Assembly: GCA_000934665.2 (NCBI GenBank)
Contig: JYFJ02002621.1
Span: 1-64,000 of the forward strand
Length of the DNA stretch: 64,000 bases
From: Catajapyx aquilonaris
Lineage: Eukaryota
Reading direction: 5' to 3'
In this document: one piece after another, positions 1 to 64,000 of the stretch
How the letters are laid out: each line of letters begins with the position of its first letter
Numbering within the stretch: position 1 is the stretch's first letter
The notes under the pieces: generated by a model
What the model saw: the letters and a program-made list of their open reading frames with translations, nothing else
Told to the model about the DNA's origin: nothing
Database searches by the model: none
Position numbers and translations under genes: made by a program

Positions 1-1511
1 AGCAGAGTTGTGTCATGTCTCCCTGGTTATTTAACTTGTACTTAGATGCATGTGTAAGGGAAGCTATGGTTGAAGGTGTAGGAGTGCAGTTTGGTGATGA
101 GTTAGTTAGTCACTTGCTGTATGCAGATGATTCTGCCCTTCTGGCGGAGAGTGAGGCTGATTTACAGTTGATCATATGCAAGTTAGATCATGTTTGTGAA
201 AAGAGGGGTATGAGGATTAACGTAGATAAGACTAAGGTATTGGTATTTGAGAGGGGACAGCAGGTTTCTCCTTGTATGTTGCAGGTACGAGGAAAACTGG
301 TTGAGCAAGTCAGCCAGTTTTTATACCTGGGTAGTGTCCTTGAGAGTAATGGTAGAATGGATGGGGAGATTGACAGGAGAGTTAGTTCTGGGTTGAAAGT
401 GATAGGTGCCACAAGTAAGTTTGCTAGAAATAAGGACTTATCTTCTGCCTGTAGGTTGTCTGTCTATTCTCACGTTATTGTTCCTTCACTTATGTATGGT
501 AGTGAAGCGTGGATCTGGTCAGATAGGCATAAGAGTAGGGTGTTGGCTACAGAGATGCGTTATCTCCGGGCTGTTTGTGGGGTTACCAATACCAAGTTCG
601 ATAGGATTAGGAAGGAGGAGATTTTGGAGAGGTGTAATGTTAAGGAGACTGTTAAAGATAAGGTGTGTAGGTCTACTCTAAGGTGGTTTGGCCATGTGGA
701 GAGGATGAAGGAGGAGGAGATTGTGAAGAAGGTTTATTTGGGTGGAGTAGTTGGTAAGAGGGGCAAGGGTAGGCCTAGGAAGACATGGTTGGACCAGGTG
801 GGTCAGTGTCTTAAGGGTGTTGCTAGTGTTAAGCCGAGACGTTCTTGTGTCAATAGGACCATGGACGTGGCTGAGGCTAGGGTTGTTTGTTTGGATAGGT
901 GTAAATGGCGTAGGTTAATTAATGGGTAGAATATTCACGGATTTGTGAGGAATGGCAGTGTCCATTGAATTTTTCCGAATGGCTATAGAATGTTTGCAGG
1001 TTGCTGGGAGGAGTCGGCGTCTGGAGGTTCATGCTCGGGCTCTGGGTGCTGTGCAGAACTACAAGTTTGGCGAATATCTCTTGCACAGTAATGCATAGGT
1101 TGACACCGGTAGTCATGCTTGCAAGGGTATCTGCCCCTCTCTCTGTCCTGTACAGCGCTTGGAGTTCGGGTGTGGATTTCCGTATGCTGGTTCTTCTCGC
1201 TGGCCTGTGGGTGTTCTGGTCGTTTGGAGGAGAATATTATAGTCACTTGGAGGAATTTAACAGTTACCCTACTGATTCCTCTTCCGGGGGGGGGGGGGGG
1301 GGGTNCGTTGCATAGTCGTGTAATATTTATATTTAAAATATAATATTGAGAGTTTGTTGTCTGAGATGGGTAGGGGGGGGGTTATATGGGTGGTTTATAG
1401 GGTGATTTTTACCATTTTTAATTTAGTTCATATTTTGGGTTAGCTTGTGGTTCCCGTCATCGCTGACTACCCCTTTATAGGGAAATGTCGTGATGGTGTT
1501 GTTGTTGTTGT
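1..1511 (+). mobile_element. 3' part of a non-LTR retrotransposon (RTE-like LINE), truncated by the window edge
   Basis: ORF 15..929 carries RT motifs (QxCVMSPWLFNLY, LLYADD, FLYLGS, LMYGSEAW, LRWFGHVERM, GRPRKTW). It is followed by a 3' UTR ending in a CCC..AGGG stem and a (GTT)n tail at ~1497-1511. Confidence 0.9.
15..929 (+). CDS. reverse transcriptase C-terminal region of an RTE-like LINE (partial)
   Basis: YADD catalytic motif plus the RTE-type C-terminal RWFGHVxRM and GRPRKTW motifs. Confidence 0.88.
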   Translation: MSPWLFNLYLDACVREAMVEGVGVQFGDELVSHLLYADDSALLAESEADLQLIICKLDHVCEKRGMRINVDKTKVLVFERGQQVSPCMLQVRGKLVEQVSQFLYLGSVLESNGRMDGEIDRRVSSGLKVIGATSKFARNKDLSSACRLSVYSHVIVPSLMYGSEAWIWSDRHKSRVLATEMRYLRAVCGVTNTKFDRIRKEEILERCNVKETVKDKVCRSTLRWFGHVERMKEEEIVKKVYLGGVVGKRGKGRPRKTWLDQVGQCLKGVASVKPRRSCVNRTMDVAEARVVCLDRCKWRRLING

Positions 1512-3600
1512 TTTATTTTAAAATACTGTGTCAAGTGCTGCCTGAGAATGACAGCAATTATGATGTACAGTATTAACCTGATGTCATAATAGCAGTAACT
1601 TAAAAGGAAAATCAGAAGTGGATAATGGAAGAATTCTGCAATGCATGACTGCTCATGAAGCAGAGCTATAGGAACAAAGAATGAAATAAAACTAAAGGTC
1701 ATTGTGACAATAAGCCTTGCTCTCACTGTTTATGGAGCATATGTCTGATCAGTTGGAACATCTATGCCCAGATAAGTAGCCTACACCTGAGTAACCTGGA
1801 ACAGGTTGAAAGCTCACTCCCCTGTTCTAGACAGTCGGACAGAACCATTTTCAGGAAAACGAAAACCATATTTCTTGCACTCCACAGCATTTCCCCCAAG
1901 TGAACCATGCTTTCTTTGCAGATTGGGCAATTTGATGACCATGAACAATATCCTGGTGGAATGCCTGCAGCTGGAATGTTTAAGATGGATATTGCTAAAC
2001 AACTTCTTCCCTGACCCGCCTCCCTTTTCTTTCATAACCAGCCAAGTGGCAGGTATGGGGATAAAATCCTATCCCTGCCAGCACCTTTGCTTGATCGGAT
2101 TACATTACTACATCCCCTACGGCCCTACCTAATCCGACACAAAATTGGGAGAGAATCTCTATGGACCTTGTTACAGGGTTTCCACCCACCAAAAAAGGAT
2201 TTGAATTAAATTAATGCAACCCACTCTTCCACAAGAGTGCCACCATTTTTCACCAATTACGGCTTTAACCCGATTACACCAAGGGTATTTTGGGGAAAAG
2301 GTAAAATACGCGTACACGATCACGTAGATTCAACAGCTGAGTTTATGAGAAAGATGAAAGCCATAAACATTCAGATTGAAGACGCAGTGAGGACAGCCAT
2401 GGGAACCTGATGACAGAGTAAAACGCTTTTGAAAACTTCGGTAAATTTAAAGGGGGAGTTTGTAGGCTAAGGTACGAAATTTGAATTTATTATATTTCCA
2501 GGTATGTTTTTCCTATTTTTCCTTTGGAGCATTTGACAAATGTATGACACCCCACCTTGAGTAAGTTTAGATTCAGATTCCTTGTGTTGGGGACAGCGTG
2601 CGGTCGTGTGAGAGTTGCCCCCACCAGATCAAGGTTGTCAGGGAGTTTTCCCCTCTCATATTTTTTGTTATACCAAGTTATCTGCATACATACTCAAGTG
2701 ATAGTACACTGTGAATGTGTGACATATTTTAAAACCAGTGCTTCTTTGCCTTGAACAGAGCTATTCGATCATCAAGGAACTTTTCAGAAGTCAAAACTAC
2801 AAGCACAAGTGCCTGTAAGTACTACAAGGAAGACCTATTTGGAGACATTTGAAGTTTAGACTATAGGAAGGGGGAAGGTAGAGTATAGTTATAACAAAGA
2901 GAAAATAGAGAGTGCTAGTGAGCAGTGAGTGTGATCTTACCCCATTTCCCACCGGCTCCTCACCCGTTCCCACCTGTGCTTACGTCCATCTGGACAAGCA
3001 CCAAACGGGCATCTTCCGGCCCTACCTGTTCCAACAGCAAGGGACATTGCAATATGGCTTCGTGACATGAACTGGCGCCCTGTGTTTTAGGATTTGAATT
3101 TTGAAATCTATAGGTGAGTAATGGATCACTTGCTCTTAAATTGTACTTATTATCTTCTGGTATTTATTTAGAGAACGTATGACAGTGTATAGTTCCTTCC
3201 TCTCCTGTGCAAAGGCAGCAGCTGCCAAAAGCAATAAAGTAGTATGCAATGACATATGCTGAGCCAATATTGTAGTTGTTATTATAGGCATTCATGCTGT
3301 CAATTTGGAGGTTTGATCCCCGGTCTATGATCCCCCCCCCCNNNNNNCCCCCCCCCCCCCCCCAAGTATTATAATCACATGGAGGTCATTTCCGGAAAGA
3401 TCGTGGGGGAATTTCTTGTGCACTTGTAAACACAACGTGTGAATATCATTTGCTCGCAAGAGTTTTTAAATGCAAACCTTTCTACTTGTATAACAATGGA
3501 GAAAGTAGGATTAATCGTTATTATACTCTTCACTTCAGAAAGCAAATTGCTAGCCATGTATTTTAATAACATTTATTTTTGCGTGCAAAAGTCAAAAAGT

Positions 3601-6526
3601 CTAAGGTCTGACGAGCACTCCTGTAAATAGAAAAGTGTCATCTCGTCTATCCCAAATCGCAAATACAAAAGGGTGGTCTGCAATGACTGCTCTCTGCTGT
3701 ATATCAAAAGACAATGGAACCAACATAGCACCTGTAAATATTTTTAAAAAACATTAATTTTTTCAAAAAAAGCAACCATAGTATAATTTACATATATGGT
3801 AATGACATTGTTAATTAGCTGAAGATAAGCCAAAGTTTTGAGTTTGTACAGGGTGTCTTAAAAAGTAACTTTAGTATTTAGTAGGGATTCGAATCAAATA
3901 GGCCTACTACCTGCAACTGCCGCAGCTTCGCTGCCTTCTTCATTGACTTGGATAAATCCTTTTTGAATAACAGTCGACACATGCAAATTGTTTCCATCGG
4001 TGGTCATTTTTCCAAAATCGGCTGACGAGGTGAACATGTCAGTCAGCCCTAACTGCATCACACAATGATATGCATTTTAAAAACTGCGCTGTTACATATC
4101 ATATAAAATCCACATCGGCGTCCACTTTATGTAGGTAAATTTATTGTAACCTTAATCTTAGGAAACATTATTACCTCTAGTAGTGTATCCTTGAGATCCA
4201 TGTCGACCTCAAATTTAAATCGAGGAAGCTTGAGCAATACCTCCTCATTGAAAAGCCTCGATGTAACTGCGGATAAGGTATAGTTCGGCAATTTCTCCAC
4301 CATTTCCTTTATTCCATATCTCTCATTGGGAAGAATTATCAGCATGAAGAGATTTTCGTCCTAAAAAAATTAATGATCTGAAGACCCAAAAAATATCAAG
4401 GTCCTAGTTAAGCCAGCCTGCTATATAGGATTCATAATGTCTTTTGTTGCAGAATTTTGCAGCATAAATTGTCCAAATCAGCTATAGGAATTATGCTCCA
4501 GAAATTCGGGGAAAAATTGAGATAGGAGAGAAAATGAGCACCTTTTCTATCTCCCTGCATATTAACCGATCCGTCAGCAGAATTCGTACAGGTAGGCTTA
4601 ACTAAGAGGACCAGGAGTTTGCCACTTTCCCACGATGGGACCAAATTTGCTCATACCTTATACGGTATGGCTAATGCTTGGGCTTTTAAATAAGGAATTC
4701 TGTCGTACAAATAGGGTCCTTCTCTTTGCATCATAGGAATAAGGGATAAAACTTCCTGTTTGAAGGGGTAGAAACGGCCAAACGTGGTTTTCTCCTTGTC
4801 AAATTTGGTTTCCCAGGTGCCCTTGAAGTAAATAGCGCTCGCTAAAATCATTTCAGTACGAGCCGAAAGTTGATCTGGTAACGATAAGAAAGGAATCATA
4901 AATTTTATCAAAGGGCAACAAAAGGGTTAGTTACTCACCTGGCGAAACAAGAGATCGGATGCGTTCGTTTGTGGCTTTTTTGACCCATTCGTTAATTTGT
5001 CTCGAAGCTTCCGAATTTTCTGCAAAATTTATCGCCTGCACTCGTCCGTTGAAACATCCCTGTAGGTCCCTTATAAATCTTGATTCCAAAGTGTATCCAG
5101 TCTTTATATACATTTTGTTGGCAATATCCAGAATGGTGTCTTCATATCTCTGCCAAAAAAATGGTATAATAACAAATACTTTTTGACAAAAAATAAGGCA
5201 TTTCACAATTCGGAAACCAAATTTTCCATATCTCCCTTACGTCACAAGTTCTTTGCATCTCACCATGTCATCATGATAGATCGAGAAGTAAAAGGCCACA
5301 ACACTTGATCATCTTACTACTGAAAGTTAAACTGTTTTAAAAATCATTACATTTATTTTCCTTTAATTTGAATATGGTGTAATGGGCTCACATGGCGTAG
5401 TAATATACTGATATGCCTAATATAATTTAGATATTTTGATGTGCCTTCGTTAACGATTAATAAATTACGTCTAAATTGTCAGTTCCGTCATTGTTGGATG
5501 GATCCGTTAGTTGTGAAATGAATCGAACGCAAACACAACTTACCTTTTCCTGCAGGTTGCGACCAGTGTTGCAGACATTCTGTGAAGTACTACCTGGTGG
5601 GAATTTCAGGACTTGTATAATTTCTTCTGACGTCTTACCAGAGGAGCCAGCATTAATCATGCCCAAAACATCAAAGAGGCTCACGGGCGAAACAAACGTG
5701 TTGTCATCCACATTCTTTAACAACATTTTCTGAAACACATATTGTAGCCTATTTGTATTTGTAAGACGAAAGGAAATTCAAAACAATCAGAGACACATTT
5801 GTCTGATTTATAAATGTGGGAATTTGAAGAATATTTTGAATTACTTATGGAATGATTTTCGTTCAAATCTTTTCTAGGGGGCTGTCATTTCTCTATCAGA
5901 AATCTGACTTGATCATCGGAAAGTTTCTTCGAGGACTAAAATAATAGTCTATTAAATAGTGCATAATTATATTTTTATCAAAATGTGACTATTGTTGTCC
6001 AGAATTTTAGGTTTTCACGTTTATAACGTCACAGCCTTCCGCAGAACAAAAATCCCCATGAATATTCCTTCAGTGATCTGCCTTTGGAAAATACGAGCCA
6101 ATAATAATGGGCTGTAGTAGGCCTGTGTAGTACTTTTTTTTAGTTGTCCTCCAAGCGTATAGAGGGTGATAAGAAAAACTAGAACAATGACCACTGATCA
6201 GCTGACCTCATGACAATGTTATCTGAGTGACACAACATAGTTAAATGTGCAATAGGACCTACATACTTATAGACATGACTGTCATACGTTAAAGGTAAAG
6301 GTTGCATGCACACCCAGCCACGGATTATAATCAGTAGTTTGGAATTCAACTTTGCAACAGGCGCTTACCAGCAATAGGCCAGCAGCAAATCCAGAATTAT
6401 CATCGCAGTGTCCCGAGTAGAAAGTTCCTATCAATAGCAGGCCTGTAAAGATATTCAAACACTTCCATAGTGGAACTCTCCGGGGCCAAAATGGTGTCAT
6501 ACTGTACCTATAATAGTCCTTTGCAT
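3601..6526 (-). CDS. Serpin A, secreted, predicted inhibitory (RCL EEGSEAAAVAGAMLVPL|S, P1 Leu)
   Basis: Exons 6526-6508, 6442-6369, 5729-5544, 5149-4939, 4874-4657, 4360-4175, 4052-3911, 3731-3601; GT/AG, phase-compatible. Motifs FVSPVSL, IANKMY, AIYFKGTW, LPRFK, ADHPF. An alternative in-frame ATG exists at 6500. Confidence 0.92.
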
Positions 6527-6929
6527 GGTGAACACTTCCTCAGCTCCAGCGAACTGCTCAATCTGGTGTTAAAATACGTCGCACATGACGTCAAGAGAGT
6601 GAGTTGCACACTCTTTATGTACTTACGCAAATTCTTTTCTTTGGCAGTGAGACCGACGTGTGTCGCCTTATCCGCCTTATTTTCTGTGCCTAGCACGAGG
6701 GTTAATAATGCGTAAATGAAACGAGGCGGGTTTCCTACAAAAGTATGAGTTAACAGGGGAAAAGTCAAACTACAATAAAGCTCAAGTGACTTCCGCAGGA
6801 CGTGGCAGATGTGCCCATTTGTTACGAACAATAGGAAAGAAATCCATAACCGAGAACTAATAGCTAAACACCAGGCGACATATAATAAGGCACCAATATC
6901 AAGGTTATAAGGTTGCACTGAATGTTGCT

Positions 6930-7076
6930 TATTAATGAGTTCATTTTATTGTATTGAATGTCACCTATTAATGATTGTCATGTTTGTCGCCTATTTTTAA
7001 TTGGCTTGCTCATATCCTTGCTCATATCTGACTACCTCATTCATAGGGAAATGTCGTGATGTTGTCGTTGTCGTCA
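6930..7076 (+). mobile_element. short 5'-truncated LINE 3' end related to the element at 1-1511
   Basis: ctgactacc..atagggaaatgtcgtgatg followed by a (GTT/GTC)n tail matches 1463-1511. The 5' boundary is approximate. Confidence 0.55.
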
Positions 7077-7262
7077 AGGTTATAGAAGATTGCTATCGAC
7101 GAAGATAAACATTCTGGTTAGGAAACAAAGTCATACTTAAGATTCGCCTTTGTCGCACATTGTTGTGTACTACCGAAGTCCACAACTTTTTGCAGCCACC
7201 AGATCACCACCAGGTCGTAAATCTACCAAAACCATACATCTCAAGTAGTGATGCACTATAAA

Positions 7263-7667
7263 CAGGGATGTATTTAGGTTTTTGCCGCCCCTAAAGGCAT
7301 AGCCTTATCTGCCCCCCCCCCCCTTCTGGCTGATTTATACCTCAGATATTGGGGAAATTCCGAAATTTGCGGATTTCAAGGCCAAATATCTCTAAAATGG
7401 TTATTTCAAAAAATTTGACATTTTGGTCATGGATACTCCTACTAGTACTTAGCAAAATCCAGTAAATTTCATATTGGGGTTTACACTTTTATGCCGCTCC
7501 AAGGTGAATCGGCCGATGCCCAGACCAGTAAGGTCGAAAGTCGCGTGTAGATCCTGCACATATCCCCACTGTCAATAAAAATTTTCCGCCTCCATGACAT
7601 TATTTTGCCGCCCCCTAAAATTTGACACCATAGGCACGTGCCAACTCGGCCTATTTGGTAATTACCT
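7263..7667. mobile_element. degenerate hAT-like MITE
   Basis: Starts CAGGGATGTATTTAGG and has repeated tttgccgccccta subterminal motifs (7281, 7604). GC-rich island in AT-rich DNA. Confidence 0.45.
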
Positions 7668-8176
7668 AATACTTCACATCTTCACTGACTATACGAAAAC
7701 CCACCACGAGTACCATTTCAAAACTATAGCAAACAGGGTTATACCTAATATCTTATACTGAATATACAGTATAAATAACATTAATGATACCCATAGTTGC
7801 GTTTATTGATGAAATACCTCAATTTTTATGTTTTCTATTTTTGCTAAATTGCATCAATTTGTGCTTATTACATGGCTGTGCTTGCCTTGCACTAGGTCTA
7901 TTGTAATTTTCTGCTTACCTGGAGGGTTTTTCACTTGCCTCTCATGAGTATTTTGGGCCAAAGGTAATGTTTATTTTATGCATTCAGTATAGTTATGATG
8001 GAACATGTTAATAGTTTGTGATGGTGCTTAGGTTACACGTATAAAAATACTTTTACTTGTAAAATCTAGATTCTTTATGACTGTTAGCTGTTCCACTCTG
8101 ATACACCTGCATGACAAACCGTAAATGTCATAAGATCAGAAGACTGACGATGAATTACTAAACACAAGCAACATAC

Positions 8177-10986
8177 TCAAAGTTGAGGTGGTTTCTGAAA
8201 AGTTCCTGCAAATAAAAAGGAATCATATCGTTTATCCCATATTCCAAATATAAAAGGATGATCCACGGTCATTTCATATTGTTGTCCGATAGTAAGTGGG
8301 ACTGTAATTGCTCCTGAAAATAGACATTGAAATTACAAGAATTGCACAAATAGCCATGCTATAATGCCACTCATCAAAGTCTTACCTGTCGCTGCACTAG
8401 CTTCACTCCCTTCTTCATTAACCTCTATAATTCCCTTTTGAAAAACCTTAGACACTTGTAACTTCTCATCGGACATTTTAGACAGGTTGACCAAAGATGT
8501 GAACAGATGCGTTATTCCAAGCTGAAATAAGATGTGTTCGTTAACACCATCATTTGCAACATATGTAGGGCTGCATAATATAAAAGGCAGAAAGATGAAT
8601 TTGTAATATATTGTCCCATTACTTTGAGACCGACTTTATCTCTGCGACATATACTGTACAGAACCTCGATTTATGAAAGCTATAATTTAACAAGACGGGA
8701 TTTTAAAGAATATAACTGAAGCAAAATAAATATACATACCTCGTCCAACACATGATTTAGCTCTAAATCGCTTTCAATATTAAATCTTGGTAACTTCAAA
8801 TGCACTTCTTCGTAGTAAAGATCATTTGACAGTTGAGATAAGGAGTAATCCTTTAGCTTCTTTGCTGTGCCTTCCAGTCCAGCAAAACGGTCATTTGGAA
8901 GAATAATCAGCATAAAAATATTTTCATCCTGTAAAGATTGATTAAAGAGCATCGGTAATTGTATGCCGTATACTACAGTTATGTACTGTACAGTACATGA
9001 ATTACATTAGAATGTACTGTATAATAAGACTTAAAATACTACTGTATAGTAGGCCTACTGAGGATTTAAAAAATTAACATGAGGTTTATTGAGAGTTCTC
9101 TCAGTGATGCCCAGTGAGGAACCACGCAAAGCAATGGTTCAATGCAGGGTTTTTTTTACTAGTGGAATTATCGGTCGCCAGTGTAATAGTTGGCCAAATC
9201 CAAGTGGAAAACGCTGGGTTCAGGAATGTCGAGGCACCAGGCACCAGCCGGTATCGACCTGGATGACGATGAACATCAAAATCCCTTAGCTCTACATTCT
9301 ACACTCTACAGGATGGCGCCCAAGTGTACATACTTCTCGGACTGAGGCTTATTGCAAATTTCGGAGACGTAATTACTCTAGTTGATTTCGAAGATTTCGG
9401 CTTAATTATGCAGGTAATTGTAGATATATCGTTAGAATCGCCATATACATGCTCATCCTGCACCCCAAGCGAACTCCCAAACAAACGTGCTATCTGGGTC
9501 GCCTGGTCTGCAGGATGAGATTTATCACCGGCGAGTAGGCCAATTGCTCTTATTGCCCAACGAACCCTACATCTTCTTAGTGAACTAGAGCAATTTTGTC
9601 AGGTAAACTCAAGAACACTCAATACGAGAGAAAGTGAGCACCTTTGGAACCGTATGTATGAGTAGGCCTATAAATAAATATCTATATAAAATCCTATCTC
9701 CCTTGAAGGCAAATCTAACCACATGTTCCTTTGAGCGTTCCTCTCTTTTTAGAATATGGCATTTCAATTCTGAAACTGATTAAGATGTCCTACCTTGTAG
9801 GGTAATGCGATAACTTGTGATTCCAACTCGGCGTGTTCGGAATACAAGAAGTAGCCTTTATCTTCCATCATATGAACTTGGGTGACATTTTTCCTGCAGT
9901 AAAATCTGGTCAGTGAGGTTTTTTCTTTCTTGAATGGAACTCCCCAAGATCCTTTGAAGTAAATTCCATTCAGCAGAACCATCAGTGTTTTTTCCGGAAG
10001 CTTGTCTGTGTGAAAAAATATTACAGCACAATGAGGGTAACGTCCAACCAAAAGTATCGGTTTCAGCCTGCTCACCTGCAGAAACTAAGTTGTCAATCTT
10101 CTTGTTCGTGACATTTCGAACCCATTGGTTTATATCCTCAGCTGCTCGTTCTTTATCGGTAAAATCAATTGGTTCAATTTCGCTCTCAAAGCATCTGTCC
10201 ACATCGTCCAAATACTCTTGACGCAGCCTAATTTTTTTCTCGGTGTAAATCTTGTTTGCCATTTGCATTGTCACATTTTCAATGCTCTGTTGAACCAAAC
10301 ATTTAAGTATTATAGGAAGAAACTATTTTTAGTTATGGTACTAAAGAAGGACTACAAACCTTGACAGATTGGATGAGAAGTCGACTCGCATTGCATATGC
10401 ATTCAGGCTCCTCAAGTGGATAGTCGAGGGCGTTTGCAATTTGCTCTGCGGACTTTCCGGCAGCACCAGTATGAATCATACCCAAGACACTGAAGAGGCT
10501 CACAGGGGAGAAAAACACGTTTTGGCCTTCATTTCTCTCCATCAATTTCTGCGGAAGCATTAACATTTGGTCACACAATAATTCCACAATTTAACCCTTT
10601 TCATGCAACTTTCAGCAGCACCATTAGCAAATTCACAGTAAAGTTGGAATTGTCGATGGATATGCCGCTGTCGTCTTCTTGAACATTGCAAACGACATTT
10701 TGGACCAACAATGTTGAGAGGAGCAACGTGACTGTAAAATTAGGCGCAAAACTTGTTATAATGTCAGCATAGGGTCATTTCACCTGCACAGGGCCAAATA
10801 ATTTGCAACGTGTCAACACTGTTACAACCCCATGTCAGGATCCCATCGATTGAGCTACCACTTCATGTAAATATTGTATTATTTGTGATCAATCGCTATT
10901 ATTAATAATTGCGAAATTAGCCTCTGTACCTGTGAAATAAACCCAGGAATAAAATGGTAGAGCATACCTGCCCGTGTCGTTCTCAT
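8177..10986 (-). CDS. Serpin B, secreted, predicted inhibitory (RCL EEGSEASAATGAITVPL|T, P1 Leu)
   Basis: Exons 10986-10968, 10731-10622, 10548-10360, 10286-10076, 10005-9794, 8928-8740, 8521-8386, 8313-8177. Signal MRTTRAVTLLLSTLLVQNVVC; motifs FFSPVSL, NGIYFKGSW, VDHPF. Confidence 0.93.
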
Positions 10987-11342
10987 GTTGACCGCGGAGT
11001 GAGACCTTCCCAAACTTGTTTCAGGGCAGACCTGAGCATTTGCATGACGTCATCAGGAATGCAATATCGTGTCCGAAGAGTCGTGCAGAAATTCACAATG
11101 ACTTTGAACCTTTCCGCAAGCCCGCTGTCTGTTTTCCCCCAGCCAGACTGGGGTCATTAAATATTCACAGTGAAGCGTCTCAAGTGAGTGCAAAAAAAAA
11201 AAATCACAAAAAAACAAGTGGCAAACAAGTTTTTCAAGTTTAGATGCGAGACGTTTTACGTGCTGGCAATGAAATTCCTTGGAAAAGGGAGGGTCAAAGG
11301 ACGAAATGAGGCTACCAAGGTTTTTTTTGCAGCAATTGGGAT

Positions 11343-14300
11343 TTAATTCTGCTCAGAGATTCGCCCTGGTGTGTTTACAATGCCTGCAAACATTGGGAGC
11401 GCTTTTACCCAAATGATGAAAAAGAAAGGTCGGTTAAATTCGATTTCCTCTTCAGCGGATATCGGCACCAATATTGACCCTGAAACGTATTTAAAATAGT
11501 CAGAATAAATTGTAGGCGTGTAATTTCACAAGATATGGCTTTCAAAGTGTGAGATTCTGGCTATTATGCATAAGTTATACTAATAGAGGTATTCAAATGT
11601 AAATAGATTCTATAATATTTGTATAATTATTTCCAGATAGCCCCTTTGCATGCTAAAAGTAGGTAATAATTAAATGAATATTTATATATCCTGTTCTCAC
11701 TTTGAAAGCTGATACATAATACAATACTGACATACCTGTTCCTGCAGCAGATTCACTACCATTTTCATCAACCAGAATGTACGACTTTTGGAAAATATCT
11801 GTCACTCTCAGGCCTTCATTTTCCGCCATGTGGTTCAGATTTGCATTATCTCCAAATGCTCTGTTAATACCAAGCTACAACATAATACTACATATTGTCC
11901 CTCTTTCTACGTGAGTAATAATTATTTGCAGTTAGACACATAATCCAACTTCATACCTTATGCAAAATTTCCCCCATTTTGATCACATCTTCGATCTTAA
12001 ATTCTGGCAATAAAACAGTGGAGAACTGATATTGAAGCAGGGAAGTGATCTGATCGAATGTGTATCCTTTAAGCTTCTCGGCCACATTCGAAATACCTCC
12101 ACTGTTTTCGTCGGGTAATATAAGCATCATTTTCACATTTTTGTCCTGCAGACAAGCAACATAAGTGAATATAATTTTACAATCTCAGTAGTATTGTGTA
12201 TACCAGATAAGGCAAAAGCAACACAATGGCTTCTAGTTCATCGAGCTGGGCACTCGCGTGAAATCCGCCTTTGACCATCATTTGCACGCCCATGGACTCT
12301 GTTCCTCGTCGAAATATGCTGTGCTTGGTATTTTCCTTGTCAAATTTTTCGGCCCATTGTCCATAAAAGTAAATGGCGTTCACAAGTAAGAGGGAAGTGT
12401 CTCCTTGTAACTGAGCTGTAAGGGTAAAGTTTCTCCTTAAACACATACCCAGTACTCATTAACGAAATATGTGATGGAAAGCTGTCATCTTCCTTTGGAA
12501 GCTACTCTGTAATAACATTCTGGGAATAGAACGTTACTAGGAAATCTGAGAACCTAACTGCTCACACCACACCTCGTGGAAATTCAAATCGAAAAGAACT
12601 TACATGAATCGACCAGATTTGTTATCCTGTCGTTTGTAGAAGAAGCAACCCAACTGTTGATCTTCTCTGCAGCTTCCTTGGTTTCTTCGAAATCTATATT
12701 TTCGACCTCAGCTTCAAAACAGGTTTGCGCAGAACTGGCATAGTCTGGCCTAAGTGTATGAGACGAATCGGCGTATATCTTGTTGCGTATTGTAAAAGTG
12801 ACATTGATGGCTTCCTGTCAAGAGTTCGACGCACTGATCAAGTCGTTGCTCTGCGTGCGTGTTGGATATGACTGTGTTACCTGCAGTTGAAAGATGACTG
12901 ATTGGCTAAGAGAGCACATCACTTCCGGGTCGTTCGGAAGTTCTAGAGCTGTTGCCAATTCCGCTGCCGTGTCTCCTTCTGCTCCCAGGTGTATCAATCC
13001 CAGAATATCGATTAGACTCGCAGGTGAAAAGAATGAGTTACTTTCAGTGTTACTTCCAGCCAGTTTCTAAAACCGATAAAACTTACATTTTTATCCATTC
13101 ATTTTGTGATTACTGTGGAGTTTACCTGGAGTACTTTTAGAGTAAAATTTAGTTTACTGTGTTGATATTCCATTATTTCGCTTATCAAAGTGTCCATTTC
13201 ACTATCTTCTACGCTGATAAAGTTTTCCTGGAAGTGTCAACAGTTTTTCTATCAATTTGTTGCCTTTGCAATCATCAACCGTGCAGTTCCAGAGAATATG
13301 CACTGCAATTCGCGTAACTTTTTTTTTTTTTGCATTACCCCATTGAGATTTACCATATCCTTTAGGGGGGTGGATTACCACCATTGGAAATTGGAGCCAT
13401 TTAAGAAGATCTTAATTAATTACTCCAGGGTAGGTAGGAGGGGATGTGCAAAGTGCAAGTGCAATGTCTCTAACGGTCATTTTGTGAACTCCCCCGGGTG
13501 GCTTAGTCTGTCGGAAATTGCCACCCGAGATGAAGCCAGAGATGGCCCAACTCTGCACGGATAAAGGTGGGAACCCCGGGTGGGGATGGAACCCGGGACC
13601 TTAATATCCGTGGGCGCGAGCGTTACCGCTGCGCCACTTCACCTCCCCGCAATTCGCCTAACATCTAGGAAACAATGATGTTTCCAGAAGGCCTTTTGGT
13701 GAAATTTTGCAAAATCCTACAACCGGAATATTTTTTTATAGATGAAAGCGATCAAAAATGTTTGGAGCACAAGAATGGTAGGAGCAGCGGTAATATTTAG
13801 TTTCATCACGTCGGATCTGTTTATTTTCACCTACCGGGGAAACAGCAAGGGAAATAGGCGCATCAAGTGGGCTTAGTGCAGAGTGGGTGATAACAGTTCC
13901 TGGCCTTCATGTGCCTACCTCGAGGCATAACTAGACGGACCTGATGTGATGCAACGAAATTTTACCAGGCTGTTCTTCATCTTGTCGAGTAGCACACTAC
14001 ATGTACTTTTTTGATTGCTTAAACTTTAAAGAATAATGGAGGTATAAATTGCATATTGAACCTAATATTATAGAGAGTAAAATGTGAATCGCAATATTTT
14101 GAATAGTAAGTTCTCTCCAAGACGATGATAATTTAATACACAGCCGATAAAAATAGTAATATTATTCATGAAGATTAAAGTCAAAATTGTATTAAAACTT
14201 TGGAAGCCGTGGAAGTTTCATCACTTGGAGTAGAGACAGTGTACAGTACTATACGTCAGAAGTGCATGCACATATTGCACAATCGACATGCTATGTTAGA

Positions 14301-14743
14301 GTATAGTCCCTATTTGAATATTAGCCGATTTTGTTACAATCATATCCTGTAAATACCAGCAATTCCCCTTCTTTTGCGTAACGAGGGATAGACAGTGTCT
14401 TCTCCATGGTGTCTATGTTTTCAGGTCCTCCTGCCTCCTCCAGATTATTTTGAATATTACCCGCATCTCCTAAATTGCACCAGTCAGTTTCTGCTGCTTC
14501 ATCCAACAAGGCATCAATATCATTTTCCGGATCTGTACAAGAAGTCCAAGCAACAGTATTATTTATACGGTCACTCATAATCATAGACCCTACTGAATTC
14601 CTCGTCCGACCTTCAGTAGTGCTCAGTCCATCTGTCAATAGTGATCCCTGGACAGAAGTGGCCACTGACACTACTACCAGCAAAGCCAGACCTGTGCAAA
14701 ATTTTTGGATAGGGGAAATATGGCCAGGGGCTACTCGAAACAT
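11343..14743 (-). CDS. Serpin C with signal peptide and long acidic N-terminal extension (RCL ENGSESAAGTGSILVPI|S)
   Basis: Serpin exons 13227-13126, 13066-12881, 12814-12604, 12415-12204, 12145-11957, 11874-11736, 11479-11343. Upstream exon 14743-14357 (hydrophobic signal plus D/E-rich region) ends in phase 0 and fits the phase-0 acceptor at 13227. Confidence 0.85.
13319..13648 (-). mobile_element. tRNA-derived SINE in an intron of serpin C
   Basis: tRNA-like head on the minus strand (GTGGCGCAGCGGTAACG...GGTCCCGGGTTCCATCCCC), poly(A) tail (T run 13319-13331), 14-bp TSD gcaattcgc(g/c)taac at 13305-13318 and 13649-13662. Confidence 0.8.
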
Positions 14744-14969
14744 ACCTGAATAGAAGAGCCACATAACTTCCGTTGAATAGAACGTGACCAGGAATGGGTT
14801 GATTTCATAGGCAATATCCAGATAGCGTTATGGAGGTATAAATCACAATGGAAACAGCTCTTTTTATCTATTGTTCGAGTGGGAAGGCGGGGAGAAGAGG
14901 GGAGAAATACTTTTCATACGTATTTTTATATCCTGCGTATATGCTGCACAAATGCATTTACGCCGTTTG

Positions 14970-15013
14970 CACAAATGCATAGACCTTACACTAGTAAGGT
15001 CTATGCACAAATG
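14970..15013. mobile_element. 28-bp mini inverted-repeat element or footprint with 8-bp TSD (P-element-like termini)
   Basis: cacaaatg|CATAGACCTTAC acta GTAAGGTCTATG|cacaaatg. Confidence 0.6.
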
Positions 15014-16067
15014 CACAGCTGTCTTCAGTGAAGATTTGACACAATGAACTTATATTGTTTATAAACTAATAATCACAATAATTTTTTAAACCAAATCTCA
15101 AGATGTAGTGGCTAAATACGTACACAGAATGTGAATTGAAGTTAAATGGACCTTCAAAAGCAACAAGTGACGTGCATTGACTAAAAGCACTAACTGATGA
15201 GAAAGTGATGACAATGATATGGTGGAAGACCACTCGGACAACAATAGGATGAACCAATAGCTTGATGAACTCATGAAGCAGATGGTCTCATGAACGCTTT
15301 CTGTTCCTATAATCCCACTCTCACACCCACCTCACCTTATGCTATAGCCTACTGTACTGTACACCTCCAGCTGTGAAAATCAGTAGACTATAAGTTTATA
15401 CAGTATACCCGCCCCCGAAGCCATCAAATCTTATATCCCATATCCTCCCATAAACCAGTAATCCCCAAGCCGGAGGTGATTGAGTTTTTACGAGCTATAT
15501 AGTTGCCAATAATATTGATATCACGATCAATATAATATTATCGTTATTGCTTAAAATATTGTTTTCCGTGTGTGTTTTTACGAAACCCTTTAATTGCAAT
15601 GATTCATTCTTCAATATTACTGAATATTAATATTTTATTACATTACATTACATCGATATTACATCAAACATTACATCGATTATTTTATATGCCAGGTTAT
15701 TATCTCGGTTATGTCCTTTCTTCTTGCATTGGGGCACCCTTTTCTATTCCCGGATAACGCAATGGCTCCAAATCATGCTCGCCATTGTACTGGGCTGATG
15801 CACTATGACAAAATGATTTAATGCCATGTTGTTTGTGTTTGATCCTTAGCTACCCATAATGGTATTGCATTGTACAATGTAATGTCTTTCAGATCTGACG
15901 CACTTGCATGATGTGCAGGATCTGTAAACTGCACTTGTCGCACATCATGCTACCCCTTATTATTTTAATGGTGTATTATACAGTAGATGTAGCTGCAGTT
16001 GACACTGTCGACAGTCAATAAAAAAAACTTACCGCACATTTTTATCAAATAAGATTTATTGTGATTA

Positions 16068-18083
16068 TCATTCTTCTTTCGGGAGTTCGACTTTTCCCAC
16101 AAAAATGACGGTCTTTGACGTTTGCTCTACAATGGCGAAAAGGAAGGGACGATTGGCGTGGAAGTAAAATCCGTACGTTTTGACTGCGTCGATAATAACT
16201 ATAAACAATAGAGAAAACGTAAATATTGTTGTCCAATTATTTTAAAACCAGTCATACCTGTAGCAGCTGCTGCCACGCTGCCAGTCTCGTTGACTTGAAT
16301 AACGGCTTTGTGTATGGCATGTTTCACGTACAAGTCGTCTTCATTTGTAACTTTACTAAAGTTGGCACTGATACTGTTAAACATGTCCGACATCCCCAGC
16401 TGAAAAAAAAACGTTTCGTATTGAGTTAGAAGTGACCCATGCCAATATTGCACTGTCAATAACTTCTGACAGGTAGGATTCACCCAGATAGCCAAGCCAC
16501 GACATTCATAATATTTGAAATTAATTGTTATTGTTGATTATGTATTGTTGCAAAAAAGTAATAAAATGCGGGGCAATGTCCCTGCATCTTTCCGTTTTGT
16601 TTATATGCACGGTGTGTTGTTTTTTAAAAAAGTGAATTGAATCAAAGGCTACAAAAAAATAACGTCACAGAGGTGCTTATAATATGTTGAGCAATAATTA
16701 GTTCCATGACCTAGAGAATGTGTTTTTTTTTACAAGGCCACCTTTGTAAGATCATTACAACAAAACCATGTTGAAAACATTGCAAGAAACATGCCGTGTG
16801 ACCGCTACAAACAGCTCCCTCTATACTTCGTGCAAAACGTTATCTATTCGAGATCTCTAAATGTCATGCAGAAATCCCATCCAGTCCACTTGCCTTTTCC
16901 AATGGTGCGTTCAGCTTCAGTTTGCTTTCCAACTTGAATCTGGGTATAACCACAAACCCTGATGAGAGCCCTGCTTTCTCTTGTTCAGCTCTTTCCAAAA
17001 GTTGTGTAAACGAAAACTCCTTCAGTTTGTCAATCGTGCTTTCCAAATTATTGTCACCGTTTGGAAGTATAAGAATCATCTCAAAGTCTTGATTAGCATA
17101 TGGCAAAATCAAAACTTCCGAGTGCAGACTTTCCACATGCAAGTAATAAAAGTGACCAAATTGCCTCATATAAGTCACATTCGACATTCCTTCTTTGCCG
17201 TGAAAGACATCTCGATAGCTGCTGGAAGTGTCGAAAGGAACTAGCCATCTTCCTTCAAAGTAGATACCATTGACGAGCACAAGAAATGTCCTGGCATCGA
17301 ACAAGTTGGGCGTCACCATTTCTTTGATCATCCCGTTCGTTGTGCTAGAAATCCACTCGTTGATTTTGTTGGATGTCGTTATGCCGTTTCCAAAATCGAC
17401 CGGTTCTGCCTTAGCCCTAAATGTTTGTTCCACAATTTCTTGAAATTCGGGAATGATTTTGACGCCTTCCATCACATACATTTTGTTGGCCATATTCAAA
17501 GTGACATTCTCATTAGATTTGTTCTGAAGCACAGTAAGCAGGCTGCCATAAGTAGGAAGAATGCACTGGTCATCGCCATCTATCAACCAACGAGATATCT
17601 GGTCGGCTGTGTTTCCATCCGCTCCTGCATAGGTCATTGCCAAGGCAATGCTGATGCTAAGGGGCGATATAAAAATATTTCCCTTTTCCTCTCCCGAAAT
17701 AGTCTGCAAAGCGATTGTGAATTAATCACTTTTCCTAATGGCAAAATACTAACTGATCGTACCTGAAGTAAGTCCCATGTCAGACGGTTAATTGCTGAGG
17801 TGACGTCCGCTAAGTTATCTGCGCTTCGAGTCACATCAATGGTAAGAAAAACAAACAAACCTAAAAATTGCAAACACACGCGTGAATGGCATAAGTTAGT
17901 CAAATATTTGATTCTCGAGGATTTTAGATACTGCACATGCCATTAGGACTAGACGCAAAAAAAACCCTCTGAACATCTCATTGCAATTATAATGTTCGAA
18001 ATTGCAAATTCAGTATTTTACCAGAACTTAAGAAGAAGAATAATAGCATGCTGTATTGTCCTACCTAACAATCGAATCCACAT
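16068..18083 (-). CDS. Serpin D, intron-poor, secreted (RCL ETGSVAAAATVIIDAVK|T, P1 probably Lys)
   Basis: Exons 18083-18065, 17860-17763, 17703-16894 (810-nt fused exon, GC donor), 16399-16258, 16198-16068. Motifs ISPLSI, NGIYFEGRW, ANRPF. Confidence 0.92.
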
Positions 18084-18141
18084 GATCCACCAAAGTTGAA
18101 GACAAAATCGCAACTGATAACCGGATCGTCAAGGTGGAATA

Positions 18142-18148
18142 TTTTATA
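18142..18148 (-). promoter_or_regulatory. candidate TATA box of serpin D
   Basis: TATAAAA on the minus strand ~60 nt upstream of the ATG at 18083. Confidence 0.35.
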
Positions 18149-19212
18149 TGGGCTAACTTCGGCAAAAAAGAACCCGAATGCAGGTCAGAAGAACAGCACT
18201 AAAAGTCCTGCTTGTACAAAGCGGTGCCTTACAATACTAGACATTTTTACATTAATGATCAGTTATTGATTTGAGGGTGAGAACACATTAAGAACTAGAG
18301 GCATACTTAATATTTATGTAACACTATACGCCAGTATTTTGGAATAGATGGGTGACATTCCTCTGACACGTTGACCTACTGGCCTTCGTTAGTTTTCGCG
18401 CAAAGTAGGGTAAATATTTGACGTCAATATGTTTACTAACACGATACCGGTACTCGTTCTGCATACACTCACATAATTATCGCATGTGCGTTAAATATGG
18501 CATGACATCATTGCGTACAAAAGAAGAAATGTTCCAGGGAACAAAAACCAGCCTTTTATTGTACTTTACTTGCTATTACTGAGGTGAAAAGAAAAGAAAA
18601 GTGCATTACATGATATGTATGTTATGCTTCCTTTGATACTTTATTAACATGTTGTACCCTTCTCTCTAATGATTATACGACTAGAAAAATAGACAGTGAT
18701 TTTACATATATGAAATAAAAGTTTCTAGATCTTTGCACTATACGCATCAAAATGTAACAGCAATTTTTACGTGGTCAGAAATTATAGGTTAGTTCGATCT
18801 TGAATAGAGCGTCGAGCTTAATTTATGTTTCCTGAAAATAAAGCTATGTGAACATTTTAAAATGTCAATCATTTTTAGTTCATGACTTACAACACTGTTT
18901 CCTTACATGGTAACTCATGTAATAATCATGTAATAACATATGATAATATATCATGTAAGGAATCAAAAAATTTAAACTTAATATATTATATTAAGTTTAA
19001 AAAAATTATCTTAGAATGGTAGAATGTTGATTATTAGAAGAAATTTGTGCTATTCTCCCCAACGTATTCAACAATAATAATTACAATATCAATCACGTTG
19101 TTGATGATTTTAGCGAACGATGTGTTTGTTGAAAGAGCATATTCCTGGAAATGCGTATAATAATCTTGCGTCCTGGAATCACGTACAAAAAGACATACAC
19201 ACATCCTCCCTC

Positions 19213-22200
19213 TTAGCGCAGTGGGTTTTCCATTTTTCCTGCAAAAAGAATCACTTGCATTTTACTGTCTAGAATGAAGAATAAGAACGGATGGTCAGCT
19301 CTAAAGACGGGAGGAACCGTAACACGAGAAGTTCTCCAGTTTATAACTCCTCCTGTGAATGGAACAAGATGAGATGTCAGAAATACACCATTAATTCACA
19401 TACAGGGAAAATATCCAAGTGGTCTGCAATTAACTTCAAAAATCTTATTATGCAATAGATAATTTACTAAACTCCCGTTGTGCTAAACTTTATTAAATTT
19501 AACTGCGCTTTACTTACACAGCGAAACTGTGGAGAATTCCTTAGTTGAAGAAGCTTATGATCAATAATTTTGTCTCTCTGTATCACCTGGTACAAATAAG
19601 TCTACTGTACTGTACGTATGCCATACCTGTTGCTGCCGCTGCTTCGCTTCCTTGTTCGTTCACTTCAATGGCAGCTTTCTGCACAATATCTGACACTACC
19701 AGATCACGACTTCCAGAGATTTTACTTAGGTCAGATCGATACAGGAACATATCGGTGATCCCCATCTACAAGAGGTACATACGTTAGATATTACTTTTTT
19801 GATGTAAGCTATAGCAGTAGTATGAGTATTTGCAATTATACAAACCTTTTTCAAAGGATCGACGAGATTCATTTCCGTTTCCAGCTTGAAACGTGGAAAT
19901 TGGACCTTCACTTTTGTTTCTGTTAGCCTGGACCTGATTTGACTGAGGGACATGTTTTTAAGTTTCTTCATTGTACTTCGGAGGCCGGACCTAAGCCTCG
20001 GAAGAATCACCAGCATACGTATTTTTTTATTCTGAAATTAAAAACATCAGATTGTTAAAATCCTATAGATTAACAACCTAAGGAGGTCTTTCCCACAGCA
20101 CACATCCCTTATCATACTTAGACTTGAGATTATGCCTACTTGTACGCTAAAACTCGTCCCTTCTCAAATGATGACAAAAATAGCTCTTTTCATTTTCACT
20201 GATTCAATACTGTACGGTATACTTGTATTTCCATCTTATGCTAGGGACGTTCAGAAAGTTTTTCGTTTTTTCAACCAGATCTTGAAGCAATGAACCTGTA
20301 TGCAGGAAAATTAACATGGACGTGTTTCCAATAATTATAACATACCATGAACGACCATGATTAGCCTGCCATGCAGCACTGAAACTTCTCGGACGCAGAC
20401 ACTGGTTTAGTTCTTCTAAAATTGTATCAGGGATGTACGGATGTAAAATACTGTATAAATAATTATATGACTATTTATTTTTGTGTGTAGATTCATTGCT
20501 TCATTATCAGGAAAGATACTTTGTGAACGCGTCTTGTAACATATGGTACCTCGCTGTAATATATGAATGACCTCTAACAACATTTTACCTTATATGGCAT
20601 TTCCAAAATTTGAGCATCCAACTTTTGGACATCGTGATAATAGAACTTTCCTTCCACTTCCATCATACTAACACCCCTGACAGTAGTGACATCATCAGGA
20701 TAAAAGTCACTGACACGAGTGTGATGAGACGGAAATTGGGTGGCCCAATCGCCCTTGAAATATACCCCGTTGACTACCACCAATCTGGTCAGTTCGGTCA
20801 GCATACCTGTAAGTGTTTAGTATATGTGTAAAAGCCAGAATAACAATAGGTGTTGCACATCAACTCACCAGGTGAAATAAGTCCTTTAATTTTCCTGTGT
20901 GTAACCTCTTCTACCCAATTGTTGATTTGAGTCTCAGCTGCAGCTGTCTGGGTGAAATCGACCGTTTGGGCGGTGCTTCGGAAGCACTTACGCAGCTTGT
21001 CTTGGTATGTTGGCAACGGGACGAAGTCTTCCATCAGGAATACTCGGTTGGCCATTTCCACCGTCACGTTCTTCAGATTCTGGTGGGGACAAGAAAATTT
21101 GAAATTTTTGAGTGAGTTGTTTGAACAATGTTTTAGGTTTAACTGCCCACATATACAACAGAGGCCTTATTTGGGTATGAAGTTAATGATTTGGGGTAAA
21201 AGAGGCAAATAAAACAAAGCTTGAGTTACAGAAGGATCAGTCACATTTTGGTCGAAATTGAGTTAAGCATGCTTCATAGAGTGCCTGATGCATACTTTCC
21301 AAAAGGTCAGCTGTCTGGTACAGAAATCACCTTAGAAATACGTTCGGTATGTTTGAAAAATGGATCCCATATATGATAACATGGTTTTCACGCTTTAAAC
21401 TCTCAGCATAGCTCTAAAGTCTAAACCCTTCCAATGTGATTCTGATCGTTCTTCAAATCTGGCAGAAACAAGGTCATAAAATTTTGATCTGACAAATTAT
21501 TGAAACTTTGATAATTACGCAAATTATTATCAGTACGAGAGATGCTTTAGAGGAAATAATACCACGTAGAGTTTGAAACCGGCTAAATTGCTCTTCAAGC
21601 ATTTCTTTGACCCCAAACAAGCCGCAAATATAGGGGTGCAAAATGACGTTAATATGTTAATATGATTCTGTCAATTAATAATTATGTAGACAAAGGCATT
21701 TCTGCCACAATCTGAAAGAATGTCGAGGCGCTAAACAATACCAAAATAATTTTTTAAAGGAAAAACTCAAAGATAATTCGCCGAAGAGTAACAGCATCAG
21801 CATCCTGCTGGAGGGCTACTGCTGCTTTCTACATCACAGAGATGTATGTGTGTAACCGATGTTCGTGTGACATTTCGTGCCCCTACATTTTCGTCCTGTC
21901 GTATGTTCATATACCATTTCTTGTCAAGCTCGTGTTTATTTTTGTGACAGGATGTCCAGGAAGCCATGTTAGATCTACAGCCTGACACGTAACTTCCGGG
22001 GCTGCCTCCTGTCACAATGATTCATTATCGATCATACCCTAGTAGTTTTGGAGAGCCTTTGCAATCTTTTGCAAAGCCGTTGCTCATTTCTGGGGAAGTA
22101 GAAGGCCCGTCGCATTTGACCAGCCGTCTTTCCAACTGCACCCATGTAAATCATGCCCACTGCTGCACTCAAGCTGGCTGGTGAAAAAAACACATTTCGT

Positions 22201-24854
22201 CCGTCATTGTCTTCCCATAGTTTCTGAAATAATTAATGTGCAAAACATTAGTACAGTAGGCCTACATAAACATTCGTGTCATTTTCTAAATTGAAGTATG
22301 GTAGAGATTTGTCGAATTTTGTATGACTTCAAGACGAAAGACTCTGCAAAAATTAACGTGCCCATTTCTGCTTTGAAATTATTACGTAATCACAGACCAT
22401 TAATTTAATGCTAGTCTCAAATAGTGCAAATGGCTTTAGAATCATCCATAAAGGAGGTCGGATTGATTTATTCGCATAACCAATAATGATAGGTTATTCC
22501 GTGACAGGCATGTGGCCTCTAATTATTGTCTCTTATCGACTCCAATTAACTCTATTAACCACATCGTTGTTGATAGATTTTGAAAGTGGCTGAAAAATGG
22601 AGAGATCAGAAAATTCTCCTCCCTGCCCGCGGGGCACCTCAGACTGCACCTCTACGTCTCTTGCACTATTTTTATTAACATATTCTTTCCCTGGTTCAAT
22701 AACAGTTTAAAAGTACTGGGTACATAGCAATTTTGTTTTAGCACGCGAATGTATGGAGTCTTAAAATAATTGGCAATAATCATCTAGCTCCTTCATCACC
22801 TCTTCCCATCAGGCCATACCAGTCTCGACTTCCCTTACCACACCTTAACGCCCTTTAGCCTACTGATGGCACATTCATAACTCAGTCTCGTTATTTTAAG
22901 TATAAAACAAATATAAAATAGGCTATAATTGTGCTTCATAGGCTATGAGAACGTGATTGTGGCTCACCTCCAACAACTCCAAGGTGATCTTTGCGCTGCC
23001 ATCGGGTACGCCTCGCCTTTGCGGATTTGTCCTCACATTTCCTGATACTTCCGACCAGAATGCGAGGGTCAAGGTACAAACGATGGATGCTACAACTGGA
23101 TATAGGCGCTTCATTAATATTCAAGTTGGCTGTTATGTCATTTGGTCTAAAGTTCAAAGCTAACTCCTCTTTCGCAACAATAAATTGATGGTGAATGACG
23201 GAAGTACATTTATAAGGTTATTCTACCAAGGATAACTCACCGTATTCTTGTTCTTATGTAAAAGGGCGAGAGAATGGGCTCCAAAACTACACATTTTATC
23301 GGAAATAATATTGTACTTACGATAAATTTTCTGCAGTTATTTTTAAAGCCTTTTTCTTGGTCATTTTTTGATATTGCTTCCAGCCTGACATAATAAATTA
23401 TCAGCATCTGTTTCATAATAATTATTTACAACTAATTATAGCCCAGTAGTTTGGTTGTGGAAAATTCACCACTACTGCTGCAGAGTGGCTATATTGAAGA
23501 GGGTGCAGACTGCATGATTGTAGAATTCGAATTTTATTATGTTTATTTCCCACCATAACGACGCCTATGCCTAACATGGAAGGAACTGCTGCTGCGGAGG
23601 CAAAAGGCGAGGGTGATTTAGATCGCTCTTGCGAATATTTAGTGAATACATCATGTTTCTTCAGTGTATAGCTGCTTTCTTGATATCATGTTTTTAAATG
23701 CTGAAAAAGTGTCGTAATTTATAGGTCTATACGTTATACAAAAAAACCATTGCTTCAATATTCCTATAAAATGATTCCAAAATCCAAGGTGACCCAATCA
23801 AGAACCGCACGAATATTTCTGAGGGTCTCAGGAGAAGTGATTGGTTTAAAAAATTGTTAGTGATGTTTTGTATGAATTGTAATTTTACATAACAAGAAGT
23901 TATATTACACAAGTAAGTAACACAAAAGACTGCGGAAACGTAATTATGGGCAGGGATCAAGCTGAATTACTACCCAAAAAAGGTTTGGGAAGCAACTGTC
24001 ACTTTGCTCTTATTATTTCTCCCTTCTATAGCAGCGACTATGGGCCGCCGGACTGAGGAAATAATATCAGCTTATGATCTTCGTCAAATACGTTGGGAAA
24101 CACAGAATGTACGGTGTAGAAGTCTTGGATATAATTTTAACAATTATTACATCCTCAATGGAAGTAAGGAACTTCTTTCCTGGCGGTATAATTGGGTGGT
24201 TACACCATCTACTGGCCAAAAGTTCAAATAATGCAGTATAATACAGTAGGCCTCTTTGCAAAAAAAAACAAAAACAAAACAAAAACAAAACAAAAACAAA
24301 ACAAATGCACCCTATAACTGCAGGTGTACACTACTAGCATTACAGTTTCTCAAGTCGCACATAATAATACCCGACAGAAAAATCCTGGCCTCTTTGTGCA
24401 TCAAAATAAGCAATATGTTTGTGTACTGTATAACATATATGCACACGTACATCAACTTAACGCAATCCAAACTATTGCTACGATTTTTATAGATCCCTAG
24501 TACAAGCATATTCTAGCTATTTGTAAATATCAAATATTGTAATTTGGTCGTATCTATATTATTAGACAGCGCAATCTCCTGCATCTACATCAACGAAGCC
24601 GCATTATCATGTTTTGTTTCAAATTATCCATAACTATTGTCCTACTTCCAAAGGGCAAAATGTAATAAAATATCAAATAAAACAAGGCAGCATTCGGTAA
24701 TTTTTTTCTAAACAGATATTCACTTTCACCTTGCATAAGTTACACATTCCGGGCCTATACTTGTCCTCAATAACGCAATAGGAGCCAAGGTCGAGTCTTG
24801 AGAAACCAAAACACAAGAGCAACACTGGTACTCACCAAACAGGGTGCTCTTCAT
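19213..24854 (-). CDS. Serpin E, secreted, predicted trypsin-type inhibitor ([22 protein letters not shown]1 Arg)
   Basis: Exons 23095-22968 (or ATG 23114 unspliced), 22223-22038, 21079-20869, 20806-20589, 20031-19846, 19765-19627, 19352-19213. A probable 19-nt leader exon at 24854-24836 gives [20 protein letters not shown]; this leader is less certain than the body. Confidence 0.88.
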
Positions 24855-25368
24855 GTTGCTTCTGCGCTGGTTCACCTTCCGAGTCACTGTATTTATTGGT
24901 CGCTTAAGAAGTTAGTATCCCATGAAAATAGAGATGCGCCAATAGAAACGCGCAGTTGCTGGAAATGTTACACCTCACTTCCTTCCGTGGAATATTCTTC
25001 GCGTACCGGTATGTCAATCACAGGTGCGAATGCTAACTCATATTTATTTTTGCTCAGCTATTTGAACGAGGGTGCAATTCCACGGACTTAGTGAAACTAC
25101 TTCGAACTAGACATTTGAAAAGGCCTTCGAGTGTGTTATCTGTCCCAGCCCGGGTCTCTTCTTGATCCTTCGACTAATCAGTATTGGCTCATTATCAGCT
25201 GAAATGTGTGTATAACTTTGCCTTGGAATCGTGCTTTTATTTCTAGATGAGTTGGGGTCAATTTATTGCACCGATAAATAGTACTGCAGTCAATGTGAAC
25301 TCGACAACATGTGCGTATACTATTTGTGATAAGGACATTTTGTTAAAATGGAGATTTGCATAACTGCT

Positions 25369-27390
25369 TCAGATAGGGTTTTCCAGCTTTCCGGCAAACA
25401 GGATTAGTCCAGTGTTTCTTCCGAGAATAAAAAATAAAAATGGATGATCTGCTTTGAAGACTGGAGGAGGATGGATGGACAAACCTGGCACTGGTCGGAC
25501 TGTATCTGAAATTAATATATTGTCATCAACTAAGATCAACCGTGAAGATAATTATTGCAGTTATAATCATGTTGCATATTACTAGTGGCTGCAGGAGCTT
25601 CACTTCCATTCTCGTCCACGTCGACAAAAGTTTTTTGTATCACATTTGACAACCAGAGGTTTTCTGCTGACGTCATTAAGTTCAAGTTTGCGTCTCGGGT
25701 GAAGAGGTCAGTAATTCCCATCTGGGAATGCGACATTTTACAACTTTGGCGACGTAAAAGATTTTCCGGGTAAAATTAACTGATGTTCATATTTTGAAAC
25801 AAGCATCGTGACTTATCGGTATAATAAACTAAAATCTAGATATTTCAGATTTCAGAAGAAGGGTTTTTCCCTTCAGAAACTCATACTAAAAATTGTGATA
25901 ATATCACCTTACTTGAATCAACGGTTGCTTCATGTCAATATCCCCTTCCAGTCTGAACTTGGGTAGAATAACATCAACAGCACGACTTTTAAGTTGTGAC
26001 TGCACGTATCCTAAGGATAGATAACGCAAACGTTGGATTGTCTCCTCCAGACCGTTGTTGGCGTAGGGCAAGATTATCATCATGACAGTGTCATTACCCT
26101 AGTATAAAGAAAGTTTTAAATTAAGTCTATGGTTCAGATTGGTAAAAAAAAGGAACTTACTTTGTAGGGCAACTGCAGCACTTGCGCATTAAGTTTATTC
26201 CCTATTTCGGCATATGGGAAAGATTGTGTTTGTCTCATCATTTCCACATCTACATTGATACCTGCAGTTGTGCGAAAATATGCCTTCTCAGTTCTAAATT
26301 TATTAAATGGATTTTCCCAACTGCCATTAAAAGATACTCCTGTTACCAAAACTGCGTGAGTGTCGCCACTCAAAGAGGCTAGAAGAAATCAAAATGTGTA
26401 ATTATGTACATACACAACAATCTGAGTGTTTAGTAGGATTTTTGTGTGACACCTTACCAGGAGAAATCAAATTCTCAATCTTGCCATGAGTAGTTTGTAG
26501 AACCCACGAGTTTATTTCTCCAGCAGCTTTTTGTGCCAAGCTGAAGTCCATACTTTCAGCCATGACATGGAAGCATTCTGAAAGGCTTTGTTGGTAATTT
26601 TCTAGAATGGGATACCTTGTGGCCACATACAGCCTCTTGGCTGTTGCTAGGGTCACTTCAGGAAGGCGTTCCAAAAACTGGGTCACCAGTCTGGATCGAG
26701 TACAAGCTTTGTCTTTGAATCGTTCTAGCATTATAGCTTGCTTGATCTGATTTGCTGTATTTCCAGATGAGCCCATGAATATCATACCCATCACTTGTTC
26801 CACACTTGTTGGAGAAAATACGACATTTTCCAGTTTTGTACCCAGATTCTGAAAATGTAACTTTTATATTTTAAAAAGCTTTACTGGCACATGTCAGCTT
26901 ACCTCCAGTATATCGAAGGTGACTTTGCTGTTGCCGGAAATTATTCGGTGCTTTCGTTGAGATGCCACGAGCGTCACAAGATACGCCAGAAGAGCTTTAA
27001 AGAGGAATGTAACCTAATAATTATATTTCATTCAATAGTCGAGACAATGTCACATGTTCATGACAAATTATTCCAGTACAGTTCTGCTCCAAAATTAAAA
27101 TCAACGATGGTTTTTTTCCATCGCGAACGAATAACACCACAGCTAAGCAGATGTTTCGCGTACTAGTTAACTCATTGATTAATTATTAGTGTTATTACCA
27201 ATGGCATATCAATAAGCAATCTTATAAACAGTTGTTCTCTGTATAGTAAGTATTCAGAGTTACAATTTTAAATTCGAAGCCCTTAATTTGTTATAGTTAA
27301 CTAGCTGATGCAATATACTTATAATAGAAAAAAGTTCCAAGTTGGCATAATACAGCACAACGGTCACTTACCTGTATTGAGTAGCTTCAT
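25369..27390 (-). CDS. Serpin F, secreted, probably non-inhibitory (RCL ENGSEAPAATNTVRPVPG)
   Basis: Exons 27390-27372, 26994-26903, 26848-26458, 26378-26161, 26098-25913, 25721-25583, 25505-25369. The frame stays open; core motifs are divergent (TGVSFNGSW, ATAKRLY). Confidence 0.9.
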
Positions 27391-28117
27391 GTTGAGATGT
27401 GATAACTAGAATGGTAACCATTAGGTTTGAGAATGGGCACCACTAACCGCATCCGCCATACTTCTTCCTGCATTATTGCAAGATAGCACAAGATTGTGGC
27501 TTTTCGCCAGGAAGAGGAAGCTGGACTATACACACTCTGTCAAAAATGCCACCATTTTGAAAATAACGACCTACCCACTTCTGAACTGTTACGTAAGGCA
27601 ATAAAATAATATTAGGAAATACTTTTAAAAAGATAAGCAGCAACGACATTAAACACGCCAAGTGGTTAACCACTTCGGTACTCCAGTGTACACCTGCAGT
27701 GGTACTCCCAGGTACTCCTTAGGTACCTTACTCTTTTATACTCCTTGAATTTGATACTCCAGTGTACACTTTACAGGCGAGTGGTTAGCCCCTTGAAACA
27801 CGCTGCCAAGTGGGTATATAATAAAAAATGAAACAAATGACAGTTTTCAAGTTGCATCATTATTCTGTATTGTCGTTAACTTTCATATATAACAGGATTC
27901 ATGGTCTAAAGTGACAATCAGTAAAAGTCTATTGGTTACTTGCACATTATGTGAGGCCTACTTGTCACACAGAGGAAACTACCTCTTTCCGGGAACATAT
28001 CCAGCGGTTACTTTATCAAAGAGAGGTAAACCACAAACGTCCTGCAGTATAACAACATAGGCCAGTGAGGTGCGCTTTATAATGGTTCCTGTTTGTACAA
28101 AGTCAATTGCATACGTA

Positions 28118-30892
28118 TTAAGCGACCTGTGTTGGATTTTCCAGTCTCCCCGAGAATAAAACTATCCCAGATTTTTTGTCCAGGATGAAAAACACAAAGG
28201 GATGATCAGCATAGAATTTTGGCGTATTTCTCGGGTAAATAGGGCCACTTCTACCCACGACTCCAACACCAGTGGCAGCTGCTGCTTCGGTTCCCTTTTC
28301 ATTGCATTCCAGAAATGCTTTCTGCACCACAAATGACACCTGGAGAGCTTCGCTTGCTGTCATTAGGCTCAGGTCAGCGTCCTCAGAGAACATGTCCTTA
28401 ATTCCCATCTGTCAGAAATGGAAAGTTGGGATTGGCATTTCTGATATATTGAGCATATTTGAAAGTGGATAAAATATCCACAGTAAGAAAAAGCGTGGTA
28501 AATTCTTACCCTTTTTAACGGATCGTTCAGCTTCATGTCTGTTTCCATTCTGAATTTGGGAAACCGAACTCTGACAAGTGTGTCCTCTAATTGAGAAATA
28601 AGCTTTTCCAAAGAAACTGATCTCAGTTTTGGAACGAAATCATCTAATCCTTCATTCTCGTTAGGGAGCACCACCAGCATTGAAATGCGATTTCCCTGCA
28701 AATGAAATGCATTAGAACTAGCTAGTAGCCTATTATAGCACTATTGAAGCATCACCTTATAAGGCATCTCGAGAACTTGCGCTCCCAATTCGTTGATTTG
28801 GGCATATTTCATATCGCCGTCTTGGTTCATCATATCCACTTTTATAGTCGATGCGTTCTTGGACAGGTGAAAATCAAATGGGTAAGTAGAGGAGCCTTGA
28901 AACTGCCTAACCCATTCGCCTTTGAAATAGATTCCGTTGACCAGAACCATACGAGTCGTAGGAGTCAAGTCACCTGGAAAAGTGCAAAATGTCCAAAATG
29001 ATTCTGTAAATTCCTCCATGAGACGTATCACACAATATTACAGTTCCTGTTCAGGAACTGTAATATTGTGTGATACGTCTAGGGCACCAAAATATGTCAG
29101 GAAAGTTTGCATAATATCCCGTCGGAAATCTCCCATTTAAAAAAAATAATTATCTGCGAATACTTGACCAGGCATCAGATTTTTTTTTTTTGGTATAGCT
29201 ATGTAGGCCTATTTGGTCATACGAGGATATTGAGGACCTCCTCCTCAATATCCGCTGGCAACCCCATACCTGTTGGGGAAACGCCGCACCGTGAAGAAGA
29301 AGAAGAAGATGATGATGATGATGATCACTGATCAGTGCTTCCCAATTTCTTTCGTTGGCGACCCCAAAAAATCGTCTTGTAAAATTTGCGACCCCCTATG
29401 TGCGCATTTCGATCCGCAAACATGAAAAGACAGGTAAACAGTGAAATGACCTACTTACCTTATGGTCATAATTTTCAAGAAAGATAGCATCATTTTGTGA
29501 AAATAATTTGTTACCCTTCCTCGCGACACCAAATATTATTTTCGCGACCCCAAATGGGGTCGCGACCCACAATTTGGATGATGATGACGATGACGACGAT
29601 GACGACATAATATCCTAAATATGCTGCTATCGGCTGCTATGTAATACAGTAGATACTACAGTTTTATGCTACTTACTTGAGCTGATGAGATTCTTAATTT
29701 TTTCATGCGTCACCTCCTCAACCCATGAATTGATTTTTTGAGCGGTTTCTTCACTCTGACTGAAATCTACATTTTCTGCTTGAGAATGGAAACAATCAGA
29801 CATATGTCTCTGGTATTCAGAAAGAAGAATAAAGTTCTCTCCTAGAAAAATTCGATTGGCCATCTCCAATGTCGCGTCTTTCAGCCTCTGTCAAGAATAC
29901 AAAATGTCTCATGAGTGCCATATCCAGCTTTAAATGGCCAAAATGGGAACTATTCTATACTGATACAGTATTAAAATTAGACTCTCGTATTCTGGCTTAT
30001 CAAGCACCGAGCCAACACATATGAACTTTAATATTGCATAATTCAAAGTTTCAATTTTGATATCCCCCTCATCAGGGTCTGGTAGCTCAGCTCCATAACA
30101 ATTTACGGCTGGAAAAGGGTCAGAATGTTTGTTATTCATTGTTGAAAACAATACTTGACAATAATGAAAAACAAACTTTTCTGGCTCTTTTCCAGCCGGA
30201 ATGTTTTCCTGGATGCCGTGAAACCAGACCCAAGAGGGTCAAGTGTAACTATAATATTGCTACTCTCCCTTTGGCTAGGCAGGTCAAAATCACACAATTT
30301 TCGCAGAGTAGACAGTATTGGTTTGTCTAAACTTGTGCAACACTCCTTTTGAGAGGACTACTAGTCGGCAAAGCAAAAATGTGTCTCGCCAGTTTTGATG
30401 TGCTAAGTTTAACTTGACTTTGAAAATTTATTAGTAACTCAAGTAATTTGTTAAAAATGAAATCAGCTCACCCCAAGAGATTCTGACACTCTCTTGAATC
30501 GAATGCATGCTTTTTGCTTGTTTCCTTCCAGAAGAAATTCATGCTTGATCTGCCCTGCCGTCTTTCCAGATGATCCCATGTAAACCATACCTATTGCTTG
30601 CTCCAGACTGAGCGGTGAGAAGAAGACGTTGTTGGTCCCATCTTGTAACAACTGCCAAAATTAGTGGTTTATTATTTTTTCATCTATCAAAAATGCTGAA
30701 ATATATCGCTTACATTGAGAAGGTCATATGTAACTTTAGAGTTCCCTTCTATTATCCTCTGCCGCCGCTGACCCACCACACAAAGGTACAATGCCGTAAA
30801 CAATATAACTGAAGAAAAAACGTAGGTGATAATGATCAAGTTTCGAAGTTTGGAAGAAAAAATGGCAAGACCAACTAACCTGAAAGTCGCAT
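28118..30892 (-). CDS. Serpin G, secreted, predicted trypsin-type inhibitor (RCL EKGTEAAAATGVGVVGR|S, P1 Arg)
   Basis: Exons 30892-30880, 30808-30714, 30651-30472, 29887-29677, 28973-28756, 28695-28510, 28408-28118. Canonical hinge and FYADHPF. Confidence 0.94.
29232..29606 (+). mobile_element. RTE-like LINE 3' tail interrupted by a hAT-like MITE (29332-~29578), in an intron of serpin G
   Basis: ACCCCA..TGGGGA stem then a (GAA)n(GAT)n tail. The tail is split by a CAGTGCTTCCCAA...gggtcgcgacccacaatttgg element and resumes as (GAT/GAC)n at ~29578. Confidence 0.6.
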
Positions 30893-31387
30893 TGTGCTTC
30901 TGCACCCTAAAGCTGCAGCACTATGAGTGATTCGGAAATAAAGAGTGTTAATCTCTTGGCCTTCAGCACTCACTTCCTCTAAGGGTATGTAGATAAAACT
31001 GAAAGTATCGCTGTCACACACTAAACTAGATAGCCGCTATAGGACGAACAGCAGGTAATCGCCCACCAGCACTATAACTAAGAATAACTTTCCCAACATT
31101 CTAAACTTACCGTCAAACGGGGTTACTTAAGCCAGGTGGGTAACTTAAGCCATTTTGCTGCGTAAATTTCGGACACTGATTTTGGCAACACTGTTTTGAG
31201 TTGAAATGTTATTTTTCATGACATAAGTTCCATATTTTAGTGAAGTTTTGGACTGCATATTTGAATATTGTGTTTGTGTCAAAGGTAACTTTGTAAAATC
31301 TTAATTATGTTTAGGATAATTGCATCATAAATTTATACCCTACGTAACTTTCATCGCCAACATCTTCTGTTTGAATTTAATTAGCTG

Positions 31388-31720
31388 CCGCGCCGGATTT
31401 ACCATTGGGCAGAGTAGGAAATTGCCTAGGGGCGGCCGCAAGTTGCAATAAATATTTTTCAAATAGGCCCTACAATAATAAGAAATAAAGGCGAAATCAT
31501 TTAAAAATTTCAAAAATTTCGTCGGGGGGTTCCCATTTCCGGATTTGCCACTATCCGGGGGTGGCCGTAAGTTTAAAGAGTTGGAATATAAAATTTGTAT
31601 AAAATAAAATGAAATGAAGGAGAGAACTCGACAAAAAAAATGAATTTTTAAGCGGCATTGGGGGGCGGGGGGCGGATCTCAACTGCCTAGGGGCGGCCGA
31701 GGGGGTATAAATCCGGCACT
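31388..31720. mobile_element. hAT-like MITE
   Basis: Imperfect TIRs ccgcgccggattta / taaatccggcactg and an internal repeat tgcctaggggcggccg at both ends. No clean TSD. Confidence 0.6.
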
Positions 31721-32279
31721 GGTTGTACACCAAAAACATCACCTGTGCCGCCATAGGTGAGCAAGGAAATCAATGTTAAACCCAATGTCCACCCCCATGA
31801 AGTGTGTAGTCGAAGCGGTACATAAAAATATGCTGCAAAATCTTGCAGAAAGCAAGCCACTTTGCACACACGTTCCATAGACCAAGACGATCCATTTGAC
31901 CCGCAGCACCCTGACCCCTGACCTTGTGGGGTCAAATGGGGGCCATTTTTGAAAAAAATGTCATGTATTTTTTGTAAATTCCAAATTGCCTCTCCATAGC
32001 AATGTTGGTGTCATTTCCGCATATTTCGAGGTCGACAAGTCGATTGGTACCATGAAGGATGTCATAAGGTCACTAGTTTGTGTCCTATGACCTCCGTTTT
32101 GAAATTACCCTACTGGGTTATGTCTAATGGTATTTGCGACTAAAAGGTGGCATGTGAGGTATCGTTTAGATATAATTTGATGTCACTGAAACCGAAAACG
32201 ACAAAATAAAATTCGGAATCATGCATCCGGTGACCTGTGGGGCGCCATATTGGGTTTCAACTTAAACCCTTTGGTGGGG

Positions 32280-32528
32280 AATGAACTGGTCATATTGATC
32301 CCTTTACCGCTATTTTAGGCGGTAAAGGCCAATTTTGCATATCCCGTAGTTTCCAATCGATTTTGTTCAGATTTATTGGGTACGTAGCCCACCCCAATGG
32401 GTGCAAAACGTGCATAAAATGAACTGGTCATATTGATCCCTTTACCGCTATTTTAGGCGGTAAAGGCCAGTTTTGCATATCCCGTAGTTTCCAATCGATT
32501 TTCTTCAAATTTGTTGGGTGGGTAGCCA
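32280..32528. repeat. tandem direct repeat, two ~110-bp copies (period ~139)
   Basis: aatgaactggtcatattgatccctttaccgctattttaggcggtaaaggcc... at 32280 and 32419. Confidence 0.85.
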
Positions 32529-34320
32529 AAAGGGTTGGGCAAAATGATTAACAGTAGGCCTACAGTAAAACTTCTATAAGTCGAATCTCCATGGGACCGG
32601 GAAAAACCTCGAGTTATAGAAGATTCGAGTTAGAGAAGTTTGGCTTTTTAAAAGCACAGAACTCTATAAGGAAGCCTACCTTTATATCCCGCGATGAAAG
32701 GTGTTCAAAACTTAAAAATAACTCTCACTATCACTCTTACAATGTTCCTCGTTGTTTTGGTGTAAAAAAAAAAAATCTCCGTTGTGGACATTTGCCTACT
32801 CTTAGATTCAAGGATTCAATTGTCACAATCGAGCCTCAAACTCTTCTTTCGGTACGTCTGGTAGACGGAGATCAGGAAATTGAGGCTTTCTGTACATGTG
32901 GCCTACTCTCGACCCTTCGGCTGGGAAATGAGACAATATTCCGTACTCGCCAACATGAACTTGGACTTAGGGAGACTGAAAATGCATTGATATCCCATCG
33001 TAAGGCCCTGCCTGCACTTCGAGTTATAGAAATTCGAGTTAGGGAAGTTTATTTCCTATTATTTTACATTGTGACCAACCAAGCTCGTCATTTTATTCGA
33101 GTTGTAGAGATCCGGTACCTCATGCTGTACCCCTTGTAGCCTCGTACCTCTGATATATAAGGTACGCCTGGTAATTTTTAAGAGGGACGCCCATTTGCGG
33201 CCCATGTAAAGGGTACATGGTGTAAATTAGGGGGTACTTAAGAGGTACCCTTGGTTAATAAAGGGTACGAAGATTTGGTACCTCTTGTTAGTACCTGATA
33301 AACGGCGTCGTATTATGAGGTACTATATCGCCCAAAAAGATAGAGACGATTTTGCATTTGACTCAAGTGCAACTTGCACTTGAATCAAATGCCAATCGTC
33401 TCTATCTTTTTGAGCGATATAGTACATATCACGTGATGCGCGGGGAGATGCGCAGACCAGGACATGTCACGTGATGCACAACTGCACATGCGCAGAAGTC
33501 TCGAACTTGGCCTCGAACATTCTGAAGTGGCCATCTTGTCATGTTATGTGAGAAGTGTGATGCTCGCCTTCCCCGCGGCTCTTGCGCTCTGTCACCCTAT
33601 CGGCCCATCATATAATTATATCCCGGCAGGGGTGATGAGCACCTAGGGTTAGTTACGATGTAGTCGGGAGCACAGTTTACAAGAAGAGTGTCAAGGAAAA
33701 TAACAAGCTGCAAGCCTGCAACCCCGACCAAAGACATCAACTCTCATCGCACGCATCTGGTCATTAGCTCTTGATCTGGTATACGCATTTTCACGACCGG
33801 CCTACAGTGCTGGCCATTACCAGGAGTGAATAAGCCATTACCAGCAGTGCATGCAGTTTGAGGCTGGGACGTGGATGCTCAGAACCTGGTAAGCTTGTAT
33901 ATGTGTGTTTGCTAGACTTCATAAAATGTCCGAAGCAGTGTAGGTGATGCATTTTCAATAGAAACCACATTATTAAGGCAGAACTGCCTTAATAATGTGG
34001 TTTCTATTGAAAATGATGTTAACGGCATGGGCCATGGGAGAACAACTTTGTTCTCCCATGGCCCATATGCCGTTAACATCATTCATTGTCATTCCAGCCC
34101 CTTATCGGCTGTCATGGTCAATAGTGTATTAGTGCTGGAGATGTGAGTGGTGTCAATAATAAATGTATAGAATCCTCATTGCACGTTATGTTTTGTGCAC
34201 CCCCAGAATGGTGTATTTGCACACACCCAGTTTAACACAGTGTGAAAACAATTGTATTAAAGCATTGATAAGGCACATGACAATTTTAAATTAAATTTGC
34301 AGATTACAAGAGAGGATGTA

Positions 34321-37300
34321 ATGGCATCTTCACATTCACGACAGTTCTTCAAGGTGTGCCGTGGCACTGTTAAAAAAGCCATAGTGGCAGACACCATAGA
34401 GGAAATAAAAAAGAAAGGTATGCCAGCATAGTTAACCCCAATGGCTATGACTCAGCTATATAATTTTTTTTGTTATTCGCAGCCAAGAAGGCGCTCAACT
34501 TGGCGGAGAACAGTCCAATTGCTGTTTTCCTTGATGATGGCACAGAAATAGATGAGGAGGATATCTTGCCATTCCTCGTACAAGGCACACAACTATATAC
34601 CTTCTTCATGCAGATGACAATGTACGTTGAATTGTTAATTCTGGAGCTTTGGGTAGGCCTACTGCCATATGGAACATGTAAAATCTGTATAAATCAAACT
34701 TCTTCATCTCAAAGTGTTCACTAAGGTGAACAAAATTAGACAGGACTTATCTCAAAAAATTAGGATTTCCACTTCTAGAGGATTTAGCTGGTGGGTGTTA
34801 TATAGCTTGATGGATATAGATAACAGAATACTGTAACGCAATACAAGCTGAAGGAATATGAGTGTTGTGTTCTTGATAAATAAAGGTTCATTAATGCCAA
34901 TGAAACAAGTAGACAATCACATGCCTAGTAGCCTACATCACCCCAACAACACCCACAAAAACCAATATAAGCAATAGGAGGCAATCAAGATTTTGAGAAT
35001 GTTGGTCATAGTTACAATAATATTACATAACAGTGCCATGTGGCATTACGAAAAGAATGAAGTTACACTTTAGTCACACTTACGACAAATCTTGTGGATC
35101 ATGCCATAGCATCAAATTCAAAGCATATGCACAAAGACACCCTGACCTCAGCAAGTCATCCTAAAATAACTTGCCAATTCTGGGCATGCCTTTTGCCTGA
35201 ATGAGGGTGGTTACTTAATTGTGATATTCTCACATCATAAGGCAGAAGGTATGCATTGAGATGTATTATTGTTGTGTGCAATAGTAACTTTGTGATTCCA
35301 GTCACTATCCTAGCTTGGGCTGTAAGCTGATGCTGTACAAATTATTTTTGTTCTTGAAGATATGACCAACCAATTAGTGGCTGGTCTGATTAACCACAGT
35401 GTCCCAATCATTCGCATTCGTAGGATTTCACTAGACTCATTTCTTCCTTTCAACAGAAACCATGGCAATCTAAGAAAAGCACGGATGATGCATCGCCTAT
35501 GCTGGTGGACAAGAACAGCATCGCAGCAGGTAATTTGCTAGTAGTAATTTAAAGAGAGTAGTAGTTTACCAGAACTAACCTATAGTTCTGGTCAGGTTCT
35601 GGTAGTCATTTGCTAGTATTATAATAAGCCATATTTAACCCTTTGACGGCGGAGTTTTTTCGGCTGTTTTCCTGGTGTAATGTCAGCCTCCGTCAACATC
35701 ACTCTTTACTGCTTCAGTTTACCTAGATTGTCATATCTCCTTTTAAAATACTCTCTGGTGCTATTATTTTATGTACTGTCAACATAATTATAAGTTTCTA
35801 CGCCATGCATATATAGTGTATCAAGAGGCATAGTGTATCAAGAGGCATAGTGTATCAATGCAGATATGTTAGTCAGATGAAATGCAAATTTTCCTTGTGT
35901 TCATTTAGATGAAACTGACATGATCGTTGATGAGATTTATGAGCAAGCCCGAAATCGGTATTCAGCGCCAGCCGACCAAGGAGTAGCCGCTGGTCAACTA
36001 CATCCAGCAGCTGCCTCATCCAGCAAAGTATGGCAGCATAAATGTATAGAATGTGGATTCTTCACTCAGAAGTATTACACATTTGTCAACCATATGAGTA
36101 CTATAATCACTGTTCAAGGCGTATTCCTCTCATGTGCTCCCGATGTGATACGAGGTTTAAGTTTCTTGCAAACTACAAAGCCCACCACCATACATGTGTA
36201 TCCAATATCACTGATCGTTTACCCTTGCCATTTGACGAGTCAGACGTGGTATGCAATAATGACATTGACAGTGAGCAAATGACCATTGATGACATTGACG
36301 ACATTGACAGGCTAGTGAGTCTTGCCGTAAACTTGAAGGGCACCACAGGGTACCAAAGGTAGCAGTTGACAGTGTTATTTCAGGTGTGAGGGACATGTTT
36401 GCTGAGAAAGGTATCTCATTGGACACCTCTTTCATTCGATCAGATAAGGCTCGAAAGAAATTCTATTCTGCAAAAGGACTGTATATACATACCACCAAAA
36501 GAGGTCATCTTGGAGGGTGGTGGAAAGGCATACATCATTCCAATGAAAGAGCTCCTTAAGCATTTGCTGAGCCACCCTGACTTTGCTACCTATTTTCAGA
36601 AAGGGTCTTCATGTTCACCCGATTCTGCTTTGATAGATTACTCTGATGGAACGCGTATGCTGTCACACCCCTTAGTAAAGCAACATAAATCACACCTCAT
36701 TCAAATTGTCCTGTACTGCGATGATGTTGAACTTGCTAATGCTCTGGGGATGAAAAGGGGGAACCGAGGCAAACTGACAATGTTTTACATTATGTTTCTG
36801 AATGTCCCACCTTCAGAAAGATCCAAGCTGAACAACATTTTCTTGATTGCTGTAGGTCATGCTCATGACCTGCAGTCAATGTCAAACAGAGAATTGTTGT
36901 TGGCTGATGCTATCAATACAATCAATGAGTTAGCTACTGAAGGCATTGTGTTTGACACATACAGTGTGGGACAGACCAAGTTTTATGGCTTTTTAGTAGC
37001 ATTTATTGGTGACGCATTAGCATGCAATGGCATTGCAGGTTTTAAGCAGTCTTTTGGGCCAAATGTTCGAAGAGGTTGCAGAACATGCAATTTAAATTGC
37101 AAAGACTTTTCAAAGTATATGTATCACTTTAAGTGCCCTTTAAGAACTGACAATGAAATTGCTGAACAAGTTAAGAAATTACAAGCATGTACTTCCATTA
37201 CTGAAAGGAAAGAGATGTCCTCAACATATGGCATTAATGGCAGGTCAGTTTTGGCATCATTTCCATACTTCTCCCTCACTCAAGATTTGCTGTACGATCC

Positions 37301-40300
37301 AATGCACATCCTTTTGGAGGGTATTGTTCCCAAGGAAATCTCCCTTTTCCTAAAATTATGTGTCCACACTATAGGCAGTGGTTCACAAGGGCACAATTAA
37401 ATGATGCTCTATTGCTCTTACTGCCTTTCCATATCACAAGTCAATAAGTACCAGTGACTACCCTCGTCACTTTGAAAGTGACTTGATGATGGTGTCGTCT
37501 GCAAGTTCTGCACTGGTGCTTGTGTTACACTTACCACTTATTCTGGATCGCTATATTGCATCAGAGAAGCACAAAGAAGTGGCATGCTTGTTGCAACTGT
37601 GCCAAATTGTGCAAATGGTTCTGTCAGTCTTGTCACCAGTGCTGACTCCCGAGTCTTTTATTGCTCTGGAAACACTGGTAGCTAGCCACAATTTGAAGTT
37701 TATCCAGTGTTATAAAGCTAAATCATACACACCCAAATTTCACATGCTGGTACATCTTGTGAAGCAAGTAAAAGAATTCGGCCCTGCTAGGCACCATTGG
37801 GCGATGCGGTTTGAAGGCAACAATGCCCTCCCCAAGGGCAAAAAGTTCAACAATTTCAAAAATGTACCTTTTTCTGTGAGTGAATTTTATCAGGTGAACA
37901 TGTCATATCATTTGTGGGATGAAAGTGGGAGACCAAAGAGAGTAAAAGAAAGCAGAAATATTGTTGAAGGTAAACCAATTATTCTGAGTGATCCCCAGTT
38001 AGTGCCTGCATCTCTAAACAGTGATGCTGGTGTTGTGCATCTCTCCTTTCCCTCAGCAATAGTGAAAAATGTTGTGCTCAGGAAGGGAGATGTGATCACA
38101 GTTGGCTTGCCAACTGAAGATCCCAAATTTGTGAGCATATGTCAAATTGTTTTGCTGAATGGCGAAGTTCATTTTTTGTGTAAATTAATGTATCTTATCA
38201 AGTTCCTTGCCAAAGCCAACTGTTTTGTTTTGGGCCAAACTAGCCACACCTGCACCTTTCTTTCCAAAGACCTTCTGTACCCATGGCCACTCTACACCTA
38301 TGTCATGGGAAGAGACATATGTGCAATCCCACAATGTATCCATTTTTCTGGTAACCTCTTAAGATCTTAGCATTGATTTTCATTAAAGTGCTTAATTATG
38401 TTTTATTTCTTTACGTGCAAGCTGCCAATTGTTTGTTATTACCATTTCAGGAACGACGCCTGCCGGGAAAGTTTGTGTTGCCCTCATTTTCCTTGTATGT
38501 GCAACCATTGCTAAATGGTACGTTAGCAAGGAAAGAGTAACAGAAAGGATTTAGTGACCAACTGAAAAATGAAACTATACATTACCTGGAGTAAGTAATC
38601 TACTACCAGAGACTGCTGCTGTTTCATCATGTGGGTATAGCAATCTTTATTGTATTTTTCAGTGAGTCAAACTTCATAGAAGTTGGATCAAGTGCATCAA
38701 GGCGGTGGGATTACAACGACTTGGGGGCAGCAATTGCTGACAAGTATCCCGATATGCTGTGGGATTCCCCAAAGCCAGGGACCAAAGCATGTGGAAAAGC
38801 ACGGAAACATGCCTGGGTAAATAATTCAAACAAATCATGAAAAATATACTTTCAAAAAATCTGCTAACAATTATTATGCAGGAAATCCACTCAGATATAA
38901 TGATGGAATAAATTATAGAAAATTGGTGGAGGTCTTGCCATGTTAGTACTTTGGAGCGAGTGCCTATAATTATTTTTTCTGTTCATTCTGCTCTATCATC
39001 TTCATCTATAGAGTCTGTTTATCCACCGGCTCTCACTGAGGAGAAAAGTGTCCCGCCTCAGGAGGAAGAAAAAATCAGAAAAAGAGATGCCACAGGAAAA
39101 TGAAGCGGCAAGCAGTGGGCAAGAGGAGATGGATGTAGAGAGTGCTCTAAAAGAGCTACAGGTATGCTTAATAATGCACTTAATCTACTTTGCATGTCAT
39201 CAGCTGTAAGCGTTTCAGCAAGGAGTAGGGGAAATTAATTTTCTTAGCTGACCTGCTCTTGTAAATGTTCATTTTCCTTTCTGATATACCAGGGTGTCCC
39301 TTACTAGTCGCCCGTTCGTCCGGCAGTGCTGTAACCCATATTGTTTGAGGTGAAAGTAACAATATGGGTTACGTCACTCCGCGACGACATCGCTCCAATT
39401 CCCTCGTCAAATCGCTCACATGTAAACGCACCTTTAGGCCTATAGCATAATTATGCCATTACACATGCACATGATTGAATTCCTGTGTATCTGAAGAAAA
39501 TGACTCCACTAATAGGCTGTTATTTTATGAAATGTGCTTTTCATTTCTAGGCACTTGAGAAACACAATGCAGTCAATTATGACATTCCATGTGTATCGCG
39601 CATGCTGTCAGTGACATTTTCAAGGCGGATGACCAATGTCGTGGCATCTTATCTGCCAACTTACTTATTGGAATCAGATTTGGTAAGTGCTATTAAATGT
39701 GTATGCAGTTGATACTGCAGTGCCTAACATTTATTCCTTCAATCACATTTTTAGCTCTCTATGAGGTGGAACTCCGGTTCCAAACAAAATTATCTGATAT
39801 GGAGGAGAAGCTGCAGATGGTGAAGCAAGTATTTCAAGATCAATATTCAGCACCTGGTGCTACGTTTATCGATATTGATCACCATCTGCGGCCTATCTTG
39901 GCAGATACCTGCCTCATAACAGAGGTATGTTTGTCTTTACTCACATTTAACTAAGTCTCTCCATACCATAACAGCAATGAGCAGCCTGAATATTATCTTA
40001 GGTCAGGATCACTTTTAATGTTGTAAAGTTAGTGACTTATGTTGGAGCTGCTGATATCTAGTGTGTCTTCCAAACAGTATGTGCAGGTCCACTGTTATTT
40101 TAAAAAAATTAGGAGTGAACATAAGTAGATTTCAGATAGATACTGATCATGGCTTTCATGGTTCATATCACAATTTATTATTGTTGATTAACTCCGATAA
40201 TACCTCCATGGCGCTACCTAGCATGCTGACTTTAGTTGCTTGGTGGCTCTGTTGTTGTCAGGTTATTGCAAATTGAGAAATTGTGTACAATCCGAGCGCA

Positions 40301-40945
40301 ACCTAGCAACTAAACAGTCCGCTCGCTAACACCGCCCACCTGACGCGTCTGAGCGCACTGGTTCCTTGTCTATGAACCCCCTCTATGGCATTTCCGGACA
40401 CAGTTTCCTTTGTCAAATATGTTTGTCTTGGTCCCCTCTATTATACCCCCTACAAGTTTGTCTGCTGAATTCAGAAACACCCTGCATAAGTATTCCCATG
40501 TTATATACTTAACTCTGGTGGGATCCTTGTTTTCAAATGAATTTTTACAGCACATCCCAAGTTATAGTTATTGACAGCATAAATCACTAGATCTATTCCT
40601 AATTTGCAGGCTGAAAAATCAGAGTATGCTGTGGCGATTGCACCAGGGCCACAATTGTTCTTTCCAAAGGATGGTAAGAAACAGATATACGTCAATGATC
40701 CTCCACAGGATGTAATCCTCCGGGAGGACTGTACAGTGGAGAGGGCCCTGATAATGTGCCTGGGGGTATACTACATCGAAGGTCTTGATTACCCAAGCGG
40801 ATTCTCCCAGCTGTTAGGATTGTTACAGATGATGTTGGTACCCAAGGACGAATTTTATAAGGGGTGGATGGCAAGCAAACTAACAGTATTGCTAAATCAT
40901 GTGTCTGGCAGACAGGGGGGGCAGACGAAGAAGAAGAGGAAGTAG
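34321..40945 (+). pseudogene. CIDE-N domain + SAMD3-like transposon accessory gene (spliced, frameshifted)
   Basis: Exons 34321-34417 and 34483-34621 give RQFFKVCRGTVKKAIVADTIEEIKKKA...VFLDDGTEIDEED (CIDE-N pattern). Further exons: 35457-35529, 35909-36027, 38451-38590 (LPGKFVLPSFS), 38663-38816 (YNDLGAAIADKYPDM), ~39011-39161, ~39551-39682, ~39756-39924, 40610-40945 (CLGVYYIEGLDYP...LLQ). Frameshifts near 34598 and 38520-38550. Confidence 0.7.
35909..38370 (+). pseudogene. EnSpm/CACTA-like transposase with N-terminal C2H2 zinc fingers, frameshifted
   Basis: CIEC..VNH and CSRC..KAHHHTC fingers; LYCDDVELANALG, FYIMFLNVPP..RSKLNNIFL, GDALACNGIAGF..CRTC, YGIN, DPMHILLEGIV, TPKFHMLVHL..FGP..W.MRFEG. 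Split over ORFs 35920, 36042, 36399 and 37483. Confidence 0.8.
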
Positions 40946-43611
40946 AGTGCTGAGCCAAATAATATAAAATATAAAACTCGTCCTTGGGTATACCAACGTC
41001 ATCTGTACAATCCTACGACCACTGAAAAACAAGCTGAATATACTACTAAAAAATTAGTAAATAACCTTAAGTCATCAATTATTAATTATTATTTGTCCAA
41101 CAAAGGGGTTTTTAACTTTTAATTTGGACAAAAAATAAGAGTACTGAGTAATCTGTAACAACACTACTGTAACAACTACTACTACTGCAAGCGGACAATC
41201 ATCATCAACAGCATGAATACGGACTTCCTGCACTGGCCCATGAAGAAGTAGACACTGGTCAAATAAGTGCAACTGGGACTTCAGAAGGAACACAGCAATC
41301 AGCTGTCTCTTCCAGTGGGTCAACATAGATGTATAAAGTGTGGATTTTTCACTGCTAAGTATCAGACATTCGTAAAACATTAGCCAAATAAATGTTTTTT
41401 TTACAATTAACAAAATGATCTTTTGTGAATCTTTTGTGAATTGGTTACCAACCTGCTGGTATTTCTCTTATACTATAATATAGTGATGGCATTGCATGTG
41501 TGGTGGAGGGTGGGGATTAGGGGGTTAAGTTCCGCTGTTGACCAAGATTTTCAAATCTAAAACTAACCTAACCTTACTGAGGCCGGTGCAACTGGCCCTT
41601 AGGCGAAGTTCGACTTATAGAAGTTTTACCGTATTTGAATCACATGGTACGGTGTAGCTATTTGCTCATGTGCTGGATATTGGCATGTGATGTAGTGGGG
41701 AAGGTATGCCATTTGCAAAAATTGCGTCGTGGTCAGCAGAACACCATGCATTCGTCGTGAAGGATTTTTTTTTTTCCCTGCCCAAAAAGGCGAAGAAATA
41801 TCCTTAGGGACATCAGGACAAAGTCCTCAACCACCGGACGTTCATAAGGTGGATGAAGCAGTTCTGGGACACAGCTTCAAACCGGGACCAGAAAGCACTG
41901 GATGTCAAAGAACACAGAGGACCCCTCAACGGGTACAAGAGTTAGGCAATGCGCTATTCCGAAGTCCTCAGTGATCGGCCATTTGAAGCTCCGTTGAGGG
42001 GTCTGATGAGTCCTTTCATCCAGTGCTGTCTGATCACGGCTTGAAGCTGAGTCCCAGAACTGCTTCACCCACTTTATGAACGTCCGGTGGTCGGGGACTT
42101 TGTCCTGAGGTTCCAGCCCAAAAAGGCGAAGAAAGATACTTTGTACAGGTACAGAGGACTCATTATTTTTAAAATAATCCTCCACGACGAATGTATGGTG
42201 TTCTGCTGACCACGACCCAATTTTTGCAAATGGGAAATGGCATAACTTCCCCACTCTGGCACATGCCAATCTCCTGCTCATGTGCAAATAGCACCACCGT
42301 ACCACGCAATTCAAATACTGTTATTCACTTTGCCCAACCCTGGTACATATCATCAAGAGCTATATCAAGAACACTCATTTATAAAAACCACATGTCAGGT
42401 TGTACTTTTTGACCTTGAAGGATGTAATGTCAAACTTAATTTTGAGACAGGACACTCAACATTAATTATTAGATCAATTTAAGTGACTTTACAATCGAAT
42501 AGATTCACTAAAATCAAAATGGCACTTTTGAATCAACTGTATTTCAATAAAGCTAAAATACTTATTGCAGGGGTTGCAATGTTCAGATGCCAAAGTGCAA
42601 TTTGCACTCCAAAATATGTTATCTGCATTCCAAACTGAGCTTTGGACTGCAATGTTTGCATCCAGTTGGTCCTGCTTTTTACCATGACTAAGCCCAATAA
42701 TTAAAAATTAAGCACTCCAACTCCAAATGAAAATCTGGAGTGTGAACGTTGCACCTGGACAAAATATTTGAGATTCAACCCCTTTAATTGACCAAACTGT
42801 GATCCATAAGCTCAGACAGCGTGATCAATCGGACCTCGATGCATGGAAGAGTTATTGCTCCTACACCGAGGTACATGCCAGGGGCCAGCCTGAATCTTAT
42901 TTCAAGGGTGACCTCCCACTGCCACTACCTATTGCCCGCGTCATAATCAATATACGCAACCTGTCGTCCTCCTTCTATATTTACAAGGGAAAGTTTTGAA
43001 AATGGCTAAGGATGAAGTTTACAACTTGTGTAACACGGGGTTAAACCAGACTCTTCACCATATATTGTTGGAATGTCCTATTTTGGATTACCCCCATCTC
43101 AAAAAACTGCCAAAGGCCCCTCTGGTCTTTCAGTGCTGTACCTAAGGAACTTGCTTATCAGATTTTTCTTTTCTTCAAAACTGCTATGAACCTGCTTAAA
43201 ATGTACCAATACTGAGCGATTTTTTCCGGCCTGTAAATCGATGTCACGATGACGTTCCATGCATGTGTAGCAGGGCTAGACTGTATTACCTTTATTTTGC
43301 ACCAATTTGTAAATTGTATGTATACATGTATGGGAGTGGAGCTCCCCCGAATACCCTGTAAAGGGTGGCAATGGGTACTTACCAAACAAACAAACAAACA
43401 AAAAAAAAACTTTGATCCATCAGCTAAATCTTCATCCCATTGTTCTTTTTTTTATGTGAAATCATCTACATAAGACTGAAGTGTCTCATAACTATACAGC
43501 CTTTCCCAAAGCCTGCCAAATTGGAAGGCTGCATTTTTTGGGGTCCTTTTTGGAATGAAACTTTAATTCATAATAATAGTCACCATGATTTTCCTCCACA
43601 AACACCAAACA

Positions 43612-45276
43612 CTACTCTCCAAATATGATCAGACGCATCTTCTCACATGTTTCTTGCACTGCTTCCTGCGAAAATAAAAATTATGCTTTCAAGTAACATG
43701 ACTTCCACTTTTCATGCTGTATAGTAAAATTAAATGTCTTACCCCATTGCCATGCAGCTCCTCTTCCCTCAAACCACATTTGGCCTTTTCATATAAATGG
43801 TGGAAGAATTTGCCATTAAAATAGTGCCATGGTCCACCCTGAAATATTGCAAATGAGTATATTGATCATTCAAGAATCTGCCACACTTCGCTCTTGGGAA
43901 TGGTATAGGGGGTTCTAGGCGATTATTTTAAGTGTATAGGTAATCGTGGGTCTCCGAAGTATAGGCTAGTTACCAAGATAATTAGCATTAAATAAAGATT
44001 GCATTATATCAGCTTCCATATGTCGCGGATACAATCTACGACACTTTCATCGCATATAGGCCATTGCCTGATACACCTGATGGGATCGTAACTTAAAATT
44101 AAACTGCATGGTAATACTTCATAATTAAAATATGACAAATAATAAGTCCCATGGAGAGACGCATACCTGCCTGGATATTTTATACCATGCATGCATTTGA
44201 AGCCAATTATCTCACCAACTACTACGCTGTGGAAATAAGACGTACTGTGACGCGGCCGAAGTGTGCGACATGCAGCAGTTACACTCACTATACACAGTGC
44301 AAGCAATGAGTGAAGAAAAAATCATACGGATTGTCCTAGCTTTCTATATATAGGACACCTTGTCACTTCTGCTGTAATTAAAATTTTATTCTGAACTTTT
44401 TTTTTTCTATCTCAGTTTTCACCTTCTAATGCATGCCTTAAAATATAAATAAAATATCATCAGATCAACCTCAGGAACAAATGGGTTAATATCCATGTTC
44501 TGAAGAAGAAGAAAATGTCAATGGAAGTGCATTAAATATTTCTACCTTCCCATGATTTCGCAATTATTTCAGCCATCCTAGAAGTTACACATTAACCCAT
44601 CATCTTTATCTCTCACTGGCTCTGAAATTGAGAGTTTGGGTAAGAGGGATGACTGTTTAGGGTAAAAAGTTGCTGAATGTCACACTGCCGACAATGAGGA
44701 GGCTTGGCAAATAAATAAAATCTTTCCTTGGCCCTTCAACTTCTCCGCTAAAACAATAAGGGAATGTCCCAAGAACCTTTCCAAAAATGAGATGAGAAAT
44801 ATACATTCCAAGAGTTGCCAACTTTACCTGTTCCAGGGTAATGGGATGTCCGCATGTCCCAAGTAGATTCAGTAAGTTGAATACCCCTCGCATGAAGATG
44901 GATGATATGTGTACTATGCGAGGGTTAGGGAGTTTTGGAACTTGCAACATTGAATAATACTGCCATGTGGTTTCTGGGGCAAAATGACAAAATGCTGCTA
45001 CGCATAACAGTGCTTCCATTTCCCATTCCAACATGAATTTCTCACAATCCTGACAAAGGAACAATCAATAGTCATTTCTTAAAGGAATAAGACATTTCAA
45101 GCTTACCTGATGAAGGTAAAACAAAAGGGCCGTGGGGATGACCAGCTCAGGTGGAATTGCCTTCAGAGATTCTGGCTTCAGCCTTTCTGATATTGCGTGG
45201 CAAAAGAGTTTCCAACGAGCCTCTTGCATACCCTCTGACTTGTCATTCCATAGCTGCATTAAGCCAGGAGTTGAGC
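43612..45276 (-). CDS. FAM120 / constitutive coactivator of PPAR-gamma-like protein, C-terminal exons
   Basis: Exons 45276-45107, 45049-44828, 43838-43743, 43665-43612, in frame: PGLMQLW...RWKLF, WEMEALL, PNPRIVHISSIFMRGV...TCGHP, PWHYFNGKFFHHLY. This resembles the FAM120 C-terminal PRxVxLxxLFVRG/ACGxP/PWxxFDGKLFH motifs. Possible further exons at ~46200-46335 and ~46970-47130. Confidence 0.72.
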
Positions 45277-45552
45277 CTAAAGAAATAACATAAATATTGT
45301 GAATACTGCACACAAAAGTTCTTACATTTCAAACTATAAGTAGCAAATGAACAATTCCAAGGAAAGGTCAATGTGCAATATACAGAGTGTTCCTAGGAGG
45401 ACACTGCAAATTGGACAGGCCAGCAGGTAAATACTGTATAGGCCCTAATATTGCAGATGATGGGAAGTACTTGGAACACTTTGTGTACAAGGCAAGAAGA
45501 TCAAGTAGATTATTGTATCTTACTAATTATATTAATAACTTACATGCTACAC

Positions 45553-45774
45553 CAGTAGATCCCAACTTGTGGGTCGCGAAGCCTTTTCTCGGGGGTCGCT
45601 CGTGGCCGCGCTTATTTTTATAAATTAAAAAATAAATTAAATTAAAACATAAATCATATAAATTTTATAGGAAATTTCACCACGCAGGTTTTTTTCAACA
45701 CCTACTAACACTGGGGGTGGGGGGTGCGCGCAGGTTACAGGGGGTCACGACCTGAAAAAGGTTGGGAACCACTG
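45553..45774. mobile_element. hAT-like MITE
   Basis: TIRs cagtagatcccaac / gttgggaaccactg, gggtcgcg repeats, imperfect 8-bp TSD tgctacac/acctacac. Confidence 0.7.
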
Positions 45775-47718
45775 ACCTACACAATCCGAGAAGATTTTGT
45801 GGCATTATTAAGTCAAAATATCTTGGCTATTATATCAGACCCAGCCACAGTGTCCACTACCAAAATGAGAAAAATAATCTGGAATGAACTTCTGGCCCCT
45901 GTCAAAATAAAGGCCCTTTTGGCGGGCATTCCCTTGCTCCAGTGTCGACCATAATATATTACTTTATTACTGTAGAGTTCGTTCCCAAACAAGCCTGCTC
46001 AGACAACCAGCATAAAATCTACAGTATAGTAACAGTAAATTCAAAGATCAATTATACTACGATCGAACACAATGAGCGTCCTTGAAAACCGCCTTTAGGA
46101 GTGAAGTGTCGTCATGCATGAGGAAAAAAAAGGACATTGTCTACCCCATTGCTAACAGAATTTGCACCTGCCACCCTCCCCCACCCCCCATTCTAGCCAG
46201 CACTCGATAGCAAGAGTCGAGTGTAAAGGCCGCATTTGGTTTGGGGCTGACACGACAGGTGGTTCTCTTCGCCCCATCTTTGAGATAAACAACATTCCAG
46301 ATATCGTCTTTCTCGCCAACCATGACGCATTTCAGCTACATCGTTGCAGGTTAGTGGATGTGTATGTTGCGACGTGCAAGTTCCGAAAACTTACGTCTGG
46401 GAAAACGTTAGTGACACTTGATCACCTTTTGACATCTGGCCTTATAGCGCAAGGGGGATTATCTGGCTCTAATTTTTTTGTGTGTGTGTATTTTAATCTC
46501 CCGATAGTAGAGTATATAAACGGATGCGGTGGTTTCTTGGGTTCGTTCTGTAACGGGAGGACAGACGTTCGTGGGTTGTGTACGGAATTGTGCCAAAAAT
46601 GCATATGTTTCATGGAGTGGGTATGGCAGGGCTGATATGGAGTGCGATCGGTCCACGTGAGTTAAATCTAATCCTGTTCTGTACGATTACATGATAAGCC
46701 TGTCAATAGCAGGTCATTCTAAGGCAAGGAATTCTATAGGGATCCGTGCTTTGTGAAATATTCAAATCGTCCCGATTTGAATATTTCACAAAGCACGGAT
46801 CCCTAGAATTAAGTTCCGATTTGACCTAGGTCAGAACCAGCAGCTTGTGAATGCCACGTGTTTTGGATCAATTAATCCAAATCCTGTCATGATCACAAAA
46901 TTAGCCAATTTTATTGTTACATTTTTGCATGAACACCTAGGCGGGAAGCACAGGTAAGTTCACTGACACGGCCATATGCCGGTTCTGTAAGCTTCGCAAA
47001 CCGGAATTTACAAATGTCTCCCACATTGCCATGTTGGAGACAAGATAGTCCTTGAGAAACCAGTATCTGTGACATACGTGCTCTGACGCACGTACAAATG
47101 CTGGTATCATTGCGTATGGATGACGGAAATCTCCAGAAAATATATGTTCACACTTGGCATATGAGCAATATTGCAAAAGAGCGCTGTTTTAACTTTGTAC
47201 TAAATTCGTCGAAAAGTCGTGTCACTCTTATTCACAACCATGTAATACCGACTATACCGTACCAAGTTCGGTGCGAATATTTGAAGATGAGTTTACTTTG
47301 CACGCAAACCAGTGGTGACGGAATCGATCATTCTATTCCAGGGGTTACCAAACCTCGTTGGTAGCCACATATACACACCGCTTCTTAGAACCCTTCATTA
47401 CGTAAATGCGTCGTACTTTCTTCATTGCGCAAGACGAACAAATCGACTACGGTGTTTATTTGCCGGCCTTTTGAATATGGAGTTGGCGCGGGGTGCATCC
47501 GCGCATGTCACACACCCTCCTCCCAAAGTGGAAAAATCCTTTCAGGGTCAAACAAGCGAAGCACGACATGGCGTTTCCTTTCCTTGTGTTTCCCCAGCAC
47601 CCAGCTACGTCAAGTCCTACTTCAATAGGCCACAAAAACTGTTTTCGTGCCAGCTAGGCGGTGCCTGACTTTCTGACTAATCGATGAGAGTGGCAGCCAC
47701 ATGATACACGTCACAAGT

Positions 47719-50700
47719 ATGCATATCTTGAGTACCGGTAGATTGTTTATGTCGGAAGAAAACTGCATACATTCCCTAGCACTGTACAGTACCATCGTGT
47801 AGTATGCAGCCAGTATAAGCACAGGGTCAAATATGATGTATACTTTACAGCTGTTCGGTAGTGTTGTGTGTTCACAGCTGGCTGCAGGATTGCATCACAT
47901 ATATTGATTTGTTACAGGTTGCCTTCTGCTTCTCATGAGTACAGTGCAAAGTGACCAAAAATCAGCCATGGATGTCGCAGCCGGTAACAACAAGTTTGCG
48001 GTTGAGATGCTGCAGGTTTGTAATGCTGCATGTCATTTTAAACTAACATTGTACTGACTCAATTATGATGTTACAGATATTGCTGGATAGCAGCAAAGGT
48101 GAAAACCAAGTGTTCTCCCCATACAGCGTCAACACAGTGCTAGGAATGACTTACATTGGCGCAAGGGGTATGACAGAGAAGCAGATACAACAAGGGTTGC
48201 ACTATCCTCCAGACAGAGACGCTGTCCTTAGGGGTCATGAGGAGCTCCAGAAGACCTTGAACGTAGGATATGACAACCATTCTGTTCAAACATTATGATA
48301 AAATGTGAATGTGGTGGTTCACAGGGAGACCTTAATGTGACTCTGGAGACTGCCAACAAGTTGTACCTCGCAGAAGAATATGAACTGCTTCCCGATTACG
48401 AGCAGAAAGTCAAGGAGCATTTTGATGCAACTCCAGCACGACTTGACTTTAGCAAGAATGTGGAAGCTGCCAAAGTCATCAATGATGAGGTTGCTGAAAT
48501 TACTCATGACAAGATAAAGGACCTTATACCAGCTGGTAAAGTACATCACATTGCTTGCGGAGTAAATAACTTGGTGGTGTGGGCATAACATATTTGCCAT
48601 TTGTATGAACAAAGATCAAGGCTCAAATCTTCAATTTTGTCAGATCATGTATTGTCAATACCTACACATAATTGGAGATTTTCCATAATTTGCCTCTACA
48701 CAACTGGGCCTTAGTGTCTAGCTGATGCCCTGCTTTACAAATCATATAATTTACTCCTGAAATTACTGGAACAAATAAGTTGGACCCTAACCTTGTTTAT
48801 TGGATTGCAGATGCCCTAGATGATCGCACAAAGTTGGTGCTGGTCAATGGAATTTATTTCAAGGGTCTATGGGATCTCCCATTCAAGAAGTCACTAACAA
48901 CACCCCAAGATTTCTACATTAACACTGTGGACCCTCCAGTCAAGACACAAATGATGGCCCAGGAGGCTAAGTTTTTCTATGCTGAAATTGATGAGATTGA
49001 TGCTCAAGTGCTCTTCATGCAATACCAAGTAAGTTTTCACTCTAGGTCGGGCTGTCCATAAAGTGTGTTACATTGGTAGTTGATAACAGCATTATCTTTC
49101 AACTTCTTCAGGGTGTTAACATTATCTTACACACATAAAAGGCCAAGTTTGTTGGTATGTCCCATTGCCCTCCCCCACTACCAGCCCCCGGACACTCATA
49201 CTACCTTCTGATGTTATCACCTGCCGTGGAGTTTTGAAGAAGGTGCTCACTTGAGAGCGCCATGAGACATTTCAGTCTCTGGATAAGTGGCGACCCTGCC
49301 GGACTAGGCTGAACTTTAGAGATACAAAAGGGAAGCGCTACATGCGGGCCCAAAATGGCCACCGGCGCCCATGTTGGGTCCCCCAATGTAGCGCTTCCCT
49401 TTTGTACCTATAAAATTCAGCCTAGTCCGGTAGGGTCGCCACTCCCGGAGACTGAAATGTCTCATGGCGCTCTCAGGTGAGCACCCGCTGCAAAACGCCC
49501 CGGCAGGGGGTAGGTGGGAGTGTCCAGACCTTACACCTTACTTATATGACCATGCCCACTACTGCCCCCTCCCCACCACCACCCACTCCCCTCTACCTCC
49601 ATGGTTACCATAGCACGGGTTCATGGTGCCAATTTTAATGCAGCCCAGTCGAATTGAAATCAGCTGATGTCATGATATGGTGTTTTGTGTGGTACACTTA
49701 GGCTGCCTGCATCTTTCACAGTAAAAACCACCATTATCAATTGCTTACAAGCACCACAAAAAAACTCACAAAAAACTGTTGTCACTGTAGCAACATTACC
49801 CAGGTCACTTAACATACAACCTTCTACAACCCAACATACTTGTTCCCCCTTTTCTCTGCAACAGAGCAGATGCCTATTCTGATTTACTATTACGAGTATT
49901 ACTATTTGCAAAACTTAATTCAGGATCCAGAAAAATGCACAAGATTTTGATTATGGTGTAATATATTACTCTGTTTATAAGATTGTGCTTGTACTAAAAT
50001 TTGAAGAACAAGAAAAACAAATGTCTATCTATCTCATCATCTCATCTCTATCAAATATCTAGTACACTTCAAATTCCAAAAAAGTAGTTTCCAATCTTAT
50101 TGCTTCTGATTCAGATGGACAAGGCTTAAAAAGTGCCAGAAATCATAGCGACCCCTTCATTAGGCTTCCCCCTGCTTTAAACTTTTGTAACAATACATGA
50201 TGATGATAATTTGGGTAGTGCAGACTTCCTTGAAGGTATTGCATGGACCTTTGTTTTGTGCTCACAGTCTGTTGGTTTCGTCGCAACGAAGGTGAAGGGG
50301 GCAGGATTTGATCCCCTGGACCTACCACGTGTCTGACCAGTAGAATAACCACTAGACCACTGTGCCCTCTGTATCAATAAATATTTAACCTAGATAACTC
50401 AATATTTATTTGTGTTTCAGGGAAAGAAGGTGGAAATGGTATTCATTCTGCCTCGTGCCAAGGATGGCCTGACCGACACCCTGAAGAAGTTGAAAGAGAG
50501 TTACTCTTGGGAGCAAGTGGTCAAGGCAGTTTCCAAGGTTAAGGTTAGAGTAGTCCTTCCCAGCTTCAAGATTGAAGCATCAATGAAGCTTAGGGAGTCT
50601 TTGGAACAGGTGAATATACATATAGAGCATAATTACATTACTCGTAATTTTTAAAGCAATGATGTTACTAAACTTGAACCTTATTTAGCTGGGAATGGTG

Positions 50701-53166
50701 GATATGTTCACCCCAGCTGCAGACTTCAGTGGAATTTCTGGAAAACGTAACCTGCTGATATCAGAAGCAGTGCAGAAAGCATTCATTGAGGTGAATGAAG
50801 AAGGTGCTGAAGCTGCTGCTGCAACAGGTAAGCAGTCTCTTTATATGGGTTTTTGTTGTGCTTTTATTGGAGCTTCATTTCAAATGTGAATGTCAGCTTT
50901 ATAACAACATGCACGCACTCTTATTTAAAATTTCATTTACGTGCTTGCTTCTGTAGGTGCGGTACTTCGTGCCAGAAGAGCATTAGAAGATGTAATTGGC
51001 TTCAGAGCTGACCACCCATTTTTGTTTGCCTTAACACAAAAACATCCTCTGAGCGCACTATTGTTTGTGGGAGCTTTGATAAAGCCAACCTCTGAACCTG
51101 TTGTATCACTGCATGAAGAATTATGATTTGGTGTTTGTGTATGTTGAGGTTCAATGTGATGAGGTGTGCTACAAGGGCAAAAGGTGTCATCCAGCTGACT
51201 AACTTCCACTAACATAGGCCTATCAAATTATAATGCACTCTTTTGCATTCCTGTAGGTCTTGTTATGGTTGGATTTGCTCGGCCATCAGCACCCGACCTA
51301 GTTCACAATTTCAGAGCTGATCATCCATTTATATACACCATCCGTGAAGCACAGACCGGAACTGTCCTGTTTATGGGGGCATACCAGTCACCCAAATAAA
51401 ATTTGATCTAATTTGTAAAGTCAAAAATGACAGGACTAGTGGTTGACAAGCCAGTTGTGTACTTGTGTGACGTAACCTGGTGGATTAAGACGTACCACTT
51501 ATGCTGCATTATGCAGTGACATCAGAACAGTGCAATGGTGTCATAACAAAATGTTCCCCATATAATGTGCCTTTTGTCTCCTATGAAGCTTAGGCTACAG
51601 TTTATGTTGTAACTTGGAAAGGAATAAAAACAAATTCTGACAAATTTATGACAAACAAATTTGTGACTACCCCACAGGAGTGGTTATCACCAACAAAATG
51701 ATGGTGCTGCCCAAGGCTACCTTTAAAGCAGATCATCCATTTGCCTTCTTCATTTCTGATGCACTAACTCGGACAATTTTGTTTGGTGGAGTGATGGCAA
51801 AACCTTCCACAAACTAATAGGTATATGGATTCTCATCCTTCTTGTTACAGCACTAATCTTTGAGAATGCAATGTTTGGGAGTTCGCACAGTGTGTGCCAC
51901 TTTTCGAGTTTTTATGCGCACTGTATTTGTCATAATTCCATCTGCAGGTATAAGCTTCGAATTTCTGGTTGACATCCCAGTGCCTGCATTTGAGGCTGAC
52001 CATCCCTTTGCTTTTTTCATTCACTCAGCAGGGACCATCATATTTTCAGGCATATATGTAATGCCACCAGATGTATCAACATAAGTCTGAATATCATGAT
52101 TCCCATTAAAACTGGCTTTGAAGCTTGCCTTTAACAGCCTATGCATTCACATTTTGCTACCTTGCCTGCATCAATGTTATAAAGCCCTTTAATAGTGTAT
52201 CAAGAGTTGAATTTCAAAACTATCAGTTCACCCTTGTTCACATGTACACTAGTTGTTGAAAAAATTGCCTTGTACCCCCATGCAGGTGTGGGTGGAAGCA
52301 TGAGTGAGCGTGACTTGATTCATGCATGCTTCCATCCGTGCCTGTTTGGTTGGCTGCTTGGCACTGCCTGTGGGGGTACAAGGTAGTTTTATCCAGCACT
52401 GGACCACGGGCAGATTTACTGGTATATTCAGTAGGTGTATGTATTAGCAAGGTATTAGTGAATCTACCAGTTAGCTGTGCTGATCAGAAACTAATTTTAG
52501 CACCATTCAGATATACTGAACATGTTTTGAGATGCAAATCGTCAACTTTTATGTCCTCCTATTAGAATCTTTGGGAATAACTCAGGCATTATCATTTTCA
52601 GGTATTGTTATAGAAGCAGTTGCTTACTACCCACCACAATTGTTTGTGGCAGACCATCCATTTGCGTTCTTCATTCAAACTTCTGAGGCCATTCTGTTTG
52701 CTGGCACCTATGTAAACACACCTTCTAGCATGTAATGGGTTGTAAGTTAATTCATTGACTGTTCCTATGCAATAGTGACTGCTCTTCAATAAAATTTCAT
52801 TTCACAATGGATTTCTTAAACTGCCCTGAAGTCACATGTACTATGTTTTACGTTTCTTTTTTTGTGACAATCCCTCTGTTGAACTAACAGTGTCTTCTCT
52901 ACTAACATTTGCACCATCACGCACACATAAATCCAATGACGCCATGCTGAGCACATAACAGAAGGAATGCTTAAAACGCTTTCAGCACATATATATTCAG
53001 AATTAACACATGCTGTCAAACTCCTGTAGGTATTTCAATGATGCGTTCTTTGCAAGAGGAATTCACTTTCTTTGGGAACCACCCATTCATATTTGCAATA
53101 CAATTACACACAAGCAACACCACCCCTATACTATATTTGGCAGCATTCCTGAGACCTCAGAGTTAA
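47719..53166 (+). CDS. Serpin H (Spn42Da/SRPN10/serpin-1-like) with alternative terminal RCL exons
   Basis: Common exons: leader 47719-47737 (or 47833-47857), 47918-48015, 48077-48262, 48325-48535, 48811-49028, 50421-50609, 50689-50827 (ends [11 protein letters not shown]|gt, phase 1). Six phase-1 terminal exons follow. Confidence 0.93.
49190..49527. mobile_element. foldback MITE (~150-bp inverted arms) in a serpin H intron
   Basis: ggtgctcacttgagagcgccatgagacatttcagtctc...gggaagcgctacat is mirrored by atgtagcgcttccc...gagactgaaatgtctcatggcgctctcaggtgagcacc. Confidence 0.8.
50290..50369 (-). mobile_element. tRNA-derived SINE head fragment
   Basis: Minus strand reads GGCACAGTGGTCTAGTGGTTA...GGGGATCAAATCCTGCC (A/B-box-like). 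Confidence 0.45.
50957..51126 (+). CDS. Serpin H alternative RCL exon 1 (GAVLRARR|A ... HEEL*), proprotein convertase inhibitor type
   Basis: ctgtag acceptor, phase 1, FRADHPFLF, stop at 51126. Confidence 0.92.
51257..51399 (+). CDS. Serpin H alternative RCL exon 2 ([11 protein letters not shown]..., P1 Phe)
   Basis: cctgtag acceptor; [35 protein letters not shown] overlaps the stop. Confidence 0.9.
51678..51817 (+). CDS. Serpin H alternative RCL exon 3 (GVVITNK|MM..., P1 Lys)
   Basis: ccacag acceptor; [31 protein letters not shown]. Confidence 0.9.
51948..52084 (+). CDS. Serpin H alternative RCL exon 4 (GISFEFL|VD..., P1 Leu)
   Basis: tctgcag acceptor; [33 protein letters not shown] at 52105. 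Confidence 0.9.
52286..52386 (+). pseudogene. possible degenerate alternative RCL exon of serpin H
   Basis: catgcag|GT acceptor at the expected spacing. [23 protein letters not shown] resembles a decayed ADHPFLF; early stop. Confidence 0.35.
52602..52735 (+). CDS. Serpin H alternative RCL exon 5 (GIVIEAV|AY..., P1 Val)
   Basis: ttttcag acceptor; [33 protein letters not shown] at 52788. Confidence 0.9.
53030..53166 (+). CDS. Serpin H alternative RCL exon 6 (GISMMR|SL..., P1 probably Arg, short loop)
   Basis: cctgtag acceptor; [38 protein letters not shown] at 53479. Confidence 0.85.
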
Positions 53167-53674
53167 AACTGATACTTGGAAAAATAATGGAAAACTATAT
53201 TCACCATCACAATGCTCATCATTCATCATAAGAAATTCAACACATCTATAGTTATAACTGTCTGAAGAAATACTACCTAAGGAGCAAACATGTGGGCTGT
53301 GGCCAAGACTGTATATTTCTTTAATAGTAATCCGGCCTTGTATAGTGCCAATCACATCATCAAAAAATTAGCTCTGCATTACTACACAAATGCAGAAATT
53401 ATGTTGAGTAGCTATTGCAATGTTATTTCGGTGTCTTAACACATTTGAAAGCAAAAACTACTGTTGTATGCAACAAAGAATAAAAGCTGTTATATTTGTC
53501 AGTATTATTGCAATTTAGTGTTCTTGAATAACCAATTTATTATGGACTGGTTGCATGATCAAGAGTACATCCAGAACAAGTGATTAATCATGTGACTTAA
53601 CATCACCACATCAACCACATGGTCCAAAGTGGCAATAACAAGCAAGAGCATGCTGCAGCGAGTTATGGTATACT

Positions 53675-54024
53675 CAGGGCTGGCCCTAGGTGAGTGCGGG
53701 GCCTAGGGCAAGAACTAAATGCGGGGCCTATTCTCAGTGAGTGAATTTCTGTACAACACGAATTGCGTATCCAAAATTATTTGTTGGCTGGCTTTCTATA
53801 ATAACGTACAACTGAGGGGCGTAGACAGAAAATTTTAGGGTGCGGGCCCATAAGCAGTAGACGGAGGGGAGCAAGCCCGCCGCAGGCGAAATTTTTTTGG
53901 AGTTCAAGGTCACACGAGCTTAGTTGAATGTAGTAGATTTGAATGGGTGTGTATTGATGAAATACTCGTTCAAAATGTCACTAACTCTTGACTTATTTTA
54001 TGAGCTCTCTCTCCCTCTCTCCCT

Positions 54025-54055
<31 letters not shown>

Positions 54056-54126
54056 GGCGCGGGGCCCCCCAGAAGAGCGGGGCTCCGGGCGGTCGCCCGG
54101 ACTGCCCACCCCTAAGGCCGGCTCTG
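53675..54126. mobile_element. hAT-like MITE with perfect 8-bp TSD
   Basis: ggtatact|CAGGGCTGGCCCTAGG...CCTAAGGCCGGCTCTG|ggtatact; internal (CT)n. Confidence 0.85.
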
Positions 54127-55056
54127 GGTATACTACTTTCAGTTAGATGCATTACACTCACAAAATGGTGACCTATGGCCAACCCATGGACCATAGAAAA
54201 TCGTATGAATTTTTAGTAAATAATTAAGTTATTAACCCCTTCGCTACCAGATAGGCCCGAACCACGTAGATTTTGGATTACGCGTACTCCGAAGATACGG
54301 ACAAGGTATTTTACAAATAATAACATCTATACTTATCACGTTCAGGGAAAACACTATGAATGTGTCTGGAACAATTTTACTCGTCTAGAAGTCCCAAAAT
54401 TAATTTCAAAAAAAAAGGCTATAAAAACTGTAAATCTGAGTAGGCCTACTGCCGACCAACTGTTAGGCTGATTTAATTATGAAATGCGTGATAATATGAG
54501 GAATTACAACCTTGAGAACCATGCCAGACGAATTTTCTGAACTCGTCGTACTTTGCGAGAAATTTACGCCTGCGGCGGGCTCGCTCCCCGCCCTTTGCGG
54601 CTCCTTCACCTAGTGCTTATGGAAACCCCCCCGTGATTTTTTTTTCTGTTTACTCCCCTGATTGAACTATTGATGAACAATGGGCCGGTTTTAAGACCCA
54701 GGTGTGTACAGCTGTGATTTTTTTCCAGCAAAATCCGAGATGATCTAGCAACATTTAGGCCCACTGATTGGGAAAAACCCCTATATTTGAGAATTTTTGT
54801 TTTTGACTGCCCCGAGGTCAAAAACAAATTGCAGACAAAATGAATGGTCATTATGAGTTACCAGTGACCTAAGGAACACGAAAATGGCGATGAATTCCCA
54901 TGAACAGAAAAAAAGTTGATTTTTGTTGCATAGTGTAGTTAACCATTAATAAATAACCATGCAAGAGTAACTTCTTAATAACTAATAACCAGCTGATACA
55001 AAAAAAATCACAACAATCTGACAAGTATTTCGAATCACCCTCTCCATTGTAGTGTA

Positions 55057-55353
55057 ATAATTTGTACCCCGTGCTAGAGCCATGGGCCCTCTTAGGGGGG
55101 TGGGATACCACCATATTTTTTTTTTTATCTGGAACTCTTGCTTTCGTTTTTACTTCTCGTATATGGGGACGGGATAGAGACGGAAGGAAGCGGCTGTCGC
55201 CTATAATTACGGACACGACCCCGGAATTTTCCTGGGGAGACCATGGGAAACCACAGAAAACCACGGTCAGGGTCGGCGGCCACCGGGATTCGAACCCAGG
55301 ACCTCCCGATTAGCAGTCGGATACCATATCCCCTCCTCTTCCACTGCTTCGGT
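55057..55353 (-). mobile_element. tRNA-derived SINE
   Basis: B-box GGTTCGAATCCC and a central GGTTTTCTGTGGTTTCCC motif. 17-bp TSD ctctccattgtagtgta at 55040-55056 and 55354-55370. The tail motif is shared with the SINE at 13319. Confidence 0.85.
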
Positions 55354-56033
55354 CTCTCCATTGTAGTGTATATTTACGTATAGTTTCAGTATAACTCGCA
55401 ATGTAATATTAATTAACTGAGATGTGAGCAGATGTGCAATGCGATGTAACACATGTTCAAAAATTTTACGTAATTTTGACTATGGTAGTACTTGTGACCT
55501 ATTGAACCTAAAGACCTCAAAATTCGGGTTCTTTATGTGGCCAGAGGACACTGAGCACTTTCATCAAAATAAAAAATAGGGTGTTATCTATATAAAAAAC
55601 TTGGTCCAATCTGCCCAGGAATTATCCAAGAAAGACTTGCCTCAATGAACAGTACTACATTTCCTCTCAGAATGTCTCCTTACAATTTATGAAACGTGTC
55701 AAATTAACTTGGGGTTAGTTCAGTTCGTTTGTTGTTCTGTTCATTAATTTGTACTATGAATTTTTTGTATTCCTTTGTGCCACAATATCATCCTGTAACA
55801 CCTCACATTCTCCGCATAATTTCGGACATTATGAAATACTGTTAAAGTGTTAATGGATCCATGAAAAAAAAACTTGTACATAATTCACCAGTTTTATTGA
55901 AATTGGCATTATAACATACATAGTATCAATTCCGCATATTAAGCAGCTTGTTCTCCAAGCCAGGTTTTATTTTCAAAGGAAGACGCGTTTTTAATGAGCG
56001 CACTGAACAGTATACGTAAATGCTGAAGGTCGT

Positions 56034-56043
56034 GGGAATTTCC
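56034..56043. promoter_or_regulatory. candidate NF-kB (Rel) site upstream of serpin I
   Basis: GGGAATTTCC matches the GGGRNWYYCC consensus, ~540 bp upstream of the ATG. Confidence 0.3.
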
Positions 56044-56585
56044 CTGACGCAAAAAACTAATAGATGGAGGGAAAAAAAACTGCAAGGAACAGGTTTTGTA
56101 CCTTCGCAGTTGCCTTGCTACTGTCATTCGTTCTAAAAGCAAAGTCAATTAATGGCCCGCGCATTTCCGGTACACTACGCATTATAACAAGGTCTTTATA
56201 AGCAAAGACACTGCCACAAGAGTGTCTACACATTCAGCTAGAAATTGCCGACTTCCTCAGGTATGACTGATGCAAACCGCGCCTTTTCTGGTACCACTTC
56301 CTTCCTCTGACCATTTCCTCAGTGGATACGGAAGTGGCTTTTTTTTTTAAATATATAGAAGTTGATAACAAGTGCCAAGGTGGTCAGCAACTGGAAAGTC
56401 CCACTACTCGATCCATTTCTGAACCCCATTTGAAAACCCGAATAACCTGAGACGACGTGGCAACCTCGACCACTGGCCTTCTTCCTCGCAGCGGCGCCTG
56501 AATCGCAAGTTTGTCCACTTGCTCACGATCATCGTGTACGTCTTCAGTGCACCACAGTGCTTGGGGGGATCAACGTCATTCCATC

Positions 56586-59500
56586 ATGGCAGGTGAGAAA
56601 TTTCACGCCTTTTCCAACCCTTCCGGAAAAACTGTACATTTTGTAGCTGGTTCCTTTCGCATACAATTTGACTGAATTCGCACGAGAGCAGCTTATATGC
56701 CCTTGGTGTTTATGTAGATATTAATTATGATCAGTGAAGCCTTAATCTGTAATATGCAGTACTATTAACGCAAATGCGTCATTCACGTCGGTTTACTAAT
56801 TTGGGCCGTATATTTACTTTTGGTCAAATGCAAGTGATTGGCACCGATTATTATAGGAGAATGACAGCAGTCGAGTGAACTGTGCAGTGTTTGTTGAAAT
56901 TAACTTCGGTGTTTATGAAATTCGAATTATGCAAAACTATGCTGCAGCAAAATGACCTCGCTGAATAAAATAACCATTTATTTTCCAGTCACATCGATAG
57001 TGACATGTCTCCTGATAACATATGCATTTCCGATGTGCGTGCACAGCCAGCGTTCAAGAGCACCAGAACATCCGAGAGCCGACAGTTTCAGGGACACAGT
57101 CACTGCCAATGACAAAATCGGCCTCAAGCTACTGCAAGTACGTTCATTCCACATACATAAAAAAGGATGTCTAAGAGGCTGTGTCATTTCCATAAATGTG
57201 CCTCATGATTCCCAGATTATCGCACATATCTAACGGCTCTATTACCCATCGGGGAGTCCCCTTACCGATGCGTGGCAGTGCCAAGAGTTCTTCGTGTGGC
57301 CCCCGGGGGCTTCTTTCTTCAGCCTGTTTTTCAGTTGCTACACAGCTCTACATAAATTATGGGTCAACTTCTTACATCCCGAAGGCTTCGTTAATTCTTG
57401 CTTCGCAGAAGAGACCTACGTAGTTTTGTTTGGGAATGGAAAACCACAGTTTTAGGAATCGATTTCAAGGGGTTGTGATGTCCTTGACATGATCTGGTGT
57501 AAACTGGTCATTTCTGGGACATACGAAGGAAAATTATGGGGTGGCGCGCTATTCAAAGGAGAGACAAACCCAACCTGGCAACTTATACGATCTTGTTTCA
57601 TTTTATTGTATTAATGATGTAACTACAGGGTTTTCAAATGGTTTGGGTTAGAGTTTATATGAGCTATTTTATCTCAAAACGGAAGACAGGGTGATCGAAA
57701 AATAATGCGCTTATTTGAAAACCCTATAACTCAAAAACTTGTAGACATATCTTAATGATTTAAGTTTTGAAATGCTAAGAAAGGCCTAAAGTCTTGGTCC
57801 TACCATAGTTTGTTTCGATATGAGCTCCATTTATCGATCGGCAGATTTAAAAAGACTATATTCAGTCTCGTGCTCAACCCGCTCAATCATATCTGGAGTT
57901 ACCACTGCAATCCTATATCCCATAGGTGCTGGATATCTCGGATCTTTACACCACACGCATTGTTCTTGACGATTCAAATAAAAAGTCGCCTCATCCATGA
58001 AACAAACCTGCCGTAGAAAAGTTTCATTTGTTCAGCCTCCCAGTATGCGAAGTCTTGAATGAGAAATTTCCCCATGCCTAGCTCCCTCAGAAACCCAGAT
58101 CCTACTCCAATGAACTTTTTTGTAGAGATACATGTATGGTGAAAAGATTCGGGATCTCCATCACCTATGCATGGGATAGTATCACAATGGTGACTCCAGA
58201 CATGTCTGAGTGGGTCAGGCACTACACCGAATCACCGATTACCGTAATTACGTTTTTTTGAGCGACAAATGGAGCTCATTTCGAAACGAACTAAGGTGAG
58301 ACCAAAACTATAGACATTTCTTAGCATTTCAAAACTTAAATCATTTAGATAGGTCTACCAAGTTTATGAGTTACAGGGTTTTCAAATACGCGCATTCTTT
58401 TTCGGTCACCCTGTATATCTTGATACCTACTCGTCTCAACGGGCATTTCAATCCACCAGTCCTCGTACTATGACGTTGCTATTAAAAATCAGGTTCTTGC
58501 CAGCGTGTTTTAACTAACTGGTTTCATATGAATATGCAGGAAAGGGCCCGATTTGACAACTGGCCTTTACTTTATAGAAGTTGGGCAAGCCATGCAAGAT
58601 GATCAGGTCGTCCACCCACATTATTTATGAAAACCCCAGGTATTCAACATGTATGTATGTATGGGTTGGGAGGGGGTAGATAATTATATTTCAATGGCTC
58701 AAGTATATCTCTCAAGTAGTGGTATTAATTTTGCGAATATTCTCGTTCGGTTCTCGCGTGACAAAGTTGGATAGGCCTGAATGAATAATTTGTTCATATA
58801 CAGGAATATTTCCGTGCATGTTTCGATGGGCTTCCAGTGTAATCTAATCGAGCTCTAATAATGACGATCACGTCGACATAAAGATGTGCTGTTTCCTGCA
58901 CTTCAGACATCATCACGAAAGCGATAAGCATTTATTGGAAGTCGTCTCTTGTGGAGTAGGCCTATGTATTTGCAAAATCGTCAGTTCATCAATCGTTTTT
59001 TTTTCCTTCTTCAAAAGTTAACATTAATGAAGTGTCATTGTATTTTTGCTTTAAAAGTGCAACATGTCAGCACCCTACTGAAATATTACAATCAGTTATG
59101 TTGATAATTACATCGGCGCATGTGTTTCGAAATATGCAAATTAATGTGGACTGACGGAAATTCTCAATTTTCACATCCATTTTCCTGCTTATGTATCACA
59201 TCGCGCGGGGCAAATTTATGACGTCATTCACCATGCTCGTGACGTCAAGGCGCCAAACTGAACGTCCTACTGCCGCAACTTGACGTCATTGGATTCACGA
59301 ACTTTTATAAATCAAATCGCATGAGTTGCATATTGATTTTGGTAAATATGCCAGTTTTGTCTCGTGTGTGATGACGTGCAAAATCAATATTAATTAGTTC
59401 CTTTATTTTCACATAATCAGGCTCAGTAGGAAATGTCAACGTCGGGTTATCTATCAGCACAATTTTACGAACCATTATTAGTATGTAGTGGTTCATCAGA

Positions 59501-62500
59501 AGGTTGTGAGAACTGCTCAAGGCCAATGGGGTGCATGAGACATGCAAATTTTCTGGGTAAAAACACACCTGTCTTAGACATGAAAGGGAAGACTTGCATT
59601 AGGGGGCGCTTTGGAATGAATCAGCCTCTATAAGCAGAAAACAAAAATACTGCAAACATTATATGTACATCAACAAGTATGCATTTAAATTTGAAAATAA
59701 TTCCTCCTTCATTATTATCAATACCAACAATATGCTTCTACTCCAGCCTGAGTAATACAGTATACAGTACAAGGCTGGTAACCTTTCTAGGGGGAGTCCC
59801 CAGACCCTCTGTTGTCTCAGTTTCATGAAAATTTCCCTACTCTGGTCTCTGGGTAATAAGGTTGGAAAAAAGGAAATGCTTGGTCGAGTTTGTGACCTCC
59901 TGAGAAATAGGCTTATGCCTAATCCACCAGAGTGCTCTAGTATGCCCTGCTAACAAATCATATTACATCACCTAGCATTACACTTAACACTGTTATCAGG
60001 GGGTACTGATAAATTTATTATTTTTCAGGCTTTTTCAAAGCAGAAACGGACAGAAAACATTGTCTTCTCGCCTGCCAGTGTCAACTTGGCTACAGCCATG
60101 CTAGCTGAAGGGGCTAGGGGAAGAACTGCTGAACAACTGCACTCCTTCTTGGAGCTCCAGAAGGACAGCCGGGACTATGGATACAAGAAAATGTCTGGTG
60201 TGTTGGTATGTATACAATTGGCATTACTTGGCAGCATGGCACAAAACCATATAGATGTGTACCATTACAGAGATCACCAAGCAAGCACAACAAGATCAAG
60301 TCAGCCAATGCACTATTTGTAACTGCAGACATACCAATAGATGGTGTTTACAAGGACAGAACAGCCGATATATTTCAGTCTGAAATAAATAACATTGATT
60401 TTGGTGACACACAGCGAGCAGCCAAGAAAATTAATGACTGGGTAGCGCGCGTGACTGAAAATACTATTGAGCAGCTTGTTACGCCACGTAAGTTTCACAT
60501 ATAAGTGAGTTCCAAGTAGTTCTAGTTGTGTTGATGTTGATACCCAAGGTTGACTACAAGCATTGCATGAATAACACACTAATCAAGTATATATAAGGCC
60601 CCTCTCTGAGGAGGAGGATATAGGATGATATAGGAGGAGGGTGGAAAAGATTTCGCACTTCCCGGCGTCTCAGATGTCTCAGAGTAACACCGTTGGATTC
60701 CTTGTCCCAGAATTACCAATGACAAAAATCCTCATAATTGCGAACAGCCGTTTTCGAGATAGCCAAAAGTCGATTTTTCGGCTATAATATCAATATACTC
60801 GCTTTGCGAGGGGGGGGGGGNGGGGGGGGGGGGGGGGGGGCTCGCAAAGCGAGTATATTGATATAGCTTCAAGTGTGATCTAAGAAATATTCTCCATGAT
60901 ATACTATAGCATTATATTAGCCAATCCAACTTAAGATGCTGTTTTGTATTTCATATCATCATCATCATCATTAATAATAATAATAATAATAATAATATGC
61001 AGGGTATTATTCTCCAGGAACTATTTCCTCCACTTAATACTAGTTTTAATGATAATCCATGTTCTGCATTTTAATAAACAGGAACAACACATTCTGAGAA
61101 AGTACAAAAAATTATAGGGTAAATTGTCACAATTTTAAATAATTGTGCTTTGTGAAATTTTCTTTGCCTAGTTTACTGTCAGACATTTCTAGACGCATGC
61201 CAACTGGATGTGTGGTGGGCAAATCAGTAGTAAGAAGTATTATCTTTATGATGTAGCTATGCCTTAACTGCATCTGTTGCCTGTGACAAAAAAAAAAATT
61301 GCACTTATCGACAAAAACTCTAATGCTTATTTTACATAATATCATACCCACAAAATTTCAGCTAATGGCTGCACTTAAGGTACTCGCTACTTGAAAAACA
61401 AAAGAGATAACATGCAACATCATAGCCAAATCAAGTGTACTTAACTTGATTGTTATTCTCTTTGCACAGTAAGAGTCCTTTCATACTGTATATTGAATGT
61501 AGTGCAGGTAATTCTCAAACATTAGTAATTTTCACACTGTGGGAAAAAAACATTTAAGGTAATTTGATATTCTTTAACAAAATTACTTAGTTGAGAATTT
61601 AGGGCCAGTTGTATGACTGCAAAATAATGAGAATTTCTGATTTAGTATTGTGAATATACATGCATACAATTTGAGATTTTCCTCAATTTGTGTTCATACC
61701 AATCAAATTCACAACACATATTCTGATATAATCATAGATTTCCTCCTTAGGACTTTCCCTTAATAAGCAAAATGTAAAATTTTCAGATGCATTGTCTCCT
61801 GACACCCGAATGGTAATCAGCAATGCTGTATACTTCAAGGGGAAATGGAAACACCCATTTCCTCCTACATTCACAAAGCGAGATGTATTCACAACTGAGA
61901 AGGGGGAAGAGGCAGCCTACATGATGCGCATACAGGGCTATTTCTCTTACAAGAAATTTGACCCACTTGACTGTGCTATCTTGGAGTTGCCTTATGCTGT
62001 GAGATTTGCTTGCTTTTCTTGCCATTCAGAGCATGGATTCTCGGGAGAGATGTTAATTTTATCTAGCTCCATTGTGCAAAAAGAGTAATTAAAAAGTCAA
62101 TGAAAAAATCATAGCGTTTTCACACTTCACTACAGGAAATAATTATGTTTGATCTGTTAGATATAAATTTCCCGAGATTCCAGCCATAATTATTCCCTTG
62201 CCTTTTAACTAATATTCAAATGCTTGGAATTTGATTTGCAGGATGGGGAATATGTTATGAACATCATCCTCCCCAACGGAGTTGTCAATATGGCCCAATT
62301 TACAGAGAAACTGAGCAATTTCAATTTGGCAGAGTTGCTGTCTCGTGGAAAACTTACGGAAGTGGAAGTCACTTTGCCAAGATTTAACATAGAGATGGCA
62401 CAAAGTCTCACTGGGATTTTCAAGCAGGTAAATACTCAGAATAAAGCCTCATTGCTTTAGAAGGAAACTGACAGGATAGGCAGAATTGTAGACATTGATC

Positions 62501-62837
62501 AATTATTCTCCTTTTTCAGATGAACATAAAGGATGTGTTTGGTGGCCAGTCTGACCTCTCTGGCATAAGTGGGCCAACTCACAGGTTGTCTGTGTCTGAG
62601 TTCTTCCATAAGGCTGTGATCCAAGTGTCTGAAGAAGGGACTGTGGCTGCTGCAGCTACTGGAGTTTACATCATTCCTTTAACAGGATTCCTGAGTCCCG
62701 ACAGGTTCAGGGCTGAGCGTCCCTTCATCTACTGCATCAGACACTATTCCAGTAACCTCCTTATCTTCATGGGCCAAGTTGCTAATCCTGGTCTAGTGGG
62801 ATCTCCAGTTCCACAGGTATACTATTCTTATCATTAG
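56586..62837 (+). CDS. Serpin I, secreted, predicted inhibitory (RCL EEGTVAAAATGVYIIPL|T, P1 Leu)
   Basis: Exons 56586-56592, 56989-57137, 60029-60205, 60271-60487, 61787-61998, 62242-62427, 62520-62837. Motifs VFSPASV, NAVYFKGKW, FRAERPF. An alternative unspliced ATG exists at 56952. Confidence 0.92.
57688..58413. mobile_element. Tc1/mariner-type foldback MITE in a serpin I intron
   Basis: CAGGGTGATCGAAAAATAATGCGCTTATTTGAAAACCCT... and ...AGGGTTTTCAAATACGCGCATTCTTTTTCGGTCACCCTG|TA; long imperfect inverted arms. Confidence 0.85.
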
Positions 62838-64000
62838 TATGAGGGTGAGTCAAATGAAAAAGCAAAGTTGGTTGCCAATGTATGAAATTTGTCATCGTTA
62901 CAATCACTATTGCCCAGCACCATACATAGGTCAGCCAAGGCCCCACTGCAAGTTAGGCTGCACATCCCTTTTCTTGCCCTGACCCCATTCCAATCATAAG
63001 GAATGATAATTATGTACACAAAGTAAAACTTTTCCTCACCATTGCATTGGTGCATCATAATGTCAAACAAAGCCCATTAAATGCTTAGTCGGTGAACTTT
63101 TAATTCTCAAAGGTTGTCATTGAGTCTTTCCATATATGCAATGCCGTGGCCTGCGCATTTTCGATGCTAATAGTAGCAAGGGAAGACAGCCTGTCTTGAC
63201 CCATTCTGCATCTTAAACCCTTTGCTACCAGCTATACCTCCATCGCCTAGATTTTCATTTCTGTTAAAGTTACATATACCAGTACTCTGAAGATAAAAAT
63301 TATGACATTTTACCAATAATAACAGATTTATGCTATGTATGTGTTTGGAACCATTTTCTTCATTTAAAGTCCCTAAATTAATTTCCGAAAGGATCGCCGC
63401 AGAGTATAGCTATACTGCCATCACCTAGATTTTAGCTTGCATGTACTCTGAAGAGAATTGCAAGCTATTTTACAAAATAATAACAGCTATATTCCCATGA
63501 CTTAAAGTTTTTTGATTTTTTGAGGTAGGCAGACATTTGTAGCATGAGCACACTTTGCTTTACAGTACTTCACTTTACAGTGTTTTGCTAATACACACTT
63601 TCAATTATATTCATTTTTATAATTTTCAGCCCTTGCATTGATCTTGCAGTGCATGTGCAATGTGCATATCAGCTGAGGATTATTTTTTTGTTTTCTACTT
63701 TGCATCATTTTTAAGGCTTAGCACTATTTCACATGTAATGTCATTGTGATAGTATAAATGTATTTTAAGGCTCTCATACAGTATGCACTATCATGGGCAA
63801 AAAGTTCATGATTAGCTCTACAATGATCACTTGATGGCATTGGTTTGAAACTGAACTTGCCATATTACCAAGAGCTCTTGATATTACCTAGGTATGCCTG
63901 CAGGTCCCATGACCTCCCACCTGCTTGATCTCCAGTTTGACATGTACTTGCTACCTGACTGGATTTTTTTCTCAGTTTTGCTAAAAACTCTATAAATGAA

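Follow-up and report, generated by a model that had tools for sequence, protein, structure and literature searches.

A decayed CACTA-like transposon copy in Catajapyx aquilonaris with a proposed CIDE-N-bearing, two-product layout

From one alternatively spliced transcript the maize element En/Spm (Spm) makes TnpD and TnpA, the latter by splicing out the transposase region, and PMC1636069 describes the same design in an animal, the CACTA element SmTRC1 of Schistosoma mansoni. Most of the 64 SmTRC1 ESTs that align discontinuously lack the transposase ORF and derive from the flanking exons, which encode the short proteins PrA and PrB; longer messages contain the transposase ORF followed by a second ORF (PMC1636069). 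According to that paper, relatives of the accessory proteins could not be detected, and it reports no common N-terminal domain for them (PMC1636069). The original prediction for the locus analysed here had appealed to splicing in En/Spm, a precedent that is thus documented in maize and in SmTRC1 (PMC1636069). Our element resembles SmTRC1 in being an animal element of apparently the same superfamily, a likeness drawn by description, and differs in having C2H2 fingers and CIDE-N-like exons. Its likeness to En/Spm lies in what appears to be the same transposase superfamily, with weak matches of its relatives to Transposase_21 (tnp2) and DUF4218, and in the position of the transposase ORF between one or more 5' exons and the 3' exons of a second protein. 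In contrast to En/Spm, the 5' part common to its two products would be protein-coding, with a folded CIDE-N domain in it, CACTA termini were not found in the stretches searched around it, and its splicing is read from the sequence. No sign of kinship between its second protein and TnpA emerged from the searches made.

Two further systems offer partial parallels. In the Drosophila P element, retention or removal of one intron yields an 87-kDa transposase and a 66-kDa repressor with a common N-terminal domain, and one of the two proteins regulates the other. Unlike the element described here, the P element belongs to another superfamily, its common domain is the DNA-binding THAP domain rather than a protein-protein module, and its shorter protein is a truncation rather than a fusion to a second coding region. 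CIDE-N is known for pairing, both in the apoptotic nuclease system and among the lipid-droplet CIDE proteins. In DFF40/CAD with DFF45/ICAD, as in the CIDE and Drep proteins, CIDE-N/CIDE-N pairing joins a nuclease to its regulator; a 1999 paper by Lugovskoy et al. reportedly deals with this subject. Two exons of our locus match halves of the Pfam domain of these proteins, PF02017, whereas the DNA we analysed contains no DFF-C, CIDE-C or CAD nuclease part and its CIDE-N appears divergent.

CIDE-N has also been met in the company of transposase domains. According to the Hydra viridissima genome paper, two Hydra species contain 10 and 7 copies of CIDE-N and other cnidarians 1-3, and CIDE-N is among the domains over-represented together with transposase domains (PMC7642931). 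The paper terms CIDE-N DNA-binding and does not tie it to any transposon (PMC7642931). The expansion would fit a CIDE-N carried by mobile elements, a comparison made by description rather than by sequence. Our search of the full-text literature found no paper linking CIDE-N to a transposon and none linking SAMD3 to one.

The window is the whole stretch of DNA that we analysed, 64,000 nucleotides of contig JYFJ02002621.1 (positions 1 to 64,000, forward strand) in the Catajapyx aquilonaris assembly GCA_000934665.2. Its segment 34321-40945 runs from an ATG at 34321 to a stop codon at 40943-40945 and lies in a repeat-rich gap within a serpin gene cluster and not inside any recognisable host gene. 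This copy of the element is dead: the transposase contains at least four frame changes and one internal stop, and exon S1 contains an in-frame TAA. We tentatively read the segment, aware that this reading may well be wrong, as an inactive animal transposon of the CACTA/EnSpm-Plavaka kind that formed a single composite transcription unit like those of En/Spm and SmTRC1. Specifically, the three small 5' exons would encode a CIDE-N domain and the fourth (35909-36027) an Ala/Ser-rich linker. One product would arise if the transcript is left unspliced past 36027, which would add a pair of C2H2 fingers and the DDE transposase, up to the stop at 38368 with an ATTAAA hexamer behind it. For the other product, 36028-38450 (2.4 kb) would be spliced out, joining the linker in phase 0 to exons S1-S6, which would encode an accessory protein of unassigned fold. 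The CIDE-N-finger-transposase and CIDE-N-S proteins of an intact copy would have a common N-terminus and might pair through CIDE-N. The coordinates of all features are given in Table 1.

Table 1. Features of the element and of its downstream neighbourhood, in window positions.
Feature	Position	Strand	Basis
Exon A: start codon and first CIDE-N half; donor AAG/gtatgc, phase 1	34321..34417	+	Pfam CIDE-N
Exon B: second CIDE-N half; strong donor AAT/gtacgt	34483..34621	+	Pfam CIDE-N
Exon C: short linker (KPWQSKK...), start phase 0, end phase 1	35457..35529	+	canonical acceptor/donor
Exon D: Ala/Ser-rich linker; candidate alternative donor AAA/gtatgg at 36028	35909..36027	+	splice signals, phases
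Read-through ORF, decayed: two C2H2 fingers and DDE transposase	36028..38370	+	phmmer, tblastn
C2H2 fingers	about 36043-36120, 36135-36197	+	within read-through ORF
Transposase motif YCDDVEL	36714-36734	+	
Transposase motif IGDALAC	37005-37025	+	
Transposase motif DPMHILLEG	37296-37322	+	
ATTAAA hexamer: putative poly(A) signal within the long intron	38382..38387	+	sequence
S1: first accessory exon, motif LPSFS..VQPLL, donor GGA/gtaagt	38451..38590	+	splice signals, BLASTP
S2	38663..38816	+	homology, phases
S3: basic, Arg/Lys-rich; phase 0 at both ends	39012..39161	+	canonical splice sites
S4	39551..39682	+	splice signals
S5	39755..39924	+	splice signals
S6: last exon, ends in stop codon	40610..40945	+	splice signals
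Second, isolated transposase 5' end fragment (linker end and first finger)	41306..41380	+	tblastn, translation

The exons ahead of 35909 had been called CIDE-N-like, and comparison with the Pfam CIDE-N profile (PF02017) bears this out in part. Exon A aligns to positions 4-30 of the profile (15.0 bits, E 0.026) and exon B to positions 29-67 (22.4 bits, E 1.3e-4), each alone below the gathering cut-off of 23.5 bits. A rough sum of the two is 37.4 bits, which is the single-exon scores added and not the score of a spliced sequence. The two halves are colinear and abut within the 76 positions of the profile, and the junction between the exons is phase-compatible. None of 150 other ORFs of the window matched CIDE-N at E ≤ 0.1. 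These controls were stop-to-stop ORFs of at least 75 aa, after exclusion of 12 out of 162 (eight element ORFs already scanned, one further ORF in a transposase frame and three overlapping the RT ORF). Judged against them, colinear coverage of the profile by two adjacent exons is beyond chance. The last 9 profile positions were unmatched in any frame, and Pfam matched nothing when the end of exon B was read in its alternative frame. We regard the domain as divergent because phmmer searches of the PDB with the single exons matched no CIDE-N chain. Joined through the strong exon B donor, exons A-D total 428 nt, and therefore the frame is off by one, which puts CIDE-N and exons C and D in different frames. 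The frame stays open only through a weak donor 4 nt on (34625/34626), giving a possible 144-codon reading frame through A-D. The frame change in exon B would sit in the CTATATAC run near 34593-34600.

Exon C gave no Pfam match. Exons C and D meet in phase 1, whereas D and S1 would join in phase 0. The original prediction held that the frame at 36027 (AGCAAA/gtatgg, 36027/36028) can either read through into the zinc-finger and transposase ORF or splice to the acceptor at 38451. Both routes are open to it: there are no stops between exon D and the C2H2 fingers, the frame continues into the first finger, and the donor agrees in phase with the acceptor. The phase match alone is weak evidence, as phase-0 GT is not rare here (three of the five GT dinucleotides within 35909-36040). 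In the reading proposed here, this donor would be the one used. The isolated fragment at 41306-41380, which begins 360 nt past the S6 stop, is 68% identical to the element over 25 aa (E 6e-9, tblastn), with no DNA-level match to it. This homology runs from the last residues of exon D into the following fingers and crosses the donor position, so there is no transposon boundary at 36028. The GT at that position, a Val codon, is also present in the fragment.

A word-based protein search with exon D and finger 1 found nothing even at E ≤ 10, and exons A-D had no BLASTP match at E ≤ 0.01 in any of the 150 closest transposase relatives. At the DNA level, the element matched nothing elsewhere in the window, metagenome scans (queried with alignment A1 and the 321-aa C-terminal ORF) yielded no relative, and a viral scan yielded none either. 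Comparison of 32500-34330 with 40940-41700 revealed no inverted repeats except an unrelated 21-nt repeat. The CACT[AG] motif was absent from 33000-34330; the ends of the element may fall beyond the stretches searched.

The transposase has 3529 relatives by phmmer (best E 1e-91, 50% identity). Its tblastn alignment passes through frames 1, 3, 2, 3 and 1, the internal stop lies at 37402 and the terminal TAG at 38368-38370, 12 nt ahead of the ATTAAA hexamer. DDE catalytic motifs are present in the window: YCDDVEL, IGDALAC and DPMHILLEG fall in conserved blocks of an alignment with eight relatives, and we take these blocks to carry the catalytic D, D and E. The only Pfam match of the window ORF was to Plavaka (14.3 bits). 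We then scanned the closest 150 of the 3529 relatives with Pfam, at thresholds of E 0.01 for 75 and 0.001 for the other 75. Transposase_21 (tnp2) was matched by eight of the 150 (best score 27.9 bits, cut-off 28.6), Plavaka by eight, two of which reach the cut-off of 26.3, and DUF4218 by eight, none of which reaches 27. Given these weak scores, the family falls between the curated CACTA and Plavaka models. By its sequence, the transposase appears to be of the CACTA/EnSpm-Plavaka kind and of the same superfamily as TnpD of En/Spm.

Downstream of the transposase, S1 begins at a good acceptor. The open frame of S1 (38355-38540), closed by a TAA at 38538-38540, contains no in-frame ATG. S1 is conserved as protein, with 57% identity to residues 659-679 of relative P0001 (E 3e-4) and 50% identity to residues 617-632 of relative P0004 (E 0.002), both by BLASTP. 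Being conserved without a start codon, S1 therefore needs an upstream coding exon. The layout that had been proposed is thus seen in the sequence, with the transposase ORF between 5' exons and 3' exons; the second protein, encoded by the latter, lacks its own start codon. For S2, identity to residues 697-737 of P0001 is 39% (E 8.5e-10 among 150 proteins searched). We also considered an S1 end at 38517, and rejected it: its phase misfits S2, and the homology to P0001 and P0004 runs on to 38590. Junction S4/S5 is out of phase by one unless a weak donor at 39686/39687 is used. The features lie where the original prediction placed them. The exon series is not intact, given the off-by-one frame in A-D with the strong exon B donor, the TAA in S1 and the S4/S5 junction.

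The S exons had further been labelled SAMD3-like, a label that none of the searches confirmed. None of them matched a Pfam model, and Pfam detected no SAM domain in any exon of the window, where the N-terminal module is CIDE-N. The nearest Atlas clusters to S6 were unnamed eukaryotic proteins of 110-116 aa from Chordata and Cnidaria (scores 0.96-0.97), and nothing useful was found among named clusters (score 0.90, no family). A word-based protein search with S6 found nothing, a PDB sequence search gave no meaningful match, and the structure predicted for S6 alone was unusable (pLDDT 44.7). Taken together, the original interpretation is partly supported.

Transposase followed by an S exon was found in two of the 150 relatives, P0001 (rank 1) and P0004 (rank 4), both among the four closest; the other 148 end without an S segment. 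P0001 is described by its source as an uncharacterized protein of Ixodes scapularis, and a word-based protein search with its residues 655-750 found only itself. The N-terminus of P0004 consists of a non-transposase module followed by a Ser/Thr-rich linker and then the transposase. In a PDB sequence search, it had no meaningful match and hit no SAM chain. The structure predicted for P0004 residues 1-80 (pLDDT 65.4) matched nothing in the PDB at E ≤ 0.001 with Foldseek; SAM domains made up 10 of the 48 Foldseek rows listed (E 0.9-4.3), which is a lead only. A broader scheme could be built on this lead, although we consider it improbable. Its premise is an animal CACTA-like lineage in which a single transcript yields both transposase and accessory protein, and the two share an exchangeable N-terminal module, CIDE-N here and a SAM-like helical bundle in the locus that encodes P0004. 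Since such a module would mediate homotypic interaction, the two proteins would co-assemble like DFF40/DFF45, and cellular genes of the SAMD3 type, in which SAM is joined to an S region, would be domesticated accessory isoforms of such elements.

The composite unit has to be weighed against other ways of dividing the locus. The transposon could instead start at or just before exon D with its own ATG at 35920, exons A-C being left over from some unrelated CIDE-N gene, or a gene fragment that was captured, situated upstream on one and the same strand, and S still being spliced from a short N-terminal transposase exon. We think this unlikely, though it deserves serious consideration. CIDE-N matched none of the 150 closest relatives, and the fingers begin within the first ~36 residues in at least nine of the 150, so translation in a typical family member begins only a little way ahead of them. 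The frame containing exon D opens only at 35881, and its in-frame ATG (35920-35922, 40 codons ahead of the first finger) could start the transposase independently. Similarly, the downstream fragment, taken over 41173-41380, has a Ser-rich linker and a finger with no CIDE-N exons ahead of it. Against an independent start stands the acceptor at 35909 (...catttag/A), which has a good pyrimidine tract and the phase of the exon C donor, an agreement with a chance of 1 in 3. Further exons of a DFF/CIDE-type gene were found on neither strand of the window, A and B being the only CIDE-N matches among the ORFs scanned, and exons A-D are tightly spaced on one strand with the possible frame noted above. 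In the reading that we prefer, the CIDE-N exons would belong to the element.

Two more accounts concern what joins the transposase to S. One dispenses with exon skipping and makes S the C-terminal part of one long protein, reached through a short intron at the end of the ORF. The P0001 and P0004 gene models, which run from transposase straight into an S1-like segment, suggest such a fusion rather than exon skipping; still, we rate this account as quite unlikely. In the window, the transposase frame closes at the TAG at 38368, and the only nearby GT (38350/38351) is in phase 1, as opposed to the phase-0 acceptor at 38451. Both models are partial and look like predictions over decayed copies, P0001 being without fingers and P0004 lacking fingers and skipping ~100 residues of the C-terminal part of the transposase; S is moreover missing from the end of 148 of the 150 relatives. 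The other account, of a host gene made of CIDE-N and the S region with an unrelated transposon inserted in an intron, draws on the coherent exon structure and phases of A-D and S1-S6 as a spliced gene. It appears very improbable to us: finger-coding sequence begins 3 nt past the donor, leaving no room for a transposon end, a UTR or a start codon, and homology to the second transposase fragment spans the donor position. In addition, S lies behind a transposase in two other genomes, the TAA in S1 would disable the supposed host gene as well, and the locus occupies a repeat-rich gap between serpin genes. A composite unit with a shared CIDE-N remains our preferred, tentative reading, under which the two products might interact.

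The case for a CIDE-N-bearing two-product element rests on one dead copy. If the reading is true, the element would couple its two proteins by a new means, a CIDE-N common to the transposase and the partner protein. The En/Spm-type design with its "transposase inside an intron", which has so far been described for plants and a single flatworm, would then reach a further animal lineage, and there would be a conserved accessory protein (S) to study. Finally, a transposon-borne CIDE-N would explain lineage-specific expansions of this domain, such as the one listed in Hydra (PMC7642931).

Ten exons emerged from reading the plus strand and testing their borders and phases with a script, all having canonical GT-AG borders with pyrimidine tracts (see table). 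From exon D, the open frame continues into a zinc finger. Coordinates in the original prediction were largely right, but the copy is dead and the extent of S1 was corrected to that in the table.

Predicted exons at the decayed transposon copy and downstream gene S
Exon	Position	Strand	Feature
A	34321-34417	+	ATG
B	34483-34621	+	
C	35457-35529	+	
D	35909-36027	+	
S1	38451-38590	+	
S2	38663-38816	+	
S3	39012-39161	+	
S4	39551-39682	+	
S5	39755-39924	+	
S6	40610-40945	+	stop

The window is eukaryotic, with spliced genes, and holds a large serpin cluster, made up of genes or fragments of genes, at 4130-29037 (-), 48047-52081 (+), and 59954-62834 (+). Pfam Serpin matches were obtained for 31 of 150 window ORFs scanned. 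Cluster orientations are opposed on either side of a repeat-rich gap, in which the element sits. An ORF at 3-926, running off the window start, matched RVT_1 (E 8.9e-11) and is a retroelement (reverse-transcriptase) fragment. Short perfect or near-perfect palindromes with arms of 29-33 nt and loops of 2-3 nt occur at 33950-34015, 34020-34078, 29021-29080, 46737-46805, and 33320-33425, two of them back to back just 5' of exon A; they could represent foldback or MITE-like elements, or else have arisen as artefacts of assembly. A 110-nt direct repeat has two copies in 32280-32527, 95% identical and 138 nt apart. Finally, a palindromic fragment pair (41609-42341 and 32531-32585) with inverted arms of 98 nt and 63 nt encodes a DUF4817 helix-turn-helix (31.1 bits, ORF 41880-42320), its 21-nt core (GTAAAACTTCTATAAGTCGAA) recurring inverted at 32565-32585. 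We rejected this repeat as the element's termini and assigned it to a separate family.

A search of 1.84 billion representatives with the 336-residue frame at 36390-37397 returned 3529 relatives at E ≤ 0.001; 1306 of these had E ≤ 1e-10, and 88 had E ≤ 1e-30. The top relative, P0001 (E 1e-91, 50% identity), is an uncharacterized protein of Ixodes scapularis according to its source name. When the best 150 of the 3529 were scanned with Pfam, Transposase_21, Plavaka, and DUF4218 were each matched by 8 of the 150. The top Transposase_21 score was 27.9 bits, short of the required 28.6; two Plavaka matches attained the cut-off of 26.3, and none to DUF4218 attained 27. Because of these matches, the element's transposase is predicted to be a DDE transposase of the CACTA/EnSpm-Plavaka type, carrying two C2H2 fingers at its N-terminus. 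Comparing seven relatives to the window with tblastn placed the transposase in reading frames 1, 3, 2, 3, and 1, and the reading is broken by a stop at 37402. Motifs YCDDVEL, IGDALAC, and DPMHILLEG are recognisable despite this decay.

Downstream, S1 starts at a good acceptor; its open frame (38355-38540) lacks an ATG and ends in an in-frame TAA at 38538-38540. Joining S4 to S5 keeps the phase only with a weak donor; otherwise it is off by one. No S exon had a Pfam match, and the Atlas clusters recovered with S6 (110-116 aa; Chordata, Cnidaria; scores 0.96-0.97) were all eukaryotic and unnamed. The SAMD3-like label of the original prediction thus gained no support from a Pfam model or a named cluster. 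Behind its transposase part, P0001 carries a segment matching both S1 (57% over 21 residues, E 3e-4) and S2 (39% over 41 residues, E 8.5e-10), and the C-terminal segment of another relative, P0004, matches S1 (50% over 16 residues, E 0.002). Given these matching segments, S1 and S2 are protein-coding. A pattern search found the S1-like segment in 2 of the 150 listed relatives, the first and the fourth most similar. The order of transposase then S is thus conserved between distant animals, and S belongs to the element.

Since S1 is coding but has no start, it requires splicing from a coding exon further 5'. The S1 acceptor is phase 0, and the only GT at the end of the transposase frame (38351) is phase 1; we consider a transposase-S fusion improbable. 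Exon C also ends in phase 1, exon D in phase 0 (AAA|gtatgg), and exon B in phase 0 as well when read in the frame fitting exon C. Based on these phases, the originally predicted splicing of 36027 to 38451 would be the simplest in-frame link, although phase alone lends this donor weak support because three of five GTs within 35909-36040 are in phase 0. An ATTAAA 12 nt 3' of the transposase stop would be compatible with a switch between splicing and read-through to an early polyadenylation site.

A second isolated fragment, matching the 5' end of a related transposase (41306-41380; 68% over 25 residues, E 6e-9), lies 360 nt past the S6 stop and is truncated by other repeats. It comprises a Ser-rich linker and the first C2H2 finger, with an associated Ser-rich frame at 41173-41328. 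At the DNA level this fragment does not match the first copy; it may be what is left of an older copy or a tandem insertion. Its homology runs from the linker into the finger across the donor position, with GT (a Val codon) at the place homologous to the 36028 donor. Exon D is therefore part of the transposon. The same homology speaks against the transposon having an end at 36028, making a host gene with the transposon nested in its intron very unlikely.

The open frame of exon A matched positions 4-30 of the Pfam CIDE-N profile (15.0 bits, E 0.026) and that of exon B positions 29-67 (22.4 bits, E 1.3e-4), each below the family cut-off of 23.5 bits when scored singly. Colinear and abutting in the profile, these halves also have compatible phase at their junction. 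The final nine profile positions had no match in any frame, and phmmer with single exons recovered no CIDE-N chain from the PDB. As a control, 150 other ORFs of the window (stop to stop, at least 75 aa) were scanned, and none had a CIDE-N match at E ≤ 0.1; of 162 such ORFs, the control set omits 12 (eight element ORFs scanned separately, one transposase-frame ORF, and three overlapping the reverse-transcriptase ORF). We take the predicted CIDE-N domain to be real but divergent. With the strong exon B donor (AAT|gtacgt), exons A-D total 428 nt, which would put CIDE-N in a different frame from C and D, the change falling in a CTATATAC run. With a weak donor four bases further (TAC|gttgaa), a 144-codon frame stays open.

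The assignment of exons A-C to the transposon is the weaker part of the model. A composite unit with CIDE-N common to both products has somewhat less than an even chance of being correct; it is a reasonable model fitting the known biology of the transposase family, based on the DNA of one decayed copy. In such a unit the two proteins might co-assemble through CIDE-N. It is rather unlikely that the element is the proposed unit with S spliced in, but with foreign CIDE-N exons. None of the 150 listed relatives has a CIDE-N match, none matches exons A-D at E ≤ 0.01, the fingers begin within the first ~36 residues in at least nine relatives, and an in-frame ATG at 35920 lies 40 codons 5' of the first finger. 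Hence, CIDE-N would be no more than a lineage-specific acquisition, and transposase expression could do without it. However, exons A-C share the strand of the rest at close spacing, the phases of exons C and D match, and the window holds no further part of a DFF/CIDE-type gene. P0004 also offers a possible analogy, having a non-transposase N-terminal module and Ser/Thr-rich linker followed by the transposase and the S1 segment. Its residues 1-80 form a small helical module, and the linker behind it resembles exon D. The module had no Pfam SAM match, and Foldseek with a low-confidence model of residues 1-80 (pLDDT 65.4) gave nothing at E ≤ 0.001; SAM domains made up 10 of the 48 Foldseek rows listed (E 0.9-4.3). 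Among PDB chains, the modelled module is nearest to SAM and HhH bundles, although not significantly, which we treat as a lead only. Some other explanation accounts for the remaining probability.

In the P element, two element proteins have a common N-terminal domain through intron retention. One study describes how alternative splicing of a single transcription unit yields tnpA to tnpD in maize Spm. It also reports 64 discontinuously aligning ESTs for the Schistosoma mansoni CACTA element SmTRC1, most of them lacking the transposase ORF and coding for short proteins, as well as a longer message with the transposase ORF followed by a second ORF (PMC1636069). The En/Spm-type design put forward in the original prediction is thus of a kind already known in the same transposase superfamily. 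Our searches of full-text literature, supplements aside, found no link of CIDE-N or SAMD3 to transposons and nothing on animal EnSpm splicing beyond SmTRC1. For the Hydra viridissima genome, a published table has CIDE-N among domains over-represented along with transposase domains (PMC7642931). If true, the novelty would lie in a shared N-terminal module that is coding and folded (CIDE-N), and in the conservation of an accessory protein between distant animals.

Follow-up and report, generated by a model that had tools for sequence, protein, structure and literature searches.

A serpin gene was located by direct reading and scripted modelling on the plus strand of the analysed 64,000-nucleotide stretch of DNA (hereafter the window), between position 46322 and approximately 53500 (Table 1). 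Its scaffold up to the hinge is encoded by one exon for the signal peptide together with six constitutive exons, and is followed within 2.3 kb by six tandem exons, each with its own reactive-centre loop (RCL), (D/N)HPF core and stop codon. The five constitutive exons between 48077 and 50827 matched positions 16–328 of the Pfam Serpin profile (PF00079) in order, with E-values from 1.1e-8 to 5.9e-17. In this profile search all 11 pieces, the five constitutive and the six alternative exons, matched Serpin and no other family.

Table 1. Exons and 3' end signal of the serpin gene, in positions of the window.
Feature	Position	Strand	Characteristics
Exon 1, 3' part	46313..46349	+	ATG 46322, donor G/gt 46349/46350; encodes MTHFSYIVA-G, signal-peptide start
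Exon 2	47918..48015	+	Remaining signal peptide and serpin N-terminus; joint 48015 to 48077 in contigs
Constitutive exon	48077..48262	+	Serpin positions 16–74; contig joints, sides 102 and 189 letters
Constitutive exon	48325..48535	+	Serpin positions 80–145; end phase 1; contig joints
Constitutive exon	48811..49028	+	Serpin positions 148–217; contig joints
Constitutive exon	50421..50609	+	Serpin positions 219–282; contig joints
Hinge exon	50689..50827	+	Serpin positions 283–328; sole donor feeding the cassette
RCL exon 1	50957..51126	+	P1 Arg, furin-type RARR, ADHPF, C-terminal HEEL; Pfam E 9.8e-4
RCL exon 2	51257..51399	+	P1 Phe; stop 51397–51399; Pfam E 7.8e-8; acceptor used
RCL exon 3	51678..51820 (coding to 51817)	+	P1 Lys; stop 51815–51817; Pfam E 1.4e-6
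RCL exon 4	51948..52084	+	P1 Leu; TAA/gtctga directly after stop; Pfam E 0.0039
RCL exon 5	52602..52735	+	P1 Val; Pfam E 3.7e-5; acceptor used from two donors
RCL exon 6	53030..53166	+	GNHPF, ILYLAAF; Ser at canonical P1, Arg at P2; Pfam E 0.017
AATAAA	53479..53484	+	Near end of last contig (53486); likely shared poly(A) signal

The 5' end of the gene was obtained from the first contig record, in which 115 letters precede position 47911. The 30-letter consensus of these letters matches positions 46313–46342 exactly and at no other place, and exon 1 probably begins near 46228. The ATG at 46322 is the first of the transcript and has an in-frame stop upstream, and a further in-frame ATG at 47935 is internal to exon 2. 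The hydrophobic core of the signal peptide, recognised by its hydropathy, reaches a Kyte-Doolittle peak of 3.09. The original prediction, which started at the hinge, had missed this upstream exon.

Splicing was assessed with spliced contigs of one public run whose kind is not recorded and whose RNA nature is deduced from the spliced contigs themselves; such contigs show the presence of a junction, not its absence. All five constitutive introns were removed at GT..AG boundaries in one contig of 1165 letters, with 102–210 letters on the sides of the joints. The hinge exon ends in GCA ACA G/gtaagc at 50827, so that the next exon completes a glycine codon (phase 1), and the 25 nt preceding this donor occur only once in the window, even with three mismatches allowed. 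Inhibitory-type serpins have a hinge with small residues at P12–P9, glycine at P15 and a residue at P14 that is neither bulky nor charged. The ten hinge residues read here (P17–P8) fit this consensus, from which the gene product is predicted to be an inhibitory-type serpin.

All six RCL exons possess a YAG/G acceptor, a frame that is open up to the stop and a phase that fits the hinge donor, and all six match the C-terminal end of PF00079 (approximately positions 334–370 of 370; E 7.8e-8 to 0.017), with ADHPF as core motif in five of them and GNHPF in the sixth. Reading, modelling and profile matches thus confirmed the originally predicted succession of a hinge exon and six phase-1 exons with an (A/G)(D/N)HPF signature and a stop. 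Taken singly, only two of the six exceed the 27-bit cut-off for whole proteins, as is expected for pieces of 43–55 amino acids. No seventh RCL exon was found in a loose motif scan of the plus strand from 50800 to 59950, an extra match at 52686 lying in another frame inside exon 5. A six-frame motif scan of the whole window gave 13 matches, namely the six RCL exons, five C-terminal exons of other serpin genes, all on the minus strand, and two matches likely due to chance. By convention the hinge glycine is P15, and P1 was counted from this residue. The P1 residues proposed beforehand for exons 1–5 agree with this count, whereas the Arg proposed for exon 6 does not, as it falls one position before the scissile residue. 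Exon 6 is also the most divergent copy, in which the Gly of the ILF-G motif is replaced.

The hinge donor at 50827 was joined in the run to two of the six cassette acceptors, 51257 (contig depth 178.5; 26 + 4 letters on the short side) and 52602 (depth 164.8; short-side anchor of 25 letters). A third joint (depth 47.9) connected 52602 with a donor just past the stop of RCL exon 3 (TAG/gtatat at 51820/51821), which is thus in use. The three joints fall exactly on predicted splice sites. With 24–26 aligned letters (plus 4–6 ambiguous ones) on the short side, compared to the 31 asked for bridging, they are weaker than the constitutive joints, and anchors of this length arise where a k=31 graph branches. 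Junctions from the hinge donor to all six acceptors had been anticipated; those to 51257 and 52602 were recovered, and none to 50957, 51678, 51948 or 53030 is listed in this single run. The contig at 51255–51824 continues unspliced from exon 2 through exon 3 to the donor at 51820/51821, and that at 52600–53486 continues unspliced from exon 5 across exon 6, which is therefore transcribed at least as 3' untranslated region (UTR). Exon 4 was covered only by an unspliced contig (51795–52628, depth 20.1). Since the contigs run unspliced through them, downstream cassette copies form the 3' UTR of upstream choices. The stop of the exon-2 transcript lies 421 nt upstream of the splice at 51820, and a stop that far before a splice marks an mRNA for nonsense-mediated decay in some animals.

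An AATAAA or ATTAAA was found downstream of exons 2 (51395 and 51623), 4 (52105), 5 (52788) and 6 (53479), the signal at 51395 overlapping the exon 2 stop, and none was found after exons 1 and 3; the nearby signals expected for several exons are hence present for four of the six. Such signals would suit six independent alternative terminal exons, each with its own poly(A) site and none serving as the UTR of another, but this arrangement is very unlikely. The contig that joins the hinge to exon 2 crosses the signals at 51395 and 51623 on its way through exon 3, and the exon-5 contig crosses the one at 52788 and the whole of exon 6 to 53486, so that all three are read through in the run. Furthermore, a GT lies within 3 nt of the stop in exons 3 and 5 and 0 nt from it in exon 4, the stop and donor of exons 3 and 5 being homologous. 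Because the donor at 51820, beyond the exon 3 stop, joins 52602, the RCL exons are not simple terminal exons, and the term "alternative terminal exon" used in the original prediction is not supported for copies that the contigs carry as 3' UTR. The preferred reading is a cassette with a shared 3' end, which in this run is formed by the last copies; a separate common 3' exon was not evident. Both modes, own poly(A) sites and a shared 3' end, may coexist, as contigs cannot show 3' ends.

Silent sites are saturated between the copies, with pS values of 0.55–0.99 in the 15 exon pairs, calculated from the core F-x-x-DHPF to the end. In this core pN/pS was 0.41–0.73 in all 15 pairs and in the loop part it was 0.53–1.92, ratios that compare paralogous copies over about 30 codons and cannot say which of two lineages is constrained. 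Nucleotide similarity between the units at E<0.01 was detected in four pairs and in coding sequence only, for instance between exons 4 and 5 (72.5% identity over 80 nt, E 4e-11); in the pair of exons 3 and 5 it runs 5 nt further, into stop and donor. The flanks of the units gave matches at E>=0.02 only. Silent-site saturation together with the confinement of similarity to coding sequence argues that all six RCL exons have been kept by selection. The hinge joints listed, to 51257 and 52602 alone, the contigs that cross the acceptors of exons 3, 4 and 6 unspliced, and exon 6 as the most degenerate copy would also fit a gene in which only exons 2 and 5 are working choices and exons 1, 3, 4 and 6 are relict duplicates in intron or 3' UTR. 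We regard this as unlikely, although it is the most plausible of the alternatives considered. In spite of saturated silent sites and unalignable flanks, the four exons retain the open frame, the in-phase acceptor and the Serpin match as well as the F-x-x-(D/N)HPF core and the (I/L)(L/I)(F/Y) and Pro motifs, the listed joints attest presence and not absence, and in exon 1 a dibasic loop in the register of the RLKR of a relative occurs together with a C-terminal ER-retention tetrapeptide, a combination that a dead copy would hardly show. Judged by their sequences, exons 1, 3, 4 and 6 would thus be coding choices like exons 2 and 5.

When the 12 C-terminal peptides of the window were placed in a tree, none of the nine inner branches was supported. 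Because this tree resolves nothing, phylogeny does not demonstrate that the copies arose by duplication within the gene. The array could in principle be an assembly artefact or a heap of broken serpin gene fragments unrelated to the scaffold, given that the window contains nine serpin genes or pieces of them, as well as small N gaps (at 1305, 3342 and 60821). This is highly improbable, however, as the region 46000–54000 is free of N gaps, no other serpin exon types lie among the six copies, these differ at saturation and are consequently not collapsed or expanded repeats, and contigs of an independent run link two of them to the scaffold.

RCL exon 1 is longer than originally drawn, and its protein ends in SLHEEL. 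A HEEL-like ending was found neither in the other five RCL exons nor in any of the six other C-termini in the window. The RARR predicted in its loop is present, but canonical counting puts the scissile bond at LRAR/R, so that RARR would occupy P4–P1 (RARR/A) only with one more residue in the loop. In an alignment the RARR is in register with RLKR of a relative (P0141) that, compared along the whole of isoform 1, shows 39% identity. A signal peptide is present in P0141, as are the hinge EEGTEAAAATG, a tail ending in SAHDEF and five further ADHPF segments, and the P0141 segment with RLKR and HDEF comes first in the array, like RCL exon 1. Silent-site saturation and this counterpart of exon 1 point away from a lineage-specific exon set, which had been considered probable. 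According to the excerpted account in PMC2556349, HEEL acts as an ER-retention signal in HeLa cells, and a sea-urchin serpin whose loop is dibasic also carries it. By analogy with Drosophila Spn4A, the exon-1 form is predicted to remain in the ER and the early part of the secretory pathway and to act as an inhibitor of furin-like proprotein convertases, and the five forms without HEEL should be secreted.

Taken together, the locus quite probably represents one secreted inhibitory-type serpin gene in which a single hinge donor is spliced to one of six RCL exons. The constitutive exons would build the scaffold through hinge residues P17–P8, the single phase-1 donor at 50827 would be spliced to one of the six tandem exons, and the chosen exon would supply the protein from P7 onward, including the RCL, strands s1C, s4B and s5B, and the stop codon. 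A single promoter and a single scaffold could thereby yield inhibitors with P1 Arg, Phe, Lys, Leu, Val, and Ser or Arg, whose target specificities, ER retention and secretion are putative assignments. Because the first stop met would be that of the chosen exon, the sequence beyond it would be 3' UTR. At least some transcripts retain later cassette copies and extend to a shared 3' end close to 53500, in part by way of the donor after the exon 3 stop.

Spn42Da (Serpin 4) of Drosophila melanogaster likewise combines one scaffold with alternative RCL exons, of which it has four compared to six here. It additionally uses an alternative 5' exon to produce an intracellular form; no such exon was seen in the gene described here. 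The closest insect-type relatives compared are only 36–39% identical to this gene (P0014; P0141). Excerpts on Spn42Da describe forms with a signal peptide and isoforms that target different protease classes, among them Spn4A, which carries RRKR in its loop and a C-terminal HDEL and inhibits proprotein convertases (PMC4006314, PMC4147316). RARR and HEEL on exon 1, the signal peptide and the five further loops make the present gene similar to this system. As in Manduca sexta serpin-1, with its alternative exon 9, and in PpSerpin-1, tandem exons encode the protein from the loop to the C-terminus. Each exon 9 of Manduca serpin-1 includes a stop, and a common 3' exon comes after it, a layout that the donor after the exon 3 stop resembles, whereas here the last cassette copies take the place of a common 3' exon in the one run. 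Of 192 insect serpin genes that are alternatively spliced at the C-terminal end, 161 are split a single nucleotide (G) past the hinge, as excerpted from PMC10513286, which also reports that RCL exon number varies widely (21 in Pteromalus PpSerpin-1) and that the N-terminus of some serpin-1-type genes also comes in different forms, which possess or lack a signal peptide. The cassette split found here (ACA G/gt, phase 1) is at that same position. With this agreement and with contigs that join the hinge to two acceptors, the proposed equivalence to the device of Manduca serpin-1, Spn42Da and SRPN10 is supported.

Secretory-pathway serpins of the neuroserpin lineage share a signal peptide, basic P2–P1 residues and an ER tail with the exon-1 form, and have one loop per gene in contrast to six here. 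PDCD10, the syntenic neighbour in this lineage, was not found among 145 open reading frames of at least 55 amino acids outside the serpin genes of the 64-kb window, a search that short exons would escape. If P1 of alpha1-antitrypsin is Met358, as we assume, its codon 352 corresponds to P7, and an intron after the first base of this codon agrees in place and phase with the cassette intron. Intron 352a of vertebrate group V3 is described as lying exactly there (PMC2746811, in excerpt), and the shared position may reflect homology or coincidence. Signal peptide, basic P2–P1 and a C-terminal KDEL or HEEL are noted, in the excerpted part of PMC2556349, for lancelet Spn-1, sea urchin Spu-Spn-1 and group V3. 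RCL-exon cassettes of nematodes and urochordates show a splicing pattern that is similar to that of the present gene as far as it is described in the excerpted text of PMC4006314 (citing Kruger et al. 2002, Pak et al. 2004, Ragg 2007, Borner & Ragg 2008). The diversification of serpins by exchange of RCL exons has been known for decades from insects, nematodes and sea squirts, and the gene described here is a further genuine case.

Gene H is a genuine and well-formed serpin gene whose reactive-centre-loop (RCL) cassette comprises six exons. Its coding exons were read from the sequence and joined by script, and all introns of the modelled scaffold have GT..AG ends. Pfam was run exon by exon on 11 pieces of the gene (five constitutive and six alternative). 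Serpin was the sole family matched, in all 11 pieces, with the constitutive exons tiling profile positions 16–328 in order and the loop exons (e1–e6) all matching at positions of about 334–370 (E-values from 7.8e-8 to 0.017). A loose motif scan of 50800–59950 found no seventh loop exon copy. The original prediction of six loop exons behind one scaffold is thus confirmed by the exon reading, the Pfam matches and the motif scan.

Table. Coordinates of the gene H exons and of the other serpin genes or gene fragments in the window.
Feature	Position	Strand	Remarks
Gene H coding exon	47918/47935-48015	+	read from sequence, exons joined by script
Gene H coding exon	48077-48262	+	read from sequence, exons joined by script
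Gene H coding exon	48325-48535	+	read from sequence, exons joined by script
Gene H coding exon	48811-49028	+	read from sequence, exons joined by script
Gene H coding exon	50421-50609	+	read from sequence, exons joined by script
Gene H hinge exon	50689-50827	+	last scaffold exon; followed by gtaagc, phase 1
e1	50957-51126	+	YAG/G acceptor, own stop
e2	51257-51399	+	YAG/G acceptor; ...FRADHPF...SPK-stop
e3	51678-51817	+	YAG/G acceptor; ...PSTN-stop
e4	51948-52084	+	YAG/G acceptor; ...DVST-stop
e5	52602-52735	+	YAG/G acceptor; ...SSM-stop
e6	53030-53166	+	YAG/G acceptor; ...RPQS-stop
Serpin A	5738-3607	-	tblastn with modelled isoform
Serpin B	10551-8186	-	tblastn with modelled isoform
Serpin C	13063-11954	-	tblastn with modelled isoform
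Serpin D	17709-16253	-	tblastn with modelled isoform
Serpin E	22244-19225	-	tblastn with modelled isoform
Serpin F	26839-25378	-	tblastn with modelled isoform
Serpin G	30654-28136	-	tblastn with modelled isoform
Serpin I	59996-62786	+	tblastn with modelled isoform

Assembled contigs of the sole run found (X1; kind unrecorded, 32 million letters of contigs, 0.55 of sampled words) were placed on 47600–53800. One contig of 1165 letters has all five constitutive introns removed exactly as modelled, with sides of 102–210 letters, from which we infer that X1 is cDNA. The same contig extends 115 letters upstream from 47911, and their 30-letter consensus has its single match at 46313–46342, where the region reads ...ccATGACGCATTTCAGCTACATCGTTGCAG followed by gttagt; splicing of 46349 to 47918 preserves the frame. 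The first ATG of gene H has an in-frame stop upstream and no earlier ATG within the preceding 87 nt, and the N-terminus, whose hydrophobic core peaks at 3.09 in hydropathy, is a predicted signal peptide by composition. In a word-indexed protein search with the 72-aa constitutive exon 4 (48811–49028), nothing closer than 42% identity was found (6 hits among 16 candidates), and a metagenome scan yielded 23 loci, all distant (36–62% over partial matches) and mostly on short contigs.

Within the cassette, X1 contains joints from 50827 to 51257 (contig depth 178.5), from 50827 to 52602 (164.8) and from 51820 to 52602 (47.9), all with GT..AG ends and exactly at predicted sites. Their short sides consist of 24–26 letters plus 4–6 ambiguous ones and fall below the 31-letter bridging criterion; such short anchors are the expected yield of a k=31 graph at a branch, and the 25 nt before donor 50827 have no second match in the window when three mismatches are tolerated. 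Two of the six acceptors predicted for this donor, those of e2 and e5, were thus seen in use. No joint to 50957, 51678, 51948 or 53030 was listed and no contig covered 50912–51118 in e1, the contigs showing presence and not absence. Two loop choices are backed by transcripts, and the other four by conservation only.

The transcripts depart from the six self-contained terminal exons originally proposed. The contig from the joint of hinge and e2 is unspliced over 51255–51824 and comprises e2, the spacer and e3, another contig (51795–52628, depth 20.1) crosses e4, and the e5 contig (52600–53486) crosses e6 and ends just past AATAAA at 53479, the poly(A) signals at 51395, 51623 and 52788 being read through in this run. 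These unspliced contigs, together with the use of a donor three bases past the e3 stop (the joint from 51820 to 52602), indicate that later cassette copies are carried as 3' UTR. Candidate donors placed likewise right behind the stop occur at 52084/52085 and 52738/52739.

Comparison of the loop exons with each other revealed saturated silent differences in all 15 exon pairs (pS 0.55–0.99). For the core (F-x-x-DHPF onward) pN/pS was 0.41–0.73 in all 15 pairs, and in the loop part it ranged from 0.53 to 1.92. Four pairs showed nucleotide similarity at E<0.01, within their coding parts (e1–e2, E 0.002; e2–e3, E 3e-4; e3–e5, E 4e-6, extending 5 nt over stop and donor; e4–e5, E 4e-11), and the flanks of the six units gave only short matches (E>=0.02). 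The flanks are thus randomised, yet frame, phase, acceptor and serpin core are kept in every exon, which argues for selection on all six, although such short paralogous comparisons cannot assign constraint to one copy.

The hinge Gly is P15 in the counting convention for the serpin loop, and counted from it the predicted P1 residues are R in e1, F in e2, K in e3, L in e4, V in e5 and Ser in e6, where Arg occupies P2. Canonical counting puts the scissile bond of e1 at LRAR/R, and a loop longer by one residue places it at RARR/A. Pairing of selector and docking RNA, known from other mutually exclusive arrays, was considered and rejected, as neither a recurring intronic element nor a shared complementary site was found. 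The repeat listing gave 21 direct-repeat families, of which the multi-copy ones (D1–D4) sit in the coding cores, and 18 inverted pairs, which are short and scattered. The spacer between e4 and e5 (52251–52400) contains nested inverted repeats with 30-nt arms, 80% and 73% complementary, which resemble a small insertion of the foldback or MITE type.

The DNA of the window is that of an animal (40% G + C, spliceosomal introns, transposon ORFs). A tblastn search of the window with one modelled isoform located nine serpin genes or fragments in a tandem cluster spread over the 64 kb, seven on the minus and two on the plus strand. Gene H alone among them carries multiple loop exons, the other eight lying at 3607–30654 (-) and 59996–62786 (+). 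As in gene H, a separate loop exon and a phase-1 intron after the hinge were observed in genes A, B, E and F; in gene G (28136–28411, -) and gene I (62511–62786, +) hinge and loop share one exon and the phase-1 intron is absent. The presence of this intron in A, B, E, F and H but not in G and I implies intron loss or gain inside one cluster. Gene D (16253–17721, -) has a single 285-aa exon, for which the word-indexed protein search found no relative above 38% identity, and a hinge exon, with no recognisable (D/N)HPF loop exon downstream. Gene C has an in-frame stop within the tblastn match and lacks hinge and loop; both genes may be pseudogenes. A tree of 12 C-terminal peptides of the window had none of its nine inner branches supported. 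The occurrence of the six-loop locus within a nine-gene cluster shows that this region diversifies inhibitors by gene duplication and exon duplication alike.

Other elements were also observed in the window, in which Rfam gave no match. Two adjoining long ORFs of 336 and 321 aa at 36390–38367 (+) are transposase-like; they have no Pfam match themselves, and a match in Ciona carries PF02992. The best named relatives of the first (36390–37397) are from ticks and a spider (46–53% identity), and Arthropoda is the group in which its closest Atlas cluster is commonest. An open reverse-transcriptase ORF of 308 aa (3–926, +) continues beyond the start of the window, and the Atlas clusters nearest to it carry PF00078 and are commonest in Chordata, Nematoda and Mollusca. 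The gene-poor stretch separating the serpin genes contains a weak CIDE-N match below the cut-off (34464–34721, +; E 1.3e-4) and a DUF4817 helix-turn-helix match above it (41880–42320, -; E 1.8e-7).

Among the loop exons, e1 alone has a 12-residue extension past the conserved Pro and ends in HEEL, a motif described as mediating ER retention in HeLa cells; a sea-urchin serpin combines signal peptide, dibasic loop and HEEL (PMC2556349). In Drosophila Spn4A the loop contains the furin site RRKR and the protein ends in HDEL (PMC4147316), where the e1 isoform has RARR and HEEL. An exhaustive search of representative proteins with the e1 peptide gave seven hits at E<=0.001, six of which were dismissed as spurious, being bacterial repeat proteins matching only '...RTRADHP...'. 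The seventh, P0141, is a publicly listed 728-aa predicted serpin that is 39% identical over the full length to isoform 1, the modelled protein ending in e1. A signal peptide is present in P0141, the hinge reads EEGTEAAAATG, RLKR stands opposite RARR of e1 in the alignment, and the tail ...PAYSAHDEF aligns with ...PVVSLHEEL. The chain continues from a complete serpin through an unrelated stretch into five extra ADHPF segments, and is probably a mis-modelled cassette locus of another animal, read through by the gene predictor. The convertase-type exon would then stand first in the array in both loci. Such loci are easily mis-annotated, this prediction stringing six loop exons into one 728-residue protein. 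In a PDB sequence search with e1, all matches were weak ones to serpin C-termini, the best at E 0.013 and Spn42Da (4p0f) at E 0.46. Signal peptide, RARR and HEEL make the e1 form a candidate for regulating proprotein convertases that can be tested directly.

If P1 is taken to be Met358 of alpha1-antitrypsin, as we assume, the split in gene H maps to position 352a, and by this mapping the intron is common to gene H and the vertebrate group V3 (neuroserpin) genes. A 352a intron is listed for group V3, including neuroserpin, in PMC2746811, the suffix a meaning 'after the first base'. Genes of the neuroserpin lineage have PDCD10 as their syntenic partner, but none of the 145 ORFs of at least 55 aa outside the serpin genes in the 64-kb window matched it. 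A further lead is the phase-1 intron 48535/48811, which a rough count from the YFKG motif, in place of a proper alignment, puts near alpha1-antitrypsin position 174 phase a; the lancelet Spn-1 gene has an intron at 174a (PMC2556349).

The Spn4A-like e1 isoform together with the 352a intron is the most interesting detail of gene H, and this shared intron makes the gene useful for dating the cassette design. It is improbable that gene H is a Spn4/Spn42Da counterpart outside insects, possibly outside arthropods, uniting an ER-retained furin-type isoform, the 352a intron and the loop cassette. If it were, a secretory-pathway serpin with swappable loops would have been inherited from an early bilaterian ancestor and not repeatedly invented. 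This reading would bear on a question left open by Kumar and Ragg (PMC2556349), that of homology or convergence between fly Spn4 and the neuroserpin-type serpins of deuterostomes. Should the host lie outside arthropods, gene H would inform the age of the design.

The papers on serpin loop-exon splicing found in the open literature are mainly on insects, with two tick serpin surveys besides, one of which ascribes tick serpin diversity, in Ixodes, to gene duplication and not to loop-exon splicing (PMC2689274). No serpin cassette paper for Ciona was found among titles and abstract openings in the open literature, and no loop-cassette paper for a mollusc in the open literature. Gene H, well defined as a serpin locus with six loops and backed in part by transcripts, adds another case to the long-established mechanism of swappable loop exons. 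For Spn42Da, PMC4006314 gives four loop exons and eight isoforms, and it mentions comparable patterns in nematodes and urochordates. Of 731 insect genes in the relevant clade, 192 undergo C-terminal alternative splicing according to PMC10513286, with 21 loop exons reached in PpSerpin-1 and frequent forms with and without signal peptide. In 161 of these 192 genes the split lies one nucleotide after the hinge (PMC10513286), the same place and phase as in gene H.
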